From an uncultured delta proteobacterium (GTDB lineage: Bacteria; Desulfobacterota; Binatia; UBA9968), in assembly GCA_963816145.1 (NCBI GenBank), contig CAWFJP010000002.1, forward strand, positions 1 to 64,000: a stretch of 64,000 nt of DNA, written 5' to 3'. Shown one piece after another: positions 1-64,000 of the stretch. The translations under genes were made by a program, and so were the position numbers. The notes beneath the pieces were generated by a model, which was not told the origin of the DNA, made no database searches, and was given only the letters and a program-made list of their open reading frames with translations. How positions within the stretch are numbered: the stretch's first letter is position 1; each line of letters begins with the position of its first letter.

Positions 1-183
1 GTCAAATCTTTATCTAAGGCGTAAGCCCTCTTCAAAAAAGAAAGCAGTCAAATTTCTTCCCATGTCATGAAAAAGCGTACTGAACCTATGGAAGAAAAAT
101 AGCCTGTCCCGCCGTTTCAGGAGAGAGACGGAAAATTACTCTTTTTAAGAAATCGCGTTTGTAACTGCGGGGCAGGCGACCCT

Positions 184-477
184 TTAGGCGGCCAATTTCA
201 CAGCGACCGAGACACCGGCCTTCGCGCACAGGCCCACGAGATAGTCTAGAGACAGCTTGTCGACCTTATTGCGCGCAATCTCCGAGATGCGAGGTTGGAC
301 TACCCCGAGACGCTTGGCAGCTTCCGCTTGGGTAATCCCCTCACGGTCCATCCATTTGCGGAGCGCTTCTGCCAGCTCGCAACGCAGGAGCATCACAGCG
401 GCCTGATGGGCTGGGAAGCCAAGATCCAGGAACACATTGTTTACGCCGTGTGTTTGCTGCGCCCGCTTTTTTTTCAT
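184..477 (-). CDS. higA: XRE/HTH antitoxin (HigA-like) of a type II toxin-antitoxin pair
   Basis: 97 aa; N-terminal NVFLDLGF motif and HTH (ITQAEAAKRLGVVQPRISEI); 4-nt ATGA overlap with the upstream toxin. Confidence 0.85.
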   Translation of the reverse strand: MKKKRAQQTHGVNNVFLDLGFPAHQAAVMLLRCELAEALRKWMDREGITQAEAAKRLGVVQPRISEIARNKVDKLSLDYLVGLCAKAGVSVAVKLAA

Positions 478-797
478 GACGGTCCTCCGATTAATCTGTA
501 ACGCTTGGTTGCCAGATCGATGTCTGCCGGCGATGTCTTTCGGGTCTTTTTTTGAAAAGCGTGCAAGACATAAACCGCTTCCTCGAATTTGGCTACGTAC
601 ACGACGCGGAACGCGCCGCCGGCATCGCGTATGCGAATTTCGTAGGCTCCAGCGCCAACGGTCGGAAGCGGTTTGAAGTCCGCCGGCTCACGCCCGACTT
701 GCACCATGAACAAGTCGTATCCAGCCTGTCGGCGAGCCGACTCGGGAAACGCCGTTAAATCGCGACGCGCTGTGCCAAGAAACCGGGTCGGCTTCAT
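474..797 (-). CDS. higB: RelE/ParE-superfamily toxin (HigB/Gp49-like)
   Basis: GAYEIRI, FRVVYV and VLHAFQKKTRKT motifs; toxin-before-antitoxin order. Confidence 0.85.
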   Translation of the reverse strand: MKPTRFLGTARRDLTAFPESARRQAGYDLFMVQVGREPADFKPLPTVGAGAYEIRIRDAGGAFRVVYVAKFEEAVYVLHAFQKKTRKTSPADIDLATKRYRLIGGPS

Positions 798-1164
798 TGC
801 GATGGATTATACGAATATTCGTATGAGCTTGCAACTCACTCGAATGCCTAATGCGGGCGATCTGGGGTTGCCCAGTAAATGATTGTGAATGATTGGCGCC
901 TGGCCTTGCTTTATTGACTATCCATCCTTAAGTATTAGTCGACCGATGAATCTGCCTGGCCGATTCGTTTTCCGCTGAGCCTGTTCGAGCCAATACCCGA
1001 TCTTTTCACGTAGGGAGTGGTCTTAGGGTGAGGCTTGCTTAATCCTGACAGTTTGGTTTCAGCTCTGCTAAACTTGATCGATTTTGCATTCTCATCGATC
1101 CAGCCTATAACAAACACTAATCATGCAGGGATAGTATTTGTCATCACGACAGGGGAGATAAGCC

Positions 1165-1949
1165 ATGAATAAGCTGACTTCCATTCTATTCACCTTCATT
1201 TGCTGCACATGGGCGTGTGCGAAGGTGCCGTACCTTCGCTTGACGTGCATGCGCTGCTGCAACAGGCGGCGGCCGGCGGCTGGCGCTCCGACGCCAACAA
1301 GGCCCGCGACCAGTACCGCCATCCCGTCGAGACGCTAGAGTTTTTCGGTCTCAAGCCCAATATGACGGTGGTCGAACTCACGCCGGGCGGCGGCTGGTAC
1401 ACGGACATATTGGCGCCGGTGCTGCGCGACCGCGGCCAGCTCATCGCCGCCACCGGAAATCTCAGCGGTGATTTCACCAAGAAGCTCGCGGGTAATCCCG
1501 AAGTGTTCGGCAAGGTCAAGCTCCTGCAGTTCGCACCGCCCGAGCATGTAAAAATGGGCGCCGACGGCACGGCCGACATGGTATTAAGCTTCCGCAACCT
1601 GCACGATTGGCTGAACGACAGCGCTGCGGAACTGGACAGCGTGTTCCATGCGGCGTTCGATGTGCTGAAGCCGGGCGGCATCTTCGGCATCGAGGAGCAT
1701 CGCGCGCGGCCGTACATGGACGCGGCGCAGAGTTCCAAGAATTTGCACCGCCTCCCCGAGGGCTACGTCATCGCGCTCGGCCTCAAGAACGGTTTCGTGC
1801 TCGCCGGCGTCGCGGAGATTAACGCCAATCCCAAGGATGACGAGAGCGTCAACGTGCATCGCTTGCTGCCGGACTTGGCAGGCGGCAACGAGAGCCTCAA
1901 GCCGATCGGCGAGAGCGACCGGATGACACTCAAGTTTGTCAAACCCTGA
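1165..1949 (+). CDS. Exported class I SAM-dependent methyltransferase-like protein; probable 1-nt frameshift near 1198-1201
   Basis: RDQYRHPVETLEFFG, VVELTPGGGWYT, FRNLHDW and IGESDRMTLKF motifs. RBS (AGGGGAG) and ATG at 1165 are out of frame with the main ORF 1200-1949. Confidence 0.75.
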
Positions 1950-2201
1950 CAAACTGAAGAGGGAAAAATGTCAGACTTTTACTTCCCGACTTTCTTTTGA
2001 AATTGCTATGCCCTCGGCGCATGACGCTTTCTTTTCCCCTCTTCAGAGATCGCAGGCTTCAGACCACGACGTGTGTTTACGATGCGCTCAATCGGTCTAC
2101 GACGGCGATGGGCGCAGGGTCACGCTTGATCTTGTCTATTGTGGGTTCGAGCCGAGCAAACTTCCAGACGCTCATGCTGCGTGGGCTTCACAGGGTATTG
2201 C

Positions 2202-2990
2202 TCAGTTCGCTCGGGTGATCAGCCGGGCATCGTTGGTGCGCACAAATCCCGGCGGATTACCGCGGTTCGACCGCACTTCGAGCCAGTCCCCCGAAGAACG
2301 TACGACGTTGATCCGCGTGCCTCTGCCGATTTGCGAGATAGCCCGCGCTGTCGATGACGGATTTTCATAGACTGTCGTCGCCTGGGTTGTTTCATAGACT
2401 CCCGGCTCGACTGCTCGTCGTGTCGCCACCGGCTGACTAGGCGACGGCGGCGTGGCCGGCGCCGGCGATGTAGTTCTCCCAGCCGCGACCGGCCGGCTCG
2501 CGCTCGAACGACCCGCGTCACGGCTGGCGACGCTTTGCCGCTGCTGGGTTGCCGCGAGTGCTTTCTGGCTTTCCTCAAGTTTACTCTTCATTGCGCCGAG
2601 GCGATTAGCGTTCTCGCTCAGTTGTTGCTGCACTTGCGCCAGCTGGGCTTGCTGACTTTGAATGATTTCCTCCTTCGCTCGCAGCTGTTTTTGGTTAGCC
2701 TGCGATAACAGCGATAGCTCCCTGCGTTGTCGGTACCCGCCGACAAAAAAGGCGCTCAAAACGACGACGAGCATGCCGGCGGACCAGATAAACTTCGACG
2801 GGATTGGGAATTTCTTCCGGCGATTCAAGCCAACGCGGGGCACCGAAGAGGGCTGGTTACGGTTGAGCCACTTAGGAGCCATCCCTGATAAGAGATCGGC
2901 TTTGCAATAAGAACATTTCGCGGCGTCTGCCGCGATGCTGTTGGCACAGTAGGGGCAAAGCTGCATCGGCGTGGCGGATTCTCCGATCAT
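2202..2990 (-). CDS. Zn-ribbon / TM / coiled-coil / C-terminal SH3b-domain protein
   Basis: CPYC...CSYC, one hydrophobic helix, Q/E/K-rich coil, Pro-rich linker, SH3b-like tail (GTRINVVRSSGDWLEV...GFV). Confidence 0.7.
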   Translation of the reverse strand: MIGESATPMQLCPYCANSIAADAAKCSYCKADLLSGMAPKWLNRNQPSSVPRVGLNRRKKFPIPSKFIWSAGMLVVVLSAFFVGGYRQRRELSLLSQANQKQLRAKEEIIQSQQAQLAQVQQQLSENANRLGAMKSKLEESQKALAATQQRQSVASRDAGRSSASRPVAAGRTTSPAPATPPSPSQPVATRRAVEPGVYETTQATTVYENPSSTARAISQIGRGTRINVVRSSGDWLEVRSNRGNPPGFVRTNDARLITRAN

Positions 2991-3376
2991 GACATTCCAT
3001 CCTTCGAGTTGTAGTTAACCCTATCCTGGTATTCGCCATGGCGTCATGGGCGTTGTTTCACGAGGTCTTTTCTGAAACGACTTCATGCGACGTCAAGCGC
3101 CGCTTGGTTAGACGTTGGGAAAACATAAATGTGAATAGGCTCTCTCTGGCCGGCTTGGCAGATGAGCAGTTGAGCATGGCGAACACGCGCAGACCGGTGC
3201 GACGCATGTACTGCGCAATCGACTGATGCTTATCAGGGAAATTGGCCGGCGAAATTGATGCGCTAAATTCAGAAAAAAGGATCTTTTGCGAGTATAGTGT
3301 TAAAATTCAGATCGGGCACGAGGTCAGGTAGGGCTAAATCTGGATTCTACAAGCTTGGATCTCAGACGGTGGAGGA

Positions 3377-4276
3377 GTGTCATTGGGTCAAATTGAGTTA
3401 GCCGTCGTATGGAAGCGACCGGGTGCTTTCGCGATCCAGACGCTAAAGGCATTTCGTGCCAATCAGGGACTGCTTTTGGCGGGCGGCGTCGCTTACTACG
3501 CGCTGCTATCGATTGTGCCGCTGCTCATTCTTACCGTCATCGGGCTCTCCTACGTTATCGATCAGGCGGAGTTGCTCGATACGCTCGGCCGCTATCTGGA
3601 GTGGCTAATTCCGGGGCAATCCAGATTGATCGTTGCTGAGCTGGCGAACTTTCTTAATCATCGCAACGTCATCGGCTGGGTGCTATTGGCGACAATGATA
3701 TTTTTCAGCTCCCTGGCGTTCACGGTTCTGGAAAACGCCATGTCGGTAATTTTTATTCATCGGGTCGCCATCCGCAGGCGCCATTTTCTCGTCTCTGCGC
3801 TACTGCCTTATTGCTACATCTTGTTCCTCGGAGTCGGCGTGTTGTTGGTGACGCTGGTCTCCGGCAGCCTGCAGGCGATGGGGCAGGAAAGCGTGGATTT
3901 TTTGGGGCGTAACTGGCCCCTTGGCGGCGTTTCTGGCGTGCTTCTCTATCTGCTCGGATTCGGCGGAGAAATCTTCGTTATCACATCGGTCTACCTGGTC
4001 ATGCCGGTGGGACGGCTGTCGCTGCGGCGCGCGCTGATCGGCGGCGTCTCGGCGGCGCTGCTTTGGGAACTCACTCGCCATGTGCTCGTCTGGTACTTCG
4101 CCACTTTGTCACAGGTCGGTGTCGTCTACGGTTCACTGACGACGGCAATCGCAGTACTGCTGAGCTTGGATCTCGCGGCGACGTTGCTGTTGCTGGGCGC
4201 CCAGGTCATCTCCGAATATGAGCGCGTGGGCAGAGCCGATCAGGAGGGATCGCCACAGCCATTGCGCACCCAATAA
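3377..4276 (+). CDS. YihY/BrkB-family inner-membrane protein
   Basis: AGGVAYYALLSIVPLL and VYGSLTTAIAVLL motifs, multiple TM helices; GGAGG RBS before GTG. Confidence 0.85.
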   Translation: MSLGQIELAVVWKRPGAFAIQTLKAFRANQGLLLAGGVAYYALLSIVPLLILTVIGLSYVIDQAELLDTLGRYLEWLIPGQSRLIVAELANFLNHRNVIGWVLLATMIFFSSLAFTVLENAMSVIFIHRVAIRRRHFLVSALLPYCYILFLGVGVLLVTLVSGSLQAMGQESVDFLGRNWPLGGVSGVLLYLLGFGGEIFVITSVYLVMPVGRLSLRRALIGGVSAALLWELTRHVLVWYFATLSQVGVVYGSLTTAIAVLLSLDLAATLLLLGAQVISEYERVGRADQEGSPQPLRTQ

Positions 4277-4380
4277 GCGCTGCTTTTTGGCATTGGCAAG
4301 CTGTCAGTACGAGATCGGCCCATCGCGCATGATTTGACGACAGCGGGTTCTAGCCAAACTATCCGCCAACTATTCCCGGT

Positions 4381-4463
4381 CGGACCGGCGCAAGCTATAG
4401 AGTCAGCGTTAGAAGATCGCATAAATTGCCTGGCGTGGAGGCTTGGCGGTCGTGTTTTGGACT
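4381..4463 (+). repeat. Dispersed ~100-bp intergenic element, copy A
   Basis: Ungapped alignment to 5281-5363 gives 64/83 identities by hand count. Confidence 0.8.
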
Positions 4464-4644
4464 TAGCGCGGCCCGATCCGGCGAGATATTGTCTCCCGAG
4501 CGCGGTTAATGTGGAGCTCCAACCAAACTGTTTTTTCCCCTTGGTTTTAATTTGGAGACGCAGTAGCATCAACGCCGATTTATAGAATTGTCCTTTGTGA
4601 AGGCGCTCGGAGTGTCGTGAGCCAAAAGTTCAGCGGGAGGATCT

Positions 4645-5118
4645 ATGAATGAAATTAAAACAATTCTAGCACCGACAGACTTGTCGACCTTTTCCGTCAA
4701 AGGTCTCGTCTACGCGGCAAATTTGGCTAAAGCTCTCGGCGCCCAAGTCATCGTCTGTCATGTCGTGCGAACTGAAGAGTTTGTCGGGCACGCCCGCCTA
4801 CTGGAAAAAGCCATCACCGCATCCAAGGTCGAAGAGCAATTAGGCCAGTTGCGCGATAGTCACCGGGATTTGTTACACGAGTTCATCAAGCGCCACCTTC
4901 CTGCACCGACGAAGGAAGTGGTGATCAAGGAGATTGTCGAGATGGGCGAACCCGACGATCTAATCGTCAACTGGGCCAACGATAACTCCATCGACGTCAT
5001 CGTGATTTCTACCCATGGTCGTAGCGGACTCCCGCGGATGATTTTGGGCAGTGTTACAGAAAAGGTTCTGCGTAAGGCTCGATGTCCGGTCCTGGCGATC
5101 CCGTGCCATGATGAATAA
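4645..5118 (+). CDS. Universal stress protein (UspA family)
   Basis: ILAPTDLS...ISTHGRSG...LGSVTEKVLRKARCPVL. Confidence 0.95.
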   Translation: MNEIKTILAPTDLSTFSVKGLVYAANLAKALGAQVIVCHVVRTEEFVGHARLLEKAITASKVEEQLGQLRDSHRDLLHEFIKRHLPAPTKEVVIKEIVEMGEPDDLIVNWANDNSIDVIVISTHGRSGLPRMILGSVTEKVLRKARCPVLAIPCHDE

Positions 5119-5280
5119 TTGTTCGTAAAGTGCCGCCAGCATCGTGATGGTCGGAAACTTCGCTGTCGACTTAGAGCATCAGGGGTAACATGGTCAAGCC
5201 TTGCTTTCTTAACAATGAACTTGTCTTTAGCGGATCCATGCCGATAATCTTTAAGCCGCAAAAACTTAACTCCAGGGGGT

Positions 5281-5382
5281 TGGACGAGCATAAGCTGTTG
5301 AGTCAGCGATAGTAGGTTGCATAAATCGCGTGGCTTGGAGGCTTAGCGGTATTTTTCTGGACTGAAACGGACGCTCTAAGAC
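5281..5382 (+). repeat. Dispersed ~100-bp intergenic element, copy B
   Basis: Core AAGCT.TTGAGTCAGCGATA...TGGCTTGGAGGCTTAGCG...TGGACTGAAAC...GCTCTAAGAC. Confidence 0.8.
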
Positions 5383-5495
5383 TCGGAACCCTTCGAATCG
5401 GCTCAGTGCCGGCGGCCCGTGCATTACCAATCGTCGTTAACCTGACTAACCAAGAACACTTGAGGCTAAGCCAGTGTTACAGTCAACCAGGCTTG

Positions 5496-6500
5496 TCACG
5501 GAGCTTTTTTAAATTTCTCGAACTGAGCTTTGAACTTCTCGCAGCCATCCTTATCGTCAACCCGCGGGGTAAACCAGAGATAGTCAAAGGGCGCCCGTCC
5601 CGCTGCGTTTGCCAGGAGATATTTATGCGGCTCAGGCTCCAGCTGGTCGACTTCGACGAAAGCGATGCTGACAACCTGCTGGCCCGGCGCCTTTGCCGTC
5701 AGATAAATCGGAATCCCGTAATCGCTGCGGACATGACCCGCTCCGGCCACCAGTACTGCGCCGTCGGCGGTGGCTGCGGCAATCAAGCTCTGCGCCATCT
5801 GCGCGTCTCTGGCGCGCTGGACCTGCACCATGGTTTGGACGCTTTCCGCGGAGCCATAGCCGCAGTGCGAATTGCGAATGTCGGCGGCCATTGTCGCGAA
5901 CATCACGTCGGAGAGCGGCCGATCCAGACCGAGGTCGCGTCGCACGGACGGCTCGAGAGCCAAGCCGTCACGGCTCATTTTCCGCGCGGTGGCGAGCGGC
6001 AGATTGGTTGCGAAAATCGCTAGCTTTGCCGCCAGCGCCGCCTCGGCGATGGGCTGATACATCGCCCAGTCAGGCCAACCGCTCTTTTGCCAATTCAGCG
6101 CCGGACCCAGGCCCGCGGCATCGCGTGGCGCGCGCGCCAGGTGGTTGGCGATGGCGCCGGCGTCGTCGAGGCTGAACATCTCAAAACCCACGGCGGGACG
6201 GCGGCCGGCGGCGATCAAGCCGCGCAGCACCTCAGCCTGCAACCTGTGGTGGTCCGGATTGTCGTGCTTCTCGCCAAGGAGCACGAACTCGGCGCGAGCC
6301 AAACGCATCATGAGGTTGTGGCGATCGATGAATTTGCCAGACGCCACTTCCCAGATTCGGCCGGTTAGAGGATGGTTGCGGCCGTAATTGGACTGCCAGG
6401 AGGTTGCCGAGCACGCCGACAGCACTGCCGTCAGCACGAAGCAGGTTAAATAGAGCCAATTCAAGCTTGCGGTCGACGTTCCAGCTAACCTCATTCGCAT
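5496..6500 (-). CDS. ChaN/PhuW-family lipoprotein (heme/iron-uptake associated)
   Basis: Lipobox LSAC; LLGEKHDNPDHH, GFEMF, QRARDAQMA and AGAGHVRSDYGIP motifs. Confidence 0.85.
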   Translation of the reverse strand: MRMRLAGTSTASLNWLYLTCFVLTAVLSACSATSWQSNYGRNHPLTGRIWEVASGKFIDRHNLMMRLARAEFVLLGEKHDNPDHHRLQAEVLRGLIAAGRRPAVGFEMFSLDDAGAIANHLARAPRDAAGLGPALNWQKSGWPDWAMYQPIAEAALAAKLAIFATNLPLATARKMSRDGLALEPSVRRDLGLDRPLSDVMFATMAADIRNSHCGYGSAESVQTMVQVQRARDAQMAQSLIAAATADGAVLVAGAGHVRSDYGIPIYLTAKAPGQQVVSIAFVEVDQLEPEPHKYLLANAAGRAPFDYLWFTPRVDDKDGCEKFKAQFEKFKKAP

Positions 6501-7040
6501 GGTCTAGACACTAACATGCGCGCCCGCCGTGACAAAAAGCTCAATCGCCGCATCTGGACCGGAAGACTTCATTCAATATGAGACAAAGTCACCGGGGTCC
6601 GGCTTGGAGGGATTAACAGTTCGTGATGTGAGGGAAGCGGGCAGGATACCGTTACATGGAAAGGCTACCGGCGCGTATGTTAGAAGCCCTGAGCGCCGCG
6701 ACTTCCATGAGGGCAAATCCATAGACGTGTCCGTGCTCGTGATATCAATGCTGCGGCCCGTTCCAATCGGTCCGCTCAAGACGTTTACTGAACCAGGCCC
6801 GTTTAAGCGTTTAAGGGTCAAGAGTTCAGGATCTCACCGCCAGGTTGTGACAAGTCGCAAAATATCGAAACGCTCTATGAAAGCGCGGGATGGCTCGCGA
6901 CTCCGGGGTGCTTCGTCGGGAAGGAGATAAAACCGTGCAGGACAGCCGACCCGGTCTGAACAGTGGGAGATTGTTGTTCCATGGTGGTATTGATAGACGT
7001 GTACAGACAGTTCGGAAACGTATTGCATGGAGGCACTCGA

Positions 7041-7172
7041 ATGAATCAGAACGCTAAACGTAATTTGCAGCGCCGCAAGCGGCAAGCGAACCGACTTTCT
7101 AAACGGGAGTATTTCAGGACAAAGAAAGATGCTCTCAATGTGACGGCTGCTGGGAAGGATAAGGCGGCTTAG
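7041..7172 (+). CDS. Small basic hypothetical protein (43 aa, MNQNAKRNLQRRKRQANRLSKREYF...)
   Basis: GGAGG RBS before ATG 7041; very Arg/Lys-rich. Confidence 0.4.
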   Translation: MNQNAKRNLQRRKRQANRLSKREYFRTKKDALNVTAAGKDKAA

Positions 7173-7298
7173 ACCTTTCTTCGTGGCTCTTTTTTAAGAA
7201 AACCTGAGTTCAAGCGGTTTTTACTGGGTTGCGGGGCCTGGCCGGTCTTTCTTGCGGACCCGCTTACCATCCACCTGGTTCCCAACAAAGGAGAAATC

Positions 7299-7874
7299 AT
7301 GCCGCGCATCCGACCGACAAAGTTCGCTCACGTGGTTTACCGCACGCGCCGCTTCGAGCAAATGCTAAATTGGTATGAGACCGTGTTTGACGCCAAGGTC
7401 CAGTACCAGAACCCAGCGCTGGCTTTCTTGACCTATGACGATGAACACCACCGCTTTGCGTTTGCCAACATGTCGCTCTTCCAGCCAGAGGGCAGCGAAA
7501 CCGATCGTCATGACGTGATCGGTGTCGACCATGTGGCTTACACCTATGCGTCTTTGAACGAGCTGCTCGAGAACTATGCGCAACTCAAGGAAAAGGGCAT
7601 CACTCCGTACTGGTGTGTCCATCACGGTATCACGGTGTCGATGTACTACGCCGACCCCGATGGCAATCAGATGGAGTTTCAAGTCGATAGCTACAGTTCG
7701 AGTGAAGACGCCAACGCTTTTATCAAGTCACACTTCAGCGTTAATCCCATTGGCGTCGAGTACGACCCGGAAGACTGGCTTTCCCGGGTGCGCGCCGGGG
7801 CGCCGGTGTCAGACTTTCTGGTGCGCCAGGTGCACGAACCGGTGTCCCCGGTGCGCGGCTCGATAACCAGTTAG
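7299..7874 (+). CDS. VOC/glyoxalase-family protein
   Basis: AHVVYRT, DEHHRFA, GVDHVAYTY, HGITVSMYYADPDGNQMEFQ; AAGGAG RBS. Confidence 0.9.
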   Translation: MPRIRPTKFAHVVYRTRRFEQMLNWYETVFDAKVQYQNPALAFLTYDDEHHRFAFANMSLFQPEGSETDRHDVIGVDHVAYTYASLNELLENYAQLKEKGITPYWCVHHGITVSMYYADPDGNQMEFQVDSYSSSEDANAFIKSHFSVNPIGVEYDPEDWLSRVRAGAPVSDFLVRQVHEPVSPVRGSITS

Positions 7875-8063
7875 GACGCGGCGGCGGTCTTTCGTTTCCA
7901 GGTTTTCTTTTTAAATGGCTCCGACCTCGACTTGGTTAAGGAGTTAGAAATGCTGGGAAGGCGCTGGGTCAGGTCTGGCAATGCAATTCTGCTGAGAATC
8001 CCATTGTAAATTGTAATTTGACGGCAGCTGAAGTTGTGCCGGTGACCGCGAGAATCTTGCGGC

Positions 8064-8165
8064 CGAACCAGCGCAAGCTATTGAATCAACGATATAAGAT
8101 TGCTTGGCTTGGTGGCTTGGAGGCTTAGCGAGCTTTATTTGGACTGAAACACACGGCTCTAAGAC
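8064..8165 (+). repeat. Dispersed ~100-bp intergenic element, copy C
   Basis: Aligns with copies A and B: GCGCAAGCTATTGAATCAACGATA...GTGGCTTGGAGGCTTAGCG...TGGACTGAAAC...GCTCTAAGAC. Confidence 0.8.
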
Positions 8166-8364
8166 ACCGAAGAGCGGATGGGATCAGGCTTTTGCGTCTA
8201 GACTTTTATTGTCATTAAAAACCACCGTCATCGAATCAAGATAATGCTCCTGACATCTGATAGTGAAGCCCGTGCAAAACCTTCAAGACACACTTCAGAG
8301 CTTGCATTTTTACAACAGGCCGAGTTTCGTCACCTGATAAACCGCAGATTACGGAGGCCGATCC

Positions 8365-9372
8365 ATGAAATCCCCGCGCGCTGCCGCTAAATTTATTGCG
8401 ATTGCCGTGGCCGTCCTGCTCTATGAGGAGGCGATTGCTCAGGAGCGGCCGACGCTGCTGGTCGGCCATGGGACGTTGTCGGGGTCGATCTTGCCGCTGT
8501 GGGTCGGTGCCGAGGCCAAGCTGTTCGACAAGCATGGCGTCCAGGTAAAACCGATTTATTTGCCGCGTGCCGCCGGCCGGCCGGCGCTGTTGGCCGGTGA
8601 GATCCAGATCTACTTTTCGGCCGGTCCGCCGTTGGTGCAGATGCGTCTGAGCGGCGGTGATGTCGCGATTACCTCGTGCGCAGCGCACAAACTGACTTCG
8701 AAGATCATGGTCGTTCCGGCGATTCAAAAACTCGCCGATCTGCGCGGCAAAGTATTCGCGGTCGCCAATCCCGGTTCGGCGAGCGATTTTGCCGCCAAGC
8801 TGTTTCTGGCGCGCCAAGGGCTCAAGCCCGGGCAGGATGTTTCGCTTATCTACAGCGGGTCGACCAGCGCGGCATTTGCGGCGCTGGTCAACGGCCGAGT
8901 GCAGGCGATCTTCGCAACTTCGCCCAACGATTTACAGGCGGCGCAAGCGGGGTTTAAGGCGCTCTTGGAATTGGGCGACTTGAACATTCCTTACATCGGC
9001 AATTGCAGTGCGGCGATGCGTCCGTACATCGCAAAACAGCCTGGACGCATGCGCAGTTTCGTTGCCGGTATCACCGAAGCGATCGCCTATATTCGACGGC
9101 GCCCCACTGAGGCGAAGACGGTGTTGGAAAAGTACACCCGGGTGTCCGAGCCGAGCATTTTGCAACACGCCTATGACGCCGATACCGCTTACATGGAGCC
9201 GGTGCCGCGGCCAAGTGCCGAGGGAACTCGGACGGTGCTCGAACATCTCGGCGTTACCGGCCGGCCAGCCGACCAATTTGTCGCGGAGTTTATCGACGAC
9301 CGCTTCATGCGCCAGATCATCGACGAAGGTTTGGTGAAACAGCTCTACCCGAGCGGCGTTCCGGCGCGCTGA
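8365..9372 (+). CDS. Orphan ABC substrate-binding protein (NMT1/SsuA/TauA-like)
   Basis: Signal peptide; LFDKHGVQV, DLRGKVFAV..PGSASD and GLKPGQDV motifs; no adjacent permease. Confidence 0.85.
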   Translation: MKSPRAAAKFIAIAVAVLLYEEAIAQERPTLLVGHGTLSGSILPLWVGAEAKLFDKHGVQVKPIYLPRAAGRPALLAGEIQIYFSAGPPLVQMRLSGGDVAITSCAAHKLTSKIMVVPAIQKLADLRGKVFAVANPGSASDFAAKLFLARQGLKPGQDVSLIYSGSTSAAFAALVNGRVQAIFATSPNDLQAAQAGFKALLELGDLNIPYIGNCSAAMRPYIAKQPGRMRSFVAGITEAIAYIRRRPTEAKTVLEKYTRVSEPSILQHAYDADTAYMEPVPRPSAEGTRTVLEHLGVTGRPADQFVAEFIDDRFMRQIIDEGLVKQLYPSGVPAR

Positions 9373-9402
9373 TTCGTTTGGGAAGACTCGGATGCGGAAA
9401 TT

Positions 9403-9539
9403 TATCTCGCAAAGACGCAAAGTTCGGACGTGCCGTCATTTCGACCGCAGGGAGAAATCTTTCCCAGATCCCTCACGGTCACTCGGGATGACGGGCATCG
9501 ACCCGTCACCTTTGCGTCTTGGCGCCTTGGCGGGAGATA
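9403..9539. repeat. Composite REP/MITE-like palindromic element, copy 1
   Basis: GCAAAGACGCAAAG / CTTTGCGTCTTGGCGCCTTGGCG arms around a GTCATTTCGACC..GGGAGAAATCT core; reverse complement of 17587-17729; lies between convergent genes. Confidence 0.85.
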
Positions 9540-9552
9540 CTGCGAATTCTTT

Positions 9553-10155
9553 TTACCAGTAGCGCACGCCGCCGATATCGACGTGGACGAAATCCGATTT
9601 CGGATAGAAACCGACGCCGCCGCCTTTCAAGTCGAGGGCGACTTTGCGTAGGGTGCGTAGGTCGCGGCCGGGGAGACGGATGTCGATGGCTTGGCCGACG
9701 GTATGCAAACTATTCTCCGCGACGCCGGTGGTATGGGCGCGCAGGTAGGCGTTGGTGCGATTCGATCGATAGCCGGAGATGACGTGAAACGGTTCGCGGC
9801 TGTCGAGTTGGCTGCGAATGGCGCAGAGCAGATCGAGAAGTTTGGGCGCAATCTCCTTGGTTTCGTTGGCCAGATGATCGCGCAACACGTGGTCGATCTG
9901 GCTGAGCGCTTCGCCGACGTATTGTCCCTGCTCCCAGTAAGTGACCTTCAAGCGTTCGCCGGTGTGGGTGTTGAAGAACGCCAGCGCGCGCTCCGGGCGC
10001 GATCCGCTCGCGCTCGCAGCGAAAATCGGACGCGGTAACGAAGCCGCCGCTAGCGCAACGAAGCCGAGTTGTAAAAACCGCCGGCGGCTATGAACCGGCG
10101 TCTTGGCGTCACTGATTCGGTTAAGGCGATCTCGACGGTGCGGTTGATGCGTCAT
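9553..10155 (-). CDS. YcbK/MepK (DUF882) M15 peptidoglycan endopeptidase, Tat-exported
   Basis: SRRRFL Tat signal; NTHTGE, ISGYRS, SLHTVGQAID and FVHVDIG motifs. Confidence 0.9.
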   Translation of the reverse strand: MTHQPHRRDRLNRISDAKTPVHSRRRFLQLGFVALAAASLPRPIFAASASGSRPERALAFFNTHTGERLKVTYWEQGQYVGEALSQIDHVLRDHLANETKEIAPKLLDLLCAIRSQLDSREPFHVISGYRSNRTNAYLRAHTTGVAENSLHTVGQAIDIRLPGRDLRTLRKVALDLKGGGVGFYPKSDFVHVDIGGVRYW

Positions 10156-11086
10156 AGTCGAACCCTGGGGTATTTCCTTTGGTTATCTCGCGGGCGATGC
10201 CGTACTGTCTGAGGATTATATCGTCGGCGAGCCGCCAATCAACCCGCGCCGCAAGTTTTTCATTTTCTGCCCATTCCCGCAGCTCTTGCTCGACGCTCGG
10301 CTGCTTGCCGTAGATATCCCGATGGACTTCAAGGAAGATTCGCTCGCCGATACGCGCGATCAAGAGCCGGCGATAGAGCAGTAACACCGGAGTGCCACGC
10401 TCGACGGCGGGAAACAGCTCCGCAACATCATCCGGATGCAAGCGAATGCAGCCGTGCGTCTGAAACTGATAAACGCTCGCCGGCGCGATCGTGCCATGAA
10501 TGCCGTAGCCGCTGATGCTGAGGCCGAGCCAATGTTTACCGAGGGGATTGTCGGGACCCGGCGGAACGCAGGTCTTGACTTCTTTGCCTTCGCGCTGCAT
10601 TTCCTCCTGGATCGATTTTGGAACCTCCCAGACCGGGTTTTCTTCCTTGATCGCAATTCTAAATTGTCCGCTCGGCGTCGGCCAATCCTGTTTGCCCAGC
10701 GCAACCGGATAAGCGCGCAGCGCTCGGCCTGCTTTAAACAAGTAGAGCATGCGCTGGGGAATGTTGATGACGATGCCGTCGTCGAGCGCTCGCGGCGCGA
10801 TATGGCGGTTGTCGATGCTTAATTCTTGAGCGATTCTTAACCGCGCGTTGTGCGCCAGCTTGTTGATGTCCGTCAAGATATTCACGCCGACACCGAATCG
10901 AGCACCGATGGCGGTGAGCGAGTCGCCCGGCCGGACAATGTAAGTGAATTCCCGGCCGACCAGCTGACCGGATAACAACGATTGCTCCTCGGCGTTGCTG
11001 GCAACGACACCGGAAAGACAGGAAAATAGGAATAGTAATACGCCCATCAGGTTTACTGTTTGGGTGCTCGTCGCTCGTGCTCTCAT
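10121..11086 (-). CDS. LysM + L,D-transpeptidase (YkuD/ErfK family); start approximate
   Basis: LysM (YIVRPGDSLTAIGARFGV), GPDNPLG, and catalytic GIHGT...THGCIRL. Confidence 0.9.
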   Translation of the reverse strand: MRARATSTQTVNLMGVLLFLFSCLSGVVASNAEEQSLLSGQLVGREFTYIVRPGDSLTAIGARFGVGVNILTDINKLAHNARLRIAQELSIDNRHIAPRALDDGIVINIPQRMLYLFKAGRALRAYPVALGKQDWPTPSGQFRIAIKEENPVWEVPKSIQEEMQREGKEVKTCVPPGPDNPLGKHWLGLSISGYGIHGTIAPASVYQFQTHGCIRLHPDDVAELFPAVERGTPVLLLYRRLLIARIGERIFLEVHRDIYGKQPSVEQELREWAENEKLAARVDWRLADDIILRQYGIAREITKGNTPGFDYDASTAPSRSP

Positions 11087-11132
11087 AAAAACTCCCGGCT
11101 CGCAGATGTCTCCGTTCGATCGAAATGTGTCC

Positions 11133-11209
11133 TCGCGCCAAGTTCGCCAAGGTCGCAAAGTTGGAAATTATTTTTCTATTGCTTGGCGTCCTTTGCGTGC
11201 TCTGCGCGA
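11133..11209. repeat. Short palindromic element with CGC(C/A)AAG-type arms
   Basis: TCGCGCCAAGTTCGCCAAGGTCGCAAAG ... CTTGGCGTCCTTTGCGTGCTCTGCGCGA around an AT-rich spacer. Confidence 0.7.
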
Positions 11210-11244
11210 TATATTCCGAATCTCAATGGCGCCTGACTGCCGCG

Positions 11245-11964
11245 TTACTTCACCGGTCTTGCGTTGTCGTCGCGGCGCACCAGTTCTTTCATAAAGTCCA
11301 TCTGGATTTGCTGGATCTCCAAAAGTTTCTGCCACTGGTGCTTGAGCAGGACGTCGAGTTTTTCATGCAGATGGCGGATCTCCAACTCGGCTTTGAGATT
11401 GACTTGATAGTCATTCTCCGAGCGCAGCCGGTCTCTGGTTTCGATGCGATTTTGGCTCATCATGATGATCGGCGCCTGGATGGCTGCCAAACAGGAGAGA
11501 ATCAAATTCAACAATATATAGGGAAACGGATCGAATGGGTGGAGCAGGGTGGAAGCACTGTTGATCGCGATCCAGGCCGCCAGCACCAAGAAAAAAGTTC
11601 CAATGAAAATCCAACTGCCGCCGAAGGAGGCGACGTGGTCGGCGATATGTTGGCCGAAGGTGATATTTTTCTCGAAGGCGACGTTGATATTCTCCGTCAG
11701 CGTTTCCTGTTCCTTTATGCTGCGGATGACTTCTTGTTCGAGCTCGGTGAGCGCGCCGACTTCTTCCTTTAGCGCGTCCTCGACATACTCCTCGCGCAAA
11801 AGATCGAGACAGTCGACGCAGAGCATTCCGCCGGGCGCCCAGCTCGGATCGTGCTTCTTAATGGTCTCTTTGAGCGCGGGCCGGAGCATCTCGCTCGGGA
11901 TCAGCAGATCGTAGGGGCGCATTCGATGACAATGAAAACATTGTTGATCGGCATGCTGTGGCAT
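11245..11964 (-). CDS. DUF1003 membrane protein with N-terminal Cys cluster
   Basis: FGGSWIFI, FDPFPYILLNLILSCLAAIQAPIIMMSQNR and NLKAELEI..LHEKLD; GGAG RBS before ATG 11964. Confidence 0.9.
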   Translation of the reverse strand: MPQHADQQCFHCHRMRPYDLLIPSEMLRPALKETIKKHDPSWAPGGMLCVDCLDLLREEYVEDALKEEVGALTELEQEVIRSIKEQETLTENINVAFEKNITFGQHIADHVASFGGSWIFIGTFFLVLAAWIAINSASTLLHPFDPFPYILLNLILSCLAAIQAPIIMMSQNRIETRDRLRSENDYQVNLKAELEIRHLHEKLDVLLKHQWQKLLEIQQIQMDFMKELVRRDDNARPVK

Positions 11965-11984
11965 GGTTTTCTCTCCGTTCGCCG

Positions 11985-14900
11985 TTAGCCGAGAAATTCC
12001 AATGGGTGGCCTTTGCGGCGGTAGTATTTTTTTACTTCTTCGAACACCAATAGAACCACCGTGCCGTTGCAGGCGAACAGGTAAACATGCCAAGGCACCG
12101 GCGCAAAATAGTAAATGTCGGCAAGCGGCGTGTAGAAAAAGAAATAGCAGAGTAACAGTTCGAAAAGAATCCCGAGATCGACGAGCGGGTTGGAGACCAG
12201 ATTGAAAACGATGTAATGGCGTTCAAGAAACCTTGCCAGCCACGCGGTCGCGGGTGCGAAGATCTCGAACACTGCCGGCGCCTGTCGCGGCCGCCAATGG
12301 GCGATGGCGTCCAGGGCCTCACGGCGATAGCCAGGTTGGAGGAAATTGGCCGCGAACAGCGAGGCTTTCGCTGAGCGTTTGCACAACACGTTGGCGATCT
12401 GCGTGGTCACGGTGGGGAAAAAGTATGCGGTCAAGGTTTGCAGGTAGGCCGGCGTCGCTTGGGCAAATTGCAAACCGCGCGGCGACGCGGGCATGGCGGC
12501 GAAGCTTTTTCCCGCTTGCCAGGCGCCGAGCACCCACCCCATGTAATAGTAAGTCGCGTAGCAACTGAGCGCCAAAAAGCTGCCGTGAACGAAGTAGGCG
12601 CGTAGAATGAACGGCAGCGATAATATTTTGTCATCGCGGCGGCGCGGCGGCCGTTCCATGATCCCTTCTTCCGGCGGTTCGATGCCCAGGCCCATGGCGG
12701 GAATCAAATCGGTGCCGACGTCGACGGCGAGCACGCCCATCACCGTCATGGCCAGGGGAATATCCGGGAAGAGCACCCAGAAAATATACGGATACATCTC
12801 CTGCGGGTTGCTGTTGAGCACATAGGCGGCGAAGCGTTTGATGTTGTCGAAGATCGCCCGGCCTTCTTCGATGGCGGCGACGATCGAGCTGAAGTTGTCG
12901 TCGGTCAGGATCATGCGCGATGCTTCCTTGGCGACGTCGTTGCCGCGCACCCCCATGGCGATGCCGATGTCGGCCTTCTTGAGCGCCGGCGCGTCGTTGA
13001 CGCCGTCGCCGGTGACGGCGACGATCTCGCCCATCTGTTTCAATTGCGCGACAATCCGCAATTTATGCTCCGGAGCGACGCGGGCGAAAATCGTTTCCCC
13101 TTGGGCCAGTATGCCGCGCAAACGTGGGTCATCCATCTCGGAGACTTCCGCGCCGGTGAAGGTTTGCAGCGGTGCGTCCTGGCCCAAGCCGATCTGCCGG
13201 CCGATGCTGGCGGCGGTGAGCGCGTAGTCGCCGGTGACCATAATGACGCGGATGCCGGCAGTGTGGCAGGCGTGGATCGCCGGTGCGACTTCGGGCCGCA
13301 GCGGATCGGATAACGCCGCCAGACCCAGGTAGACGAGGTTTTTTTCTATACCCGCTGACGTGAAAGGCGCGCCGTTCAATTCCGCGCCGTCACGGTAAGC
13401 AAACGCCAGGACACGCAGGCCACGGCTCGCCATGGCGTCGTTCTCTTTGAGTAGGCGCGCGCGGTCGAGTTCGCTGAGCGGGAGAATGTCATCGCCCCAG
13501 TGGATGCGGTCGCATTGGGCGAGCATTTCCACCGGCGCGCCTTTGACATAAATCACCGCGTCTTTTTGGCGATAGGGGCGCACGACAACGCTCATGCGCT
13601 TGCGGATCGATTCGAAAGGATTCAAATGCAGCCGCTGGTGCGTGCCGCGCAGGCCGGCCTTCTCGGCCAGACAAACCAGCGCGCCTTCGGTGGGATCGCC
13701 GATGACGTGGAAATCGGCGTCCTTTTTTTCGATCCTGGCATTGTTGCAGATAAAGGCGCAGTCGAGCAGACGGCGCAGGGTGTGCCAATGGGAGATCGCT
13801 TCCAGCGACAGAGTTTGACCGTCATGAACGAATTCGCCCTGGGGGCGATAACCGACGCCGGAAACCTCGACCTTTTTGCCGTCGATGGCGATCTCGGTGG
13901 CCATCATGAGATTTTGCGTCAAGGTGCCGGTCTTGTCGCAGCAAATCACCGTGGTGCAACCGAGGGTTTCCACCGACGGCAAGCTTTTCACCAGCGCGTG
14001 ACGCTTGGCCATGCGCTGCACGCCCATGGCGAGGGAAAGGGTGACGGTGGGCAGCAATCCTTCGGGAACGTTGGCGACGAACAGGCCGATGCAAAATACC
14101 AAAGCTTCGAGGAAAGTCAGACCGGCCACCAACCAGCCAAGAAACAGAAAAGCCAAGCCCAAGCCACCCGCCAGCGCCGTAATCGCGTAGACGGTTGCCC
14201 GCAGTTGTTTCTGCAGCGGACTCTGTTCGCTGGCGATCTCTTGGGTCAGGTTGGCGATCTTGCCGATCTCGGAGCTCATCGCGGTGCCGAAAATGACGGC
14301 GCGGGCCCGGCCGCGTAACAACGACGTGCCGGCGAAAAGGATGTTCGGCAGCTCGATCCAGAGAAATTTACCGGCGATCAGCACCGGCTGATCGGATTTA
14401 TACCGGCGCGCCGGCGACGATTCGCCGGTCAGCGAGGAGTTGTCGACCTCGACTTCGAAGGCTTCGGTGAGGCGGCAGTCGGCGGGCACCAGGTCGCCCT
14501 CTTCGAGCACGATGACATCGCCGGGCACCAATGCGGCAGCGGCGATCTCCTGCGTGTTGCCGTCGCGAATGACGGTCGAGCGTTGCGCGATCAGTTGTTG
14601 GAGCATCTCGAGGGCGCGGTCCGATTTGTATTCTTGCAAGAACGCAAACAGACCGTTGACCAGGACCACGGTCAGGATGGCGATGCCCAACTGCGGCAGG
14701 TCGACACCGGGAACGAAACAAAGCAGCGCGGCGATCCACAAGAGGATGGCAAAGAAGCTGAAGAGGTTGCGCAGCAACTTGAATTGCCATGGCTCGCGCC
14801 GGGAGCGCTGCAAGGTATTGCCGCCATAGCGGCTCAGACGGCTCTGGGCTTCCGCCGAGCTCAAGCCATTGATCAGATCGGTCTGCAGCTCAAACTCGAT

Positions 14901-15365
14901 CTGTTCCTGTGTGAGGTTGATGTAGGTCGGCAGCGCCGACTGCTGTTCGGCGCGGGCGATGATTTTGACGATCTCGTCGGCTCGGCGCTGCTTCAGCAGC
15001 TCGGCACGGATCGCCGGCAGCAGCGAGGCGATGCGCTGCAATAGCTGCAAGTGCTCGGCTGGGCGCTTGGCCGGAGTGGCGAGCAACAGGACAATATGAA
15101 TTTTGTGGTCGTTAAAGGCGAGGCCGTCCGCTGCAATGCCGAGGATCAATTCCGGTTCGGCGAGGTCGTCGATGCGCAAGTGTGGCACGGCGATGCCTTC
15201 GCCGATGTAGCTGTAACGCTCGTTTTGTTGGTCTGGTGCGTGAGCGTGGAATTGCGCCCCGAACTCGGGAATATGCGAGTGAGCGCTCAACTGGTCGATG
15301 GCAGCGGCAAGCTCGCCCTTGAGCCCGAAGACGATCTTGGCGCTGTCGAGACGCTCGGCGATCAT
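11985..15365 (-). CDS. P-type cation ATPase (P2C Na,K/H,K-like) with fused N-terminal PTS EIIA domain
   Basis: [23 protein letters not shown]; M4 VANVPEGL; M6 VDVGTD; N-terminal IGEGIAVPH...IVLLLATP...HLQLLQRIA. Confidence 0.9.
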   Translation of the reverse strand: MIAERLDSAKIVFGLKGELAAAIDQLSAHSHIPEFGAQFHAHAPDQQNERYSYIGEGIAVPHLRIDDLAEPELILGIAADGLAFNDHKIHIVLLLATPAKRPAEHLQLLQRIASLLPAIRAELLKQRRADEIVKIIARAEQQSALPTYINLTQEQIEFELQTDLINGLSSAEAQSRLSRYGGNTLQRSRREPWQFKLLRNLFSFFAILLWIAALLCFVPGVDLPQLGIAILTVVLVNGLFAFLQEYKSDRALEMLQQLIAQRSTVIRDGNTQEIAAAALVPGDVIVLEEGDLVPADCRLTEAFEVEVDNSSLTGESSPARRYKSDQPVLIAGKFLWIELPNILFAGTSLLRGRARAVIFGTAMSSEIGKIANLTQEIASEQSPLQKQLRATVYAITALAGGLGLAFLFLGWLVAGLTFLEALVFCIGLFVANVPEGLLPTVTLSLAMGVQRMAKRHALVKSLPSVETLGCTTVICCDKTGTLTQNLMMATEIAIDGKKVEVSGVGYRPQGEFVHDGQTLSLEAISHWHTLRRLLDCAFICNNARIEKKDADFHVIGDPTEGALVCLAEKAGLRGTHQRLHLNPFESIRKRMSVVVRPYRQKDAVIYVKGAPVEMLAQCDRIHWGDDILPLSELDRARLLKENDAMASRGLRVLAFAYRDGAELNGAPFTSAGIEKNLVYLGLAALSDPLRPEVAPAIHACHTAGIRVIMVTGDYALTAASIGRQIGLGQDAPLQTFTGAEVSEMDDPRLRGILAQGETIFARVAPEHKLRIVAQLKQMGEIVAVTGDGVNDAPALKKADIGIAMGVRGNDVAKEASRMILTDDNFSSIVAAIEEGRAIFDNIKRFAAYVLNSNPQEMYPYIFWVLFPDIPLAMTVMGVLAVDVGTDLIPAMGLGIEPPEEGIMERPPRRRDDKILSLPFILRAYFVHGSFLALSCYATYYYMGWVLGAWQAGKSFAAMPASPRGLQFAQATPAYLQTLTAYFFPTVTTQIANVLCKRSAKASLFAANFLQPGYRREALDAIAHWRPRQAPAVFEIFAPATAWLARFLERHYIVFNLVSNPLVDLGILFELLLCYFFFYTPLADIYYFAPVPWHVYLFACNGTVVLLVFEEVKKYYRRKGHPLEFLG

Positions 15366-15604
15366 GGCGCGACTCGGAAATCACTGGATGATCGCCGCTT
15401 AAGCGCCTCACCCAACCCATGGATCAGTGTCGCCCCGATTGCCAGCAACAAAATAGTCAGTTGACCGAATGCCGCGCGCCCGGTCGCTTGGCCGACAATC
15501 GCCAGGCAGACGAGCAGCGCCAGGTGCTTCGCGAGTTTGGTCAGGAACGCGCCAAAGACGAGAGCCGATAACGAGCGGCGGAAGGCGAGAACTGGAGGTG
15601 ACAT
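15362..15604 (-). CDS. Small hydrophobic membrane protein (80 aa), translationally coupled to the ATPase
   Basis: 2-3 hydrophobic stretches; stop overlaps the ATPase ATG (ATGA). Confidence 0.55.
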   Translation of the reverse strand: MSPPVLAFRRSLSALVFGAFLTKLAKHLALLVCLAIVGQATGRAAFGQLTILLLAIGATLIHGLGEALKRRSSSDFRVAP

Positions 15605-15635
15605 CGCAATCCCGAGAGCCGCGAATGACCACGGG

Positions 15636-15902
15636 TCATGTGATATCGGCGATCTTTTTAATGCCGTCGCCCCAATCTTCGACGTTGAAGTCTCTAAACG
15701 GTACCACGATGGGCTCTTTTTCCTCGATCACGATCATGCGCGTCTTATGTTCAATCAAGAAAGAAACTTTCAGCAACAAGGAGTCATCCCTGATTTCGAG
15801 AAGATTAACCTTCTCTTCGAAGAAGTTATATTCCTTGTTGCGCAGTATCTCCTTGACCCGTTCTTTAGTGAGTACTTCTTTGTCGCCCAAAAAACCGCCC
15901 AT
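15636..15902 (-). CDS. Hypothetical small soluble protein (MGGFLGDKEVLTKE...)
   Basis: GGAGGAG RBS before ATG 15902; co-oriented within the operon. Confidence 0.65.
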   Translation of the reverse strand: MGGFLGDKEVLTKERVKEILRNKEYNFFEEKVNLLEIRDDSLLLKVSFLIEHKTRMIVIEEKEPIVVPFRDFNVEDWGDGIKKIADIT

Positions 15903-15962
15903 AGCTCCTCCAGATCCTCGCTGCGCGAGGAGTTTCAAATTTTAGATGCCGAATTCCAGCTC

Positions 15963-16385
15963 TCACGCCAAGCTTTCGACGTAGCGCAAGATGTCGGTTG
16001 TCGTCACTAGGCCGACCACCATGCCGTCGCTGACCACCGGCACGCAGCCGATTTTTTTATCGGCCATTAGATGGGCGACCTCTTTGATCGGCGTGTTGGG
16101 CGCCGCGGTGACGACGCGCTTCTTCATCACTTCCTTGATCTTGATGCTTTTCAGCAGCGCCGATTTACTTTTTTGCTTGAGCCCAAAGATTTGCGCGGCG
16201 GCGGCGCCGATCAGGTCGCGTTCGGTGACGATGCCGACCAACCGGCTGCCATCGACAACTGGTATGTGGCGAATGCGTCCGAGGGAAATGACATCGTTGG
16301 CCAGATCCAAGCTGTCTTCCGGCTTGAGCGTCACCGGACTGCCCATCATGATCTCGCGCACCACTCCTTCTTTTCCGTTCTTCAT
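15963..16385 (-). CDS. CBS-pair protein (AcuB-like)
   Basis: IRHIPVVD..LVGIVTERDL and IGCVPVV..VGLVTTTDIL. Confidence 0.95.
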   Translation of the reverse strand: MKNGKEGVVREIMMGSPVTLKPEDSLDLANDVISLGRIRHIPVVDGSRLVGIVTERDLIGAAAAQIFGLKQKSKSALLKSIKIKEVMKKRVVTAAPNTPIKEVAHLMADKKIGCVPVVSDGMVVGLVTTTDILRYVESLA

Positions 16386-16798
16386 GTTGATTCCTCCTGT
16401 AGCCGTTCGAGATAGCTGCGCAGCACATCCACATAGGAGACGATGCCGACAAGTCCTTCGGCTTCATCGACCACCGGGATGGCGCCAAACTTTTGTTCGA
16501 TGAGCATTTCCACGGCGTCCTTGAGATCGTCATCGGGCGCCATGGACAGCGGTTCCGTGGTCATGATCTCGCCCACAGCGGTTCCCAAGGCGCGTTCTCT
16601 GGCCTCAGGTTCGCCCACTAGGGCTTCGCTTAGAAACGCCCGGATATCGCGGTCCGTTACGATGCCGAGGAGCTCGCGGCCGTTGACCACCGGGATTTGA
16701 CGGATGTTATTCTCCGCCATGAGTTCATTGGCTTTGCCGACGGTTTCCGCGGCCGTCACGGTCAAAGGATCGTTGGTCATCAGGTCTACGACTTTCAT
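16382..16798 (-). CDS. CBS-pair protein (AcuB-like)
   Basis: GGAGG RBS before MKVVDLMT; two CBS motifs; ATGA overlap with the next gene. Confidence 0.92.
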   Translation of the reverse strand: MKVVDLMTNDPLTVTAAETVGKANELMAENNIRQIPVVNGRELLGIVTDRDIRAFLSEALVGEPEARERALGTAVGEIMTTEPLSMAPDDDLKDAVEMLIEQKFGAIPVVDEAEGLVGIVSYVDVLRSYLERLQEEST

Positions 16799-16837
16799 CC
16801 AAGGGTACCTCCACTTAGTTGCTGCAATCGTTATTGG

Positions 16838-16853
16838 TGCACTGTCCGTGCCA
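16838..16853 (-). promoter_or_regulatory. Candidate sigma-54 promoter (CBS-ATPase operon)
   Basis: Minus strand TGGCACGGACAGTGCA = GG-N10-GC. Confidence 0.7.
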
Positions 16854-17011
16854 AGCTCGGGAAATAATTTATCCCTTGAGTTTGGACCCGGCTGGATGTC
16901 GATTGAGCGATTGGTTTTCATAAATGGGAATATTCCGCGGTGTTTCCGCAGCACTGCGAAAAAATCCGGTGTCGGGAACGACAACCTGCTGTTAGATTAG
17001 CCGCGCTGCGG

Positions 17012-17027
17012 GGGTATGTCTCTTGCC
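17012..17027 (+). promoter_or_regulatory. Candidate sigma-54 promoter (USP)
   Basis: GGGTATGTCTCTTGCC = GG-N10-GC with TTGC. Confidence 0.5.
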
Positions 17028-17073
17028 ATTGATCCTGATCGAAGCTATTGAGAGGCAGCAACAGGAGGTTGCC

Positions 17074-17529
17074 GTGACCAAGATAAAAAAAATTCTCGCA
17101 CCGACGGATCTGTCAAAACTATCGCGACCGGCCTTGCGCTACGCTCTAGAGCTGGCGCTTGAGCGTGGCGCGGCGGTGATCGCTTATCATGTGATTAGCG
17201 AAGACAGCGAGTGGCTCGGCAGCGACGACAGGCTCAACCCGGCCAATGCTCTATTGCCGCAGCATAGGGAACGCTTGCATGCGTTTATGACAGAGAACTT
17301 TGCCGATCTGATCGACAAAGTCGAGGTGATCGAGCTTGTCGAAGCGGGGGTGCCGTACAATAAGATCGTCGAAAAGGCTCAGAACGAGAAGGTTGACCTG
17401 ATCGTCATGTCGACCCATGGCCGCACCGGCTTCGAACAGATCCTGCTCGGCAGCGTCACCGCCAAAGTCGTCGCGCGGTCAAACTGCCCGGTGCTGTCGA
17501 TCCGGCCGGCAAAGTCGTCGGCGCATTAG
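17074..17529 (+). CDS. Universal stress protein
   Basis: AGGAGG RBS and GTG 17074; ILAPTDLS...MSTHGRTG...LGSVTAKV. Confidence 0.95.
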   Translation: MTKIKKILAPTDLSKLSRPALRYALELALERGAAVIAYHVISEDSEWLGSDDRLNPANALLPQHRERLHAFMTENFADLIDKVEVIELVEAGVPYNKIVEKAQNEKVDLIVMSTHGRTGFEQILLGSVTAKVVARSNCPVLSIRPAKSSAH

Positions 17530-17586
17530 ATGATTAGGAGGATTGGCCGCAAAGCTTGTCCTGAGCCGCGAAAAAAGCATTCGGAG

Positions 17587-17729
17587 TATCTCCCGCAAAG
17601 GCGCCAAGGCGCAAAGGTGACGGGCCGAGCCCGTCGCCCCGAGTGACCGCGACGGATCTGAGAAAGATTTCTCCCTTCGGTCGAAATGACAGCGCTTCCG
17701 AACTTGGCCCCTTTGCGCCTTGGCGGGAG
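17587..17729. repeat. Composite REP/MITE-like palindromic element, copy 2
   Basis: Inverted near-copy of 9403-9539; lies between convergent USP and FNT genes. Confidence 0.85.
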
Positions 17730-18560
17730 TCATTCCGGTTTCGCTCCGGCGTTGCCGCGCTGGTAAATGAAGTAGTAAACCAGCGCGACCAGGACGCTGC
17801 CGCCGGCGATGTTGCCGAGGGTGACGGGTAGCAGATTGGTCCACAGGGCGGTCCAGTTGAGCTGTTCCGCAGCGCTGGCGGGAACGCGGTCTTTCAGCAA
17901 GATCCCCAACGGGATGAAATACATGTTGGCGACGCTGTGTTCGAAGCCGGCGGCGACGAAGGCGGAAATCGGAAACACGATGGCGCAGATTTTATCGACG
18001 ACGCTGCGGCCGGCTAGCGCCAGCCAGACCGCCAGGCAAACGAGAATATTGCAGAGCACGCCTTTAAAGAATGCTTCTGCAAAAGGCAGCGCGGCCTTCG
18101 CCGCGGCAATTTTAACCGCTTGAGTAGCCACCGCAGCGCCGTTCATCTGCGAATGATTCGATAAGTAGACCAGTCCCACGAGTCCCAGCGCGCCGGCGAA
18201 GTTGGCGAGATATACAACCAGCCAATTGCGCAGCAATTCTTGGGTCGTGAGCCGATGACTGGCCCAAGCCATTACCAACAGGTTGTTGCCGGTGAAGAGT
18301 TCGGCGCCGGCAACGACCACGAGTATCAGTCCGAGGGAAAAGGCCACGCCGCCGAGGATGCGACTGACCGCGAAGCTGAGACTGGTATCGCTAGTGACCA
18401 GGGTAAAGTAGAGCGCGCCGAGACCGATGAAGCCACCGGCAAGGACGCCGAGGGCGATCTGCGAGAGCAGCGGTAAGCGCGCCTTGGCGACGCCGATGGT
18501 TTCCACCCGTTCGGCGATCTCTTTGGGAGCGTAGGCATCGAAGCCGAAGATTTCTGCCAT
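17730..18560 (-). CDS. focA: Formate/nitrite transporter (FNT, FocA-like)
   Basis: GAELFTGN, GVLCNILVCLAVW, GFEHSVANM and VTLGNIAGG. Confidence 0.92.
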   Translation of the reverse strand: MAEIFGFDAYAPKEIAERVETIGVAKARLPLLSQIALGVLAGGFIGLGALYFTLVTSDTSLSFAVSRILGGVAFSLGLILVVVAGAELFTGNNLLVMAWASHRLTTQELLRNWLVVYLANFAGALGLVGLVYLSNHSQMNGAAVATQAVKIAAAKAALPFAEAFFKGVLCNILVCLAVWLALAGRSVVDKICAIVFPISAFVAAGFEHSVANMYFIPLGILLKDRVPASAAEQLNWTALWTNLLPVTLGNIAGGSVLVALVYYFIYQRGNAGAKPE

Positions 18561-18887
18561 TAGGGGTTCTCAATTCACACCGCGCTTACGTTGTATTTCG
18601 GCGCGAGCGTCTCTCTATCGTGATAGGGCGGCATACGCGACGACAAGCTTGGCATGAAGCTAGGTTGTTCGCGCGCCAGCCTTTGCCATACCGATTTCGC
18701 AACTACGCAAAACGAATGCCTCGGGCGTGCGAACTTTTGAATCTCATTTCGACCATAATCTTGTCATTCCTGAGACGTAAAGCCTGTAAGTTTCCCAAGT
18801 TCGAGAATGATCCAGCTGCCAGAGAATTTTAAATCTTATACAGAGAGGAAATACTTACTGCTGTTTGATGCATCGCTTGTGCTGCTC

Positions 18888-18903
18888 TGGCATCAAATCT
18901 GCT
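18888..18903 (+). promoter_or_regulatory. Candidate sigma-54 promoter
   Basis: TGGCATCAAATCTGCT = GG-N10-GC, ~35 bp before ATG 18938. Confidence 0.65.
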
Positions 18904-18937
18904 CCATATTCCAGTGAGACCTACGGGAGGTGCTGCC

Positions 18938-19261
18938 ATGACCGAGAAGGATAAATTCGGCGATACCATGAAACTAGCCGAGCGTGCCCAGGAGGATATT
19001 TACATTGCCGAGCTTGATCGCGAGCTAATCGCCAAGCTCAAAGCGAATCTACAGAAGAAACCCAATAAAACCGTAATCGATCTGCGTTGCCCCAAGTGTC
19101 CCGGCCACTTGGAGGCTTACACTTTTGAAGGCTTCGCTCTCGACCGCTGTGATAAGTGTGGCGGGATATGGATGGATCGGGGCGAGCTAGAAGACGTGGT
19201 GCACAAAGTCAGCCGCGGTCCGTTGGGCGAGTGGATCGATACGTTGACGGCGAAGACTTAG
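18938..19261 (+). CDS. zf-TFIIB-type Zn-ribbon protein
   Basis: CPKC...DRCDKCGGIWMDRGELE; GGGAGG RBS. Confidence 0.85.
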   Translation: MTEKDKFGDTMKLAERAQEDIYIAELDRELIAKLKANLQKKPNKTVIDLRCPKCPGHLEAYTFEGFALDRCDKCGGIWMDRGELEDVVHKVSRGPLGEWIDTLTAKT

Positions 19262-19299
19262 CGTCAACCGGCTATGCAGAAAGATGTCAAGACGGTGTA

Positions 19300-19377
19300 C
19301 ACCACGAAGGCGCGAAGAGCACGAAGTTGTGAGAAAAAAGTGTCCGAAACCTTCGTGTCCTTGGTGTCTTCGTGGTG
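19300..19377. repeat. Palindromic REP-like element (CACGAAG arms)
   Basis: CACCACGAAG...CTTCGTGGTG perfect 10-bp terminal IR with 9-nt periodic sub-repeats. Confidence 0.75.
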
Positions 19378-19415
19378 CGTTGGGGTTTTGACTGAGAGCA
19401 ACTAAGGGGAAAATC

Positions 19416-19919
19416 ATGAGAACGGAAGCGAAGCGGTACAACAACAATTATCGGAAGAAACTCGATGTATTCCACGACACGTTCTTGCCGCGCCGATCGC
19501 CGGCGGAGGTCATCCAATGCCGCGGCTGTGGGGCGTTCTATCACCGCCGTCGCTGGTCTTTAACCGCACCGCCGGGATTTGACGCGACGGCGCGACAAGC
19601 TGAGCTGTTCTGTCCGGCATGTCAAAAAATCAAAGCCCATTCCGTCAGCGGTGAGGTTCATGTGCGTGGTGTGGAGGAGAAGGACCGTGGCGAAATCCTC
19701 CGACTGCTGCGCAATGAAGCAGCTCAGGCGCGTGAAAAGAACCCGTTGGAGCGGATTATGCGCCTGGCGGCAACCGGAGATGACTGGATGGTGGAAACCA
19801 CCACGGAAAAGCTGGCACAGCGGCTCGGCCGTTCGCTGCGCAAAGCGCGCGGCGGCAAAGTCAATTACACCTGGTCGCATAACAACAAGTTTGTTCACGT
19901 GGTATGGAATCAGCGTTGA
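19416..19919 (+). CDS. BCAM0308-family protein (Zn-binding, NMD3-like)
   Basis: CRGCGA...RW...CPAC, NPLERIM and TTTEKLAQRLGR motifs. Confidence 0.8.
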   Translation: MRTEAKRYNNNYRKKLDVFHDTFLPRRSPAEVIQCRGCGAFYHRRRWSLTAPPGFDATARQAELFCPACQKIKAHSVSGEVHVRGVEEKDRGEILRLLRNEAAQAREKNPLERIMRLAATGDDWMVETTTEKLAQRLGRSLRKARGGKVNYTWSHNNKFVHVVWNQR

Positions 19920-19978
19920 ATCGACGTCGCACCTTTAGCCAGCCAAGGGCACCGAGTGGCTTGAACTGAAGGCGGTCT

Positions 19979-21904
19979 ATGGAGACGAAAAAATCAGATT
20001 TTTCCATAATCTATTTTATGGTTGCCATGGCGGTGATGTTTGTCGCGCAGTATTTTCTGCTGGCCAAACAGCTGGAAACCATTAGCTACAGCCAGTTCAA
20101 GACACTGCTTAAGAAAGGCCAGGTCGCTGAGGTGGTGGTGCGTGACAAGACCATCGGCGGATCGATCAAGAGCGAGGGGTTGAAAGAGATCTTTAGCGCG
20201 GAGAAGATCAAAGAACTTGGCGAAGGCGCGAAAAAACCGCTGGCGTTCCTGGCCGTGCGCGTCGATGATCCAGGGCTTACTGCGGAACTCGAAGAAGCCG
20301 GGATTCCGTTCAAGGGCGAACCCACTAGCGATTGGTTGCCGACGTTGCTCTCTTGGGTTGTGCCGATCGTGCTTTTCTTTGTGCTGTGGAATTTTTTGTT
20401 CAGTCGCATGGGCGGCGGCGCCAGCGGCGGTTTGATGCAGATCGGCAAGAGCAAAGCGAAGGTTTATATCGAGAAATCCACCGGCGTCACTTTCGCCGAT
20501 GTCGAGGGTATCGAAGAAGCAAAGGATGAATTGATCGAGGTTGTCGAGTTTCTCAAACACCCGGAAAAATATCAGCGCTTGGGCGGTCATATTCCCAAGG
20601 GGGTGCTGCTCATCGGTCCTCCCGGCACCGGCAAGACGCTGCTGGCTCGCGCCGTCGCTGGCGAAGCTGGCGTGCCTTTCTTCAGCATAACCGGCTCCGA
20701 TTTCGTCGAGATGTTCGTCGGCGTCGGCGCGGCGCGGGTGCGCGATCTATTCTCCCAGGCCGCCGAGCATGCACCGAGCATTATTTTCATCGACGAACTC
20801 GATGCCCTGGGCAAGGCACGTGGCATGAGCATGCTCAGCAGCCATGACGAACGGGAGCAGACGCTCAATCAGCTGCTCGCCGAAATGGACGGCTTCGACT
20901 CCAATAAAGGCGTGATCTTGATGGCGGCGACCAATCGGCCGGAGACCCTCGATCCGGCGCTGCTCCGTCCGGGACGTTTCGATCGCCAGGTACTGGTCGA
21001 CCGGCCCGACGTCAAAGGCCGCGAGAAAATCCTCCAACTGCACGCCAAGAAAATAAAGCTCTCGCCGGCCGTCGATTTGAGCGTCATTGCTGCCAAGACG
21101 CCGGGATTTGTCGGCGCCGACCTGGCGAACATCGTCAACGAAGCCGCGCTCCTGGCGGCGCGCCAGGGCAAGGATGCGGTGGAGGCGACCGATTTCGACG
21201 AAGCGATTGAAAGAATTGTCGCTGGTTTGCAGAAAAAAAGCCGGGTCATGAGCCCCAAGGAAAAGAAAACCGTCGCGTATCATGAGTCGGGTCACGCGTT
21301 GGTCGCGGAGCTGGTTCCCGGCGCCGATCCGGTGTCGAAAATTTCGATCATACCGCGCGGTCTGGCGGCTTTGGGGTACACCCAGCAAACGCCCACGGAG
21401 GACCGCTACCTGATGACCCGATCGGAATTGCTCGGGCGCATTTACGTGCTACTCGGCGGGCGAGTCGCCGAGGAGATGGTCTTCGAAGACGTTTCCACCG
21501 GCGCTCAGAATGATTTGCAGCGCGCCACCGAAATTGCCCGTACGATGGTCACCCAGTTCGGCATGAGCGAGACCCTGGGACTGGTATCGCTGGAGGGGCC
21601 GCGCCAGCCGCTGTTTTTGCCGATACCGATGCAGAGCACCAAGGAATACAGCGACGACACCGCGCGGGCGATCGATGCGGAGGTCAAACAGATCCTGACT
21701 GTCTGCCACGAAAAGGTGAAGGAAATCCTGGCGGCGCACCGGCCGGCGTTGGAAGAGTTGGCCCAACTGCTGTTGAAGAAGGAAGTCGTCGAGCGGCCCG
21801 AGCTGCAAGCGATTCTGAAAGTTGTCAGCATCGACCGGGCCAAGGAGCGAAAAAAAACCTTCAGCACTGAGGATCGTGAAGGGACGGCAGGTAGCAAGGA
21901 GTAG
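19979..21904 (+). CDS. ftsH: ATP-dependent Zn metalloprotease FtsH
   Basis: 2 TM helices, [28 protein letters not shown]. Confidence 0.97.
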
Positions 21905-22151
21905 GGCGATGCGCGGCGGGATTACATTGTCTATCAGCCAACCTATCAGCTCATGCACTGGCGAACTGCCTGGACAATTTCTTTTTCGCCGGCCGAGCTT
22001 GTTTGTCTGGCCTACGGCTGGACTACCGTTTCCGGGACGAGATCGATTGGCGATTACTAGTTTTGCGAATCGGCGCGACATGGTTGAGTCAAAAGTCTTT
22101 AAGAGTCGGTGCGATCGAATGGTATGGGCAGTGCACACTTGAGAGGTCATC

Positions 22152-22895
22152 ATGAAGAATAAAATCATCCTACTGACTGGTCTCAGCCTGGCGCTGTTAT
22201 TGTGTGGCACTTCGCCTCGCGCGCTGCTCGCCTATGAGGAAATCGTCGTCAAAGATGGAGCGACAATTCGGGGCACCGTGATGGTTGAGGGTAAGCTTGG
22301 GAAGCTCCCGGCGCTGCAGGTGACTAAGTACAAGGAAGTCTGTAAGGACGTGCCCAACGAAAGTCTCGTTGTCGGCCCGGGGCAGGGGTTGCGCTACGCG
22401 GTGATCACCTTGGAAGGAATCGTCAGAGGAAAAGCGGTGGAAAAAGAAACTCTCCACGAGCTTGACAACCTTCACTGCCGATTTATGCCTCACGTCTTAG
22501 CGGCGAGCGTGGGTCAGTTCGTCGTGTTAAAGAATTCCGATCCGATCCTGCACACGGCCCATGCATCCTTTAGCAGCGCCGAACAACCGCAGTTCAATGT
22601 CGGGTTGTATCCTGGGCGGGTTAGCCGCAAACCGTTGATTACCGCCGGTGTCGTCAAGATCCGCTGCGAAGTTCATCCCTGGATGGCCGCGTACATCGTG
22701 GTTACCGAGCATCCCTATCACGCAATATCGGATATCTATGGCGAGTACGAGCTCACTGACGTTCCAGCGGGAGTTTATCAACTGAAGGTGTGGCACGAGA
22801 GTTTAGGGACGCAAGAGAAGCGTCTCGAGGTAAAGCCGGCCGCGACACAAAAGGTAGATTTTAACTTTACCGCGCCGCTGGGGGTGAAAAAATGA
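22152..22895 (+). CDS. Exported cupredoxin-like / carboxypeptidase-regulatory-like domain protein
   Basis: Signal peptide; NSDPILHTAH...CEVHPWM (type-1 Cu-like His/Cys/His/Met). Confidence 0.75.
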   Translation: MKNKIILLTGLSLALLLCGTSPRALLAYEEIVVKDGATIRGTVMVEGKLGKLPALQVTKYKEVCKDVPNESLVVGPGQGLRYAVITLEGIVRGKAVEKETLHELDNLHCRFMPHVLAASVGQFVVLKNSDPILHTAHASFSSAEQPQFNVGLYPGRVSRKPLITAGVVKIRCEVHPWMAAYIVVTEHPYHAISDIYGEYELTDVPAGVYQLKVWHESLGTQEKRLEVKPAATQKVDFNFTAPLGVKK

Positions 22896-23518
22896 AAAGC
22901 TTAACCTCGTGGTTGTTGGTCGCCGTGCTTGTCGGTCTGCCTTCGGTTGCGCGCGCCGCGGAGGCGAGTGGTTTCGGCATCGTCAAGGGGACGATTACCA
23001 TCGCCGGCAAACCGGCCCCTGATGCTGTTGTCTCCATAGAAGGTCTTTCGAAGGAGCAGATCAAAACCCAGATGTCGCACACCAAGCCGCAGAAAAAAAT
23101 CATCGATCAACGCAACCTTAAGTTTCTTCCGACAGTTGCCGCGATTACGGTCGGTGAGACCGTTGATTTTCCAAACAACGACAAGTCCTGGCACAATGTG
23201 TATTCCAAAGGCGGCGCGAACGATTTCGATCTCGGCCTCTACGCCCCAGGTAAGACTCGAAGCAAGAAATTCGACAAGGTTGGCGTTTCACGCATTCTGT
23301 GTAACGCCCACCCGAATATGGAAGCCTTCGTGGTCGTGAAAGATCATCCTTTTTATTCTGCGACCGATAGCCGGGGTAATTACGAGATCAAAAACGTTCC
23401 CTTGGGTAAGGTTCGCGTCGAGGTTTGGTATCCCAATCTCGAAGTTACAAGTGAAACCGTCGAAATTGTCCGCGACGGCGAGGTCTTTGCGCTCAACGTC
23501 GATCTAAAGAATCGCTAG
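22892..23518 (+). CDS. Exported cupredoxin-like / carboxypeptidase-regulatory-like domain protein
   Basis: Signal peptide; FPNND..HNVYS...CNAHPNM; ATGA overlap with the previous gene. Confidence 0.75.
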   Translation: MKSLTSWLLVAVLVGLPSVARAAEASGFGIVKGTITIAGKPAPDAVVSIEGLSKEQIKTQMSHTKPQKKIIDQRNLKFLPTVAAITVGETVDFPNNDKSWHNVYSKGGANDFDLGLYAPGKTRSKKFDKVGVSRILCNAHPNMEAFVVVKDHPFYSATDSRGNYEIKNVPLGKVRVEVWYPNLEVTSETVEIVRDGEVFALNVDLKNR

Positions 23519-23838
23519 TTCATGAAACACCGGCTCAGCAGTGGGGAAACATTTTGCACTAATTCTAGCTGCGCTGTAGAGCGCTTCCACAGAGCGGATC
23601 CTAACTAAAATGAAAAGCCGCAAGATGTTTCCCCCATTTGATAAGACACCCAAAAATCTTATGGCGCCGGCGCCGCATCGGCTTTTAATCAAGTGTATGA
23701 GAGAAAGACAAACTTCCAAGGATTGAAGCCCAAGACAGCAACACCGGTTTGGTAGGGAACTGCCGATGACTTTGACGCTAAAACCCAAAAGCATGAAATT
23801 GACCGCAGTGGAGTCAACGCGGCCGAGGTTGATCCAAA

Positions 23839-24162
23839 ATGATGTTGACTCGTGGCGCTGACTCTCGGAGTGAATCGGCCGCCGGCGGGATTGGCGCCTC
23901 GCGCAAGCCGCCAAATATAACCGTCGCCGAACAGCGAGTGCTCAGCCTCGTCTCCAGAGCCTGGACCAACAAAGAAATCGCGTCGGCATTAGGAATAAGT
24001 CCGGCCACGGTCAAGCGCCACGTAGAAAAAATTCTGACCAAGCTTGGCTTTCGCAATCGGGTTGAAGTTGCGATCTACGGGTTCACTTCTGGCTGTCCGC
24101 ATCGATCGATCTCCGGTTGCGCGCTGCGTCAGTTCATGCAAGATAGCCCAGTCAGTCGATAG
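23839..24162 (+). CDS. LuxR-type HTH-only transcriptional regulator
   Basis: TVAEQRVLSLV...TNKEIASALGISPATVKRHVEKILTKLG..NR. Confidence 0.85.
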   Translation: MMLTRGADSRSESAAGGIGASRKPPNITVAEQRVLSLVSRAWTNKEIASALGISPATVKRHVEKILTKLGFRNRVEVAIYGFTSGCPHRSISGCALRQFMQDSPVSR

Positions 24163-24211
24163 CCATGGGCCGATTGCCCGATGGTTTTGCGTTGCCAAGC
24201 AATGCTATAAA
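24163..24211 (+). promoter_or_regulatory. 22-bp imperfect palindrome plus extended -10 (candidate activator-dependent sigma-70 promoter 1)
   Basis: CCATGGGCC-GATT-GCCCGATGG (24163-24184); 21 nt later TATAAA preceded by CAATGC. Confidence 0.6.
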
Positions 24212-24270
24212 CGAGTCATTCGTTCGGTTTGAGATTCAAACTGCCAAACTAATCGACGCAGGAGAGATCA

Positions 24271-25374
24271 ATGAGCAAAATTCGTTGGTGCGGGATCGTT
24301 TTCGCTAGTTTGCTGTTTTGTCTTTTGGGTTGGAACCCTGCAGAAGCGCAGAATAGCATTCTTCCGAAAGGCTGCGTCGATTGCCATGGCTCGGAGCCGA
24401 AGTTCCCTGTGCGCGGGATCCGCAGCCAATATCAGACCTCCGGCCATCGGACCCTTGGCAATGCCAGTTATGCCAACGCCGATGATTGCCAAGGCTGCCA
24501 CACCAACGAAGGTTTTATCCAGCGCGCCAAGACCGGTACGGTCGATATTAAGAAATTTGTCGCCAATCCTTCTGAGATCGGCTGTTTCACCTGTCATGCG
24601 CCGCATGACAACGGCAACTTCGCGCTGCGCGCGACCAACAAAGTGACACTCGCCAATGGCGCAACGTTCGACAAAGATAAAGGCAACCTATGCGCCAGTT
24701 GTCACCGCGCCCGGCGCATGCCCAAAGACGAAGTCCGCGCCCGCAATATTCCCACTGATAGTTGGGGCGCGCACCATGGTCCCCAGGCGGACATGCTGGC
24801 GGGAACCAACGCCTATGAATTCGCCGGCAAGAAATACTCGTTCTCTGCCCATACGGCGATGCCCAATGCAACTTGCGTCACTTGCCATATGACCTTGCCA
24901 AGTGGCCGTTATTCTCTAGCGCCATCGCTCGGCGGCCATAGCTTTCGGATCGCTGGCGAGGTCCATGAAGAGCATAAAGTAAATACTGCGGGCTGCACGA
25001 CCTCGGGCTGCCATGGCGCCATGGAGCAGGTAAAGGGCACGCACTATTTCGCCAAGGCCGCGGCGCAGGATTACGACGGGGATGGCAAGCTTGAGAGCGC
25101 GCAGGAAGAGGTCCAAGGGTTACTGGAGAAATTCGTCAACGGCAAAGGCAGCGGTATTTTCCAGACGATGAAGGAGCCGATGTACGACGCCAAAGGCAAT
25201 TTCGTCAATACCAAGACGCAGTACCCGGTCGATGCCGTGGCCGCGCTTTATAATTACAAATTTGTTCTCGAAGATCGCAGCAAGGGCGTGCACAATCTTA
25301 CCTATGCCGTGCAGCTCCTGATGGACTCATTGAAGGCACTGGACAAAAATTTTGACGACTCGACGCGTCCTTGA
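24271..25374 (+). CDS. Periplasmic multiheme cytochrome c (5 CxxCH plus one CX4CH)
   Basis: CVDCH, CQGCH, CFTCH, CASCH, CVTCH, CTTSGCH; Sec signal ending AEA; C-terminal SKGVHN..YA helix region reminiscent of the c552/NrfA fold. Confidence 0.88.
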   Translation: MSKIRWCGIVFASLLFCLLGWNPAEAQNSILPKGCVDCHGSEPKFPVRGIRSQYQTSGHRTLGNASYANADDCQGCHTNEGFIQRAKTGTVDIKKFVANPSEIGCFTCHAPHDNGNFALRATNKVTLANGATFDKDKGNLCASCHRARRMPKDEVRARNIPTDSWGAHHGPQADMLAGTNAYEFAGKKYSFSAHTAMPNATCVTCHMTLPSGRYSLAPSLGGHSFRIAGEVHEEHKVNTAGCTTSGCHGAMEQVKGTHYFAKAAAQDYDGDGKLESAQEEVQGLLEKFVNGKGSGIFQTMKEPMYDAKGNFVNTKTQYPVDAVAALYNYKFVLEDRSKGVHNLTYAVQLLMDSLKALDKNFDDSTRP

Positions 25375-25726
25375 CGCCGAGGCCTACGCCTGCGCATCAG
25401 TTGAGGTTGCTTCAGGGATGATCAGCGGCACGCGGATGCACGAGCCGCGGCTTCAGTTATAAGAGCTCTGCCGTAACGGGTTCGGTGCAACAGTCGGTGC
25501 TGGCGTTTCGCTTCAGCCAGGAGCGAAAAATAATAAGGTTGCGTCGGACCCGTTCAGAATTCCCGCATCACCCAACGCCAAATCGTAAAACAATCCCGAC
25601 AGATCCCAGGTTGCGAAATCGCGTCTAAGCGGCGATCTACGACTAGGCCGCAATGGTTGATGCGCCGAGTCGAGTTACGGCTGGGGTTGGCAAAAACTGC
25701 TTGCTGGATGCGGAGCTGCTGTGCGA

Positions 25727-25775
25727 CTGTGGGCCATATGACCCATAGACACGCGCGAAATTTCAATGCTATAAG
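25727..25775 (+). promoter_or_regulatory. 22-bp imperfect palindrome plus extended -10 (candidate activator-dependent sigma-70 promoter 2)
   Basis: CTGTGGGCC-ATAT-GACCCATAG (25727-25748); 21 nt later TATAAG preceded by CAATGC. Confidence 0.6.
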
Positions 25776-25830
25776 CTTTAAAAATTCTGTAGTTGAGATC
25801 AATTTTCTCAGTCTGAGAGATGGGGGCGTC

Positions 25831-26802
25831 ATGAGGCGAATGGTCTTTTTGCTGGCAGCCTGTTTGTTATTGCACGGCTTTTCGCAATTGGCGTTGTCAG
25901 CGGAGCAGGAGGCGCCAAAGTCGGGCCCCGTCGCTGAGGCGCCAAAGTCAGGCCCCGCGACATATGTTGGCAATGAAGTTTGCCAGGCCTGTCACGCTCC
26001 CGCCTTCGAGAAATTTTCCCAGACGCAGATGGGCAAGATTTTTCTCTTCAATGCGCGCAACGAAGCTGAGAAGCGGGCATGCGAAAGCTGTCACGGCCCC
26101 GGCAGCAATCACGTCGCCGCCGGTGGCGGTAGAGGTGTGGGCGGCCTAATCACCTTTCGCAAAAATTCGGGTGAATCCGCCAAGGTCCAAAACGACGCAT
26201 GTCTTGGGTGTCATCAGCGCGGCATTCAGACCTATTGGGCAGCGAGCCCGCATGCGAACCGAGGCCTTTCCTGCGTCAATTGCCATACCCTGATGGAAAA
26301 AACCAGCGGCAAACAGTTGGCCAAGCTTACCGAAGTCACGCCATTCTTTATCAATCGAGCGGAGACCGAAGTATGCGGTCAGTGCCATCTGCAACGTAGA
26401 GCGCAGCTCATGCGCTCGTCGCACATGCCGGTGCGAGAAGGCAAGCTGACCTGCACGAGTTGCCACAACCCGCACGGGACGCCCAATCCGGCCCAGCTCA
26501 AACAAACGAGCGTGAACGAAAACTGCTATACCTGCCACACCGAGCGGCGCGGGCCGTTTCTATACGAACATCCGCCGACGGTTGATAGTTGTACCAACTG
26601 TCACGAGCCGCATGGGACAGTCAATGACCGGCTGCTCAAAGTTACTGATCCTAGAATGTGCACGCAGTGCCATATGATTACCGGGCACCCGGTGACTCCG
26701 CGGGGTAAAAACTCGGTTTTCTTCTTTAATCGGAGCTGCACCAACTGTCATAGCCAGATACATGGTTCCAACCATCCCTCTGGGAGATTCTTTACCCGTT
26801 AA
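25831..26802 (+). CDS. mtrA: DmsE/MtrA/MtoA/PioA-family decaheme cytochrome c
   Basis: Ten CxxCH motifs, RGPFLYEHPP, C-terminal HGSNHPSG; directly followed by an MtrB-like porin. Confidence 0.93.
   Translation: MRRMVFLLAACLLLHGFSQLALSAEQEAPKSGPVAEAPKSGPATYVGNEVCQACHAPAFEKFSQTQMGKIFLFNARNEAEKRACESCHGPGSNHVAAGGGRGVGGLITFRKNSGESAKVQNDACLGCHQRGIQTYWAASPHANRGLSCVNCHTLMEKTSGKQLAKLTEVTPFFINRAETEVCGQCHLQRRAQLMRSSHMPVREGKLTCTSCHNPHGTPNPAQLKQTSVNENCYTCHTERRGPFLYEHPPTVDSCTNCHEPHGTVNDRLLKVTDPRMCTQCHMITGHPVTPRGKNSVFFFNRSCTNCHSQIHGSNHPSGRFFTR
25909..25957 (+). repeat. 27-bp in-frame tandem duplication (EAPKSGP x2)
   Basis: GAGGCGCCAAAGTCGGGCCCCG at 25909 and GAGGCGCCAAAGTCAGGCCCCG at 25936. Confidence 0.9.
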
Positions 26803-26813
26803 GGAGTCGTACG

Positions 26814-29096
26814 ATGGAAAAATCAAGGAGATTTGTTGTCCCAGCCCTTAGCTTTGCGCTGATCATGTTTTTGACGTCCGCTGCCTTGGGACAAATAAAT
26901 ATCGGTGATTATACCGTGAGCGGTTCGGCGGAAGTTGGCGGGCTGCCGAGAACGTTTAGCGGCGACAAAGCGAAGTTTGAAGAATACCGAGATGTCCCAG
27001 AGAGCGTTATCGTTCCTCAGCTGCAACTCATGATCGGCGGCAAGAAGGAGGATTTTTATCTTAACGCTGACGCCGCCAAGGTGGGTCGTAACGACCAGAA
27101 CTATATACTTCGCTTTGGCCGATATGGGCTTCTCGATGTGGAATTTGAGTGGGATCAAATCCCGCATCGTTTTAGCGAGGGGGTTGCCAAGACGCCGTAT
27201 ATTTCCTCTAACAACGGCGGGACGCTTACTCTTCCCTCCAGGCCAAACCCATTAACAGCCCCAAACAATTGCGCAAACATCACATCAGTCTGCGGATGGG
27301 TCAATAGCACCGCTCAGCCTATCGATCTATCGCTTTACAACGGCATTGCTCGGGTGAATGTTAAATATACGCCCACCCCCGGATGGACCTTTACCGGGGG
27401 CTACTGGTCAAATCACAACGTTGGCCAGCGGGCCTTCGGCGCCCTCTTTGGCCCCAGTCCCGGTTCCTACAATATTAGCGAGCTAATCGAACCGATAGAT
27501 TACCAAACCAATAATGTCGAACTGGGAGGCGAATACGCAGGAAACGGCTGGACGCTGGCGCTAAAATACAATGGCTCTTATTTTCACAACAGCGTCAGCA
27601 CTCTGATATGGGATAATCCCATTCATACGGCGCCTGGTGGCGTATGTAGGGACTCGGCAACCTACAACAATTCTCTCGGAACTGGCCCTTGCCGCGGACG
27701 CATGGATTTATATCCCAGCAATCAGGCCCATACAATTTCTCTCACGGGGACCGCGCAGCTTCCTCTCAAGACCCGTTTTTTGGGAACGATGTCCTACGGT
27801 TGGCGATTGCAAGACGATTCCTTTCTGCCGTTTACGATCAATAGCGCAATCACTCAGCCGTCAATTTCTCGAAACAGTCTCGATGGCAATGTGCAGCCGC
27901 TGATGATCAACGCCACCCTGGTGAACAATGCCATAGACCGCCTGAACCTTAAGGCCTATTACCGTTTTTACAATCTCGACAATAACAGTAAGAGCGTGGC
28001 ATTTAACCAAGGTATCATTGTCAACGACCAGGCGCCTGCGGGCTGTCCCCCGGCTTGTCCTGACGCTGGTACGCAAAGCATCCCCTACCAGTATTCAACC
28101 CAGAATTTAGGCATGGAGGCCGGCTACGATTTCACCCGCTGGATTTCCACCAAGTTTGTCTACAATTGGCAGCGAAGGCACACGGACAACCAGGATGTCT
28201 TGACCTCGGATGAATTCACCATCGGCCCTACGGTCGATATCAAGCCGACCAATTGGGTCTTGTTCAGGGCGGCTTACAAACACTCTTGGCGTAACGCGCC
28301 GGATTACAACAATAACCGGGAAGAGGTGGTCGATATCGCCAATATTTCGCGCAAGTTTTACCTGGCCAAGCGTGACCGCGACAAGGTCAGCTTGTACTCG
28401 GAAATTTCACCATGGGAACGGGTCAGTTTCCATGCCGGCTTTGATTTCACCGGCGAAACATATCTGGATAGCACATTAGGAACTCAAAACGATTTTAACT
28501 ATTCTCCTTCTGTGGGGGTTCTCTATACGCCGGCGGATTGGGTCAAATTATTTGCCAACTACAATTTTGACCTCTACAGCTGGAAGTTGGATGCCATGCA
28601 GCGCTCGAGCACGGCGCAAGATCCCAACGATCCCAACCCACCGAGCAATTGTAACGCCGACTGCGTGCGGCGGCTTTGGACCAGCCGCGGCAAAGATAAG
28701 TCCCATACATTCAGCATCGGCAGCGATCTGGATATCATTCGCAATCTTTTAGGATTTCGCATTCAGTACACATTCTCGCAGGGTCTGAGCCAAGTGCACG
28801 CCAGCGGTGCGGGCTGTACGGGATGCACCGCCGCCACCGATTATCCCAATATTACCAACACCTGGCAGGAGGTGTTGGCGCGTTTTGAATATCAATTGCA
28901 CAAGAATATTGCGCTAAATTTTGGCTACTATTTCAATCGCTACAAGCAAAAAGACTACGGCGTGGATATCATGAAACCGTGGATGGGCGATGTCGACACC
29001 GGCGTCAACGTCCAGCGCTCGATCTTCTTGGGCGATAAAAACAAGGGTAATTATACCGCTAATGTTGGTTTTCTGACGGTTAAGCTCAAATTCTGA
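26814..29096 (+). CDS. mtrB: MtrB/MtoB/PioB-family outer-membrane beta-barrel porin
   Basis: AKFEEYRD, EPIDYQT, LIWDNP and PSNQAH motifs; alternating beta pattern; terminal Phe. Confidence 0.92.
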   Translation: MEKSRRFVVPALSFALIMFLTSAALGQINIGDYTVSGSAEVGGLPRTFSGDKAKFEEYRDVPESVIVPQLQLMIGGKKEDFYLNADAAKVGRNDQNYILRFGRYGLLDVEFEWDQIPHRFSEGVAKTPYISSNNGGTLTLPSRPNPLTAPNNCANITSVCGWVNSTAQPIDLSLYNGIARVNVKYTPTPGWTFTGGYWSNHNVGQRAFGALFGPSPGSYNISELIEPIDYQTNNVELGGEYAGNGWTLALKYNGSYFHNSVSTLIWDNPIHTAPGGVCRDSATYNNSLGTGPCRGRMDLYPSNQAHTISLTGTAQLPLKTRFLGTMSYGWRLQDDSFLPFTINSAITQPSISRNSLDGNVQPLMINATLVNNAIDRLNLKAYYRFYNLDNNSKSVAFNQGIIVNDQAPAGCPPACPDAGTQSIPYQYSTQNLGMEAGYDFTRWISTKFVYNWQRRHTDNQDVLTSDEFTIGPTVDIKPTNWVLFRAAYKHSWRNAPDYNNNREEVVDIANISRKFYLAKRDRDKVSLYSEISPWERVSFHAGFDFTGETYLDSTLGTQNDFNYSPSVGVLYTPADWVKLFANYNFDLYSWKLDAMQRSSTAQDPNDPNPPSNCNADCVRRLWTSRGKDKSHTFSIGSDLDIIRNLLGFRIQYTFSQGLSQVHASGAGCTGCTAATDYPNITNTWQEVLARFEYQLHKNIALNFGYYFNRYKQKDYGVDIMKPWMGDVDTGVNVQRSIFLGDKNKGNYTANVGFLTVKLKF

Positions 29097-29162
29097 ACGC
29101 TGCGCTTGTTCTAAGGCGAGTATCGACGTTGCGGCGGGCGAGCTTTTTTTTTGTGGTCGCCG

Positions 29163-30425
29163 ATGCATAAAAGTTTGTTTTTTTTAGCGATCTTACTTGT
29201 CGTGCTGCTCTCTGGCGCAACCGCCCATCTGACTGCTCAAACCAAAGACGATTCCTGCGCGACATGCCACTTGGCGCTTGGGATTGAAAAATTGACCAAA
29301 CCTGCCGAATTGTACAAAGCGGATATCCATGCCGCCAAGGGCTTTGGTTGCGCAGCCTGTCATGGTGGCGATGCGAGCGTTATGGGTTTGGAGGGCATGG
29401 ACCGCAAGAAAGGCTATATTGGCAAGCCCGCCGGGCAACAAGTGGTCGAAGTGTGCGGCAAGTGCCATGCTGACGGCGCATTCATGCGCCAGTACAATCC
29501 GAGTTTGCGCGTCGACCAAGTTGCGGAATATTACACCTCCGTCCACGGCAAACGGCTCAAAGAGCTGAAAGATCCTAAAGTGGCAACCTGCGCGAGTTGC
29601 CATAAGCCCCATGCAATACGACCGGCCAACGACGCACGCTCTTCGGTTCATCCGTTGCACGTCGCCGAGACTTGCGGTTCATGTCACGCCAATAAAGACT
29701 ATATGGCGTCGTACAAGATTCCGACCGACCAGTTCGAGCAGTATAAGAAAAGTGTGCACTGGAAGATGATCTCGACTAAAGGCGATCTTTCGGCACCGAC
29801 CTGTAACGATTGTCATGGCAATCATGGTGCCTCGCCGCCGGGAGTATCTTCGGTGGTGAACGTTTGCGGGCAGTGCCATGTGGTTAACTCGGAACTCTTC
29901 AACAAGAGCGGGCATAGCAAGATCTTCGCGCAGATGGGCATTCCCGGTTGCGCCAGCTGTCACAGCAATCACGCCATCCAGGACGCCGGCGATGCCATGC
30001 TCGGCGCCGGTGACAAATCCGCTTGCGCGACTTGTCATCCGCCAACTTCTTCGGGCGCCACTCTCGCCGCCAGTATGCTCGCTTCGATTGAGCGTTTGAA
30101 GAACGATTATGAGAGAACCAACACGCTGCTCGCCACTGCCGAACACGCCGGCATGGAAGTCAGCCAGCCGTTGTTTGAGCTGAATGACGCGAAGACCGCG
30201 TTGATTAAAGCGCGCGCGGCGATCCACGGATTTGACCAGGCGATTCTCGACAAAGAAGTTGCGCCTGGGCTAAAAGTCGCCGAAAAGGCGCATAGCCGAG
30301 CCGTGCGGGCACTTGAGGAGTTGCAGTTTCGGCGCAAGGGCTTAGCGATTTCGGCGCTAATTATCTTTGCGCTGGTCGTGGGTCTGATTCTCAAGATCCG
30401 CCAGATGGAGCGAAGAAGGAAATAG
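29163..30425 (+). CDS. C-terminally membrane-anchored nonaheme cytochrome c
   Basis: Nine CxxCH motifs, signal peptide, helical stalk, TM helix followed by basic tail. Confidence 0.9.
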   Translation: MHKSLFFLAILLVVLLSGATAHLTAQTKDDSCATCHLALGIEKLTKPAELYKADIHAAKGFGCAACHGGDASVMGLEGMDRKKGYIGKPAGQQVVEVCGKCHADGAFMRQYNPSLRVDQVAEYYTSVHGKRLKELKDPKVATCASCHKPHAIRPANDARSSVHPLHVAETCGSCHANKDYMASYKIPTDQFEQYKKSVHWKMISTKGDLSAPTCNDCHGNHGASPPGVSSVVNVCGQCHVVNSELFNKSGHSKIFAQMGIPGCASCHSNHAIQDAGDAMLGAGDKSACATCHPPTSSGATLAASMLASIERLKNDYERTNTLLATAEHAGMEVSQPLFELNDAKTALIKARAAIHGFDQAILDKEVAPGLKVAEKAHSRAVRALEELQFRRKGLAISALIIFALVVGLILKIRQMERRRK

Positions 30426-30446
30426 CCGTAAAGGAAATGTTCTAAC

Positions 30447-30908
30447 ATGGCCAACGACGAAACATCCTTAGCCGTCGATCACGGACGGAGAAACTGGCTC
30501 AACTGGTTCTTGAGCACCACGGCGGGGGCGTTTTTGGTTTCGGTCACCTATCCATTGAGCCGCTATCTGGTTCCACCCGACGTCGAGGAATCGACCGCGC
30601 ATACCGTAACGTTGGCGCTCAAGCCCCAAGAGGTAAAACCGAACAGCGGGCAGATTTTCCGTTTCGGCAGCCAGGCGGGGATTTTAGTTAAAGACTCCAA
30701 TGGGGAGCTGAAAGCGTTTTCCGCGGTGTGCACGCACCTGGCGTGTATCGTGCAATATCGTTCGGACATAAACCAGATCTGGTGTGCTTGTCATAACGGC
30801 CATTTCGATCTCAACGGCAGAAATGTCGAAGGTCCACCGCCCAAGCCATTGGAACAGTTTGTCGTCAATGTCCGGGCCGAGCAAATTGTCGTGAGCAAGA
30901 GAGGCTAA
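30447..30908 (+). CDS. petC: Rieske [2Fe-2S] subunit of a Rieske/cyt b complex
   Basis: Tat-like GRRNWL; CTHLAC and CACHNG boxes; GPPPKPL. Confidence 0.93.
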
Positions 30909-30912
30909 TCGG

Positions 30913-32013
30913 ATGGAGCACGACAGCCCAAAGCGCGGCAAACTTTATCTCTGGCTCGATGAACGGGTCGGGTTGAGCGACTTCGCCAAGCTCGCCAAAA
31001 AGAAAGAAGTGCCGCTGCATCGTCATACGTTCTGGTATTATTTCGGTGGCATGACGCTGTTTCTGTTCGCGATCCAGGTTGGCACCGGTATTCTGCTTTT
31101 GCTCTATTATCGTCCCAGCGCCGGCGAGGCTTTCGAGTCGATCCAGTTCATCATGACCGAGGTGCAGTTCGGTTGGCTCGTCCGCTCGATTCATTCCTGG
31201 TCCGCCAATCTGATGATCTTTGCCATGTTCGTTCACCTGTTCAGCGCGCTTCTGCTTAATGCCTACCGGCGCCCGCGCGAAATGACTTGGCTCTCGGGCG
31301 GTGGCTTGCTCGGTCTGAGTCTGGCGTTTGGCTTTACCGGTTACCTCTTGCCATGGAACGAGTTGGCTTTTTTTGCCACCCGGGTCGGCACTGAAATCCC
31401 CGGAGTTATACCGGTGGTCGGGCCATTTGTGCGCCGCTTGCTGCGCGGCGGCAATGAGGTCACCGGGGCGACCTTGACGAGATTTTACGGCGTCCATGTC
31501 GCCATCCTGCCGGCGCTCGTGACCGTTGTCCTTGGGCTCCATCTTTTCCTGGTGCAGAAACACGGCATGAGCCGGCCACCGAGCGTGGAAGGCAGCGGCG
31601 AGGGCAAGCGATCGATGCCGTTTTTCCCGAATTTCTTTTTGCGTGACCTGGTAGGATGGCTCTGTGCCCTCGGCGTGCTCGCAGCTTTGGCGGCTTATTT
31701 TCCAGCCGAGTTGGGTAAAAAGGCAGACCCTTTCCAACCGGCGCCCGTCGGCATCAAGCCTGAATGGTATTTCATGGCTATGTTTCAAACACTGAAACTG
31801 CTGCCGGCGCATATTCTCGGCATCGAGGGTGAGCTTTTGGGTGTTCTCGGATTCGGTATCATCGGGCTAGTCTTGGTGGCCATGCCATTTCTTGACCGGA
31901 GGGCGGCACCCGTTAAAGCGTCGAGCCGCTTGGCTGTCGGGTTCGGGCTGCTATTGATTGTTTATTCGGTGGTTCTAACCTATCTTGGCTATACGATGAG
32001 TGCGACGAAATAA
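30913..32013 (+). CDS. petB: Cytochrome b (unsplit b6+subunit IV-like) of a Rieske/cyt b complex
   Basis: [28 protein letters not shown]...LHL and PEWY. Confidence 0.95.
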
Positions 32014-32173
32014 CTTGCGCGGTGTCAAAACATAGCCGGGACCGGAAGATATCGGCAATGTATTTGAATTGTTTCGCGGTTGACGGCGTCCAATTCGCAG
32101 ACGGCGTGAGCTCGAATCGGTGCCAACGCGACTGATAAATTTTGTTGATGAAAAGGGAAAGGAAGGAATCGTA

Positions 32174-32506
32174 ATGAGATCTAAAATTGGGCTAACAATC
32201 ATAGGTTTAGGGATTGCGGCTGGGCTGGCTTCGGGGGCCATCGCGGGTGAAGCTGACAGCGGCAAAGCGATTTACGAAAAATCTTGCATGGGGTGCCACG
32301 GTGCGGATGGTAAAGGTAATGAGAAGATGGCGAAAATTCCAGGCTTCGAAAAAGGCCTAAATATCGTCGGTGCCGACGTCAAAAAGAAGTCTGACGAGCA
32401 ATTGCTCAAACTCATCGCCGAAGGCGCCGGGAAAATGCCCCCTTCCAAGCTTACCAAAGAGGAGCAAAAACAGGCCTTGGCTTATGCTCGAACTTTGGCT
32501 AAATAA
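32174..32506 (+). CDS. Periplasmic class I monoheme cytochrome c
   Basis: Signal peptide, CMGCH, distal GKMP. Confidence 0.9.
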   Translation: MRSKIGLTIIGLGIAAGLASGAIAGEADSGKAIYEKSCMGCHGADGKGNEKMAKIPGFEKGLNIVGADVKKKSDEQLLKLIAEGAGKMPPSKLTKEEQKQALAYARTLAK

Positions 32507-32582
32507 CTCGTTTTCACGACGAGCGATTGTCACACCCAGTGGGGACGACGCCGCGCGGACTTAGTGTCTGTCGGCGTTGACC

Positions 32583-32774
32583 TCATGCGGTGACAAGAGC
32601 GATGAGATAGATCGCTATGCCAGCCAAAACGAGAACGCCGCCGAGAATGATGAAAAGTAAAAAGCTCGTTGGATGAGACCAATTGAGAGATATCCCTTCA
32701 ACCGCCAGACCGGCGATTAACAAGTAAGCTGCTGTCTTCAGTTTGCGCTGCAAGCGCGATTCGTTCTCGGTCAT
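32583..32774 (-). CDS. Small 2-TM membrane protein coupled to the NapC-like gene
   Basis: Two hydrophobic helices; ATGA overlap at 32771-32774. Confidence 0.65.
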   Translation of the reverse strand: MTENESRLQRKLKTAAYLLIAGLAVEGISLNWSHPTSFLLFIILGGVLVLAGIAIYLIALVTA

Positions 32775-33379
32775 GCCCCCGGCCCTTTCCATTTCTTTGT
32801 TTTATCGATGTTTGCCACGTCGTGAATCTTTGTGTGGCAGGTCAAGCAAGACATATCGTTGGACGTTAGCTGTTCCTTCATTTCTTTGTGCGGCGAGCTG
32901 TCTTCATAGGATCGCCCGTTGGCATGGCAATGCAAGCATTCCCGGTTCTTGAACGGTTCGTAAAGCGCCAGTTTTGCCGGCGTGGGCTTGAAGTAATACA
33001 CATAAAGATGCCTCAAACCGCGCAGCTTGGCATTGACGTCGCCGAACATCGTGTAGTCGGTATGGCAGGTGAAACACGCGTGGTCTTTGGGTATACGGTT
33101 GTTTTGGAAATGGGCAGCAGGAACATACTTCGGGTCATCAATGTAAAGGCTCTGGCCATGGGCCTGCATGACGTGGCAAGACAAGCAGAACTGCGTTGAC
33201 GTCGAGTTCTCTAAATGAATCGAAGTGCCCAAGACCGTCGCCACGATAGGCAGGATAAAGAACGCGATGAAGGCGACAATCTTGCCGCCTTGTGCCGCCG
33301 TGATGGAAGGCCGCAGCAGCAATAGGCCGATCAGAATGATACTTAAAGTGATGACGGTAGCGACTGCGTATGTTGCCAA
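32771..33379 (-). CDS. NapC/NirT/CymA-family membrane tetraheme cytochrome c
   Basis: N-terminal TM helices; FCLSCHVM, CFTCH, CLHCH, CLTCH. Confidence 0.88.
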   Translation of the reverse strand: MATYAVATVITLSIILIGLLLLRPSITAAQGGKIVAFIAFFILPIVATVLGTSIHLENSTSTQFCLSCHVMQAHGQSLYIDDPKYVPAAHFQNNRIPKDHACFTCHTDYTMFGDVNAKLRGLRHLYVYYFKPTPAKLALYEPFKNRECLHCHANGRSYEDSSPHKEMKEQLTSNDMSCLTCHTKIHDVANIDKTKKWKGPGA

Positions 33380-33552
33380 GGATTATTTCCTTTCGGTCGA
33401 TGTCGGAGTCCCCTGCTCCCTCGATTCGTCGATCCCTTTCAGGATATAACCAATGGTCGTCAAAATATCCAGCAGAAGTTGCAATTGAGTTCTTCCACCA
33501 AGGTCATGAATGGAATTGATTTTCTCTCCCAGCAGGGTTTTTCAACCGACGA

Positions 33553-33750
33553 GTGAAAGTATCACAGCAGCCAGCGGATGTCATTTTCGAGGAACTGGCG
33601 GGAGCCGAGGCCGAGCAGATTTTGCGCCAGCTGCAGAATTATCCCGAAGTGAAAGTCGTGCCGCACGTCGATGGCTCGTTCATTATTGAAGCTACGCGCC
33701 GGGCGTTGGCGAGAGCGGGCTACGATTTGGAGTTGTTAGAAAAACTTTAG
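33553..33750 (+). CDS. Small hypothetical protein (65 aa)
   Basis: Protein-like composition; fills the intergenic gap; no recognised motif. Confidence 0.45.
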   Translation: MKVSQQPADVIFEELAGAEAEQILRQLQNYPEVKVVPHVDGSFIIEATRRALARAGYDLELLEKL

Positions 33751-33773
33751 CCGTTGCGCTTTGGTTCCGTGTG

Positions 33774-36316
33774 TCACCGACGACTTCGTGCGAACTTGAC
33801 GATCTCAAACCAGAGAGCGCTAAAGATTCCTGCGCCCAGACAAATTGCCAACTCACTGGCGGGCAAGCCAGAGAAACGGAAAACCTCGCGCAGATAGGGC
33901 ACGTAAAGTACCGCCGCAAGAAAGATGAGCCCGCCGCTGACGACCCACCAAAGAGCCGGGTTGGGTGTGCGCAAAGTGGCGAATGCATGCCGCGACATAG
34001 AGCGGTTCGCGAAGATCAAGCCAAGCATGCCTAGCACTAAAGTGACGAAGCTCGCGGCGCGTGCCGCTGCTTCATTGTGGCCTCGGTAAAGCGCAAACCC
34101 CAGAACCGCCAATACGCCGAGCAAAACAATCGATCCCTGGAGCAGGCTCGAGCAGATCTTTTTAGCGCCGAAAAGCGGCTCCTGCGGATCCCGCGGCGGC
34201 CGGTTCATGACATCCGATTCTTCGGGCTCGGCTTCAAAGGCGATCGAACAGGCGGGATCGATAATCAGTTCAAGAAAGACGATGTGCACAGGTGAAAGCA
34301 CGAGCGGCCAGTCAAGAATCAATGGCACCAACGCCAGTCCCGCGATCGGCACATGGATGGAGAAAATAAACGCCAGGGCTTTCTGCAGATTATCAAAGAT
34401 GCGTCGGCCCGAGCGAATAGCATCAACGATGGTGGCGAAGTCGTCGTCGAGGATAACCAGTGAGGCTGCCTCGCGCGCCACGTCCGTGCCGCGCCCGCCC
34501 ATGGCGATGCCGATATGCGCGGCCTTCAGTGCCGGCGCGTCGTTGACGCCGTCGCCGGTCATCGCGACGATCTCGCCGTTGGCTTTGAACGCCTCGCACC
34601 AGTTTCAATTTTTGTTCGGGTAGAACCCGGGCGAAGACCTGCGTGACACCGATGCGGCGGCGCAGTTCGCCTTCAGCCATGCGTTCGATGTCGGCGCCGA
34701 TAAGAATTTCGCTCCCCGAATCCAGGCCGATCTTACGCGCGATGGCCTGCGCGGTGGACGGATAGTCGCCGGTAATCATGACGACTTTGATGCCGGCCTG
34801 GTTACACGCCTTGATTGCGGCCGGAACCGCAGGCCGCACGGGATCGGATAGGCCGACGAGTCCGAGAAACTTGAAATCAAAATCATGCTGGCTGGCTGGC
34901 CAGCTGCTGCCGGTAAAAGCTCCGCGCGCAACACCAAGAACCCGCAGGCCGTCCGCCGCTATGGTATCGACCTGTGCCGCGAGCTCGGCGCGTTGTTTGG
35001 GATCGAAGTGACAAAGATCGGCAACCGCTTCCGGCGCGCCCTTGGTGGCGATGGCGTACTCTTCGCTGCTTGATAATTGCCAAACATGGGAGAGTGCCAG
35101 CAGGTCCGGTGCGAGAGAGTACTCGTGCGCCAGGGTCCAATCTTTAAATCTCGCGCCGTGATCGAGATATCGGTCACCGACTTCCTTGAAAGCTTTTTCC
35201 ATCGGGTCGAATGGATCGGTCTCGCTGGCGAGAACCGAGAATCGCACCAGCTCGTGAAACTTCTGAGGCAATGTTTCGTCCTGGGTTGTGTCCACCTCAT
35301 AGAAATCCCCGGCCGGCGAAAAGTTTGCCCACCGACATGCGGTTAAGGGTCAGCGTGCCGGTCTTGTCGACACACAAAACGGTTGCCGAACCGAGAGTTT
35401 CAATGGCCGGCATGCGCCGGGTGAGAACCCGTTTCTGCGACATGCGCCAAGCGCCGAGCGCGAGAAAAACCGTGAGCACGACGGGAATTTCTTCAGGGAG
35501 GAGAGCCATGGCGAGCGCGATGCCGACCAGGAATCCTTGGAGCCAATTGCCGCGCGTTAAACCATAGAGAATCACCGCCAAAGCGCAGAGAGAGAGCCCC
35601 ACAGCGGCTAAGTTACGGATGAGCCCGGCGGATTTCTTTTGCAGGAAGGTCTCGTCGGTTTCCAGCGTTTGCAGCGCCTTGCCGATTTTGCCAATTTCGG
35701 TTCCCGTGCCGGTCTTGAGCACTCTGGCGACGCCACGGCCCTGGACGAGCATGGTGCCGGAATAGACGAAGGGCAAGTCATCTCCGCCCGGGCGAGCGAT
35801 TTCTTGCTTGCCGTTCCAATTCGCCTTGCGCACCGGCACAGATTCCCCGGTGAGCAAGGATTCGTCCGCTGCCAGATCGTTGCAGGACAAGATGACGGCG
35901 TCAGCGGGCACTCGGTCACCTTCGGTGAGCAGCAAAATATCGTCGGGCACCACTTCCCGCCCGGCAATGCGTATCTGTTCGCCGTCGCGGATGACGAGCG
36001 CGCGTGGACTGGAAAAATCTCGCAGTGCCTCCAGCGCTCGCTCGGTTTTTCGCTCTTGAAAAATCGTGATCACCATGATGACCAAGATCGACGCAGCGAG
36101 AATCAGGGCTTCCCGCAGGTCGCCGAGAGTCAAGTAGAGAATGCTGGCGGCGATGAGCAGCGCAAACATCGGCTCGCGGGCAACGCTAAGGGCAATGGCG
36201 AAGGTGCCGCGGCGGTTGGAGGAAGGAAGTTCGTTGTAACCGTGGGCCCGAAGTCGCTCCTCGACTTCTTGGCTCGAAAGTCCACTGGGCGGCGTATCGT
36301 TAGACTGGGTATTCAT
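33774..36316 (-). pseudogene. P2-type cation-transporting ATPase split by two +1 frameshifts (pseudogene or sequence error)
   Basis: Consecutive fragments carry TGES/PEEIP/DKTGT, KGAPE/TGD and GDGVNDAP; one extra base near 35311 and one near 34596. Confidence 0.8.
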
Positions 36317-36348
36317 CGTTGTAAGCGCCGGGTGCGCGCTAATCCGGT

Positions 36349-39045
36349 TTACGTCAATTCCCCGAACCAGCCGCGCCGTTCCATCCACTTGGCCAGTTCC
36401 AACACCGGTAGGATCGTCAATGCTCCACTCAAGACAACGGCCCAGTCTATCATCGGCAAGCTGAAGGTGCCGAAGGGTTGTTGGAGAATTGGCGTATAAA
36501 TGACGACAACCAGTAGGGCGATTTCCCAAGCGACTGCGCGGTTCAACCACTTATTGGCGAACGGCCGTATGAGCACCGAATGGCGCTCGGAGCGAAAACA
36601 ATAGGCTTTGAGAAACTGGATGAGCACCAGCGACACAAAGGTCATGGTCATCGCCTCATTGACATCGGACCGTGCAGATAATGCCCAAGTGAATAGCCCG
36701 ATGTTGATGAGGGCCGACCATAGACCGCCGACGACCATCAATGTGACGACTGGCCGGGTGAAGATACCGGTTCGTGAGTCGCGCGGGGGCCGTTGCATCA
36801 GATCGCGCTCAGGCGGATCTACGGCGAGGGCCAATGCCGGCAGTCCATCGGTGGCCAGGTTGACGTAGAGGATTTGCACGGCACTGAGCGGTAACGGCAG
36901 GCCAAAGACGGCGGCGCCAATCATGAGGCCGATCTCGCCGATGTTGGACGAAATCAGAAACATCAAATATTTCTTGATATTGTCAAAGACGCCTCGGCCT
37001 TCTTCGACGGCGGCAACGATGGAAGCAAAGTTGTCGTCGATGAGCGTCATCGCCGCGGCCTCCTTGCTCACGTCGGTGCCGGTGATTCCCATGGCGATGC
37101 CGATGTCGGCTTTCTTGAGCGCGGGCGCGTCGTTAACGCCGTCGCCGGTCATGGCGACGATGTGCCGATTGCCTTGCAGAGCGGTGACCACGCGAAGTTT
37201 GTCGGCCGGCGAGACCCGGGCGTATACCTCGATGTCTTCCACTTGGGCGGCCAAATCAACGTCGCTGATCGCCGCCAATTCAGCGCCAGTGATTGCACGG
37301 CCATTTCTGAGCACGCCAAGTTCCCGGGCGATGGACTGCGCCGTGAGCGGATGATCGCCGGTGATCATTACCGGTTTGATGCCCGCTTGGCCGCATATCC
37401 GGATCGAGGTCTGAGCCTCCGGGCGTGGTGGATCGATCATGCCGGCCAAACCGAGGAAGATCATCTCCTGTTCCGCTTCTTGTGGCGTCGCATTGGGTCT
37501 ATAGGCAATCGCCAATACCCGAAGCGCTTCACTCGCCATTTCCTGTGAAGCATCTAGGATGAGCTTCTGTGTCGTGCCATCCAAGCTAGTTTCACCAATC
37601 TCGGTCAACTGTTTCGTGCAGGAGGCGAGGAGGATCTCAGGCGCGCCTTTGGCGTAGGCGATGATGCCACCGTTGGCCTTGTGCAAGGTGGTCATGCGTT
37701 TGCTTTCGGAAGTGAACGGGATTTCATGCACGCGGGGAAAGCGTTTTTCGAGTGCTGTTTTGTCGAGGCCTGCCTTCGCCGCCGCTACCACCAGCGCGCC
37801 CTCGGTGGGATCGCCTTTGATCTGCCAACCTCGCGCTGAAGCTGCGCCCGAGTCGCCGCCGTTATCGATGGGCAGCAGATCAGCATCGGATGCGAGCGCC
37901 GCGGCGGTCAGTAAAGTCATGAGGGGGCTGGAAGGTTCGATCGTGGCACCATTCCGTGAGAAGTTGCCGTGGGGCTCATAGCCGGTGCCGGTGACCTCGA
38001 GCATTTGCCCGGCGACAAATATCTTGCGCACCGTCATCTCATCTTTCGTCAAAGTCCCGGTCTTATCCGAGCAGATGACCGACACGCTTCCCAAAGTTTC
38101 GACTGCGGGCAGCCGGCGGACTAAGGCGTTGCGTTTGACCATTCGTTGGACGCCGATGGCGAGGGAGATCGTGACCACCGCCGGAAGGGCCTCGGGGACC
38201 ACGGCAACCGCGAGGGCAATTCCGAAAATGAACATTTCGAGCAGCGGCTGACCACGCAGTACTGCGAGGATGACGATCATCGCCACCACCGCTAGCGCAG
38301 CTTGGGCGAGTATGCGCCCGACTTTGTCCAAGTTGATTTGCAGCGGTGTCCTGCCACTCTGGACGGTTTCGAGTAGCTGGGCGATTTTGCCGAACTCGGT
38401 GCGCGTGCCGGTGGCAATCACTACCGCACGGCCGCGCCCGTAAGTGATGGCGGTGCCCGCATGAACCATGTTGCGCCGGTCGCCCACCGGCAGGTCATCC
38501 TTCAAGATCGCGTCAGTTTGTTTTTCAATTGGCAGCGATTCGCCGGTGAGCGGTGCTTCATCCGCTCGTAGATTCATGGCAACGAGCACCCGTGCGTCGG
38601 CGGGAACTTTGTTACCGGTATTCAAAATAACAATGTCTCCCGGCACGAGATTGCGTGCCGGGATATCGGTTTCGTTGCCATCTCGGATTACGGTCGCATT
38701 GGGCGCGGCCATCTGGCGCAGCGCGTCGATCGCGCGTTCGGCGCGGTATTCTTGATAAAATCCTAGCAGGACAGCGAAAAGAACGATGACGGCGATGGCA
38801 ATCGCCTCAAGGGTGTGGCCGAGGAATGCCGAGAGCGTCACAGCGACGAGCAGGATAATGACCAGAACGTTTTTGAACTGCTCCAGGAAAATCGTCCACG
38901 GCGAGACTCGATGCCCGGCCTCAATTTCATTGGGGCCGTACTCCAGCAATCGGCGCTGCGATTCAGCTGCGCTGAGGCCGCGAGTCGCCTCGCTGCCTAG
39001 CTGGCGGAGCAGGTCGTCGATTGGCAATTGGTACCACTGAGTCAT
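36349..39045 (-). CDS. P2A-type (Ca2+-like) cation-transporting ATPase
   Basis: [40 protein letters not shown]. Confidence 0.93.
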
Positions 39046-39048
39046 GTC

Positions 39049-40401
39049 TCACGATGGTTTGAAAGCCGGGACGTGCGCCTGAAGAAACGTCGTGATGATT
39101 TCCGCCAAGTCGGGATGGCTGATTTCTTCAAGGTCGTAGCGCACCCGGCACGCGGGTTTGGGCAACTTGATCAGCCGGGCGAGGTCGATGGGAGTGGCGA
39201 CGATGATCGAATCGCAGTCCGCTGCTTCGATCGTTGCCCGCAAATCCGCTAACTGCGACGAAGAGTATCCCATCGCCGGCAATGCCCGCTGAATCCAAGG
39301 GCAGCGCGCATAAATCTCGATCAGACTTCCTTTGGCGCAGTCTCTGGCATCGACGATTTCCGCGGCGCCGTAACGATGGGCGGCGACGACTCCTGAGCCA
39401 TAGGCCATTTCGCCATGGGTTAACGTTGGGCCGTCCTCGATCACCAGGACTTTTTTGCCGTTGATCAACTCCGGCCGATCGACGCTGACCGTCGAGCGGG
39501 CCTGAATCACGCGTGCGCTGGGATTGACTGCCGCGATGTTCGCCAACACTTGCTGCACGCCGGCTATCGGAGCGGAATCCATTTTATTGACGATCAGCAC
39601 CTGAGCGCGGCGCAGGTTGGTTTCACCCGGATGGTAGAGCAACTCGTGGCCGGCGCGGTGCGGATCGAGGACGACGATTTCCAAGTCGGAGCGATAGAAC
39701 GGCCAGTCGTTGTTGCCGCCGTCCCACAGAATCACGTCAGCTTCTTTCTCCGCTTCGGCAAGTATTTGCGCGTAATCAACGCCGGCGTAGACGATCACGC
39801 CTTCCCTTATGTGTTGTTCATATTCTTCTCGCTCTTCGATGGTGCAATTGTGGCGGTCGCAATCTTCCACCGTGGCAAAGCGTTGCACCGCTTGCGCGGC
39901 GAGATCGCCGTAGGGCATCGGATGGCGCACGACCACGGGGCGGAGACTCCGTTGTCGCAATAACGCTGCAATACGCCGGACCACTGAGTCTTTGCCGCAA
40001 CCGGTGCGCACCGCGCAGACGGAAATCACCGGCCGCGATGACGCCAGCGAACTGCGCTCCGGACCGATCAAGCGAAAATCTGCGCCGCATGCTAAGACAC
40101 GCGAAGCCAGGTGCATTACGGCGACATGAGACAGGTCGCTATAGGCCAGGACCGCTTGGTCGACACGGAATTCACGGATCAACGCTTCAAGTTCCCGTTC
40201 CGCAAAGATCGGAATACCGTTGGGGTAGAGCGGCCCGCTGAGCGACGCAGGGTAGCGGCGCATCTCGATTCCAGGTATCTGCGCGGCGGTGAAGGCGATC
40301 ACCTGGAAGATAGCATCGCCGCGGAAGCAAGTATTGAATATGTGAAAGTCGCGGCCGGCAGCGCCAAGTATAATAACGCATTCGGGATTGGCTGGTGTCA
40401 T
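39049..40401 (-). CDS. COG2403 P-loop enzyme (arginine synthetase ArcE-like; cyclic-2,3-DPG synthetase superfamily)
   Basis: GAAGRDFH, AVRTGCGK, RHPMPYGDL, TIEEREEYE, WDGGNND, EDGPTLTHG and PAMGY. Confidence 0.8.
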   Translation of the reverse strand: MTPANPECVIILGAAGRDFHIFNTCFRGDAIFQVIAFTAAQIPGIEMRRYPASLSGPLYPNGIPIFAERELEALIREFRVDQAVLAYSDLSHVAVMHLASRVLACGADFRLIGPERSSLASSRPVISVCAVRTGCGKDSVVRRIAALLRQRSLRPVVVRHPMPYGDLAAQAVQRFATVEDCDRHNCTIEEREEYEQHIREGVIVYAGVDYAQILAEAEKEADVILWDGGNNDWPFYRSDLEIVVLDPHRAGHELLYHPGETNLRRAQVLIVNKMDSAPIAGVQQVLANIAAVNPSARVIQARSTVSVDRPELINGKKVLVIEDGPTLTHGEMAYGSGVVAAHRYGAAEIVDARDCAKGSLIEIYARCPWIQRALPAMGYSSSQLADLRATIEAADCDSIIVATPIDLARLIKLPKPACRVRYDLEEISHPDLAEIITTFLQAHVPAFKPS

Positions 40402-40463
40402 CGGAATTCTCGCTTCAATAAATTTCTAAAGCTTGTTTACTGGCGAGTGCCATGCAGAGTTTG

Positions 40464-40479
40464 AGCAAGAGATATGCCG
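40464..40479 (-). promoter_or_regulatory. Candidate sigma-54 promoter (ArcE-like/ATPase operon)
   Basis: Minus strand CGGCATATCTCTTGCT = GG-N10-GC. Confidence 0.65.
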
Positions 40480-40548
40480 TATTGGCATCTTCAATCTTCT
40501 TCGAAAATACATGTGCAGGGATGAACCGGGAGACGACAGCGCGGAGGT

Positions 40549-40620
40549 TCCGTCATACCGGCGAAAGCCGGTATCCATCCCCGCCCTTCCATGGATGCCG
40601 GCCTCCGCCGGTATGACGGA
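40549..40620. repeat. REP-like palindrome (GTCAT.CC.GCGAAAGC.GG.ATCCA class)
   Basis: Perfect 15-bp IR TCCGTCATACCGGCG...CGCCGGTATGACGGA with internal hairpins. Confidence 0.85.
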
Positions 40621-40839
40621 TCAATGAAAGTACCTGTGGAGGGATGCCGGGCAATTTCATACTCTGTAGACGAGCGTACGCTCATGACCACTCTGTGGTT
40701 AGATCCCCTGTTGCCACCACGCAGGCTTTTTCTTCGCATTGTTGCCATTCTTACTATCAGTTCTTCTTAGATCTGCGAAATCTTCGGACCGAATCACCGA
40801 AGTTACTGGTGATCGCTGGTATTTGTAAACGTCCCACAT

Positions 40840-40855
40840 TGGCATAGGCTGTGCG
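40840..40855 (+). promoter_or_regulatory. Candidate sigma-54 promoter (glgP operon)
   Basis: TGGCATAGGCTGTGCG = GG-N10-GC. Confidence 0.65.
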
Positions 40856-40898
40856 ATCTTCCTATACAGTGTAACTAAACGATTACGACGAAAGCACA

Positions 40899-42587
40899 AT
40901 GACCGATCGATCCATCGCATATTTTTCCATGGAAATTGGCTTGGCCGCCGGCATTCCGACCTACAGCGGTGGGTTGGGCGTGCTGGCCGGCGACACGATT
41001 CGCGCCGCGATGGATCTCAAAGTTAAAATGTTGGCGGTGAGTCTGATTCATCGCCGGGGTTATTTTTACCAGCGACTCGATTCGAGTGGCTGGCAACGCG
41101 AGGAGCCGGTGGAATGGTCGGTGGGAGATTTTCTCAGCGAAATGCCGCAGCGAGTTTCCGTGTCGATCGAGGGGCGCACGGTTTGGCTGCGGGCTTGGAA
41201 GTACGAGGTCCATGACTCCGGCGATTTTGTCGTGCCGGTGTTCTTACTGGATGCCGATCTGCCGGAAAACGCTGCATGGGACCGGACACTGACTCACTAC
41301 TTATATGGCGGTGATCAATATTACCGGCTGGCCCAGGAAGTGATTCTCGGCATCGGCGGTGTGCGGATGCTGCGCGCTCTCGGCTACCGCGATATCGAAC
41401 GCTTTCACATGAACGAAGGCCACGCCAGCCTGCTGACCTTGGAGCTGTTGGATGAAGAGGCGAAACGCTGCGGCCGCACCAACGTCACGCGCGACGATAT
41501 CGAGGCGGTGCGCAAGAAGTGTGTGTTTACGACCCACACCCCGGTGGCCGCGGGCCATGACAAGTTTCCCATGGAGTTGGTTAGCCGCGTGCTCGACCGC
41601 GGCGAACTCGAAGAGATGAAAGACGTCTTTTGCTGCGACGACTTGCTCAACATGACTTATCTCGCGCTCAATGTCAGCCACTACGTCAATGGGGTGGCGA
41701 AGCGGCACGGCGAAATCTCCCGGCTCATGTACGCCGGCTACAATATCGATGCGATCACCAATGGCGTGCACGGGGCAACCTGGGCCGCGGAGTCGTTGGC
41801 CGGTCTTTACGACCGGTATATTCCGGGTTGGCGCCAGGACAACTGCAGCCTGCGTTACGCTCTGAACATCCCGCCGGAGGAAGTCTGGCAAGCGCATGTC
41901 CAGGCGAAGAAGGCTCTAACCCAGTACGTCAATCAGGAAACCAACGCGGGCATCGATGTCGATGTTTTGACCATCGGTTTTGCTCGCCGCGCGGCGGCCT
42001 ATAAGCGCGCCGACCTGCTTTTCACCGACATGGAGAGACTCAAAGCGATCTCGGCGGCAAACGGCGGTCTGCAGATCGTTTATGCCGGTAAAGCCCATCC
42101 CCAGGATAATTCCGGCAAGGAAGTAATCCAACGGATTTACCGCGCCAAGGAGGTACTGCGCGCCAACATCAAGATCGCCTACCTGGAAAACTACAATATG
42201 GAAATCGGCAAGTTGATGACTGCGGGTGTCGATGTCTGGCTCAATACACCGCAACCGCCGCTCGAAGCTTCGGGAACCAGCGGCATGAAGGCGGCCATAA
42301 ACGGCGTGCCGAGTTTCAGCGTGCTTGATGGCTGGTGGGCCGAGGGTTGCATCGAAGGTGTGACCGGATGGTCGATCGGCTCGAAAGAGATAGATCCGGC
42401 CGGCCCGGCAAATCATACCCAAGATGCGGCATCGCTCTATGACAAGCTCGAAGCTGTCATCCTACCGTTATTTTATCAAAATCGCAGCGGCTTTCTTGAT
42501 GTCATGCGCCATGCGATCGCGCTCAACGGTTCGTTTTTCAACACCCACCGCATGCTGCAGCAATATGTGTTGAAGGCGTACTTTTGA
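40899..42587 (+). CDS. glgP: Alpha-glucan (glycogen/maltodextrin) phosphorylase, short form
   Basis: [24 protein letters not shown] and PLP motif EASGTSGMK. Confidence 0.95.
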
Positions 42588-42658
42588 ATATCATGAAGGA
42601 AGAAGGCGGAAGGATAACGGAAGACGGATGAGGCGGAAGGTTTGGACGGAACGAAAGG

Positions 42659-43945
42659 ATGACACTGAGACACACATCAATTCTCGGCAAAGCGCTGGCG
42701 GTTGCCGCACTAACCGGGTTGGTCGTAGCGGCCTTGTGGTTTTGGCTGCGGCCTGTCGAGGTGTCGACCGCCGAGGTTAGCGTTCGCGAGCTTCACCCGA
42801 TGGTTCAGGGCGTCGGCACCGTTGAAGCCAAGCTTGTGGTTGCCCTCGCCGCTAAAATCACTGGGCGGATTAGCGCAATGAATGTCGATCAAGGTGATGT
42901 TGTACGGACTAGCCAGCTGTTGGTCAAATTGGAGAACTCCGAATTGACCGCGGAGGTGGAGCGGGCGGCGGCAAACCTGGAGCGCGTCAAGTTGGGCTTG
43001 CTGACGCAAGAGGCGGCGCTGCTGCGCGCGCAAGCCGGACTCGCGGCGGCTGACGCAGCGATCGCCAAGGCGCGCTCCAACCAATTGCTCGCGCAGGCCA
43101 ACGCCGAACGCTGGCGCAAGTTGGCCGCCACCGACTTAGTGGCGCAAATGGATCTCGACGAGCGGCTCAATGCCGCCAAGTCCGCCGACGCCGAGCTACG
43201 CAGTGCCGAGGCTTTGCGTGAAGCGGCGGCCAAGGACGTGTCGGCGCAGGAAATTGCCCTGAAGGCGGTACCGCAAGACATCGCTGCTGGCGTTGCGGCG
43301 CTCGCCTCGGCGCGAGCCAGGAACGCGGAAACAAACATCGCCAGTCCTATCGATGGCTATGTCATCAGCCGGGAATTGGAAGCTGGTGCCGCGGTCAATG
43401 TCGGCACGCCGATTCTCAAGCTTGCCGATCCAGCGTCGATCTGGGTGACGGTTTTCGTCGATGAGCGAGAGGCGGGATCGCTGTCGGTGGGTGATCCGGC
43501 CGATGTGTCATTGCGCTCGATTGCAGGACGGCCGTTTGGCGGCAAGATCACGCGCATCCGGCGCGAAAGCGATCGAGTGACCGAACAGCGCACCGTCGAT
43601 ATTCGCTTCGATGAGCGGCCGCCGCGTCTGACACTCGGCGAGCAGGCCGAAGCGGCAATCCGCCCGAGCGCGAAAAAAGCCTTGGCGTTGCCGCTGGCCG
43701 CCGTCGTTCAGTCGCCCAAAGGCGCCGGCGCTTGGACCGTGGTCGATGGCCGTATGCGCTTCAAACCTGGCCGTTTCGGTGTCGCCGATCGCGCCGGCTG
43801 GATCGAGGTGATCGAAGGTTTCTCCGGCGGCGAGCGGGTGATTACCGCACCGGGCCGGCTCGCCGATCTCAAAAATGACGGCCGCCGCGTGGCGGTCGTC
43901 CACGCGGAATCCGACGCGCTGGCGGCGGAAAAATCGCCGCCATGA
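42659..43945 (+). CDS. Efflux membrane-fusion/periplasmic adaptor protein
   Basis: N-terminal TM, lipoyl halves (VDQGDVV, IASPIDG), long coiled coil. Confidence 0.92.
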   Translation: MTLRHTSILGKALAVAALTGLVVAALWFWLRPVEVSTAEVSVRELHPMVQGVGTVEAKLVVALAAKITGRISAMNVDQGDVVRTSQLLVKLENSELTAEVERAAANLERVKLGLLTQEAALLRAQAGLAAADAAIAKARSNQLLAQANAERWRKLAATDLVAQMDLDERLNAAKSADAELRSAEALREAAAKDVSAQEIALKAVPQDIAAGVAALASARARNAETNIASPIDGYVISRELEAGAAVNVGTPILKLADPASIWVTVFVDEREAGSLSVGDPADVSLRSIAGRPFGGKITRIRRESDRVTEQRTVDIRFDERPPRLTLGEQAEAAIRPSAKKALALPLAAVVQSPKGAGAWTVVDGRMRFKPGRFGVADRAGWIEVIEGFSGGERVITAPGRLADLKNDGRRVAVVHAESDALAAEKSPP

Positions 43946-45138
43946 ATCTCGCCATTCGTGACGTCAAGTACCGCTTGGGCCGTTTCGTTCTGACCGCGAT
44001 CGGTGTCGGCCTATTGCTCGCCACCGTGATGGCGATGGGCGGCATCTATCGCGGCATGGTCGAGGATGCGCTCAGCATCGTGCGCTCGCCGGGCGCCGAC
44101 CTGTGGGTGGTGCAAAAGGACACCAACGGTCCGTTTGCCGAGACCTCGCGCATTCCCGACGATCTTTACCGCGTCGTGCGGGCGGTTCCCGGCGTGCGCG
44201 AAGCCAGCCCCATCGCATTTCAATCGGTTCAGCTTGTCTACCGTTCGGTTTCCATGCGCACGCAAATCATCGGTTACCGCCCCGGCAATCTTGGCGCGCC
44301 GCCGGCGGTGGCGGCGGGGCGGCCGCTCGCCGCGGGTCGTTATGAAATGGTGCTCGACCGCAAGTCAGGGATTCCCCTCGGTGCGCGCCTGCCGCTGGGA
44401 CGGATGATCTTCACCGTGGTGGGTCTGACCGAAGGGATCGTCTCCAGTTCCGGCGATTCAACCGCTTATGTTTCGCTGCAAGATGCTCAAGAGTTGCAGT
44501 TTCTCAAGGCCAATGAGGCGGTGCGCAATGAACGGGCGCGCTTGCAGGCCGATCTGAGAGCCGATCCTGCGCTCGCTGGCGTTTCCAGCGCCGCACTCGG
44601 ATCGGTAATTCAGAACACCAACCTGGCCAACGCGATCTTGGTGCGTCTTGAGCCTTGGGCGGAGCCGGCTGGAGTCGCCAGGAGTATTGAGCGCTGGAAT
44701 CACTATCGGGCGATGACCACGGCGGAGCAGGAAGATGTGCTCGCCAAAAACGTCATCGAACGGGCGCGCCAGCAGATTCTACTCTTCAGAATCATCCTGC
44801 TGGCGGTTTCGACTGTGATCATCGCGTTGATCATCTACACGATGACCATGGAGAAAAGCCGCGACATCGCCACGCTCAAAATCATCGGCGCGGCCAATTT
44901 CAAGATCGGTGCCATGATTTTACAGGAGTCGTTGGCCTTGGGGCTGCTTGGCTATGTTTTTGGTGCGCTGCTGATCAATTTAACCTATGAAAAGTTTCCG
45001 CGCCGGGTGGCGATTCTGGGGTTCGATCAAACCATACTGTTCGCGATCGTCACGTTCATCTGCGTAGCGGCGAGCATCGTCGGCATCCGGCGCGCTTTGG
45101 CGATCGATCCGACCACGGCCATGGCGGGAGGGACCTGA
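43942..45138 (+). CDS. ABC exporter permease (FtsX/MacB/DevC-like)
   Basis: [17 protein letters not shown], 1+3 TM topology. Confidence 0.9.
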
Positions 45139-45818
45139 TGTTGGCGGTCGCGGCGGCGAATTTGACCAAGATTTTCGGCCAGGGCGATAGCCAGATCGTT
45201 GCGCTCAAGGACGCCCAGGTTTCGGTCGAGCCGGGAGAGATCGTCGCGCTCATGGGTCCGAGCGGTTCGGGTAAGACGACGCTGCTGCGCGCGCTGTCGC
45301 TGATCGATCCGCCGACCTCGGGCCGGATAGCGATCGGTGGTGAAAACATTTTCGACGGCGAGCGGGTACTGATCGATGACCGCCAGCTGCGGCGCCAGCG
45401 CATGGGGATCATCTTTCAGGCTTACAATCTGATACCGTTTCTGACCACGGTGGAGAATGTCGCGCTGGTGTTGACCCTCAACGGGATTTCCCAACTTGAC
45501 GCGCTGGTACGAGCTCGCGCCTTGCTCCAGCGCCTCGGTCTTGGTCATCGCGCCGACATCTATCCAACCACGCTGTCGGGCGGTGAGCAGCAGCGGGTCG
45601 CGGTCGCTCGCGCGGTGATCAACGATCCCGCCGTGATTCTCGCCGATGAACCGACGGCGGCGCTCGATACCGAAAGAGGTAAGGCGGTCATGGAGCTGCT
45701 GCGCAATCTCGGGCGCACCCGGCACGCGGCGGTGATCGTGGTGACCCATGATGAAAGAATGATCGAGGGTTTCGACCGGGTGTATCACATGATCGATGGG
45801 CAAATTACCAATCATTGA
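45138..45818 (+). CDS. ABC ATP-binding protein (LolD/MacB/DevA-like)
   Basis: [27 protein letters not shown]. Confidence 0.95.
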
Positions 45819-45841
45819 TCCCGGCAGAGGAGGGTTGCTGT

Positions 45842-46000
45842 ATGTATGACTGGCTTTGGTTTGTTGGGTTTTTCGCCGTCTACGTTGTCTTGATGCGCTG
45901 GGTGCTGCCGTGGCTCGGCGTGCCGACTTGAATGTCGTCCGCTTGCGGCGTCGAGTCTCGACGCCAAGATGAAGAAAAGAAACCGGAGTCGGTGCGATGA
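45842..46000 (+). CDS. Candidate 52-aa membrane selenoprotein (in-frame TGA at 45929-45931)
   Basis: GAGGAGG RBS; MYDWLWFVGFFAVYVVLMRWVLPWLGVPT-U-MSSACGVESRRQDEEKKPESVR; hairpin 3' of the TGA; second stop overlaps ackA ATG. Confidence 0.65.
45942..45968 (+). promoter_or_regulatory. Candidate bacterial SECIS hairpin
   Basis: GGCGTCGA-GTC-TCGACGCC perfect 8-bp stem, extended by CTT/AAG; loop G is 24 nt after the TGA. Confidence 0.6.
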
Positions 46001-47196
46001 GAGTGCTGGTGCTCAACTGCGGCAGTTCGACGCTCAAGTTTCAGTTGATCGAAACCTCGGACTCTGGTGCAACGGAGCGAAAACTGGCGCGCGGTATCGT
46101 CGATCGGATCGGCGGCCCGGCTTCCTACCATTTTGAGACGAACGGCACTAGCGTTGACGAGAAGGCGTTGGCGGTGGCTAACCACGAAGAGGCAGCGCGA
46201 CTGGTGATCGACTGGCTGCGATCCAAGCCCGGGCTAGAGTCCATCGACGCTGTCGGCCATCGAGTAGTTCACGGCGGCGAACGATTCACCGCTTCGGTAT
46301 TAATCGACGACAATGTTATCGCTACCCTGGAAGCGCTTTGCGAGATCGCGCCGCTGCACAATCCGGGTGCGGTCTTAGGCATTCGTGCAGCACAAAAAAT
46401 TCTCGGTGCTGCTATACCCATGGTCGCGGCGTTCGACACATCGTTTCATCACACGATTCCCCAGCAGGCCGCAACCTACGCGATCCCCTACGAACTCTCA
46501 TTGAAACATAAAATTCGCCGCTACGGCTTCCACGGCCTGGCGCATCAGTACGATATCGCGCGTTACGCGGAGCTTTGCGCTAAATTGCCCGCGCAGGTAA
46601 ACGCCATCACCTTGCATCTCGGCAATGGCTGCTCGGCGACGGCGATCCGTAACGGCGAATCGATCGATACCTCAATGGGGTTTACGCCGCTCGAAGGGTT
46701 GGTGATGGGCACGCGCTCGGGCGATCTCGATCCGGCGCTGGTGACTTTATTGGCGCGGAAGGAGCAGGTGGACGCCGCGGCAGTTGAGAGTTGGCTTAAC
46801 ACCCGTTCGGGGCTGCTGGGACTTTCCGGAATTTCCAATGATATGCGCGAATTGACCGCCGCGTATCGGACCGATCCGCGCGCGCGTTTGGCGGTCGATG
46901 TGTTTTGTTACCGGGCGCGCAAGTATCTCGGCGCCTATCTGACGGTGCTCGGCGGCGTGGCGCAGGCGGTGATCTTCAGCGGCGGCATCGGTGAGAATGC
47001 GCCGTTGGTGCGAAAGAAGATTCTCGACCGCATGGAGTGGTGCGGCTTGAGCCTGGACGATACGGCGAACGACCGCATCATCGGCTGCGACGGAAAAATC
47101 TCTACCGCTCGATCGAAGCTCGATGTCTTCGTCATTCATACGGACGAAGAGGCGGTCATCGCGCGAGAGACGGCGCGGCTCATCGAAGGTAGATGA
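45997..47196 (+). CDS. ackA: Acetate/propionate kinase
   Basis: VLNCGSST, GHRVVHGG, APLHNP, RYGFHG, HLGNG, GTRSGD, GGIGEN. Confidence 0.97.
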   Translation: MRVLVLNCGSSTLKFQLIETSDSGATERKLARGIVDRIGGPASYHFETNGTSVDEKALAVANHEEAARLVIDWLRSKPGLESIDAVGHRVVHGGERFTASVLIDDNVIATLEALCEIAPLHNPGAVLGIRAAQKILGAAIPMVAAFDTSFHHTIPQQAATYAIPYELSLKHKIRRYGFHGLAHQYDIARYAELCAKLPAQVNAITLHLGNGCSATAIRNGESIDTSMGFTPLEGLVMGTRSGDLDPALVTLLARKEQVDAAAVESWLNTRSGLLGLSGISNDMRELTAAYRTDPRARLAVDVFCYRARKYLGAYLTVLGGVAQAVIFSGGIGENAPLVRKKILDRMEWCGLSLDDTANDRIIGCDGKISTARSKLDVFVIHTDEEAVIARETARLIEGR

Positions 47197-47372
47197 CAGC
47201 TATGATTTACACTCTGGTTTCGTGGCTTGGCCGATGAGAAGGACTATTTGTGAAGGAACGGTCGCAACCAGGTTTGGAGCGCCGGTTTCGCAAACTTGCG
47301 AGGCGGTTCCGGTGAATTTCGCATGGGCGCAAAGGTTGGTCACCTATGTGCCATCGGGGGCTAGGTATTTCG

Positions 47373-47388
47373 TGGTATGGAGTTTGCT
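47373..47388 (+). promoter_or_regulatory. Candidate sigma-54 promoter
   Basis: TGGTATGGAGTTTGCT = GG-N10-GC with TTGCT. Confidence 0.6.
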
Positions 47389-47465
47389 CTTTTTTGAAAT
47401 CGAGACGATGGCAATACTGGGCGACGGCTCAAAGCCGCGAATCGCATGGAAGGAAGGTACAAGCC

Positions 47466-48422
47466 ATGCCGTTAACTGAAAATAGCGCCACTGCGACGGA
47501 ATTGAGAAACGAGCAGATCGAGAAATACTGGGCTGGGGACTTGGCTCGCAGAAGCTACGTCTTTCGCCGCCAGCGCAAGGCGATACTGGAAAATTGCCGG
47601 CGTATCGCCGTGGTCGGCGCCAGCGCCGATCCCAACAGCCCGATTTTTATCGCCATCGAAAAACTTCTTGGAATGGGGCTGGAGATTATTCCCGTGTTTC
47701 CGGGCCGCGAGAGCCTGCTTGGGCTACGCTGTTACGCCAAGCTAAGCGATGTACCTGGCGTCCTCGACATCGTGCAAGTCTATCCGAGCGACAACATCGA
47801 TTTTGTCGAGCTTGCCCGCGAAGCGGTGGCGAAGAACGTCAACACGTTCTGGATGGAGCCCGGCCTGGCAGCGTCGCGCGAGGTCGAAGAGATCTTGGTG
47901 AATGGCAGAGTTCACGTGGTCGAATACGAGAATCTCGAAACCGAGTATCTCAAGCACCTGCCGTTTACGACGGTGACGGCGGCGTCACGCAAGGACAGAA
48001 AAGCCACTAAAGTTAGAGAACGGATGTCCAAAAATCCCGCCACCGTGACACCTGACGGCGGTCTCAAAGATGCGATCTGGAAGATGGAACATGGTCATTT
48101 TCGCCACCTCCCAGTGGTGGATGGCCATGACAAGCTAATCGGCATGCTCACCGACCGCGACGTGCGGCAGATCAAACCGTCGCTGGCCTTCACCTCTAAA
48201 GAGGACGCGGCGGTGCAGCTCTGGTCGATCTCGGTACAGCAGGCGGCCGTGTTCGATCCGATTAGCGTGAAGCCCGAGACTTCGCTCAAGGAAGCGGCTG
48301 AGCTTATGTTGCGCTGGCATGTTGGCGGCCTGCCGGTGGTTGACGATCACGACAGACTCATCGGTATCCTGACCTACACCGATATCTTGCGCGAGTTCGT
48401 CGGCCGTGAGGATAATCACTAG
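47466..48422 (+). CDS. CoA-binding (YccU-like) domain + CBS-pair fusion protein
   Basis: IAVVGAS..P, IIPVFP, DIVQVY, FWMEPG, followed by two AcuB-like CBS motifs. Confidence 0.82.
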   Translation: MPLTENSATATELRNEQIEKYWAGDLARRSYVFRRQRKAILENCRRIAVVGASADPNSPIFIAIEKLLGMGLEIIPVFPGRESLLGLRCYAKLSDVPGVLDIVQVYPSDNIDFVELAREAVAKNVNTFWMEPGLAASREVEEILVNGRVHVVEYENLETEYLKHLPFTTVTAASRKDRKATKVRERMSKNPATVTPDGGLKDAIWKMEHGHFRHLPVVDGHDKLIGMLTDRDVRQIKPSLAFTSKEDAAVQLWSISVQQAAVFDPISVKPETSLKEAAELMLRWHVGGLPVVDDHDRLIGILTYTDILREFVGREDNH

Positions 48423-48483
48423 AAATGAAGACAAAAGCCTGAAGCGGAGAATTAACCGCAAAGAGGGCAAAAAATAATCGGAA

Positions 48484-48588
48484 TATCTGCCGCAAAGACG
48501 CCAAGGCGCAAAGGTCAGTTAACAGGATATTTTTGGACCTAATTATTTATTTACGAACTTCGCGACTTTGCGCCTTGGCGGGAGAATA
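48484..48588. repeat. Palindromic element with the same arms as 9403/17587 but an AT-rich core
   Basis: CCGCAAAGACGCCAAGGCGCAAAG ... CTTCGCGACTTTGCGCCTTGGCGGGAG. Confidence 0.8.
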
Positions 48589-48614
48589 TCGGAATCCAGA
48601 ATATTAGGTGACTC

Positions 48615-49097
48615 GTGGCTGAAGCACGCGATTATTTTTACGAAACCGAGATCGAATGGCAGGTGGCGAAACACGGTCAGGTGCAAAGCGCCGGCTTAGC
48701 TCCGATCACCACCGGCACGCCGCCGGAGTTTAACGGGCGCGCCGGCGATTGGTCGCCGGAGCATCTGCTGGTGGCGTCCTTGAACAGCTGTTACATGCTG
48801 ACGTTTCTCGCCATCGCCGAGTTTTCCAAAATCGCCGTCGTGAGTTTTTCCGCAAGCGCCAAGGGCAAACTGGAAAAAGCCGAGGGCGGCACCTATCAAA
48901 TCACCGAGATCATCGTCAAGCCGCATGTGGTGATCGCCTCGGCCAATGACTTGCCGCGCATGCCGCGCATCTTGGAAAAAGCCAAAGAGAATTGTTTCAT
49001 CTCCAATTCGATCAAGAGCAAGATCAAGATCGAGCCGCAAGTGTTTCATCACCAGACTCCTGCGTCGCCTTGCCCGTTGGGGGAAGGCCCGAAATAG
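48615..49097 (+). CDS. OsmC/Ohr-family protein
   Basis: PPEFNG, WSPEHLLVASLNSC, KENCFISNS (both Cys present). Confidence 0.9.
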   Translation: MAEARDYFYETEIEWQVAKHGQVQSAGLAPITTGTPPEFNGRAGDWSPEHLLVASLNSCYMLTFLAIAEFSKIAVVSFSASAKGKLEKAEGGTYQITEIIVKPHVVIASANDLPRMPRILEKAKENCFISNSIKSKIKIEPQVFHHQTPASPCPLGEGPK

Positions 49098-49317
49098 CGC
49101 CAACTTTTGCCGAACCGGTCAGCGTCGCGGCATGGTGCTTGGGCTTGGCCGAGTGATGCGATGCCTGGTTGCATCAGTTTTTGCGGAAGTGCTTTGCCAT
49201 CCGGCCTCATAGGCAAAATGTACTCATCGATAGCCGGTATCTGATTTTCATCATTCGATCGGGTACGAATTTGTGCGTCCGGTTGAAGCGCCCTGGGCTC
49301 CAGGTTAAAACGATTGC

Positions 49318-50115
49318 GTGTCTTCCATCCTGGAATTGTTCTGGCTTGTTCCCCTGGGTTTTGTCGCCGGCGGTTACGGTACTTTGATCGGAGCAGGGGG
49401 CGGATTTATCCTCGCTCCTACGCTACTCTTGATCTACCCCGGTGAAGCGGCGGAAACTCTAACTGTCACTTCACTCAGTGTCGTGTTCTTCAATTCCCTA
49501 TCGGGAACTCTCGCTTATCTAAGATCGGGACGAATCGATTTTAAGTCGGGATTGATTTTTGCTCTGGCAACGATGCCAGGAGCTGTGGCTGGCGCCTTGA
49601 CCACCGCGGCGATTAGCCGCGCTCGCTTCAATCTGCTGTTTGGTGTTTTGCTCGTCGTCGTCGCCGTGTTTTTGGCGGTTAATCCACGCAGTAAGAGTGT
49701 TGCGGCAATGGCTCAAGCGGAAGGCGATGCCAAGCGACAGCTGACTCGCGGGACGATGATTATCGGCGCCGGTGTCAGCACGATTTTCGGTTTTATTTCC
49801 AGCTTCTTGGGGATCGGCGGCGGGTTTCTTTACGTTCCCGCGCTGGTTTATCTGATGAAGTATCCCGTACATGTCGCCACCGCCACATCACTTTTCGTTT
49901 TGGCCCTCACTTCCTTGACCGGCAGCGTCACTCACTACGCTGCCGGACTCTTTGACCAAGGTTTCCGCCAAGCCGTCGGTCTCTCTATCGGTGCGATCGT
50001 CGGCGCCCAGATCGCTGCGAGATTGTCGCGGCATATTCGCGGAGACTGGATCATCAGAAGTCTCGCCGTCGCCTTGGCGGTGGTGGGATTGCGCTTGGTC
50101 GTCTTAGCTGTGTAA
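49318..50115 (+). CDS. TauE/SafE (TSUP) sulfur-oxyanion exporter
   Basis: Duplicated GxGGG motifs (IGAGGGF, LGIGGGF), ATATSLF, ~8 TM. Confidence 0.9.
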   Translation: MSSILELFWLVPLGFVAGGYGTLIGAGGGFILAPTLLLIYPGEAAETLTVTSLSVVFFNSLSGTLAYLRSGRIDFKSGLIFALATMPGAVAGALTTAAISRARFNLLFGVLLVVVAVFLAVNPRSKSVAAMAQAEGDAKRQLTRGTMIIGAGVSTIFGFISSFLGIGGGFLYVPALVYLMKYPVHVATATSLFVLALTSLTGSVTHYAAGLFDQGFRQAVGLSIGAIVGAQIAARLSRHIRGDWIIRSLAVALAVVGLRLVVLAV

Positions 50116-50280
50116 AACCGCTAGCTATTCGCCGCCGCAACCGCCGAAATTGCTTTTCCCGCTGGTATTTCTGCCGAATACCTTTCTCTGATCAATTCGC
50201 GTTGACGCGAAAAACTGCCGCGAATATTGCAGTTATGAGAGTTTTTTGCCGGATTTCCTTGCCGGTGCGTGGTTCGCTCA

Positions 50281-50296
50281 TGGCACTGCTGTTGCG
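50281..50296 (+). promoter_or_regulatory. Candidate sigma-54 promoter
   Basis: TGGCACTGCTGTTGCG, near-consensus. Confidence 0.75.
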
Positions 50297-50344
50297 ATAA
50301 GCATTGCAGCGTAGGCCGTTAGGCGAATTCCACGAAGAGAGGAG

Positions 50345-50818
50345 GTGAAATGGATGAAAATGAAATCGTTTTTAGTGGGACTGACGGCGTTGGCGATTGG
50401 CTTGGTGTCTTCCGATAGCTTCGCGCAGCGTGGACCGGGGATGATGTGGCGGGGCAGTGGCGGCTGGGGGCCGGGGACGCAGTACAATCGCATGTACGAT
50501 CCGAAGACGGTGGAAACGATTAGCGGAGAAATTACCGTGGTCGATCGAATAACACCGGTCAAGGGCATGTCGGGCGGTGTGCACATGAATGTGAAGACCG
50601 ATAAGGAAACCATTTCGGTGCATCTCGGTCCGGGTTTTTACATCGAGAATCAGGATGTGAAGCTGCAAGCCAAAGACAAGGTCGAAGTGAAAGGTTCGCG
50701 GATCACGTTCGATGGCAAGCCGGCGATCATCGCCGCGGAAGTGAAGAAAGGCGACGAAGTATTGAAGCTGCGTGACGACGCCGGATTCCCGGTGTGGATT
50801 GGCTGGCGGCGCCGTTAA
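50345..50818 (+). CDS. Exported OB-fold-like protein
   Basis: Signal peptide, Gly/Met linker, YDPKTVETISG, VHLGP, LRDDAGFPVW. Confidence 0.7.
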   Translation: MKWMKMKSFLVGLTALAIGLVSSDSFAQRGPGMMWRGSGGWGPGTQYNRMYDPKTVETISGEITVVDRITPVKGMSGGVHMNVKTDKETISVHLGPGFYIENQDVKLQAKDKVEVKGSRITFDGKPAIIAAEVKKGDEVLKLRDDAGFPVWIGWRRR

Positions 50819-50876
50819 CCGTCAGCGCTTGATGCGGAAGATCGCGGCAGGACGACTAGGAAAAGTGGAGGCGTTT

Positions 50877-51254
50877 GTGTGGCAAACCTTCGTAGCGATC
50901 GGCACTGTGGGCGGGCTATTGGCTGGGCTTTTTGGCGTCGGTGGCGGAATAGTCATCGTACCAGCGTTAATCTATTTGGCCGGACTCTCGCAACACCAGG
51001 CGACTGGGACTAGTCTAGCGGTGCTGTTACCGCCCATCGGTTTGGCGGCTGCGATCGAGTACTACCGCCACGGCAACGTTAACGTTCCTGCTGCGATTAT
51101 CCTGGCGATAACCATGTTCATCGGGACGTGGATCGGTGCCGTGATTGCCAACAAGATTTCCGGCCCTCATCTCAGGCTGATGTTCGGCGTTTTTGTCTGG
51201 GGTCTGGGAACTTATTTGATCTATGGTGCCTGCCGTCGACTCGGCTGGCTATGA
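50877..51254 (+). CDS. Half-size TauE/SafE (TSUP) protein
   Basis: GLFGVGGGIVIVP, ATGTSLAVLLPP; GGAGG RBS before GTG 50877. Confidence 0.85.
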   Translation: MWQTFVAIGTVGGLLAGLFGVGGGIVIVPALIYLAGLSQHQATGTSLAVLLPPIGLAAAIEYYRHGNVNVPAAIILAITMFIGTWIGAVIANKISGPHLRLMFGVFVWGLGTYLIYGACRRLGWL

Positions 51255-51269
51255 TTGGCGGATCTCGTG

Positions 51270-51468
51270 GGGGAGGGTTGGCATCTTGATTGGCGCGGGG
51301 TTCTACTCTGAGGTCTATCCGTTCATTCAAGATAATCTTCTCAAGCTCGGCGATTACGGCAAGTTGACGATTCCGGCACTAGTCGGGGTGGGACCATGGT
51401 ATGTAATTATCCCATTCGTCATCGTTGTGACTGGCGTTTTGACCATGCTCCACCGTAAAGGTATGTGA
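51270..51468 (+). pseudogene. 3' remnant of a YeeE/YedE-type thiosulfate-transporter gene
   Basis: GILIGAGFYSEVYP...GDYGKLTIP..VGV..W...KGM resembles the family C-terminus; no N-terminal part or credible start. Confidence 0.55.
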
Positions 51469-51509
51469 AATTGATCGATGGAAGTGGCGTCTGATTCGAG
51501 GAGCTTGCC

Positions 51510-51947
51510 ATGAGTTTTCGAAAAATTCTTATTGCGGTGGACGAGAGCGGGTTTGCGGCGCGCGCTGCCGACGTCGGGTTCGAGCTGGCGCGTTCGCTGG
51601 GCGCTGAGGTGGCAATTATTCATGTGGTCGATCCCGCCGTTGATGCTTATGCTCCCGAGGGTGGGATTCCGCTGAGCGAACTTGTCACGCTTGCTCAGCA
51701 GGATGGGCGAAGACTCCTTGCCGCATTCGCTCAACGCGCTGGGTTACAGCCAGCGCCTCATGAGTTCATTCACGTCGGCAAGACTGCGACCGAGATCGTC
51801 AAGGCGGCTAAAGAGTGGCCTGCGGACCTTATCGTCATCGGCAGTCATGGCCGCGGGGGTATCGATCGCCTGCTGTTAGGGAGTGTCGCCGAGGCGGTGA
51901 TGCGCCACGCGGCATGTCCGGTGCTGGTAGTTCGAGCAGAACAGTGA
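51510..51947 (+). CDS. Universal stress protein
   Basis: ILIAVD, IGSHGRGG..LLLGSVAE..CPVLVV. Confidence 0.95.
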   Translation: MSFRKILIAVDESGFAARAADVGFELARSLGAEVAIIHVVDPAVDAYAPEGGIPLSELVTLAQQDGRRLLAAFAQRAGLQPAPHEFIHVGKTATEIVKAAKEWPADLIVIGSHGRGGIDRLLLGSVAEAVMRHAACPVLVVRAEQ

Positions 51948-52143
51948 GCCCACTTGATGAACTGCCGGGACAGCACGCCCCATCGGTACCGACACAGTCC
52001 GCTCTCGGCAGCCCCGCAGGTCTCGCGGCGAAGCGCGAGGCTGGTTTTTTTCCACCGTAGAGAAACCTTGGTCGCGACGATGAAGCAACCTCGTGTCGTA
52101 ACGAAGAGTCTCAAGACTCCCAAAGTCTTTAATCGGAGGTCAT

Positions 52144-53853
52144 ATGGTTCAGCAATCTGAGTCGCAATCGACGGGTTCGAGTCAGATCGGTAAGCGCCGT
52201 CGGGTGCTGATTGTCGGCGGTGTAGCAGGTGGCGCCTCCTGTGCGGCGCGACTGCGGCGGCTTGATGAATCCTTTGAAATTGTCATGTTCGATCGCGGCC
52301 CGTACGTTTCGTTCGCAAACTGCGGACTGCCGTACTACGTCGGCAATGTCATTGCTGATGAAAGCCGGCTCCTGGTGGCCTCGCGAGAAATGTTTCACGA
52401 GCGGTTCAATATCGAGGTACACACCGAAACCGAAGTAACTGGCATCGATCGCAACGCTTGCATGATCACGGCGCGCGATCTCCGTACAGCCAACACTCGC
52501 ACGGAGCATTACGATGCGCTTGTCTTGTCGCCCGGCGCAGCGCCGATTCGACCGCTGCTGCCCGGCGTGGACTTGCCCGGCATTTTCGCCGTACGCACGA
52601 TCCCGGACTCCCGCCGCATCCGTTCATGGATCGACGACCACAATGCCAAAACGGCGGTCGTCGTCGGTGGCGGTTTTATCGGTCTGGAGATGGTCGAGAA
52701 CTTGATCCATCGCGAGTTGGCGGTCACGGTGTTGGAGAAGTTGCCTCAAGTCATGCCACCGCTTGACCCGGAGATGGCGGTGCCGTTGATGGAACATCTC
52801 GCTGCGAAAGGCATACAGCTCCATTTGGGCGACGGCCTGGCGCGCATCGAAGCGCGCGACGGCGGCGGCTTGATCGTCGTAGCGGAGAGTGGTGCGCGCT
52901 TGCCTGCCGATCTCGTCATCCTGGCGATCGGGGTGAAACCAGAAATTATGTTGGCTAAAGATGCCGGGCTGGAAATCGGTCCGCGCGGCGGCGTGAACGT
53001 CGACGCGCAGATGCGCACTTCCGATCCGAAAATCTGGGCCGTCGGCGACGTCGTTGAAGTGCAAGATCTTGTCACTGGTCAAGAAACGGTGCTACCTCTC
53101 GCCGGTCCGGCGAACCGGCAAGGACGAGTTGCCGCCGAGTCTATCGCCGGGCGGGTAACCCATTTCCGCGGCGTGCAGGCAACCGCGGTGGTTGGAGTGT
53201 TGGGCTTGACGGTCGCATCGACCGGCGCCAGCGAAAAAGGACTGCGGCGCGCCGGCGTCACGAACTTCGAGAAGGTCTATCTTCACCCGGGTCATCACGC
53301 CGGCTACTATCCCGGCGCACGCCAGATTCATCTTAAACTTCTGTTCTCGGTGCCCGACGGTCGCATTCTCGGCGCGCAAGCAGTCGGTTATGAAGGCGTC
53401 GAGAAGCGCATCGATGTAATCGCTAGTGCGATTCAATTCAAAGGGACGGTGCACGATCTTGCTGAGGCCGAGCTGTGTTACGCGCCGCAGTTTGGCGCGG
53501 CAAAGGACCCGGTTAACCTCGCCGGCATGCTTGCTGAGAACGTTCTGAATGGCGACATGCCCGTGGCGGATTGGCTCGAACTTGACCGTACCGACGCATT
53601 GCTGCTCGACGTGCGCGAACCCGAGGAGTTCGCCCATGGGCACATACCCAAGGCAATCAATCTGCCGCTCTCACAGTTGCGCTCGCGTTACGTCGAGCTG
53701 CCAAAAGATCGCGATATCTGGGTGTGCTGCGCCGTTGGACAGCGCGCCTATTTCGCTGCGCGATTCCTGACGCAGCAGGGTTATCGATCGCTGAATCTCT
53801 CGGGAGGTTATACTACCTACGGCGCGCTGACGGCCGCCGGCCTTGCGCGGTGA
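52144..53853 (+). CDS. CoA-disulfide reductase-rhodanese fusion (CoADR-RHD / Npsr-like persulfide reductase)
   Basis: GGVAGG, SFANCGLPY, GGGFIGLE, YAPQF, C-terminal rhodanese (DVREP..HIP..CAVGQR). Confidence 0.92.
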   Translation: MVQQSESQSTGSSQIGKRRRVLIVGGVAGGASCAARLRRLDESFEIVMFDRGPYVSFANCGLPYYVGNVIADESRLLVASREMFHERFNIEVHTETEVTGIDRNACMITARDLRTANTRTEHYDALVLSPGAAPIRPLLPGVDLPGIFAVRTIPDSRRIRSWIDDHNAKTAVVVGGGFIGLEMVENLIHRELAVTVLEKLPQVMPPLDPEMAVPLMEHLAAKGIQLHLGDGLARIEARDGGGLIVVAESGARLPADLVILAIGVKPEIMLAKDAGLEIGPRGGVNVDAQMRTSDPKIWAVGDVVEVQDLVTGQETVLPLAGPANRQGRVAAESIAGRVTHFRGVQATAVVGVLGLTVASTGASEKGLRRAGVTNFEKVYLHPGHHAGYYPGARQIHLKLLFSVPDGRILGAQAVGYEGVEKRIDVIASAIQFKGTVHDLAEAELCYAPQFGAAKDPVNLAGMLAENVLNGDMPVADWLELDRTDALLLDVREPEEFAHGHIPKAINLPLSQLRSRYVELPKDRDIWVCCAVGQRAYFAARFLTQQGYRSLNLSGGYTTYGALTAAGLAR

Positions 53854-53919
53854 CAGCTGAGGCCAACTCCGGCGAAGGTAGAATTCCGTTCTCATCGCGG
53901 TCAATAAAATGTTTGCGCT

Positions 53920-56715
53920 ATGATACTTCGCTCGTTGACGATCAAAATTCGGGAGTTTTTCGATGTCCGCCCCGGTGAGATCCGGCGGATCGGTTTCATG
54001 GCGGCTTTTCTGTTTTTCTTGCTCGCCGCCAATAACGTCATCAAGGTTGTCAGGGATGCGCTTTTTCTCAGTCGCTTTCCGATAACTCAACTGCCTTATG
54101 TTTATCTCCTCGCGGCATTGCTCGCCGGCGTCGTCATCGGCGTCTATTCCCGTTATACGGCGAAGCTTTCACTTGCGCGGCTCATTCTCGGGTCGCTCGC
54201 CTTCGTGATATCCAACGTTATCTTGTTCTGGCTAGCGATCACCCTTTCTGACGCCGGCTGGGTGCTTTACGCTTATTATATGTGGTCGGCAATTGGTTGT
54301 CTTATTTTGGTAGCGCAATTTTGGATGTTGGCCAACGGAATGTTCAACCCGCGCGACGGTAAACGCCTTTTCGGCATGATCACGGCCGGTGGGACCCTGG
54401 GCGCGATGGCGGGCGGGTTTGCGGCGAATTGGGCGGTGAGTTTTCTTTTTGGCACGCGACAGCTCCTCTGGCTCGTGGTCGCACTGCTAGCCGGCGCTTT
54501 CGTTACGGCCGGTTTAGCTCTGAGAGAGCGAGACCGGTTGTTCGCTGTCAATCGCCGGGAAAATGACGCGGTCCACGAAACGGTGCCGCCGAACGCGCCG
54601 GGCATCTTGCAGGAAATCCTCGGCACGGGCTACCTGCGCACCATCGCCGGGGTGATTTTCGTTTCGGTGGTGGTTTCGACCTTGATCGACTATCAGTTTA
54701 AAGCCGCGGCGAAATTCGCCTATCCGTCCGCAGATGGGCTGGCGGGTTTTTTCGGCTCATACTACGCGTGGTTGAGCGCCGTTACCATGGTCGGGCAGGT
54801 CTGGCTCACCGGGAAGGTTCTGACGGGGTTGGGCTTAGGCACAAGTCTGCTCTTTCTTCCCTCCACGCTGCTGGCGGGATTGCTGAGCATGCTGGCATGG
54901 CCGGGTTTGACGGCAGCCACCGCGACCCGGCTGGCCGAGGCGTCTCTGCGCACCAGTATTAATCAGAGCGGCGTGCAGATCCTGTATCTGCCGATCCCCG
55001 ACGCGATTAAAGACAAGGTTAAAGTTTTCCTCGACGTGACCGTCGAGCGGTTGGCGGACGCAATGGCCGCGGTGATCATTCTCCTATGTTCGTTCGCCCT
55101 GGCGGGGGATCCGGTTAGGTTCGTCGGTTATTGTGCCATCGCTCTCGTGGTCATCTGGTTCGCCGTGGTTTCCCGCGCGCACGCCGGTTACGTTGACGCC
55201 CTGCGCCGCAGTTTGACGTATCACGAAGTATCCCTTGAGACCGCGAGGATCGATTTTGCGGATGAGGGGACAATCGATACCGTGCTGGCTACTTTGGACC
55301 AACAAGATGAGCCATCGATTCTTTTCACGTTGGACCTTGCGGAGAAGTTCGAGCCGCGGAGCCTGGTGGCGCATTTGCCGCGCGAGCTGCTGCGCCATCC
55401 CTCAGCCGAAGTGCGCCGGCGCGCTCTATCGCTGGTGGCCGCTTCCCTTGAGCCCAACGCCTTGGCGGCGGTATTCGAATTACTCACGTCGGAGAGCGCT
55501 CAAGTGCGTTCGGAAGCGATTTCGACGCTCGCCGCCATGCTGGAGACTGGCGCGGCTCCATTCCTTCGGCCGCTGTTGCAAAGTCCGCAAGCGCAAACGC
55601 GCCGCGCCGCGATCCAATTGCTGCTGCGCAGCGGCGATGAGGCGGCGCGCCAAGAGGCGTTAGCGGCGTTTCGCGGTATGGTCGAGGCGCGCGGCTCCGA
55701 CTGGGAAAAAACCCGCGTCGAAGCGGCTCGTCTGATGGGGGAGTCGGTGGAGCCTGAGTTCTCCAGCTATCTCAGCCAACTGATCAGGATGGATGAGTCT
55801 CCGGCGGTGGTCCGCGAGGCGCTGACATCTGCGGCTAAAGGTAAATATCCCGGATTGGTTGCCGAAACGATCGCTCAGTTGGGCAATCACGCGGTCAGGG
55901 CCGCGGCGCGCGAGGCCTTAGCCGATTATGGCGATATGGCAGTAATGGAATTGAGAAACTCGCTGTTCGACAACCGCATGGCCCGCGACCTCCGCCTCGA
56001 TATTCCTCGGACTCTCAGTAAAATCCATTCACAGTCGGCGATGAACGCCGTCTTGGCTGGACTGCGTGAGGAGGACCGTTCTCTCCGTTTCCAGTCGATT
56101 CTTGCTCTGGAAGAGATGGCCCGCCGCTTCCCCAATCTCCGGGTCGACCGCGAGATCATCGAAAGCGCTATCGTCTCGGACGCGATGCTTTATGCTCAAA
56201 GGTTCGCGATTTTCTATGTTCTTTTTACTGATCGCCAGCAAGCATCGGTCAAGAGCCCATCGCTCTTGCGCCAAGCGATTCTGGAGAGTATGGAGCGCGT
56301 GAGAGAGCGGACAATTTGGCTGCTGTCTCTTATCTATCCAGCCAAAGATATTCGGGGGATTTGGGCTGCTCTCAATTCTGGAGATTCAGCTAAGCAAGCT
56401 TACGCTGTCGAGCTTCTCGATAATTTGCTGACAGGGGAAGTAAAGCGATATATCTTCCCCTTTTATGGCGATACACTTGAACCTGAGCGCTTCAAATTGT
56501 CTCTCGGATTCCTCGGCTGGGCCAGTCTCGATGCCGCGACTGCACTCCGGATGCTTTTTGAGCAACAGGATACTTGGCTGACGGCAGCAACCCTGTGGGA
56601 AATTGGCATCCGAGGACTGCCGGGGTTTGATGACAATATCGCGAAGTATTTGAATTCCGAAAATGATGTGTTGCGTGAAACGGCGCAGCTAGTGACGCAC
56701 CGGAGCCGGAATTGA
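53920..56715 (+). CDS. NTT/TLC (Npt1/Npt2-like) MFS transporter fused to HEAT repeats
   Basis: ~12 TM with KVVRDALFL, QFW, KRLFG, LIDYQFK and LYLPIP, then HEAT-like helical repeats. Confidence 0.85.
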   Translation: MILRSLTIKIREFFDVRPGEIRRIGFMAAFLFFLLAANNVIKVVRDALFLSRFPITQLPYVYLLAALLAGVVIGVYSRYTAKLSLARLILGSLAFVISNVILFWLAITLSDAGWVLYAYYMWSAIGCLILVAQFWMLANGMFNPRDGKRLFGMITAGGTLGAMAGGFAANWAVSFLFGTRQLLWLVVALLAGAFVTAGLALRERDRLFAVNRRENDAVHETVPPNAPGILQEILGTGYLRTIAGVIFVSVVVSTLIDYQFKAAAKFAYPSADGLAGFFGSYYAWLSAVTMVGQVWLTGKVLTGLGLGTSLLFLPSTLLAGLLSMLAWPGLTAATATRLAEASLRTSINQSGVQILYLPIPDAIKDKVKVFLDVTVERLADAMAAVIILLCSFALAGDPVRFVGYCAIALVVIWFAVVSRAHAGYVDALRRSLTYHEVSLETARIDFADEGTIDTVLATLDQQDEPSILFTLDLAEKFEPRSLVAHLPRELLRHPSAEVRRRALSLVAASLEPNALAAVFELLTSESAQVRSEAISTLAAMLETGAAPFLRPLLQSPQAQTRRAAIQLLLRSGDEAARQEALAAFRGMVEARGSDWEKTRVEAARLMGESVEPEFSSYLSQLIRMDESPAVVREALTSAAKGKYPGLVAETIAQLGNHAVRAAAREALADYGDMAVMELRNSLFDNRMARDLRLDIPRTLSKIHSQSAMNAVLAGLREEDRSLRFQSILALEEMARRFPNLRVDREIIESAIVSDAMLYAQRFAIFYVLFTDRQQASVKSPSLLRQAILESMERVRERTIWLLSLIYPAKDIRGIWAALNSGDSAKQAYAVELLDNLLTGEVKRYIFPFYGDTLEPERFKLSLGFLGWASLDAATALRMLFEQQDTWLTAATLWEIGIRGLPGFDDNIAKYLNSENDVLRETAQLVTHRSRN

Positions 56716-57140
56716 TGATGGAAGAAAAAAGGCTTGCCGCAATAGAGAAAGTCATTTTCCTCAAATCCGTGGATATTTTCAGTCACGCCACCATAGAGGA
56801 ACTCGGCCGGGTCGCTGCTCTAACCGAGGAGGTCCGTTTCGAGGCGGGGGAGACGATCTTCCGTAAGGGCGAGCCAACTGATGCGATCTATTTCATATTG
56901 GCGGGCCGCGTGGCGATCGAAGGTAGCAGGCGGGAGGTTCGAGAGGCAAGGGAAAAACAAGCTTTTGGGACCGTGGCGGCTCTTGATCGCAAGCCGGCTC
57001 TTCATACGGTAACGGCTATGGACGCCGTCCACGCCCTCAAACTCAACGCTCAGGACTTCGATGACATCCTTTCGGTTGATTTCGAGCTGGTACATGTCGT
57101 TATTCACGCGCTTTGCCAAATGATCCGCGACGCAGAGTGA
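56715..57140 (+). CDS. Stand-alone cNMP-binding-domain protein
   Basis: EKVIFLKSVDIF, IFRKGE..DAIYFILAGRV; TGATG overlap with NTT-HEAT. Confidence 0.85.
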   Translation: MMEEKRLAAIEKVIFLKSVDIFSHATIEELGRVAALTEEVRFEAGETIFRKGEPTDAIYFILAGRVAIEGSRREVREAREKQAFGTVAALDRKPALHTVTAMDAVHALKLNAQDFDDILSVDFELVHVVIHALCQMIRDAE

Positions 57141-57311
57141 TGGTCGGTGCCCGTTCGGTGCAATGAGAGAGAGCCTATCTATAATTCGTAATAGCCGTGG
57201 AAAACAAGCTGCACTTCTTCAGTTATTCTCAATGTTGCTATTCTGAAGCGGTTTCTTCTCAACCTTGAGAAGGTCGGCTCCACGGATCGAATTAAATTCG
57301 GCAAAATCTGC

Positions 57312-57327
57312 TGGCACATGCCTTGCG
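57312..57327 (+). promoter_or_regulatory. Candidate sigma-54 promoter
   Basis: TGGCACATGCCTTGCG, near-consensus. Confidence 0.75.
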
Positions 57328-57419
57328 CATATCTCGGTCAAGAGACGGGACACACAAATATGGAGCGAATGCGCCCGACGAACACTCAGAGACCATATTT
57401 TCGTAGCCGGAGGATAAAA

Positions 57420-57827
57420 ATGAAGAGGAATATTTTTCGACAAATCGCGCCGGCCCTGATTATCGGCTTTGCTCTCATGCTGTTCGTCCGGTCGGATCAC
57501 ACCTGGGCACAAGCTAAGCAGCCTCAGCTTCGTCAAAGCGTGGAACTAAAGTTTGAGGAGTACCGAACGGCTATTAGAGACGCTTATCAGGTAGACATTA
57601 AGAACTACAAAGACAAGATGCCAGGAGGTCATGCGGACGGAAAAGCGGTCATCAACTATGATTTGAAACAACTACTCCTAGGAATAAATTTCGAGCGGGA
57701 CCATACCAAGGATAACATGCTGGCGCTTGAATTGGCGATGGATCATCTTGAACGCATTGCCGATTATTATACGCGACTTGAAAGGATGTATTGGGACTGC
57801 AAGGCCGAAGAGCTTAGGAATATGTGA
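57420..57827 (+). CDS. Exported DUF5661-like protein
   Basis: GGAGG RBS, signal peptide, GINFERDHT...AMDHLE..DYYTRLERM. Confidence 0.65.
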   Translation: MKRNIFRQIAPALIIGFALMLFVRSDHTWAQAKQPQLRQSVELKFEEYRTAIRDAYQVDIKNYKDKMPGGHADGKAVINYDLKQLLLGINFERDHTKDNMLALELAMDHLERIADYYTRLERMYWDCKAEELRNM

Positions 57828-57870
57828 ACCATACGGCGCAAGTGTTGCTCCACTACGCAGTGGCAATATT

Positions 57871-58497
57871 GTGAACATAAAAAGCTTATTTTGGGGGCTA
57901 ACGTCGATCATTCTTTTGTTCTCTGCTTGCGCGGCAGGGACCAAGGTCCAGCAAGGCCGTATGGCTCTGCTGTACGGTGATCCCAATGCGGCAATCGCGT
58001 CATTTCAACGCGCGGCTGAATTAGACTCAAACCATTTGTACTTCAGCGTACTTCCTCAAGGAACCTGGACCTACCTCGGACGGGCTTACTACATCGCTGG
58101 AAAGTATCCGGAGGCTCGCCAAGCTCTGGAACGAGCGATCTCGCTTCACAACGACGACAACATGGCGAAGCTCTACTTGGGCCTCACCTTGACGCGGAGT
58201 GAAGATCGTCAGAGGGGGCTGAAGGAAATCGAGAGTGGTCTGAGAGGGCTGCACGACTGGCTCGACTATGTTAACCAATACGCCGCATACTCGTACGGAC
58301 AGTACTGGGACCCCTCAAGAGAAATCCGCACGGAAATCCAAAACACCCTTGCCATGATTTCAGGAAAAGACATCGACAGGCAGAAGCTTATTGCCAGCGC
58401 GGAGTGGGTAGGTAGGAAAATGGAAGAGGAGATCGACATCGCCCGGCGGCAGGAGGCGCGAGATCGATACAGGGGCGACGATAGGAGCGGCGATTAG
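57871..58497 (+). CDS. TPR lipoprotein
   Basis: Lipobox-like FSAC; TPR pattern WTYLGRAYY..GKY.EA...AKLYLGL. Confidence 0.78.
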   Translation: MNIKSLFWGLTSIILLFSACAAGTKVQQGRMALLYGDPNAAIASFQRAAELDSNHLYFSVLPQGTWTYLGRAYYIAGKYPEARQALERAISLHNDDNMAKLYLGLTLTRSEDRQRGLKEIESGLRGLHDWLDYVNQYAAYSYGQYWDPSREIRTEIQNTLAMISGKDIDRQKLIASAEWVGRKMEEEIDIARRQEARDRYRGDDRSGD

Positions 58498-58619
58498 CAA
58501 GGGCGAGCACCTTCGACGGACATGGATTTCGGCTTGGAGACGCTGAGGAGATTGAAGCAGTATGAGCCTGATCCTCGTAAAAAGTTTGAGTAACACATAC
58601 GCAACCGACAGCGTAGAAG

Positions 58620-58839
58620 TCAAACTTTCACTCCCACTATTAAGTTGCAGGATGGCAGTCTTGTCATAATTCTGGAGCTGGCCGACATTGCCGTAACCAA
58701 TCTCGATCTTCGGTTTCGGATACAGTTCCTCATTGGCGGGCGAGGAACAGAGTATGGTGAAAAGCAGAACAACAATCGTGTTGAGTTTCGTCTTCGGTAT
58801 TATTTCAGCCTGGACTCTATTTTGGACTCCATTTTCTGA
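58620..58839 (+). pseudogene. Degraded 3' fragment of an outer-membrane beta-barrel gene
   Basis: LQDGS...TNLDLRFR...TEYGEKQN..RVEFRLRYYF: alternating strands with an OMP-like aromatic end; no upstream body. Confidence 0.45.
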
Positions 58840-58882
58840 CGGATGATAGTTTTATTCAGTCCTGTGGAGTGAGCCGGATGCA

Positions 58883-60055
58883 ATGATCGGCCACGAACGC
58901 AGTCGCCAACTTCCTTCGCTATCCAGCCTCTTCCTGTCTTTTTTAAAATTAGGCGCGACTGCCTTTGGCGGATCTGCGATGATTCCATACATGGACAAAA
59001 TGGCTGTCGAGCAACGTCAGTGGCTCGAACCGAAAACGTTTCGTGATGGCGTCGCTCTCTGCCAAACGATACCTGGAGCAACGGCGATGCAAACCGCCGC
59101 TTACGTCGGCTTCAGGGCGAGAGGCGTAGCCGGCGCTGCGGTGAGTTTTATTGGGTTTGGCCTTCCGGCTTTTTTTCTTATGGTTGGGCTTACAGCCATC
59201 TATGTCCGCTCCGCTTCGCTTCCACCGGTAGCTGCGGTGTTCCACGGTCTTCAGGCGATCGTTGTGGCGATTGTTGCGAACGCAACGGTATCCTTCGGCA
59301 AAACGTCCTTGAAGGGTCTACGGGACGTAGTTATCGCCGCGATCGCAGCCGCTTTACTTGCAACGGGAATAAGTCCAATTGTGGTGATCGTGTTGGCTGC
59401 TCTTTTAGGGCTTACACTTTACAAAACAACTTGTCTCTCGGGTCTTAGCGTTAGCTCCGTTCCGCAATCGTCCACCGCGATACCTGTTTTGACCATCGCG
59501 TCAGTCGCGGCTTTGGCGTTGGTTCTGCTATTTTTATTCGAGCGGAAGTTATTCGATCTTGCTGCCATCATGTTCAGGATCGATCTTTTTGCTTTTGGCG
59601 GTGGCTTAGGGTCTGTGCCTCTTATGTTCCACGAGATTGTCGAAGTGCGCTCGTGGATGGACGCACAAACATTCCTAAACGGAATCGCCCTGGGTCAAAT
59701 TACTCCTGGGCCGATCGTAATCACGGCAACGTTCGTGGGTTATATCGTTTACGGCCTGCTCGGTGCAATTGTCGCTACGGTAAGCGTGTTTTTGCCGTCA
59801 TTCATGATCGTCGTCGGAGTTGTTCCGTATTTCGACAGGTTCCGAAACTCGATCTACTTTACCAGAGCTATCCAAGCTATCTTGGGTTCTTTTGTCGGGC
59901 TTCTACTTACCGTGACTCTTAGGTTCGCGTCTAATATTCGGTGGGATGTTCCGGGCGTTTCACTTGCCGCTGCCGCCTTTGTCGCCTTGCTTTTTAAAGT
60001 CGAAATTATCTGGATTGTTTTGTTGGGAGCCGTGATTTCGCTCTCGTTGTTGTAG
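58883..60055 (+). CDS. chrA: Chromate ion transporter (long-chain CHR)
   Basis: Two AFGG motifs, QTIPG, QITPGP, FLPSF. Confidence 0.92.
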   Translation: MIGHERSRQLPSLSSLFLSFLKLGATAFGGSAMIPYMDKMAVEQRQWLEPKTFRDGVALCQTIPGATAMQTAAYVGFRARGVAGAAVSFIGFGLPAFFLMVGLTAIYVRSASLPPVAAVFHGLQAIVVAIVANATVSFGKTSLKGLRDVVIAAIAAALLATGISPIVVIVLAALLGLTLYKTTCLSGLSVSSVPQSSTAIPVLTIASVAALALVLLFLFERKLFDLAAIMFRIDLFAFGGGLGSVPLMFHEIVEVRSWMDAQTFLNGIALGQITPGPIVITATFVGYIVYGLLGAIVATVSVFLPSFMIVVGVVPYFDRFRNSIYFTRAIQAILGSFVGLLLTVTLRFASNIRWDVPGVSLAAAAFVALLFKVEIIWIVLLGAVISLSLL

Positions 60056-60084
60056 CTTGCCGTTTACATCGGTACGATCGCGCT

Positions 60085-61413
60085 ATGGACTATCCCGTCT
60101 GGTATGTGCCCTATTTGACAGCGCCGCTGTTGATTCCGTTGATCGCGGTGCCGCATGTCATCGTCGCTCAGTTCGCCGTCGGCGGTGGCATTTTGCTGGC
60201 GGATCTGACACGGCGGGCCTATGGCGGAAATCATGTCGCGATTCTCGATTATTTGCGGCGGCTGACGCGTGTCTTTGTTCTGATCACGGTGGTTTTCGGC
60301 GCCGTTACCGGCGCCGGCATCTGGTGGACCATAGGACTGACGAGTCCGGAAACCACCAGTGCGCTCATCCATATTTTTGTCTTCGGTTGGGCCGCCGAGT
60401 GGGCGGTTTTCGTTCTCGAGATCGCCGCGGCTTTCGTCTTTTATTATTTCTGGGGCCGGCTTGCGCCGCGCGATCACATCTTGGTTGGGTGGATCTACGG
60501 CATCGCGGCATGGGTGAGCTTGGTGTTGATTACCGGCATCACCGCTTTCATGTTAACCACGGGCGACTGGTCGCCGGACAGAAACTTTTTTACGGCGTTC
60601 TTCAATCCATCTTTCTTGCCGCAGGTGCTGTTGCGCAGCGGCGGTTCGATCGCCATCGCGGCGCTGGGCATCACGGTACATCTCTCATTTCAGACGGACG
60701 CCGCGCTATCGAAGGATATGATCGTTCGCTGGATGTCACGCTGGGCGCTCGCGGGCATCGTGTTCATCTTCGCGGGCGGTCTGTGGTACCTATTCGTCAT
60801 GCCGGACCATGCCCAATTGAATCTCATGCGCGCGCCGATCTTATTGGGCATGACGGTGGTTAACCTGCTGGTCACCCTGCTTGTCATGGTTGCGCTGGCG
60901 TGGGGACATTTTGCCGGTTCGCGTTGGATCACGCCGCCGGCGGCGATTCTGCTGCTTGTCGCGGGAGCGGCCGCGATCACGACGGGCGAGTTCGTGCGCG
61001 AAGGCACGCGCAAGCCGTACCGCATCGACAAATATATTTTTGCCCCGGGGGTGCGCTCAAGCGAGGTAAAAGATTTTCAGCGCAACGGCCTCATCCGTCA
61101 CGCCCCTTGGTTGCAGTACTATCTCGACCGGAAATTCCCGGTCGATGTTTCATTGCATGGGCAGACGCTGTCGCCGGATGACAAAGCGGAAGTCGGCAAG
61201 GCGTTGTTCCGCTATCACTGTTCGGCCTGTCACGCCGAATGGGGTTACAACGGTATGGTGCCGATCTTGCGCCCGTGGACGCCCGATCTCATCCGCGACA
61301 CCACGCGCAATCTGCACCGCGCCAACCCGGCGATGCCGCCATGGATGGGCAACGAGGTGGAACGCGACGCGCTTGCCGTCTATCTCGCGCGCTTGAGCCA
61401 GGAGAAACCCTAG
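60085..61413 (+). CDS. Cytochrome bd subunit I-like protein lacking a Q-loop, with fused C-terminal c-heme (OR-C-like)
   Basis: PHVIVAQFAVG, FGAVTGAGI, WAAEW..FVLE, FFNPSF, EFVREGTRKPY, then CSACH...MPPW. Confidence 0.8.
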   Translation: MDYPVWYVPYLTAPLLIPLIAVPHVIVAQFAVGGGILLADLTRRAYGGNHVAILDYLRRLTRVFVLITVVFGAVTGAGIWWTIGLTSPETTSALIHIFVFGWAAEWAVFVLEIAAAFVFYYFWGRLAPRDHILVGWIYGIAAWVSLVLITGITAFMLTTGDWSPDRNFFTAFFNPSFLPQVLLRSGGSIAIAALGITVHLSFQTDAALSKDMIVRWMSRWALAGIVFIFAGGLWYLFVMPDHAQLNLMRAPILLGMTVVNLLVTLLVMVALAWGHFAGSRWITPPAAILLLVAGAAAITTGEFVREGTRKPYRIDKYIFAPGVRSSEVKDFQRNGLIRHAPWLQYYLDRKFPVDVSLHGQTLSPDDKAEVGKALFRYHCSACHAEWGYNGMVPILRPWTPDLIRDTTRNLHRANPAMPPWMGNEVERDALAVYLARLSQEKP

Positions 61414-61415
61414 TT

Positions 61416-62483
61416 ATGGTCGATCAACTCTTACGCGCTGATCCGCTCGGCCTACCGGTGCCGCCATCCTGGTTGTTTGGACTGAAGGTGTTCGGCTTTA
61501 TCCTGCACATGATTTTCATGAATCTCTGGCTTGCCGGCATGCCGACGGCGTTGTTGCTGCGCAACTCCCAAGCGTCAGTAGCCGATCGCTTGTTCAAAGC
61601 GATGCCATTCTTCATGGCCTTCGGTATCAACGCCGGGATCGTGCCGCTGCTCTTTCTCCAAGTGCTCTATCCGCAGTTCTTCTACCCCGCGACGATTTTG
61701 CAAGCGTGGTTCTGGTTTCTGATCATTCCATTGTTGATCGTCGCTTACTACGCCGTATATTTTGCCGCGTTCGGGCGTTATCGGGTGCTCGCCGCAACCG
61801 TTGCGTCGCTCCTGCTCGCTTGGATCGGCGTCACTTTTTCGGCGGCGATGACTCTCACGGCCGCGCCGCAAAGTTGGCCGGCAATCTTTATGGCGAACGC
61901 CGAGGCGGGCTCGGTGCATGGTTTTGCGCTGTACCTCAATGAAGAGGCGTTGCTGCGATTTTTCATCATGGCAGGAATTTCCTGTGGCACATTGGCGGCG
62001 TTTCTGGCACTCGACGCGGAATTCATGACTGCCAAGCGGGAATATCGTCGGGCGGCGCGGCGGCTGGTTGCGCCGCTCTACGTCGTTGGATTTATCGTTT
62101 TTGGACTCGCCGGCCTTCTATACGAGCCAACGGTTCGAGATCGACTGCCGGAGTTGTTGCGTCTGGTTACCGGCGCTGCCATGCCGCTTGGTGCTATCTT
62201 GTCGATCTTTTATTTAAAGCGACCGTCGCGTGCCGTGGCTGGATCGCTCGTCGCAGTCCATGCCTTCGCGCTCATTTCTAACGCTTCGGCGCGTCAGATT
62301 GTCCAGTTTCGCTCGCTTGATAAATGGGCAAAGCTCGACAAGATGCCGGTTCGCGGCGATTGGGATAGTTTCTTTCTGTTTATTATCGTGTTGCTCGTGG
62401 TCCTAGTCTGTTTGGCTTGGCTCGCTCGTGTCGCCGTCCGGGCGGCGCGTCACCGGGGTGAACCTGAAATTGCCGAGCGCTAA
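61416..62483 (+). CDS. Multi-TM partner subunit of the bd-like oxidase
   Basis: FILHMIFMN and GINAGIVPLLFLQVLY motifs; starts 2 nt after the CydA-like gene. Confidence 0.7.
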   Translation: MVDQLLRADPLGLPVPPSWLFGLKVFGFILHMIFMNLWLAGMPTALLLRNSQASVADRLFKAMPFFMAFGINAGIVPLLFLQVLYPQFFYPATILQAWFWFLIIPLLIVAYYAVYFAAFGRYRVLAATVASLLLAWIGVTFSAAMTLTAAPQSWPAIFMANAEAGSVHGFALYLNEEALLRFFIMAGISCGTLAAFLALDAEFMTAKREYRRAARRLVAPLYVVGFIVFGLAGLLYEPTVRDRLPELLRLVTGAAMPLGAILSIFYLKRPSRAVAGSLVAVHAFALISNASARQIVQFRSLDKWAKLDKMPVRGDWDSFFLFIIVLLVVLVCLAWLARVAVRAARHRGEPEIAER

Positions 62484-62511
62484 GTCGTTGCTGGCACTAG
62501 AGGGATTCCAA

Positions 62512-62964
62512 ATGAGAGAAAAGCTTGGGCTCATTGCGTTGGTGCTCTGGATCGTTACCATTGGCGCCTTAGGATTTTTCTTCGTCCATGGCTGGACGAG
62601 CGAAAGCAGCGACCGGCGCACCGCGATTCATCTGGCGCCGGGGGAACGGGATCTCGTGCTCGCTGAAATGCGCCAGATGCTCCACTCGGTGCATAATTTA
62701 GTGACGGGGCTGTCGGCCGGCGATCGTAAGATCATGGAGCAGGCGGCGCGGGCTTCGGGAATGGGCATGGCCGTCGATGTCAATCCGATCATCATGGCCA
62801 AGTTGCCGCTTGCATTCAAGCAGCAAGGAATGAGCGTTCACCATGACTTTGATGCGCTTGCCGATACCATCGCCCAAGGGGCCGATCAAGCGACCGTGCT
62901 ACGCGAATTTACCGGCATCACGGCACGCTGTGTCGGGTGCCATGTCAGTTACCGCTTGCCGTAG
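62512..62964 (+). CDS. Membrane-anchored class II (c'-like) monoheme cytochrome
   Basis: N-terminal TM, helical body, C-terminal CVGCH..YR. Confidence 0.8.
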   Translation: MREKLGLIALVLWIVTIGALGFFFVHGWTSESSDRRTAIHLAPGERDLVLAEMRQMLHSVHNLVTGLSAGDRKIMEQAARASGMGMAVDVNPIIMAKLPLAFKQQGMSVHHDFDALADTIAQGADQATVLREFTGITARCVGCHVSYRLP

Positions 62965-63225
62965 TAATCGAGTGTTTCGGTTGGGAGTCTCGAGCAGCTG
63001 ATTCCCATCTCCGCTAAGCCCGGGCTAGTTCAAAGTTGACTCGCCAGGAACCGAGCCGCCTCCGACAGGTTGCCGGATAGCGCTTCTGTTACCGGATTTC
63101 GCGAAACTAATCACGTCGGTCGCTAAATACAGCAAAACTTTTGCAGGTCTGAAATGACTTTTTGTAATTTTTCTCAATAATGAAAAACTTGCCCGCCTAA
63201 CCTTTTATTATGCTTGCAATGATAC

Positions 63226-63241
63226 TGGCACCGCCATTGCG
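63226..63241 (+). promoter_or_regulatory. Candidate sigma-54 promoter (PFOR operon)
   Basis: TGGCACCGCCATTGCG, near-consensus, with AT-rich upstream DNA. Confidence 0.75.
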
Positions 63242-63283
63242 ATAGTTAAATACCATGGGTCGATGAGTTGCCGGAGGTGGAGC

Positions 63284-63556
63284 ATGACCGGGATAGAAGA
63301 TGGACGTGAGCTGGAGATTCGGAGAGAAGAGGGTTCGTTCGATGCTGGCGGCGATACCATGGAAGCAGCGACATTTGAGCAGGACAGGCCAGAGGAACGG
63401 GCGCCGCGATCGCGTCTGCCGTGGATCGGTGCTTTGGAGAATCCGCGTTTGGGGCCGATGGTCGTACTCAACGAGAGCGGGTATCTGGTACCGTTGTTGA
63501 CGGCCGGAGATCTATTGCGCGGCTGCAAGTATTTTTGGCACCGGTCGCAGTATTAG
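63284..63556 (+). CDS. Small hypothetical protein upstream of PFOR
   Basis: GGAGG RBS, ATG 63284; stop lies 1 nt before the PFOR ATG. Confidence 0.5.
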   Translation: MTGIEDGRELEIRREEGSFDAGGDTMEAATFEQDRPEERAPRSRLPWIGALENPRLGPMVVLNESGYLVPLLTAGDLLRGCKYFWHRSQY

Positions 63557-63557
63557 C

Positions 63558-64000
63558 ATGACCTCATTTCCTTTTCCCGGTATCCCGACGACGGCCGATG
63601 GCTCAGAAGCGGTGGTTTGGATCGAGACTCACATTACCCAGGGAGCGTGCGCCTACCCGATCACCCCGTCGACGAACATGGGCGGCGGCTATCAAATGGC
63701 TGTCGCCAACGGTCAGAAAAACCTCTGGGACGAACCCTTGGCTTTTCTCGAATTGGAGTCGGAGCATAGTTCGGCGAGCACCTGTGAAGGATTTGCCTTG
63801 GCCGGCGGGCGGGTGGCGAACTTCACCTCGGGTCAGGGTCTGATCTTGATGAAGGAAGTTCTCTACGTGATCGCCGGTAAGCGCTTGCCGGTGGTGTTTC
63901 ATATCGGCGCGCGCGCTCTGACGTCCCAGGGATTGAATATTCACGCCGGCCACGACGACGTGATGGGTGTCGCCGATTGCGGTTGGGGCATGCTGTTCGC
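63558..64000 (+). CDS. por: Pyruvate:ferredoxin/flavodoxin oxidoreductase (5' part, runs off the window; not in the ORF track)
   Basis: MTSFPFPGIPTTADGSEAV...AYPITPST...ELESEHS...FTSGQGL...ARAL...IHAGHDD. Confidence 0.92.
   Translation, partial: MTSFPFPGIPTTADGSEAVVWIETHITQGACAYPITPSTNMGGGYQMAVANGQKNLWDEPLAFLELESEHSSASTCEGFALAGGRVANFTSGQGLILMKEVLYVIAGKRLPVVFHIGARALTSQGLNIHAGHDDVMGVADCGWGMLF

Follow-up and report, generated by a model that had tools for sequence, protein, structure and literature searches.

An accessory MtrAB gene island with two candidate quinone modules in an uncultured Binatia bacterium

A gene cluster of the kind analysed here was described in the Zixibacteria genome RBG-1, where MtrA, MtrB, multiheme cytochromes and PetAB are encoded in one cluster that Castelle et al. 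(2013) read as a probable system for Fe(II) oxidation (PMC3903129). A porin, multiheme cytochromes and a Rieske/cytochrome b pair are also joined in the extHIJKLMNOPQS cluster of Geobacter sulfurreducens (PMC5877670), and in Geobacter both CbcL, with its nine-heme periplasmic domain, and ImcH serve outward electron transfer (PMC13591261). Conduits composed of a decaheme and a barrel, lacking MtrC and accompanied by a small periplasmic carrier, are represented by MtoAB-MtoD-CymA of Sideroxydans and PioABC of Rhodopseudomonas (PMC10654088). In the rus/petI system of Acidithiobacillus ferrooxidans, electrons pass from an outer membrane cytochrome to a blue copper branch point, and from there either downhill to an oxidase or uphill through a reversed bc complex (PMC10654088).

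The locus described here lies in a window of 64,000 nucleotides, the whole stretch of DNA that was analysed, from the 99.5% complete genome of a bacterium of soil or wetland, probably a member of Candidatus Binatia. Open reading frame calls and family profile scans confirmed all eleven genes that a preliminary description had placed at 22152..33379, and a motif count across them returned exactly the total it had given, 29 CxxCH motifs and one CX4CH. Ten genes lie on the forward strand, while the NapC/NirT-like tetraheme alone lies on the reverse strand, convergent with the operon. The central genes are closely packed, with gaps of 11 nt between MtrA and MtrB, 54 nt between MtrB and a nonaheme cytochrome, 21 nt between the nonaheme and the Rieske gene, 4 nt between Rieske and cytochrome b, and 106 nt between cytochrome b and a monoheme cytochrome c. 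The four gaps from MtrA to cytochrome b contain no terminator-like sites, in a scan that overall performed at chance level. Metatranscriptome contigs from four libraries, near-identical to the locus, map on the two cupredoxin genes (g1 and g2), MtrA, MtrB, Rieske, cytochrome b and the monoheme cytochrome; they are a hint of expression, being short, with none bridging MtrB and the nonaheme, and possibly carried over from DNA. Across the genome only six open reading frames hold at least four CxxCH motifs, four of them within the cluster; two heme-copper oxidases are present, and RuBisCO was not found.

The arrangement is thus confirmed and is found again in relatives; it is not new, a cluster of the same kind having been published in 2013. 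RBG-1 belongs to a different phylum and is likened to the present locus by description; both lack an extracellular cytochrome, and the cupredoxins, LuxR regulator and NapC-like gene found here go unmentioned for RBG-1 in the available part of that account (PMC3903129).

The periplasmic decaheme of the MtrA/MtoA/DmsE family (25828, the likely start, to 26802, forward strand) has the ten CxxCH motifs and the length of some 300-350 aa that mark this family, scores 245 bits on TIGR03508 against a cut-off of 192, and matches chain A of the Shewanella MtrCAB structure (PDB 6R2Q) with an E value of 8e-57. The gene for the outer membrane barrel of the MtrB/PioB family (26814..29096, forward strand) begins 11 nt downstream and is present as a single copy in the genome; it scores 339 bits on PF11854 (cut-off 23) and 299 bits on TIGR03509 (cut-off 240), and matches 6R2Q chain B with an E value of 3e-21. 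Proteins of this family form a 26-strand barrel enclosing a decaheme. Shewanella thus shares MtrA and MtrB homologues with this organism by sequence, but MtrC is missing here from both cluster and genome: as the preliminary description had claimed, there is no MtrC/OmcA protein, TIGR03507 finding no match genome-wide. A three-part conduit of the Shewanella type was rejected, since the genome encodes no MtrC/OmcA surface decaheme lipoprotein, and the inner membrane partner, which in Shewanella is CymA, is here not CymA alone.

The decaheme's best score falls on TIGR03508, the model of the DmsE family, as would be seen if MtrAB fed an extracellular terminal reductase encoded elsewhere in the manner of DmsEF, for example one acting on DMSO or iodate. 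We regard this as very improbable, as no molybdopterin reductase gene occurs among the 38 flanking open reading frames of the window that were scanned, the MtrB is the only one in the genome, and the molybdopterin-like gene that some genus mates carry in their islands belongs to the Qrc/ACIII type and sits beside an NrfD-like membrane subunit, rather than being DmsA.

Downstream of the barrel lie three genes on the forward strand that encode a nonaheme c-type cytochrome with a C-terminal transmembrane anchor (29151..30425; a likely start at 29163 gives 420 aa), a Rieske 2Fe-2S subunit anchored at its N terminus (30447..30908; 49 bits on PF00355, with a match to the PetC transmembrane model) and an unsplit cytochrome b in which b6-like and subunit-IV-like parts are fused (30913..32013; 170 bits on PF00033 and 44 bits on PF00032). 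The nonaheme is predicted to have an N-terminal signal-like segment and a single C-terminal transmembrane segment, and its AF2 model (pLDDT 86) places a three-helix stalk in the protein. Across 27 sequences all nine CxxCH motifs are invariant and the C-terminal membrane anchor is conserved, while eight further histidines, one methionine and an RR..GL...KIR anchor motif are invariant or nearly so. The heme domain is homologous (30% identity, E 3e-25) to the multiheme part of a protein with CbcL architecture that a genus mate encodes, but the nonaheme itself was rejected as a CbcL-type bc cytochrome because it has only one C-terminal transmembrane segment and no fused diheme b domain. Compared by description, Geobacter CbcL and this nonaheme both tie a nine-heme c-type domain to a membrane part that oxidises quinol, in CbcL by fusion to a b-type membrane domain and here by a single anchor beside Rieske and cytochrome b (PMC13591261).

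Both gene neighbours of the nonaheme retain their cofactor ligands. The Rieske cluster boxes read CTHLAC...CACH, with C95, H97, C100, C113, C115 and H116 invariant in 27 sequences, and box II (CACHNGHF) lacks the serine and tyrosine that are the mark of high-potential Rieske proteins. In cytochrome b, aligned with b6 structures, the four histidine ligands of hemes bL and bH (H94, H108, H195 and H210) and the Qo motif P283-E284-W285-Y286 are invariant. A b6f or "green clade" assignment was rejected, as cytochrome b is a single open reading frame of 366 aa and has a tyrosine where the aligned 1Q90_B has Cys35, so that the heme-ci cysteine is missing; a canonical cytochrome bc1 was rejected because the cytochrome c1 family PF02167 has no match in the whole genome, nor among the cytochromes of the cluster. 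The score of cytochrome b on the ExtP equivalog model NF040969, 205.9 bits, lies below the cut-off of 290 and it was not accepted as an equivalog of Geobacter ExtP. A second complex, with split cytochrome b, is kept at 90-100% identity by 22 of 24 genus mates and by 14 of 16 other relatives; it, and not the nonaheme-linked pair, is the housekeeping complex III.

The Geobacter ext cluster can be regarded as an analogue of this arrangement, in which a 47-kDa multiheme gene adjoins the Rieske gene as the nonaheme gene does here, the two multihemes being likened by description; the porin ExtI is no relative of MtrB and cytochrome b is split into ExtP and ExtQ, as opposed to the MtrB-type porin and unsplit cytochrome b of the present locus (PMC5877670).

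To place the trio more widely, 80 fetched loci of the nonaheme from several phyla were surveyed. A near-full nonaheme occurs together with Rieske and cytochrome b in 64 of them, in two gene orders, the order being reversed in Blastocatellia with the three genes still together: the trio is a widespread conserved module. Gene adjacency and the conserved anchor speak for the nonaheme as a candidate subunit of the Rieske/cytochrome b complex, and these features together with the missing c1 gene make it plausible, as had been proposed, that the nonaheme stands in for cytochrome c1.

The remaining genes of the cluster include several candidate carriers. Furthest upstream, g1 (22152..22895, forward strand) encodes a secreted protein resembling type-1 cupredoxins that ends in an Ig-like CarboxypepD_reg domain, and g2 (22892..23518, forward strand), overlapping it by 4 nt, a secreted type-1 cupredoxin with the same additional domain. 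The two are paralogues (31% over 152 aa), and five more paralogues of g1 are encoded elsewhere in the genome. Of the two, only g2 exceeds the cut-off of Pfam Copper-bind (25.4 bits, cut-off 21.2), and the translations of both contain an apparent H...C-x2-H-x2-M copper ligand set, within the motifs CEVHPWM in g1 and CNAHPNM in g2. A g1-like cupredoxin also stands beside the housekeeping Rieske/cytochrome b complex on contig C1. All four genus mates with sufficient upstream sequence (G012, G017, G019 and G042) carry the g1-g2 pair upstream of LuxR-MtrAB. The LuxR/GerE-type helix-turn-helix regulator (23839..24162, forward strand; 107 aa; PF00196 51 bits) has no receiver domain and is found upstream of MtrA in all seven mates with upstream sequence, the same four together with G014, G023 and G044. 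Less constant is g4 (24271..25374, forward strand), a secreted multiheme cytochrome of no named family with five CxxCH and one CX4CH, which is kept in G019 (87%) and missing beside MtrA in G012, G017, G023 and G042, and which is therefore not a core part.

At the other end of the cluster, the monoheme class I cytochrome c (32120..32506, forward strand; matches to PF13442 and PF00034) is conserved downstream of cytochrome b in G017, G019 and G046 and is a candidate periplasmic shuttle. The NapC/NirT-family tetraheme, which resembles a quinol dehydrogenase (32771..33379, reverse strand), scores 40.7 bits on PF03264 against a cut-off of 24.1, has four CxxCH motifs and two predicted N-terminal transmembrane segments, and falls below the cut-off of every NCBIfam equivalog model. 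A quinone module of NapC/CymA type is common to this locus and to the Mto and Pio systems, but the carriers here include cupredoxins where those systems use MtoD or HiPIP, and the nonaheme-Rieske/cytochrome b genes are inserted here between the barrel and NapC-like genes (PMC10654088).

The distribution of these genes among 30 genus mates bears on whether conduit and trio belong together. MtrB and the nonaheme occur together in seven, the nonaheme only in two, MtrB only in one and neither in 20, so that presence or absence agrees in 27 of 30, the mates being kin and the counts accordingly not independent. MtrB directly adjoins the nonaheme in G000, G017, G019 and G042, and in G012, G014 and G023 a distance of 9-12 kb separates the two, which still share contig and strand. 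In G042, MtrAB is followed directly by nonaheme-Rieske-cytochrome b; in G044 (99% complete) it is followed directly by the NapC-like gene, plus a monoheme cytochrome c, exactly the Mto-like order (PMC10654088), and the nonaheme was not found. These two genomes bear out the earlier proposal of two alternative quinone modules. In G046 (96% complete) the trio is present and MtrB was not found, so that G046 and G044, each with one half alone, count against a model in which conduit and trio are coupled. Some genus mates have genes of CbcL-like and ImcH-like architecture added to the island. The cluster is an accessory island, optional within the genus, and a candidate for extracellular electron transfer.

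Outside the genus, an MtrB-type barrel lies near the trio in 22 of the 80 loci and none lies nearby in the other 58. In 17 Blastocatellia/Pyrinomonadaceae loci, a remote homologue of MtrB (96.3% probability in hhalign, E 1.6e-9, 626 columns) and an MtrA-like decaheme (TIGR03508, 234 bits) stand directly upstream of Rieske-cytochrome b-nonaheme, and the pairing of barrel and trio recurs in three distinct clades of the nonaheme tree, where gene orders differ. The linkage of mtrAB, multiheme and petCB, which the preliminary description had proposed to check, is thus conserved in part: it holds in the loci with a barrel nearby and breaks in G046 and G044. In the half of the nonaheme tree dominated by Gemmatimonadota there is no barrel nearby in any of 38 rows, which suggests that the trio in general works as an ordinary variant of complex III.

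The trio might have no direct wiring to MtrAB and form an additional complex III, from which electrons would reach the oxidases by way of the monoheme cytochrome or cupredoxins; MtrAB would then be a neighbour simply because respiratory genes move as a group on one island. The many loci with no barrel, the genus mates that hold one half alone and the cupredoxin on contig C1 would all fit such an arrangement, as would the commonest gene preceding the nonaheme, a class I cytochrome c with four domains, of a kind typical of aerobic chains (38 of 80 loci). This last partner, however, has no homologue in the present genome, so the nonaheme needs another one here, and the recurrence of barrel with trio in three clades and the agreement among genus mates also argue against the absence of wiring, which we consider unlikely.

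The direction of electron flow is not readable from sequence, in agreement with the preliminary description; where that description speaks of a "complete conduit" or a "bidirectional or energy-conserving" system, it interprets the gene content. Rieske/cytochrome b complexes normally run in the direction of forward quinol oxidation. The main rival to electron uptake is an outward, energy-conserving respiration, in which menaquinol would be oxidised by Rieske/cytochrome b through a Q cycle and electrons would travel from the nonaheme by way of a shuttle to MtrA. Outside the cell they would be delivered to acceptors that are soluble or of high potential, for example Mn(IV), chelated Fe(III) or humic quinones, and the NapC-like protein would act as a non-electrogenic bypass. 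The intact Qo PEWY and four histidine ligands are consistent with this, and a box II of the low-potential type fits a forward menaquinol oxidase and counts against uptake. The RuBisCO result points the same way by putting the need for reverse flow in question. Further likenesses are to outward systems of Geobacter: the nonaheme heme domain is akin to the CbcL-architecture domain, the CbcL-like and ImcH-like genes of genus mates count against uptake on the same ground (PMC13591261), and the ext cluster has a comparable composition (PMC5877670).

Against outward flow stand the lack of an MtrC/OmcA-family surface cytochrome, the very small number of multiheme cytochromes and the identity of the co-conserved carriers. 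Cupredoxin potentials lie as a class above those reported for MtrA-type hemes, and transfer from cupredoxin to MtrA would be uphill. Outward respiration is thus possible, if somewhat doubtful. The missing surface cytochrome, the co-conserved cupredoxins, the heme-copper oxidases and the few multiheme genes together lean towards uptake, and Castelle et al. reasoned in the same way on direction for RBG-1 (PMC3903129). The A. ferrooxidans system follows the logic proposed here, though with Cyc2 as its outer membrane part, a bc1 complex with a normal c1 and an acidophilic autotroph as its host, as against MtrAB, no c1 and no RuBisCO found here (PMC10654088).

We therefore tentatively favour, as the most likely reading, an accessory MtrAB island with two quinone modules that takes up electrons, for example from Fe(II), and the protein contacts, carrier roles and direction that we infer for it are as follows. 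A two-part conduit, with the decaheme inside the barrel and no surface cytochrome, would span the outer membrane, and MtrA would be the point of entry for electrons that Fe(II) or another reductant gives up outside the cell. The two cupredoxins, the monoheme cytochrome and, in some strains, the 5+1-heme cytochrome may link MtrAB to the inner membrane across the periplasm. There, one quinone module would be a Q-cycle-type Rieske/cytochrome b complex in which a membrane-anchored nonaheme on a helical stalk replaces c1, and the other the NapC/CymA-like tetraheme. In a downhill branch the cupredoxins would supply the two heme-copper oxidases, while a quinone branch would pass from the nonaheme through Rieske/cytochrome b in reverse, or by way of the NapC-like protein, and may thereby deliver electrons of extracellular origin to the quinone pool.

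The cluster at 22152..33379 runs from two cupredoxin genes (g1 and g2) through a LuxR-type regulator, a multiheme cytochrome (g4), an MtrA/DmsE-type decaheme, an MtrB/PioB-type barrel, a nonaheme cytochrome, a Rieske protein, a cytochrome b and a monoheme cytochrome c, with a NapC-like gene on the minus strand. ORF listing and family scans found every one of these genes where the preliminary description had placed it, and a motif count returned the same heme total of 29 CxxCH plus one CX4CH, distributed as five (plus the CX4CH) in g4, ten in the decaheme, nine in the nonaheme, one in the monoheme cytochrome and four in the NapC-like protein. The lack of a c1 gene was likewise confirmed, as a cytochrome c1 family match is absent from the whole genome. 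The decaheme scores above the DmsE/MtrA family cut-off (TIGR03508, 245 against 192 bits) and in a sequence comparison matches 6R2Q_A, the MtrA chain in the solved Mtr complex (E 8e-57). The 760-aa barrel protein exceeds the cut-offs of both MtrB/PioB models, matches 6R2Q_B (E 3e-21) and is encoded by a single-copy gene in a whole-genome search. The paralogous g1 and g2 proteins share one layout, in which a signal-like N-terminus precedes the cupredoxin part and a CarboxypepD_reg domain lies at the C-terminus, and both translations contain the cupredoxin ligand pattern H...C-x2-H-x2-M; the Pfam Copper-bind cut-off is passed by g2 only. For g4, a sequence search of PDB chains gave no significant match, and the ESM Atlas returned only generic c7/c3 multiheme clusters.

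From mtrA to the cytochrome b the genes lie on one strand, separated by 11, 54, 21 and 4 nt. These four gaps hold no terminator-like site, which lends weak support to an operon; the consensus scan as a whole performed at chance level, with 17 terminator-like sites seen against 16.1 expected and seven promoter-like sites against 7.6. The stretch is present in 14 DNA runs of soil and wetland, spread over 13 studies, and four metatranscriptome libraries gave short contigs (150-360 nt) that match the cluster, many with at most two differences. They fall on the g1/g2 junction, MtrA, MtrB, Rieske, cytochrome b and the monoheme cytochrome, the last being covered in all four libraries; as contigs rather than reads, they carry no information on strand or level, and they may stem from DNA carry-over. 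Among the contigs listed none lies inside the nonaheme body or bridges mtrB and the nonaheme, which, given how short they are, is not evidence of absence.

Several flanking genes were noted as well. At 33774-36550, on the minus strand, a P-type cation ATPase appears to be split over three consecutive ORFs (an N-terminus with the E1-E2 domain, a hydrolase domain and a C-terminal domain), for which a frameshifted pseudogene and an assembly error are both possible readings; an intact 898-aa paralogue directly adjoins it at 36349-39045. Another P-type cation ATPase, of 1126 aa, at 11985-15365 on the minus strand, carries an N-terminal PTS EIIA-2 domain, and the plus-strand ORF at 60085-61413 encodes a 442-aa bd-like/cytochrome c fusion, with a weak match to cytochrome bd subunit I and a C-terminal class I cytochrome c domain.

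The nonaheme is listed at 424 aa, and identical database entries of 420 aa start four residues later. It has a signal-like N-terminus, nine CxxCH motifs, one C-terminal transmembrane segment and a basic tail, a topology that is the same as that of cytochrome c1. Alignment of 27 sequences, drawn from several phyla, shows all nine CxxCH to be invariant, together with eight further histidines, one methionine and the anchor motif RR..GL...KIR; the eight histidines and the methionine are candidate distal heme ligands. The AlphaFold2 model (pLDDT 86, pTM 0.73) has three long helices beyond the heme core, at residues 297-328, 334-356 and 359-419, the last of which runs into the membrane, an arrangement that would set the heme domain on a stalk. 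No significant match was found among PDB chains by sequence, and Foldseek with the model returned none at E <= 1e-3, the top match being hydroxylamine oxidoreductase (HAO; 6T5E, E 2.5e-3, TMq 0.39). VIA-align gave Z 10.0 over 276 residues with HAO 6M0P, 9.3 with octaheme nitrite reductase and 7.3 with MtrA, all standing among many generic helical-bundle matches to the stalk, and the likeness to the HAO/NrfA scaffold is probably a loose resemblance only. The heme domain shares 30% identity (E 3e-25) with the multiheme domain of a genus-mate protein in which a cytochrome-b561/FdnI-like membrane domain is also present. Geobacter CbcL has this architecture, and its periplasmic domain is described as holding nine bis-His hemes (PMC13591261).

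The cytochrome b is a 366-aa protein, its N-terminal two thirds being b6-like (208 bits to 1Q90_B) and its C-terminal third subunit-IV-like. The four heme-ligand histidines and the PEWY of the Qo site are invariant among 27 aligned family members. As it is a single ORF and, in the alignment to 1Q90_B, has a tyrosine where b6f has the cysteine that binds heme ci, it is neither split nor ci-bearing. The Rieske boxes read CTHLAC...CACH, with box II as CACHNGHF. Rieske proteins of the ubiquinol and plastoquinol types have a serine and a tyrosine that donate hydrogen bonds and thereby raise the potential; both are missing from box II here, and this suggests a low-potential, menaquinol-type cluster. 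A genome search for MqnA and the Ubi hydroxylases gave matches below cut-offs only.

The nonaheme belongs to a large family. A scan of species-representative genomes gave at least 587 matching stretches, and more than 7,000 clusters occur in a protein database, where the named ones are called only "multiheme c-type cytochrome" or similar. The nearest named clusters come from Candidatus Binatia, on which basis the source organism is taken to be Binatia-like. The taxa among the matches listed include Gemmatimonadota, Acidobacteriota, Rokubacteria/NC10, Candidatus Binatia and "delta proteobacteria". In 64 of the 80 loci kept, a near-full nonaheme, a Rieske protein and a cytochrome b stand side by side, and most of the other 16 run into contig ends. 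The genes follow the order nonaheme-Rieske-cytochrome b in most loci and Rieske-cytochrome b-nonaheme in Blastocatellia/Pyrinomonadaceae. The commonest upstream neighbor of this trio is a four-domain class I cytochrome c (38/80 loci; 34 of the 69 having at least 1,300 nt upstream). Given this conservation and spread and the usual cytochrome c neighbor, the trio looks like a general variant of complex III. Multiheme cytochromes as acceptors for the Rieske protein have been discussed before, by Dibrova et al. 2013 (cited in PMC5317091) and by Baymann et al. for the "A1/A2" groups (PMC3509893).

The same genome encodes a second Rieske/cytochrome b complex on contig C1 (positions 5101-10852, minus strand, of the region C1:272000-290000, L098). 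It consists of a Rieske protein, a cytochrome b split into 256 and 255 aa, an 898-aa cytochrome with eight CxxCH in which c7-like and class I domains are mixed, and a g1-like cupredoxin/CarboxypepD_reg protein. Genus mates share this complex in 22 of 24 cases and other relatives in 14 of 16, at 90-100% identity and with one unpublished genome (G005) included in the tally. Of the 22 genus mates, 21 have its cytochrome b at 93-100% identity, and in one only a fragment was found. On sequence comparison it is the C1 complex, and not the Rieske/cytochrome b complex of the window, that represents the order's conserved housekeeping complex. A third, partial cytochrome b match, with an in-frame TGA, lies at C24:109134-109427.

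The window's complex instead behaves as part of an optional island within the genus. Among 30 genus mates searched, a tally that includes G005 with neither gene, the nonaheme occurs in nine (once as a fragment at a contig end) and MtrB in eight: seven have both, two the nonaheme only (G002, 84% complete, and G046, 96%), one MtrB only (G044, 99%) and 20 neither. Since genus mates are kin and not independent, no statistics were drawn from these counts. Neither gene was found in 16 genomes from other families of the order. MtrB directly adjoins the nonaheme in the window and in G017, G019 and G042, and in G012, G014 and G023 the two share a contig and a strand at a distance of 9-12 kb. LuxR stands upstream of MtrAB in all seven genus mates with available upstream DNA, preceded by g1-g2 in all four where the contig reaches far enough (G012, G017, G019, G042). 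In G044, MtrAB is followed directly by a NapC-like gene and a monoheme cytochrome c, the classical Mto-like layout. In G014, MtrB and the nonaheme are separated by a Qrc/ACIII-like module together with two four-domain cytochromes c. This larger variant (L003, contig C5 of G014, positions 1-16747; also L101, from G046) begins with MtrB, a monoheme cytochrome c and the Qrc/ACIII-like module (5-heme, molybdopterin-like, FeS and NrfD-like), continues with the two four-domain cytochromes, nonaheme, Rieske and cytochrome b, and ends in a gene of CbcL-like architecture (11 CxxCH and a b561-like domain) and an ImcH-like one (12 CxxCH, three transmembrane segments). The source genome has no homologue of the Qrc-like membrane subunit, of the CbcL-like membrane (b-type) part or of the ImcH-like gene. 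The genus thus has a core of LuxR-MtrA-MtrB, with the cupredoxin pair before it where upstream DNA reaches, joined to variable quinone modules: nonaheme-Rieske-cytochrome b, NapC-like, Qrc/ACIII-like, and the genes of CbcL-like and ImcH-like architecture. Proteins of the island diverge far more between genus mates than the housekeeping complex does, with identities of 73-85% for the nonaheme, 72-82% for MtrA and 50-59% for MtrB; to judge from these values MtrB either evolves much faster than MtrA and the housekeeping cytochrome b or was exchanged.

Across phyla the conserved synteny of MtrAB, a multiheme cytochrome and petCB, proposed as a check on the preliminary description, was upheld only in part, with an MtrB-type barrel near the trio in 22 of the 80 loci but none near the other 58. 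A recognizable MtrB lies within the available flank in five (L003, L007, L014, L016 and L042). The other 17, from Blastocatellia/Pyrinomonadaceae, have an MtrA-like decaheme (TIGR03508, 234 bits in L074) and a protein of about 750 aa directly upstream of Rieske-cytochrome b-nonaheme. This protein has no Pfam or NCBIfam match, and BLASTP of a 751-aa member against MtrB finds nothing; profile-profile comparison, however, aligns the family with MtrB over 626 columns (probability 96.3%, E 1.6e-9), and on this evidence it is a distant MtrB/PioB homologue. It comprises L074:5839-8091 and 17 further ORFs, 17 loci in all, and always lies between the decaheme and Rieske-cytochrome b-nonaheme. A nonaheme tree (quick search only, 82 rows, midpoint root) has a Gemmatimonadota-dominated half with a barrel nearby in none of 38 rows; the other half has one in 25 of 44 rows, in Binatia-like, NC10/Rokubacteria/Acidoferrum and Blastocatellia clades, several of the barrel-free Blastocatellia rows being short contigs. 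In one Binatia contig, MtrB and the nonaheme flank an ORF (L042:2458-3921) for a 488-aa protein whose heme-binding domain is ethylbenzene-dehydrogenase-like (EB_dh, 163 bits).

From these parts and their co-inheritance, it is fairly likely that the MtrAB conduit is functionally coupled to the nonaheme-Rieske-cytochrome b complex; the monoheme cytochrome, the cupredoxins or both may mediate this. The case is strengthened by the usual four-domain cytochrome c partner of the nonaheme, which has no homologue in the genome.

The direction of electron flow cannot be read from sequence, as had been said from the outset; the earlier observations stand, and their interpretation, a bidirectional or energy-conserving system with two entry points to the quinone pool, was borne out in part only. 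We lean towards electron uptake, for example Fe(II) oxidation, because a surface cytochrome is absent, multiheme cytochromes are few in the genome (six ORFs with four or more CxxCH, four of them in this cluster), two cupredoxins are co-conserved with MtrAB, and heme-copper oxidases, of which there are two, are present. Known oxidizers have high-potential carriers such as rusticyanin or PioC (PMC10654088). Outward flow is the alternative to be weighed against these features: it would let the Rieske/cytochrome b complex run forwards, as it normally does, and would suit a Rieske protein that looks low-potential and a nonaheme related to the CbcL-type domain; RuBisCO, moreover, was not found in the genome, leaving no evident need for reverse flow. 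Of the two, uptake is the direction we favor.

The architecture as such is already known from two published clusters: that of Zixibacteria RBG-1, with MtrA, MtrB, multiheme cytochromes and PetAB, for which Castelle et al. 2013 argued Fe(II) oxidation from absent extracellular cytochromes (PMC3903129), and extHIJKLMNOPQS of Geobacter, with a porin-like protein, 12-heme and 10-heme cytochromes, a Rieske protein and a cytochrome b (PMC5877670). A literature search found no paper tying "Binatota" cytochromes to extracellular electron transfer. New here are the size and conservation of the nonaheme family, the divergent MtrB family recognized beside the trio in Blastocatellia, the island-like, accessory status in the genus and the exchange of the usual cytochrome c partner for MtrAB. 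The novelty is modest, and the value lies in comparative detail rather than in a new kind of system.

These results bear on the electron step between the outer membrane conduit and the quinone pool, and on whether energy is conserved there, a question that matters most outside Shewanella and Geobacter. In abundant uncultured phyla of soil and wetland a Rieske/cytochrome b complex that includes a nine-heme subunit repeatedly travels with MtrAB-type conduits, and the locus and its relatives provide a concrete set of proteins for expression and measurement. A more far-reaching proposal, which we hold only tentatively and with less than even confidence, is that the trio is a dedicated, Q-cycle-capable quinone coupling site for such conduits, acquired as one mobile island, in which the nonaheme exchanges electrons with MtrA. 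The stalked nine-heme subunit would then span the periplasm to MtrA, directly or through the monoheme cytochrome or the cupredoxins. If this is true, extracellular electron exchange would be proton-motive, conserving energy when outward or driven by the proton-motive force when inward, in contrast to the non-electrogenic CymA route, and Binatia-like bacteria, Blastocatellia and the NC10/Acidoferrum lineages would each have come to this solution separately.

Follow-up and report, generated by a model that had tools for sequence, protein, structure and literature searches.

Bacterial selenoprotein genes read by SelB carry an intragenic SECIS hairpin, with E. coli formate dehydrogenase as the paradigm. 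The small gene described here is like these genes in having an in-frame UGA followed 23 nt on by a loop starting with G-U, a stable stem, Cys homologues, and selA, selB, selC and selD in its genome, but differs in that its predicted product has only 52 residues, is membrane-anchored, and is matched by none of the families in the catalogs compared. In overall build the predicted product resembles the eukaryotic SELENOK and SELENOS, single-pass membrane proteins of the ER in which Sec stands at the extreme C-terminus of a cytosolic tail (disordered, charged or Pro-rich), with the SECIS in the 3' UTR. The likeness is one of architecture, and no homology is claimed. Among bacterial proteins, the YgaP-like transmembrane domain (PF11127, formerly DUF2892) presumably has a similar G-x-x-T-like turn with Cys or Sec at a helix end, and like the present protein it is known among soil bacteria in the form of a small membrane protein; however, the present protein has one helix rather than two. 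PF11127 is not matched in the protein scan, and searching the whole genome in six frames with this domain returns 0 matches, the control being positive in 9 of 14 genomes. A recent selenoprotein review describes several small families with Cys/Sec motifs, namely TsoA (LULAXC, NF045695), the UGSC-containing protein (NF041046), the CYCXC family (PF13798), and the dual-CXXC small protein (NF041197). These are likewise short, and their sole obvious feature is likewise a Sec a few residues from a Cys, whereas the motif considered here, G-x-P-T-U-M-S-x-x-C, stands right behind a membrane helix and matches neither NCBIfam nor Pfam.

The gene lies on the forward (+) strand of the window, by which we mean the whole stretch of 64,000 nucleotides analyzed, at positions 45842..46000, and comprises 52 codons plus a stop, with UGA as codon 30. 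A Shine-Dalgarno sequence read directly as GAGGAGGG (GAGGAGG(G), 45827..45834) is placed 7 nt ahead of the ATG at 45842, and a purine run of the GGAG, GAGG, or AGGA type occurs within 20 nt 5' of the ATG in 16/16 orthologous loci. The upstream neighbor is an ABC ATPase gene ending in TGA at 45816-45818. The downstream neighbor, also on the + strand, is ackA (45997..47196), encoding acetate kinase (Pfam PF00871, E = 7.6e-131), whose start codon (ATG 45997) overlaps the stop of the small gene (TGA 45998-46000) in an ATGA tetranucleotide (45997..46000). Translation with TGA as U yields 52 residues with Sec at position 30 (45929..45931) and Cys at position 35 (TGC 45944-45946). An earlier sequence-only reading of this interval had proposed the ribosome-binding site, the ATG, the in-frame TGA, a hairpin, and the stop overlapping ackA; all are present, one small coordinate having been corrected. 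Annotation of the interval between the ABC transporter and ackA truncates the 52-codon gene at an apparent stop; the gene almost certainly specifies a tiny membrane-anchored protein with selenocysteine, and correcting the annotation would give this genome one more selenoprotein gene.

The codon in question is conserved. Searches of 61 related genomes give 20 matching places at E <= 3.1e-8, and 19 of these contain exactly one TGA; the twentieth is a frameshifted copy in which the TGA is still present in the shifted frame. For a second collection of 79 species-level loci belonging to several phyla, the codon that follows the conserved G-x-P-T was scored, and it is TGA in 70, TGC in 8, and TGT in 1. 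TAA and TAG, which the sequence-only reading had named as evidence against Sec if found in homologues, occur at this codon in none of the 79. Residue +1 from Sec is Met in 77 of the loci, the TGA or Cys codon being followed directly by ATG. Database homologues have Cys precisely at the Sec column within uninterrupted open reading frames (for example P0002, P0005, and P0006), and in the best 150 of 780 profile matches this column holds Cys in 106, whereas 22 end exactly there. Coding conservation thus extends beyond the TGA, as had been anticipated: the frame stays open, the M-S-x-x-C motif is kept, and the Cys forms are single open reading frames.

The position of the ATG raises the alternative that the UGA is an ordinary stop ending a 29-residue membrane peptide, after which the downstream AUG would start a mini-ORF by UGAAUG stop-start coupling, or the hairpin would be a regulatory or terminator element of ackA. 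Besides the ATG that follows directly, the fact that public gene callers terminate the protein at this codon in the 22 representatives just mentioned, and that TGA is the commonest terminal stop of the set, are compatible with such an arrangement. The Cys forms, however, run continuously through the same C-M-S-G-x-C, so that the Met is conserved as a residue rather than serving as a start, and the second ATG has no Shine-Dalgarno sequence. Moreover, at their true end the 70 TGA genes have TGA in 29 cases, TAA in 23, and TAG in 18, so that TAA or TAG serves there in 41 of 70 but never at the codon under study. The hairpin, described next, bears on the same question.

The hairpin occupies 45947..45965 on the + strand and is assigned on the basis of folding, covariation, and register. 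Its arms are GGCGTCGA (45947-45954) and TCGACGCC (45958-45965), which enclose the loop GTC (45955-45957). Published constraints for bacterial SECIS elements (bSECIS) are a loop of 3-9 nt, an upper stem of 4-16 bp, a G in the first two loop positions, a spacing from the UGA of 16-37 nt, and an MFE (minimum free energy) no higher than -7.5 kcal/mol (PMC13188914, Fig. 2 legend). The window's hairpin lies within all of these bounds, with a 3-nt loop GUC, an 8-bp stem, a loop start 23 nt 3' of the UGA, and a folding energy in isolation of -12.6 kcal/mol. The perfect 8-bp stem noticed earlier is borne out, and it both fits the published model (PMC13188914) and covaries among relatives. A hairpin of at least 5 bp is found in 70/70 TGA loci; 61 of the 70 TGA forms have the loop in register, against 2 of the 9 Cys forms, and in 53 TGA loci its sequence is GUC. 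Over 71 TGA forms, 83.1% of alignment cells are paired, versus 17.8-44.8% after sliding of the 3' arm. None of 500 shuffles attains the covariation score, and double changes are seen in 6 of 8 pairs, for example pair 23-33 (UA 51, CG 13, UG 5) and pair 26-30 (AU 55, CG 6, GC 2, GU 4). RNAalifold predicts the core 5 bp. In three distant relatives (L057-L059) a wholly different stem, GCGCGCC/GGCGCGC with loop GGUC, occupies the same place, and acidobacterial members have a bulged U beneath a 5-bp upper stem, read directly, as opposed to the short perfect 8-bp stem of the window.

Taken alone, the window's sequence is a weak check against chance: a 71-nt stretch folds no better than its shuffles (z = -0.97; 32 of 200 shuffles at least as good). 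In this G+C-rich DNA, MFE does not separate TGA from Cys forms (means of -12.15 versus -11.17 kcal/mol, p = 0.23). The register-specific hairpin count was used in place of the MFE comparison. The hairpin bases also encode V-E-S-R-R, so that some of the conservation seen in them could be that of the protein. A search of Rfam returns a sole match, by chance (E = 0.83, minus strand), and a terminator scan of 45500-46300 finds no terminator-like site on the + strand, with no T-run 3' of the hairpin. The empty scan, and the finding that the hairpin tracks the TGA rather than ackA (the downstream gene in only 6 of 79 loci), count further against an ordinary stop with a regulatory or terminator hairpin, an explanation that we regard as very improbable. 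Because the TGA is conserved, the hairpin covaries, and Cys homologues occur at the same column, the combination is more than chance, and the reading of the UGA as selenocysteine is strongly supported by these sequence comparisons.

The genome also encodes the required machinery. All four of tRNA-Sec, SelA, SelB, and SelD, which the sequence-only reading had proposed to look for, score above curated cut-offs: tRNA-Sec at 74.2 bits against a cut-off of 47 bits (called SeC with anticodon tca by ARAGORN), selB at 417 bits, selA at 616 bits, and selD at 380 bits. The genes selA, selB, and selD are contiguous on a single contig (C30), and tRNA-Sec lies ~10 kb off; selD itself contains one TGA. Among the 61 relatives selA is detected in 56, and its presence is thus non-discriminating since it is near-universal in the order. 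One TGA-form genome that is 93% complete (G009) gives no match in the selA search. In other phyla, selA is found in 5/5 TGA-form genomes tested versus 3/5 Cys-form genomes.

A complete Sec system also bears on the idea that read-through of the UGA inserts a residue other than Sec, whether by a near-cognate tRNA (Trp or Cys) or because the code is reassigned. Some database representatives do have W (16) or G (2) at this position among the best 150 of 780; these entries, however, presumably come from pipelines that apply translation tables 4 or 25 to TGA. Moreover, TGA is a normal stop in this genome, as at the end of the ABC gene (45816-45818) and of the small gene itself, and the hairpin matches the SelB-type SECIS model. 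Read-through by any means other than Sec insertion is, with the complete Sec system present, barely credible.

The selenocysteine reading leads to a predicted protein of three parts: an N-terminal helix, the motif LPxxGxPT-[U/C]-M-S-x-x-C at the inner membrane face, and a disordered charged tail. A single membrane helix at residues 2-25 (45845..45916) is indicated by hydrophobicity and by AlphaFold2 with a 50-sequence alignment, the pLDDT being about 88 over residues 1-20; the model as a whole consists of just this helix and coil. The helix ends in the family signature L-M-R-W-V-L-P-W-L-G-V-P-T (residues 17-29, 45890..45928), in which L17, R19, W20, P23, G26, V27, P28, and T29 are invariant in an alignment of 17 sequences (A1), and G26, T29, and C30 in one of 50 sequences (A3). 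After the Sec codon comes M-S-S-A-C (45932..45946), which contains the conserved Met and the +5 Cys and completes U-x4-C. The charged tail Q-D-E-E-K-K-P-E-S-V-R (45966..45996) is modeled as coil (pLDDT 50-57) and is variable among loci both in sequence and in length, the frames extending 15-60 codons past the TGA. In 109 representatives, K+R is 0.37 in the N flank of the helix versus 2.55 in the C flank, from which we infer an N-out/C-in topology as the favored one.

The U-x4-C motif that had been proposed for this protein is complete in the window, but it is not invariant in the family as a whole, the +5 Cys being found in 61 of 70 TGA loci and, among Cys representatives, in 83 of 87. Some Sec forms can evidently dispense with this Cys: it is absent from nine TGA loci, the members without it including L023, L024, L026, L034, and L035 and the three distant relatives L057-L059.

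Taken as a whole, window positions 45842-46000 very probably represent a genuine selenoprotein gene whose UGA is decoded by means of the hairpin to give a membrane-anchored product of 52 residues, with a probable selenol/thiol redox site. The hairpin at 45947-45965 would recruit SelB carrying Sec-tRNA(Sec), which would read UGA 45929-45931 as selenocysteine, and the membrane helix of the product would place LPxxGxPT-U-M-S-x-x-C at the membrane's cytoplasmic face. There the U/C-x4-C pair might cycle between a reduced state and a selenenylsulfide or disulfide, or carry sulfane sulfur, with thioredoxin recycling it, and the gene would belong to a set devoted to redox or sulfur stress. Under selenium shortage, translation would end at the UGA and yield a helix of 29 residues that lacks the active site.

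The function that we favor, in a membrane-tethered selenol/thiol redox relay, is suggested by natural fusions of the module to thioredoxin (PF00085; P0047, P0157, and P0158) and to rhodanese (PF00581; P0159). These join the N-terminal helix and the T-C-M-S-G-x-C module to either a thioredoxin with WCGPC/WCSPC or a rhodanese domain. Each of the four is a single database cluster and could be a gene-calling or assembly artifact. As compared with membrane-anchored thioredoxin-fold proteins and with these fusions, the protein of the window has no catalytic domain and, under this model, would need a separate thioredoxin. A redox model involving two residues is weakened because 9 of 70 TGA loci, and also L057-L059, lack the +5 Cys that an intramolecular Se-S bond needs.

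The genes around the 79 loci can be read in more than one way. Recurrent neighbors are DUF302 (19), OsmC (7), Usp (6), ArsR-type regulators (6), and Pyr_redox_2 with rhodanese (5), and among transporters ABC ATPases (14), AcrB (6), and P-type ATPases (5). The window's own island contains OsmC, TauE, Usp, and Pyr_redox_2 with rhodanese. A TauE gene interrupted by TGA was also considered in the window and was rejected, the frame upstream of 50772 containing 11 TGA and 3 other stops. Since the neighbors are heterogeneous and many are transporters, metal handling fits them equally. The protein could thus be a real selenoprotein in which U/C-x4-C binds a soft metal or metalloid (Cu(I), Hg, Cd, As(III)) at the inner membrane face and passes it to, or regulates, the adjoining transporters. 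Transporters are well known to be tuned by small proteins with a single helix, and the gene often lies beside a MacB-type ABC system, AcrB/RND, a P-type cation ATPase, or a Na/Ca exchanger; 6 of 79 loci also have regulators of the ArsR family in the vicinity. The Haft and Gwadz preprint argues that metal ligands can be provided by Cys/Sec motifs. However, no one transporter class is constant as neighbor, and the fusion partners are thioredoxin and rhodanese, not metal-binding domains. The P-type ATPases nearby, moreover, carry Cation_ATPase_N and Cation_ATPase_C, which we take to mark the alkali/alkaline-earth type and not the heavy-metal P1B type. A role in soft-metal binding is a serious though less likely rival, and the redox relay is retained as the favored function.

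As judged by profile searches, the relatives form a large unnamed family having Cys or Sec at the same position and common in soil bacteria. The relatives amount to 780 clusters at 50% identity, and several of the loci belong to lineages of Acidobacteriota that have members in culture. In the soil phyla (Acidobacteriota and the lineage of the window itself) the family occurs mostly in the Sec form (70 of the 79 species-level loci), which thus dominates in several soil phyla. Pfam-A and NCBIfam 20.0 contain no family matching the window's protein (P0001) or its Cys homologues P0002, P0005, and P0006 at E <= 10. Table 1 of the 2026 selenoprotein review, with 119 families, has no such entry, and passages of the deep-Sep and BSepDB papers do not list the family, although the supplementary lists and tables of these sources may still include it. 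The family thus appears new to the catalogs compared, namely that Table 1, those deep-Sep and BSepDB passages, NCBIfam, and Pfam, and the earlier impression that the protein is unlike known selenoprotein families holds against Pfam, NCBIfam, and Table 1. Literature searches found no bacterial selenoprotein that is a single-transmembrane microprotein and no paper pairing Binatia with selenocysteine, and the motif strings led to unrelated papers only. A protein-atlas lead, a sub-threshold score of 0.85 to a cluster of 56-residue hypothetical proteins whose commonest phylum is Planctomycetota, was not used.

If the assignment is correct, the protein would be among the commoner selenoproteins of soil bacteria and yet invisible to annotation, being short and cut at the UGA. 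Selenoprotein inventories lean on known families and on gene calls ending at UGA, so that a 52-codon membrane protein is doubly hidden. An annotation signature is provided by G-x-P-T-TGA-ATG with a hairpin at +26, and small-protein research would gain a family with a clear, testable predicted active site. It is also possible, and we advance this only tentatively, that the gene is the founding example of widespread bacterial single-helix micro-selenoproteins, architectural counterparts of SELENOK and SELENOS, in which a thioredoxin-recycled selenol at the inner membrane face would guard or signal the redox or sulfane-sulfur state.

Six soil metatranscriptome runs match part of the stretch. Identical contigs from these RNA libraries cover 45600-45848, i.e., the end of the ABC gene, the ribosome-binding site, and the first codons, with nothing over 45849-46011; the libraries may contain DNA, and a transcript over the gene is thus neither shown nor excluded.

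Judged by gene order, ackA is outside the conserved context of the family, being 3' of the small gene in only 6 of 79 loci, and the link is confined to close relatives. The proposal that read-through ties ackA translation to selenium supply is unsupported, given this rarity and given that ackA has its own Shine-Dalgarno sequence, a GGAG on the + strand (45985..45988) read directly 8 nt ahead of its ATG. The ATGA overlap itself is found in 6 of 7 ackA-linked loci, all of the same genus and family (L021-L024, L026, and L035, but not L028).

The elements described in the sequence-only reading, namely the ribosome-binding site, ATG, in-frame TGA, hairpin, and stop overlapping ackA, are all present on direct reading of the window, with coordinates correct to within one base. 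Downstream of a MacB-type ABC transporter ATPase gene, which ends at 45818 on the forward strand, a Shine-Dalgarno sequence GAGGAGGG (45827–45834) precedes an ATG at 45842 that opens a hydrophobic frame of 29 codons ending in ...LPWLGVPT. The in-frame TGA (45929–45931) is followed directly by ATG TCG TCC GCT TGC and then by a perfect hairpin, GGCGTCGA-GTC-TCGACGCC (45947–45965), and the frame stays open up to a second TGA (45998–46000) overlapping the ATG of ackA (acetate kinase), which starts at 45997; all of these features lie on the + strand. ORF calling with table 11 returns only short ORFs in the 178-base gap between the ATPase gene and ackA, and translation with the TGA read as selenocysteine (Sec) gives a 52-residue product containing U30 and C35. 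RNA-library contigs reach 45848 and extend no further into the small gene.

Judging from its gene content, the organism is equipped to make selenoproteins. In the assembly (G000; 7.8 Mb, 31 contigs, 99.5% complete), selA, selB, and selD, with profile scores of 616, 417, and 380 bits, respectively, lie head to tail on contig C30 (562492–566803; loci L001, L009, L017, and L018 together with tRNA-Sec). The tRNA-Sec gene lies ∼10 kb downstream (C30:576761–576851), scores 74.2 bits against a cut-off of 47 bits, and is called by ARAGORN as SeC with anticodon tca. The selD gene contains one in-frame TGA, indicating that it encodes a selenoprotein itself. Elsewhere, selA is present in all five sampled genomes of other phyla carrying the TGA form of the small gene and in three of five carrying a Cys form; it is found in 56 of 61 related genomes, and being near-universal there it is uninformative about the form of the gene. 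It was not found in one TGA-form genome (G009; 93% complete, 670 contigs).

A six-frame search of the 61 related genomes, with matches at E ≤ 3.1e-8, located the small gene at 20 places in 16 genomes. Exactly one TGA occurs in 19 of these, and most alignments extend well beyond it. The remaining place, a second copy in G004 (L140, contig C5), is frameshifted between LPRLG and VPT, its shifted frame reading TGA and then M-V-N-S-C-E-V-E-S-R; it represents a pseudogene or else an assembly error. Two genomes of the set, G005 and G035, are unpublished; G005 supplies one of the 19 single-TGA places, one of 16 orthologous loci, and an observation on locus L036 described below. In the 16 orthologous loci the TGA is preceded by an invariant ...LMRW-x-LP-x-x-GVPT, and the second stop is TGA, TAG, or TAA. 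A pattern scan with one genome per species gave 101 relatives, from which 79 distinct loci were kept; by record title the closest belong to Deltaproteobacteria, Thermodesulfobacteriota, and Candidatus Binatia, and the remoter ones to many Acidobacteriota lineages and to Planctomycetota, Verrucomicrobiia, and Chloroflexota. The codon at the Sec column is TGA in 70 loci, TGC in eight, TGT in one, and TAA or TAG in none, counts that are non-independent since the loci are related to one another and whose 70:9 ratio is biased toward Sec relative to the family at large because the scan patterns were built from Sec-type sequences. The true terminal stops of the same 70 genes have drifted (TGA 29, TAA 23, TAG 18), so the column is not behaving as an ordinary stop. 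The small gene is present twice in several genomes, in some cases with just 2–3.5 kb between the copies (G019:C28:6031–6186 and 9576–9716; G022 contigs C124 and C193; locus L116 at about 4001 and 6056).

Homologues with cysteine at this position are also found. A word-indexed protein search returned five proteins, two of 29 residues ending in ...GVPT and three uninterrupted ORFs in which a Cys aligns precisely with the TGA (...LGVPT-C-MSG-x-C...). Coding beyond the TGA is seen in these Cys forms as well as in the alignments of relatives. A profile of 17 sequences (A1) searched against 1.84 billion cluster representatives matched 780 proteins at E ≤ 1e-3 and 81 at E ≤ 1e-10. Among the best 150 of the 780, the Sec column holds Cys in 106, the sequence ends exactly there in 22, and the others have W (16), G (2), L (2), S (1), or a frameshift (1). 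The W and G entries include cluster representatives P0011, P0013, P0015, P0026, P0040, P0022, and P0075; most likely they arise because some pipelines applied genetic code 4 or 25 to the TGA, and such entries in public protein collections can flag hidden selenoproteins. The juxtaposition UGA-AUG might alternatively be read as a stop followed by a separate start. However, the Met after the Sec/Cys residue and the Cys five residues past it (+5 Cys) belong to the conserved motif of the Cys forms too, which argues against that explanation.

The hairpin in the window is consistent with a selenocysteine insertion element (SECIS). In the bacterial model given in the Fig. 2 legend of a 2026 review on prokaryotic selenoproteomes (PMC13188914), the apical loop has 3–9 nt and the upper stem 4–16 bp, a G lies within the first two loop positions and is usually followed by G or U, the distance from UGA to loop is 16–37 nt, and the minimum free energy is at most -7.5 kcal/mol. 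The window hairpin lies within these limits, with a GUC loop, an 8-bp stem, a spacing of 23 nt, and by itself -12.6 kcal/mol; the fold of the 71-nt stretch taken alone is unremarkable (z = -0.97 versus shuffles). In an alignment of 71 TGA forms that starts at the UGA (A2), the eight stem pairs are 83.1% paired, compared with 17.8–44.8% after shifting the 3' arm by 1–3 columns, six of the eight show changes on both sides, and the covariation score of 0.247 (shuffle mean 0.143) is reached by none of 500 shuffles. An independent RNAalifold prediction recovers the inner 5 bp. Pair 23–33 occurs as UA (51), CG (13), and UG (5), and pair 26–30 as AU (55), CG (6), GC (2), and GU (4); some swaps couple a V to A change with a synonymous CGA to CGG, as predicted by an RNA constraint. 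Acidobacterial members have CCG-U-GUCGA GUC UCGAC-CGG, a 5-bp upper stem over a bulged U, locus L056 has GCUC-GGUC-GAGC, and L057–L059, of another family in the same class, have a wholly different stem, GCGCGCC-GGUC-GGCGCGC, in the same place. A hairpin of at least 5 bp occurs in all 70 TGA loci, and in 61 its loop begins exactly 26 nt downstream of the U in UGA (in register GUC 53, GGC 4, GGA 2, GUU 2), whereas an in-register hairpin is kept in only two of nine Cys loci (L093, L094), a register-specific count that ties the predicted element to the TGA form. Locus L036 retains the hairpin despite a different reading frame through it, which points to constraint at the RNA level. No T-run follows the hairpin, a scan of 45500–46300 detected no + strand terminator, and the hairpin region has no real match in Rfam.

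Together, the Sec machinery, the conserved TGA, the Cys homologues, and the fit and covariation of the hairpin support the selenoprotein reading to the standard that in this field counts as a high-confidence prediction, and the small gene is very probably a selenoprotein gene. Decoding follows the textbook bacterial mechanism, and the gene represents a new family in a system of known type. None of the 119 families and subfamilies with models and motifs in Table 1 of PMC13188914 fits, the new families of the deep-Sep paper are different proteins, and the text of the BSepDB paper mentions no membrane family; the supplementary tables of each may list the family. The proposal that the protein is unlike known selenoproteins is further borne out by the lack of a match in Pfam or NCBIfam (release 20.0). 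Literature searches by motif string and keyword found nothing on the family, and PF11127 (YgaP-like) matches neither the protein nor any of the six frames of the whole genome. The protein family thus appears uncatalogued.

AlphaFold2, using a 50-sequence alignment, models a single helix (residues 2–25; pLDDT about 88 over residues 1–20) with the remainder as low-confidence coil. Over 109 representatives the N-terminal flank averages 0.37 K+R and 0.93 D+E, and K+R averages 2.55 in the 24-residue stretch that surrounds and follows the motif; under the positive-inside rule these charges would leave the N-terminus on the outer side and put the Sec/Cys motif, with the tail, on the cytoplasmic side. 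The tails are variable and rich in P, S, A, E, R, and D, with a median of 37 residues in Cys forms. The eukaryotic selenoproteins SELENOK and SELENOS have a similar architecture, and the likeness would extend to architecture only. The suggested U-x4-C motif holds for the window (U30/C35) and widely, the +5 Cys being present in 83 of 87 Cys representatives and 61 of 70 TGA loci, but not throughout: several Sec forms from the window's own genus (L023, L024, L026, L034, L035) have a substitution or deletion at this residue, and it is absent from L057–L059. The latter, a divergent subfamily (G271, G238, G294) reading MESW...LQ[LV]W[VL]LPRLGVPT-TGA-A-[VL]-P-x-A-R-R-S-A-R, also lack the Met after Sec and have their own SECIS stem with a GGUC loop.

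Fusions and neighbours bear on function. The helix-plus-TCMSGxC module is joined to thioredoxin (PF00085, WCGPC or WCSPC) in P0157 and P0158, from a longer-protein search, and in P0047, from the profile search; in P0159, also from the longer-protein search, its partner is a rhodanese domain (PF00581). When three genes per side in the 79 loci were clustered and named by Pfam, the commonest neighbour was a DUF302 (PF03625) protein, in 19 loci, 15 of them having it directly downstream on the same strand (L084, L089, L092, L094, and L095 among others). It accompanies Sec as well as Cys forms, making it a candidate partner of the predicted product. These DUF302 proteins have about 136–158 residues and conserved Cys-containing stretches GFGVLCEID, ILGACNPP, and LLLPCN; in some sulfur oxidisers, DUF302 genes lie within sox sulfur-oxidation clusters (PMC5037610). 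Other neighbours are ABC ATPase (14 loci), HlyD (8), OsmC (7), ackA, CoA_binding+CBS, phosphorylase, AcrB, Usp, and ArsR-type HTH (6 each), and P-type ATPase, MacB/FtsX, and Pyr_redox_2+rhodanese (5 each). In the window, a P-type ATPase, a phosphorylase, and HlyD-MacB-ABC lie upstream, and ackA, CoA_binding+CBS, and OsmC downstream, followed by two TauE-like genes, Usp, Pyr_redox_2+rhodanese, and a cNMP-binding protein. Genes from this ∼20-kb set (36349–57140) recur reshuffled beside the family elsewhere, and the set may be a stress or hypoxia regulon. Fusions, neighbours, and the window's own gene set suggest that the product takes part in thiol, selenol, or sulfane-sulfur chemistry as part of a group of genes linked to stress. 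That the product binds a soft metal instead, as the transporter-rich context and nearby ArsR regulators might favor, is a rival reading of lower probability. Under the mechanism we prefer, a membrane-tethered U/C-x4-C redox site would be recycled by thioredoxin, and the product could quite possibly be a redox relay, although the Sec forms that lack the +5 Cys argue against a redox cycle confined strictly to two residues.

The small gene's last codon and stop overlap ackA as ATGA in six of seven ackA-linked loci (L021, which is that of the window, and L022, L023, L024, L026, and L035), with a gap in its place in L028. The overlap fits translation reaching the end of the small gene and possible coupling. 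A promoter scan found no promoter-like site in 45500–46300, making co-transcription with the ABC operon plausible. The further proposal that read-through ties ackA to selenium supply is speculation, because the overlap loci are close relatives, ackA follows the small gene in only 6 of 79 loci, and the window's ackA has its own GGAG 8 nt upstream. Further along the window, a half-length TauE/SafE ORF (50772–51254, matching profile positions 120–237) is overlapped in another frame by a 157-codon ORF with no Pfam match (50345–50818). TGA read-through upstream of 50772 was rejected, the frame being full of stops, and a frameshift, a split gene, or a pair of half-size genes could each account for the arrangement (50345–51254).
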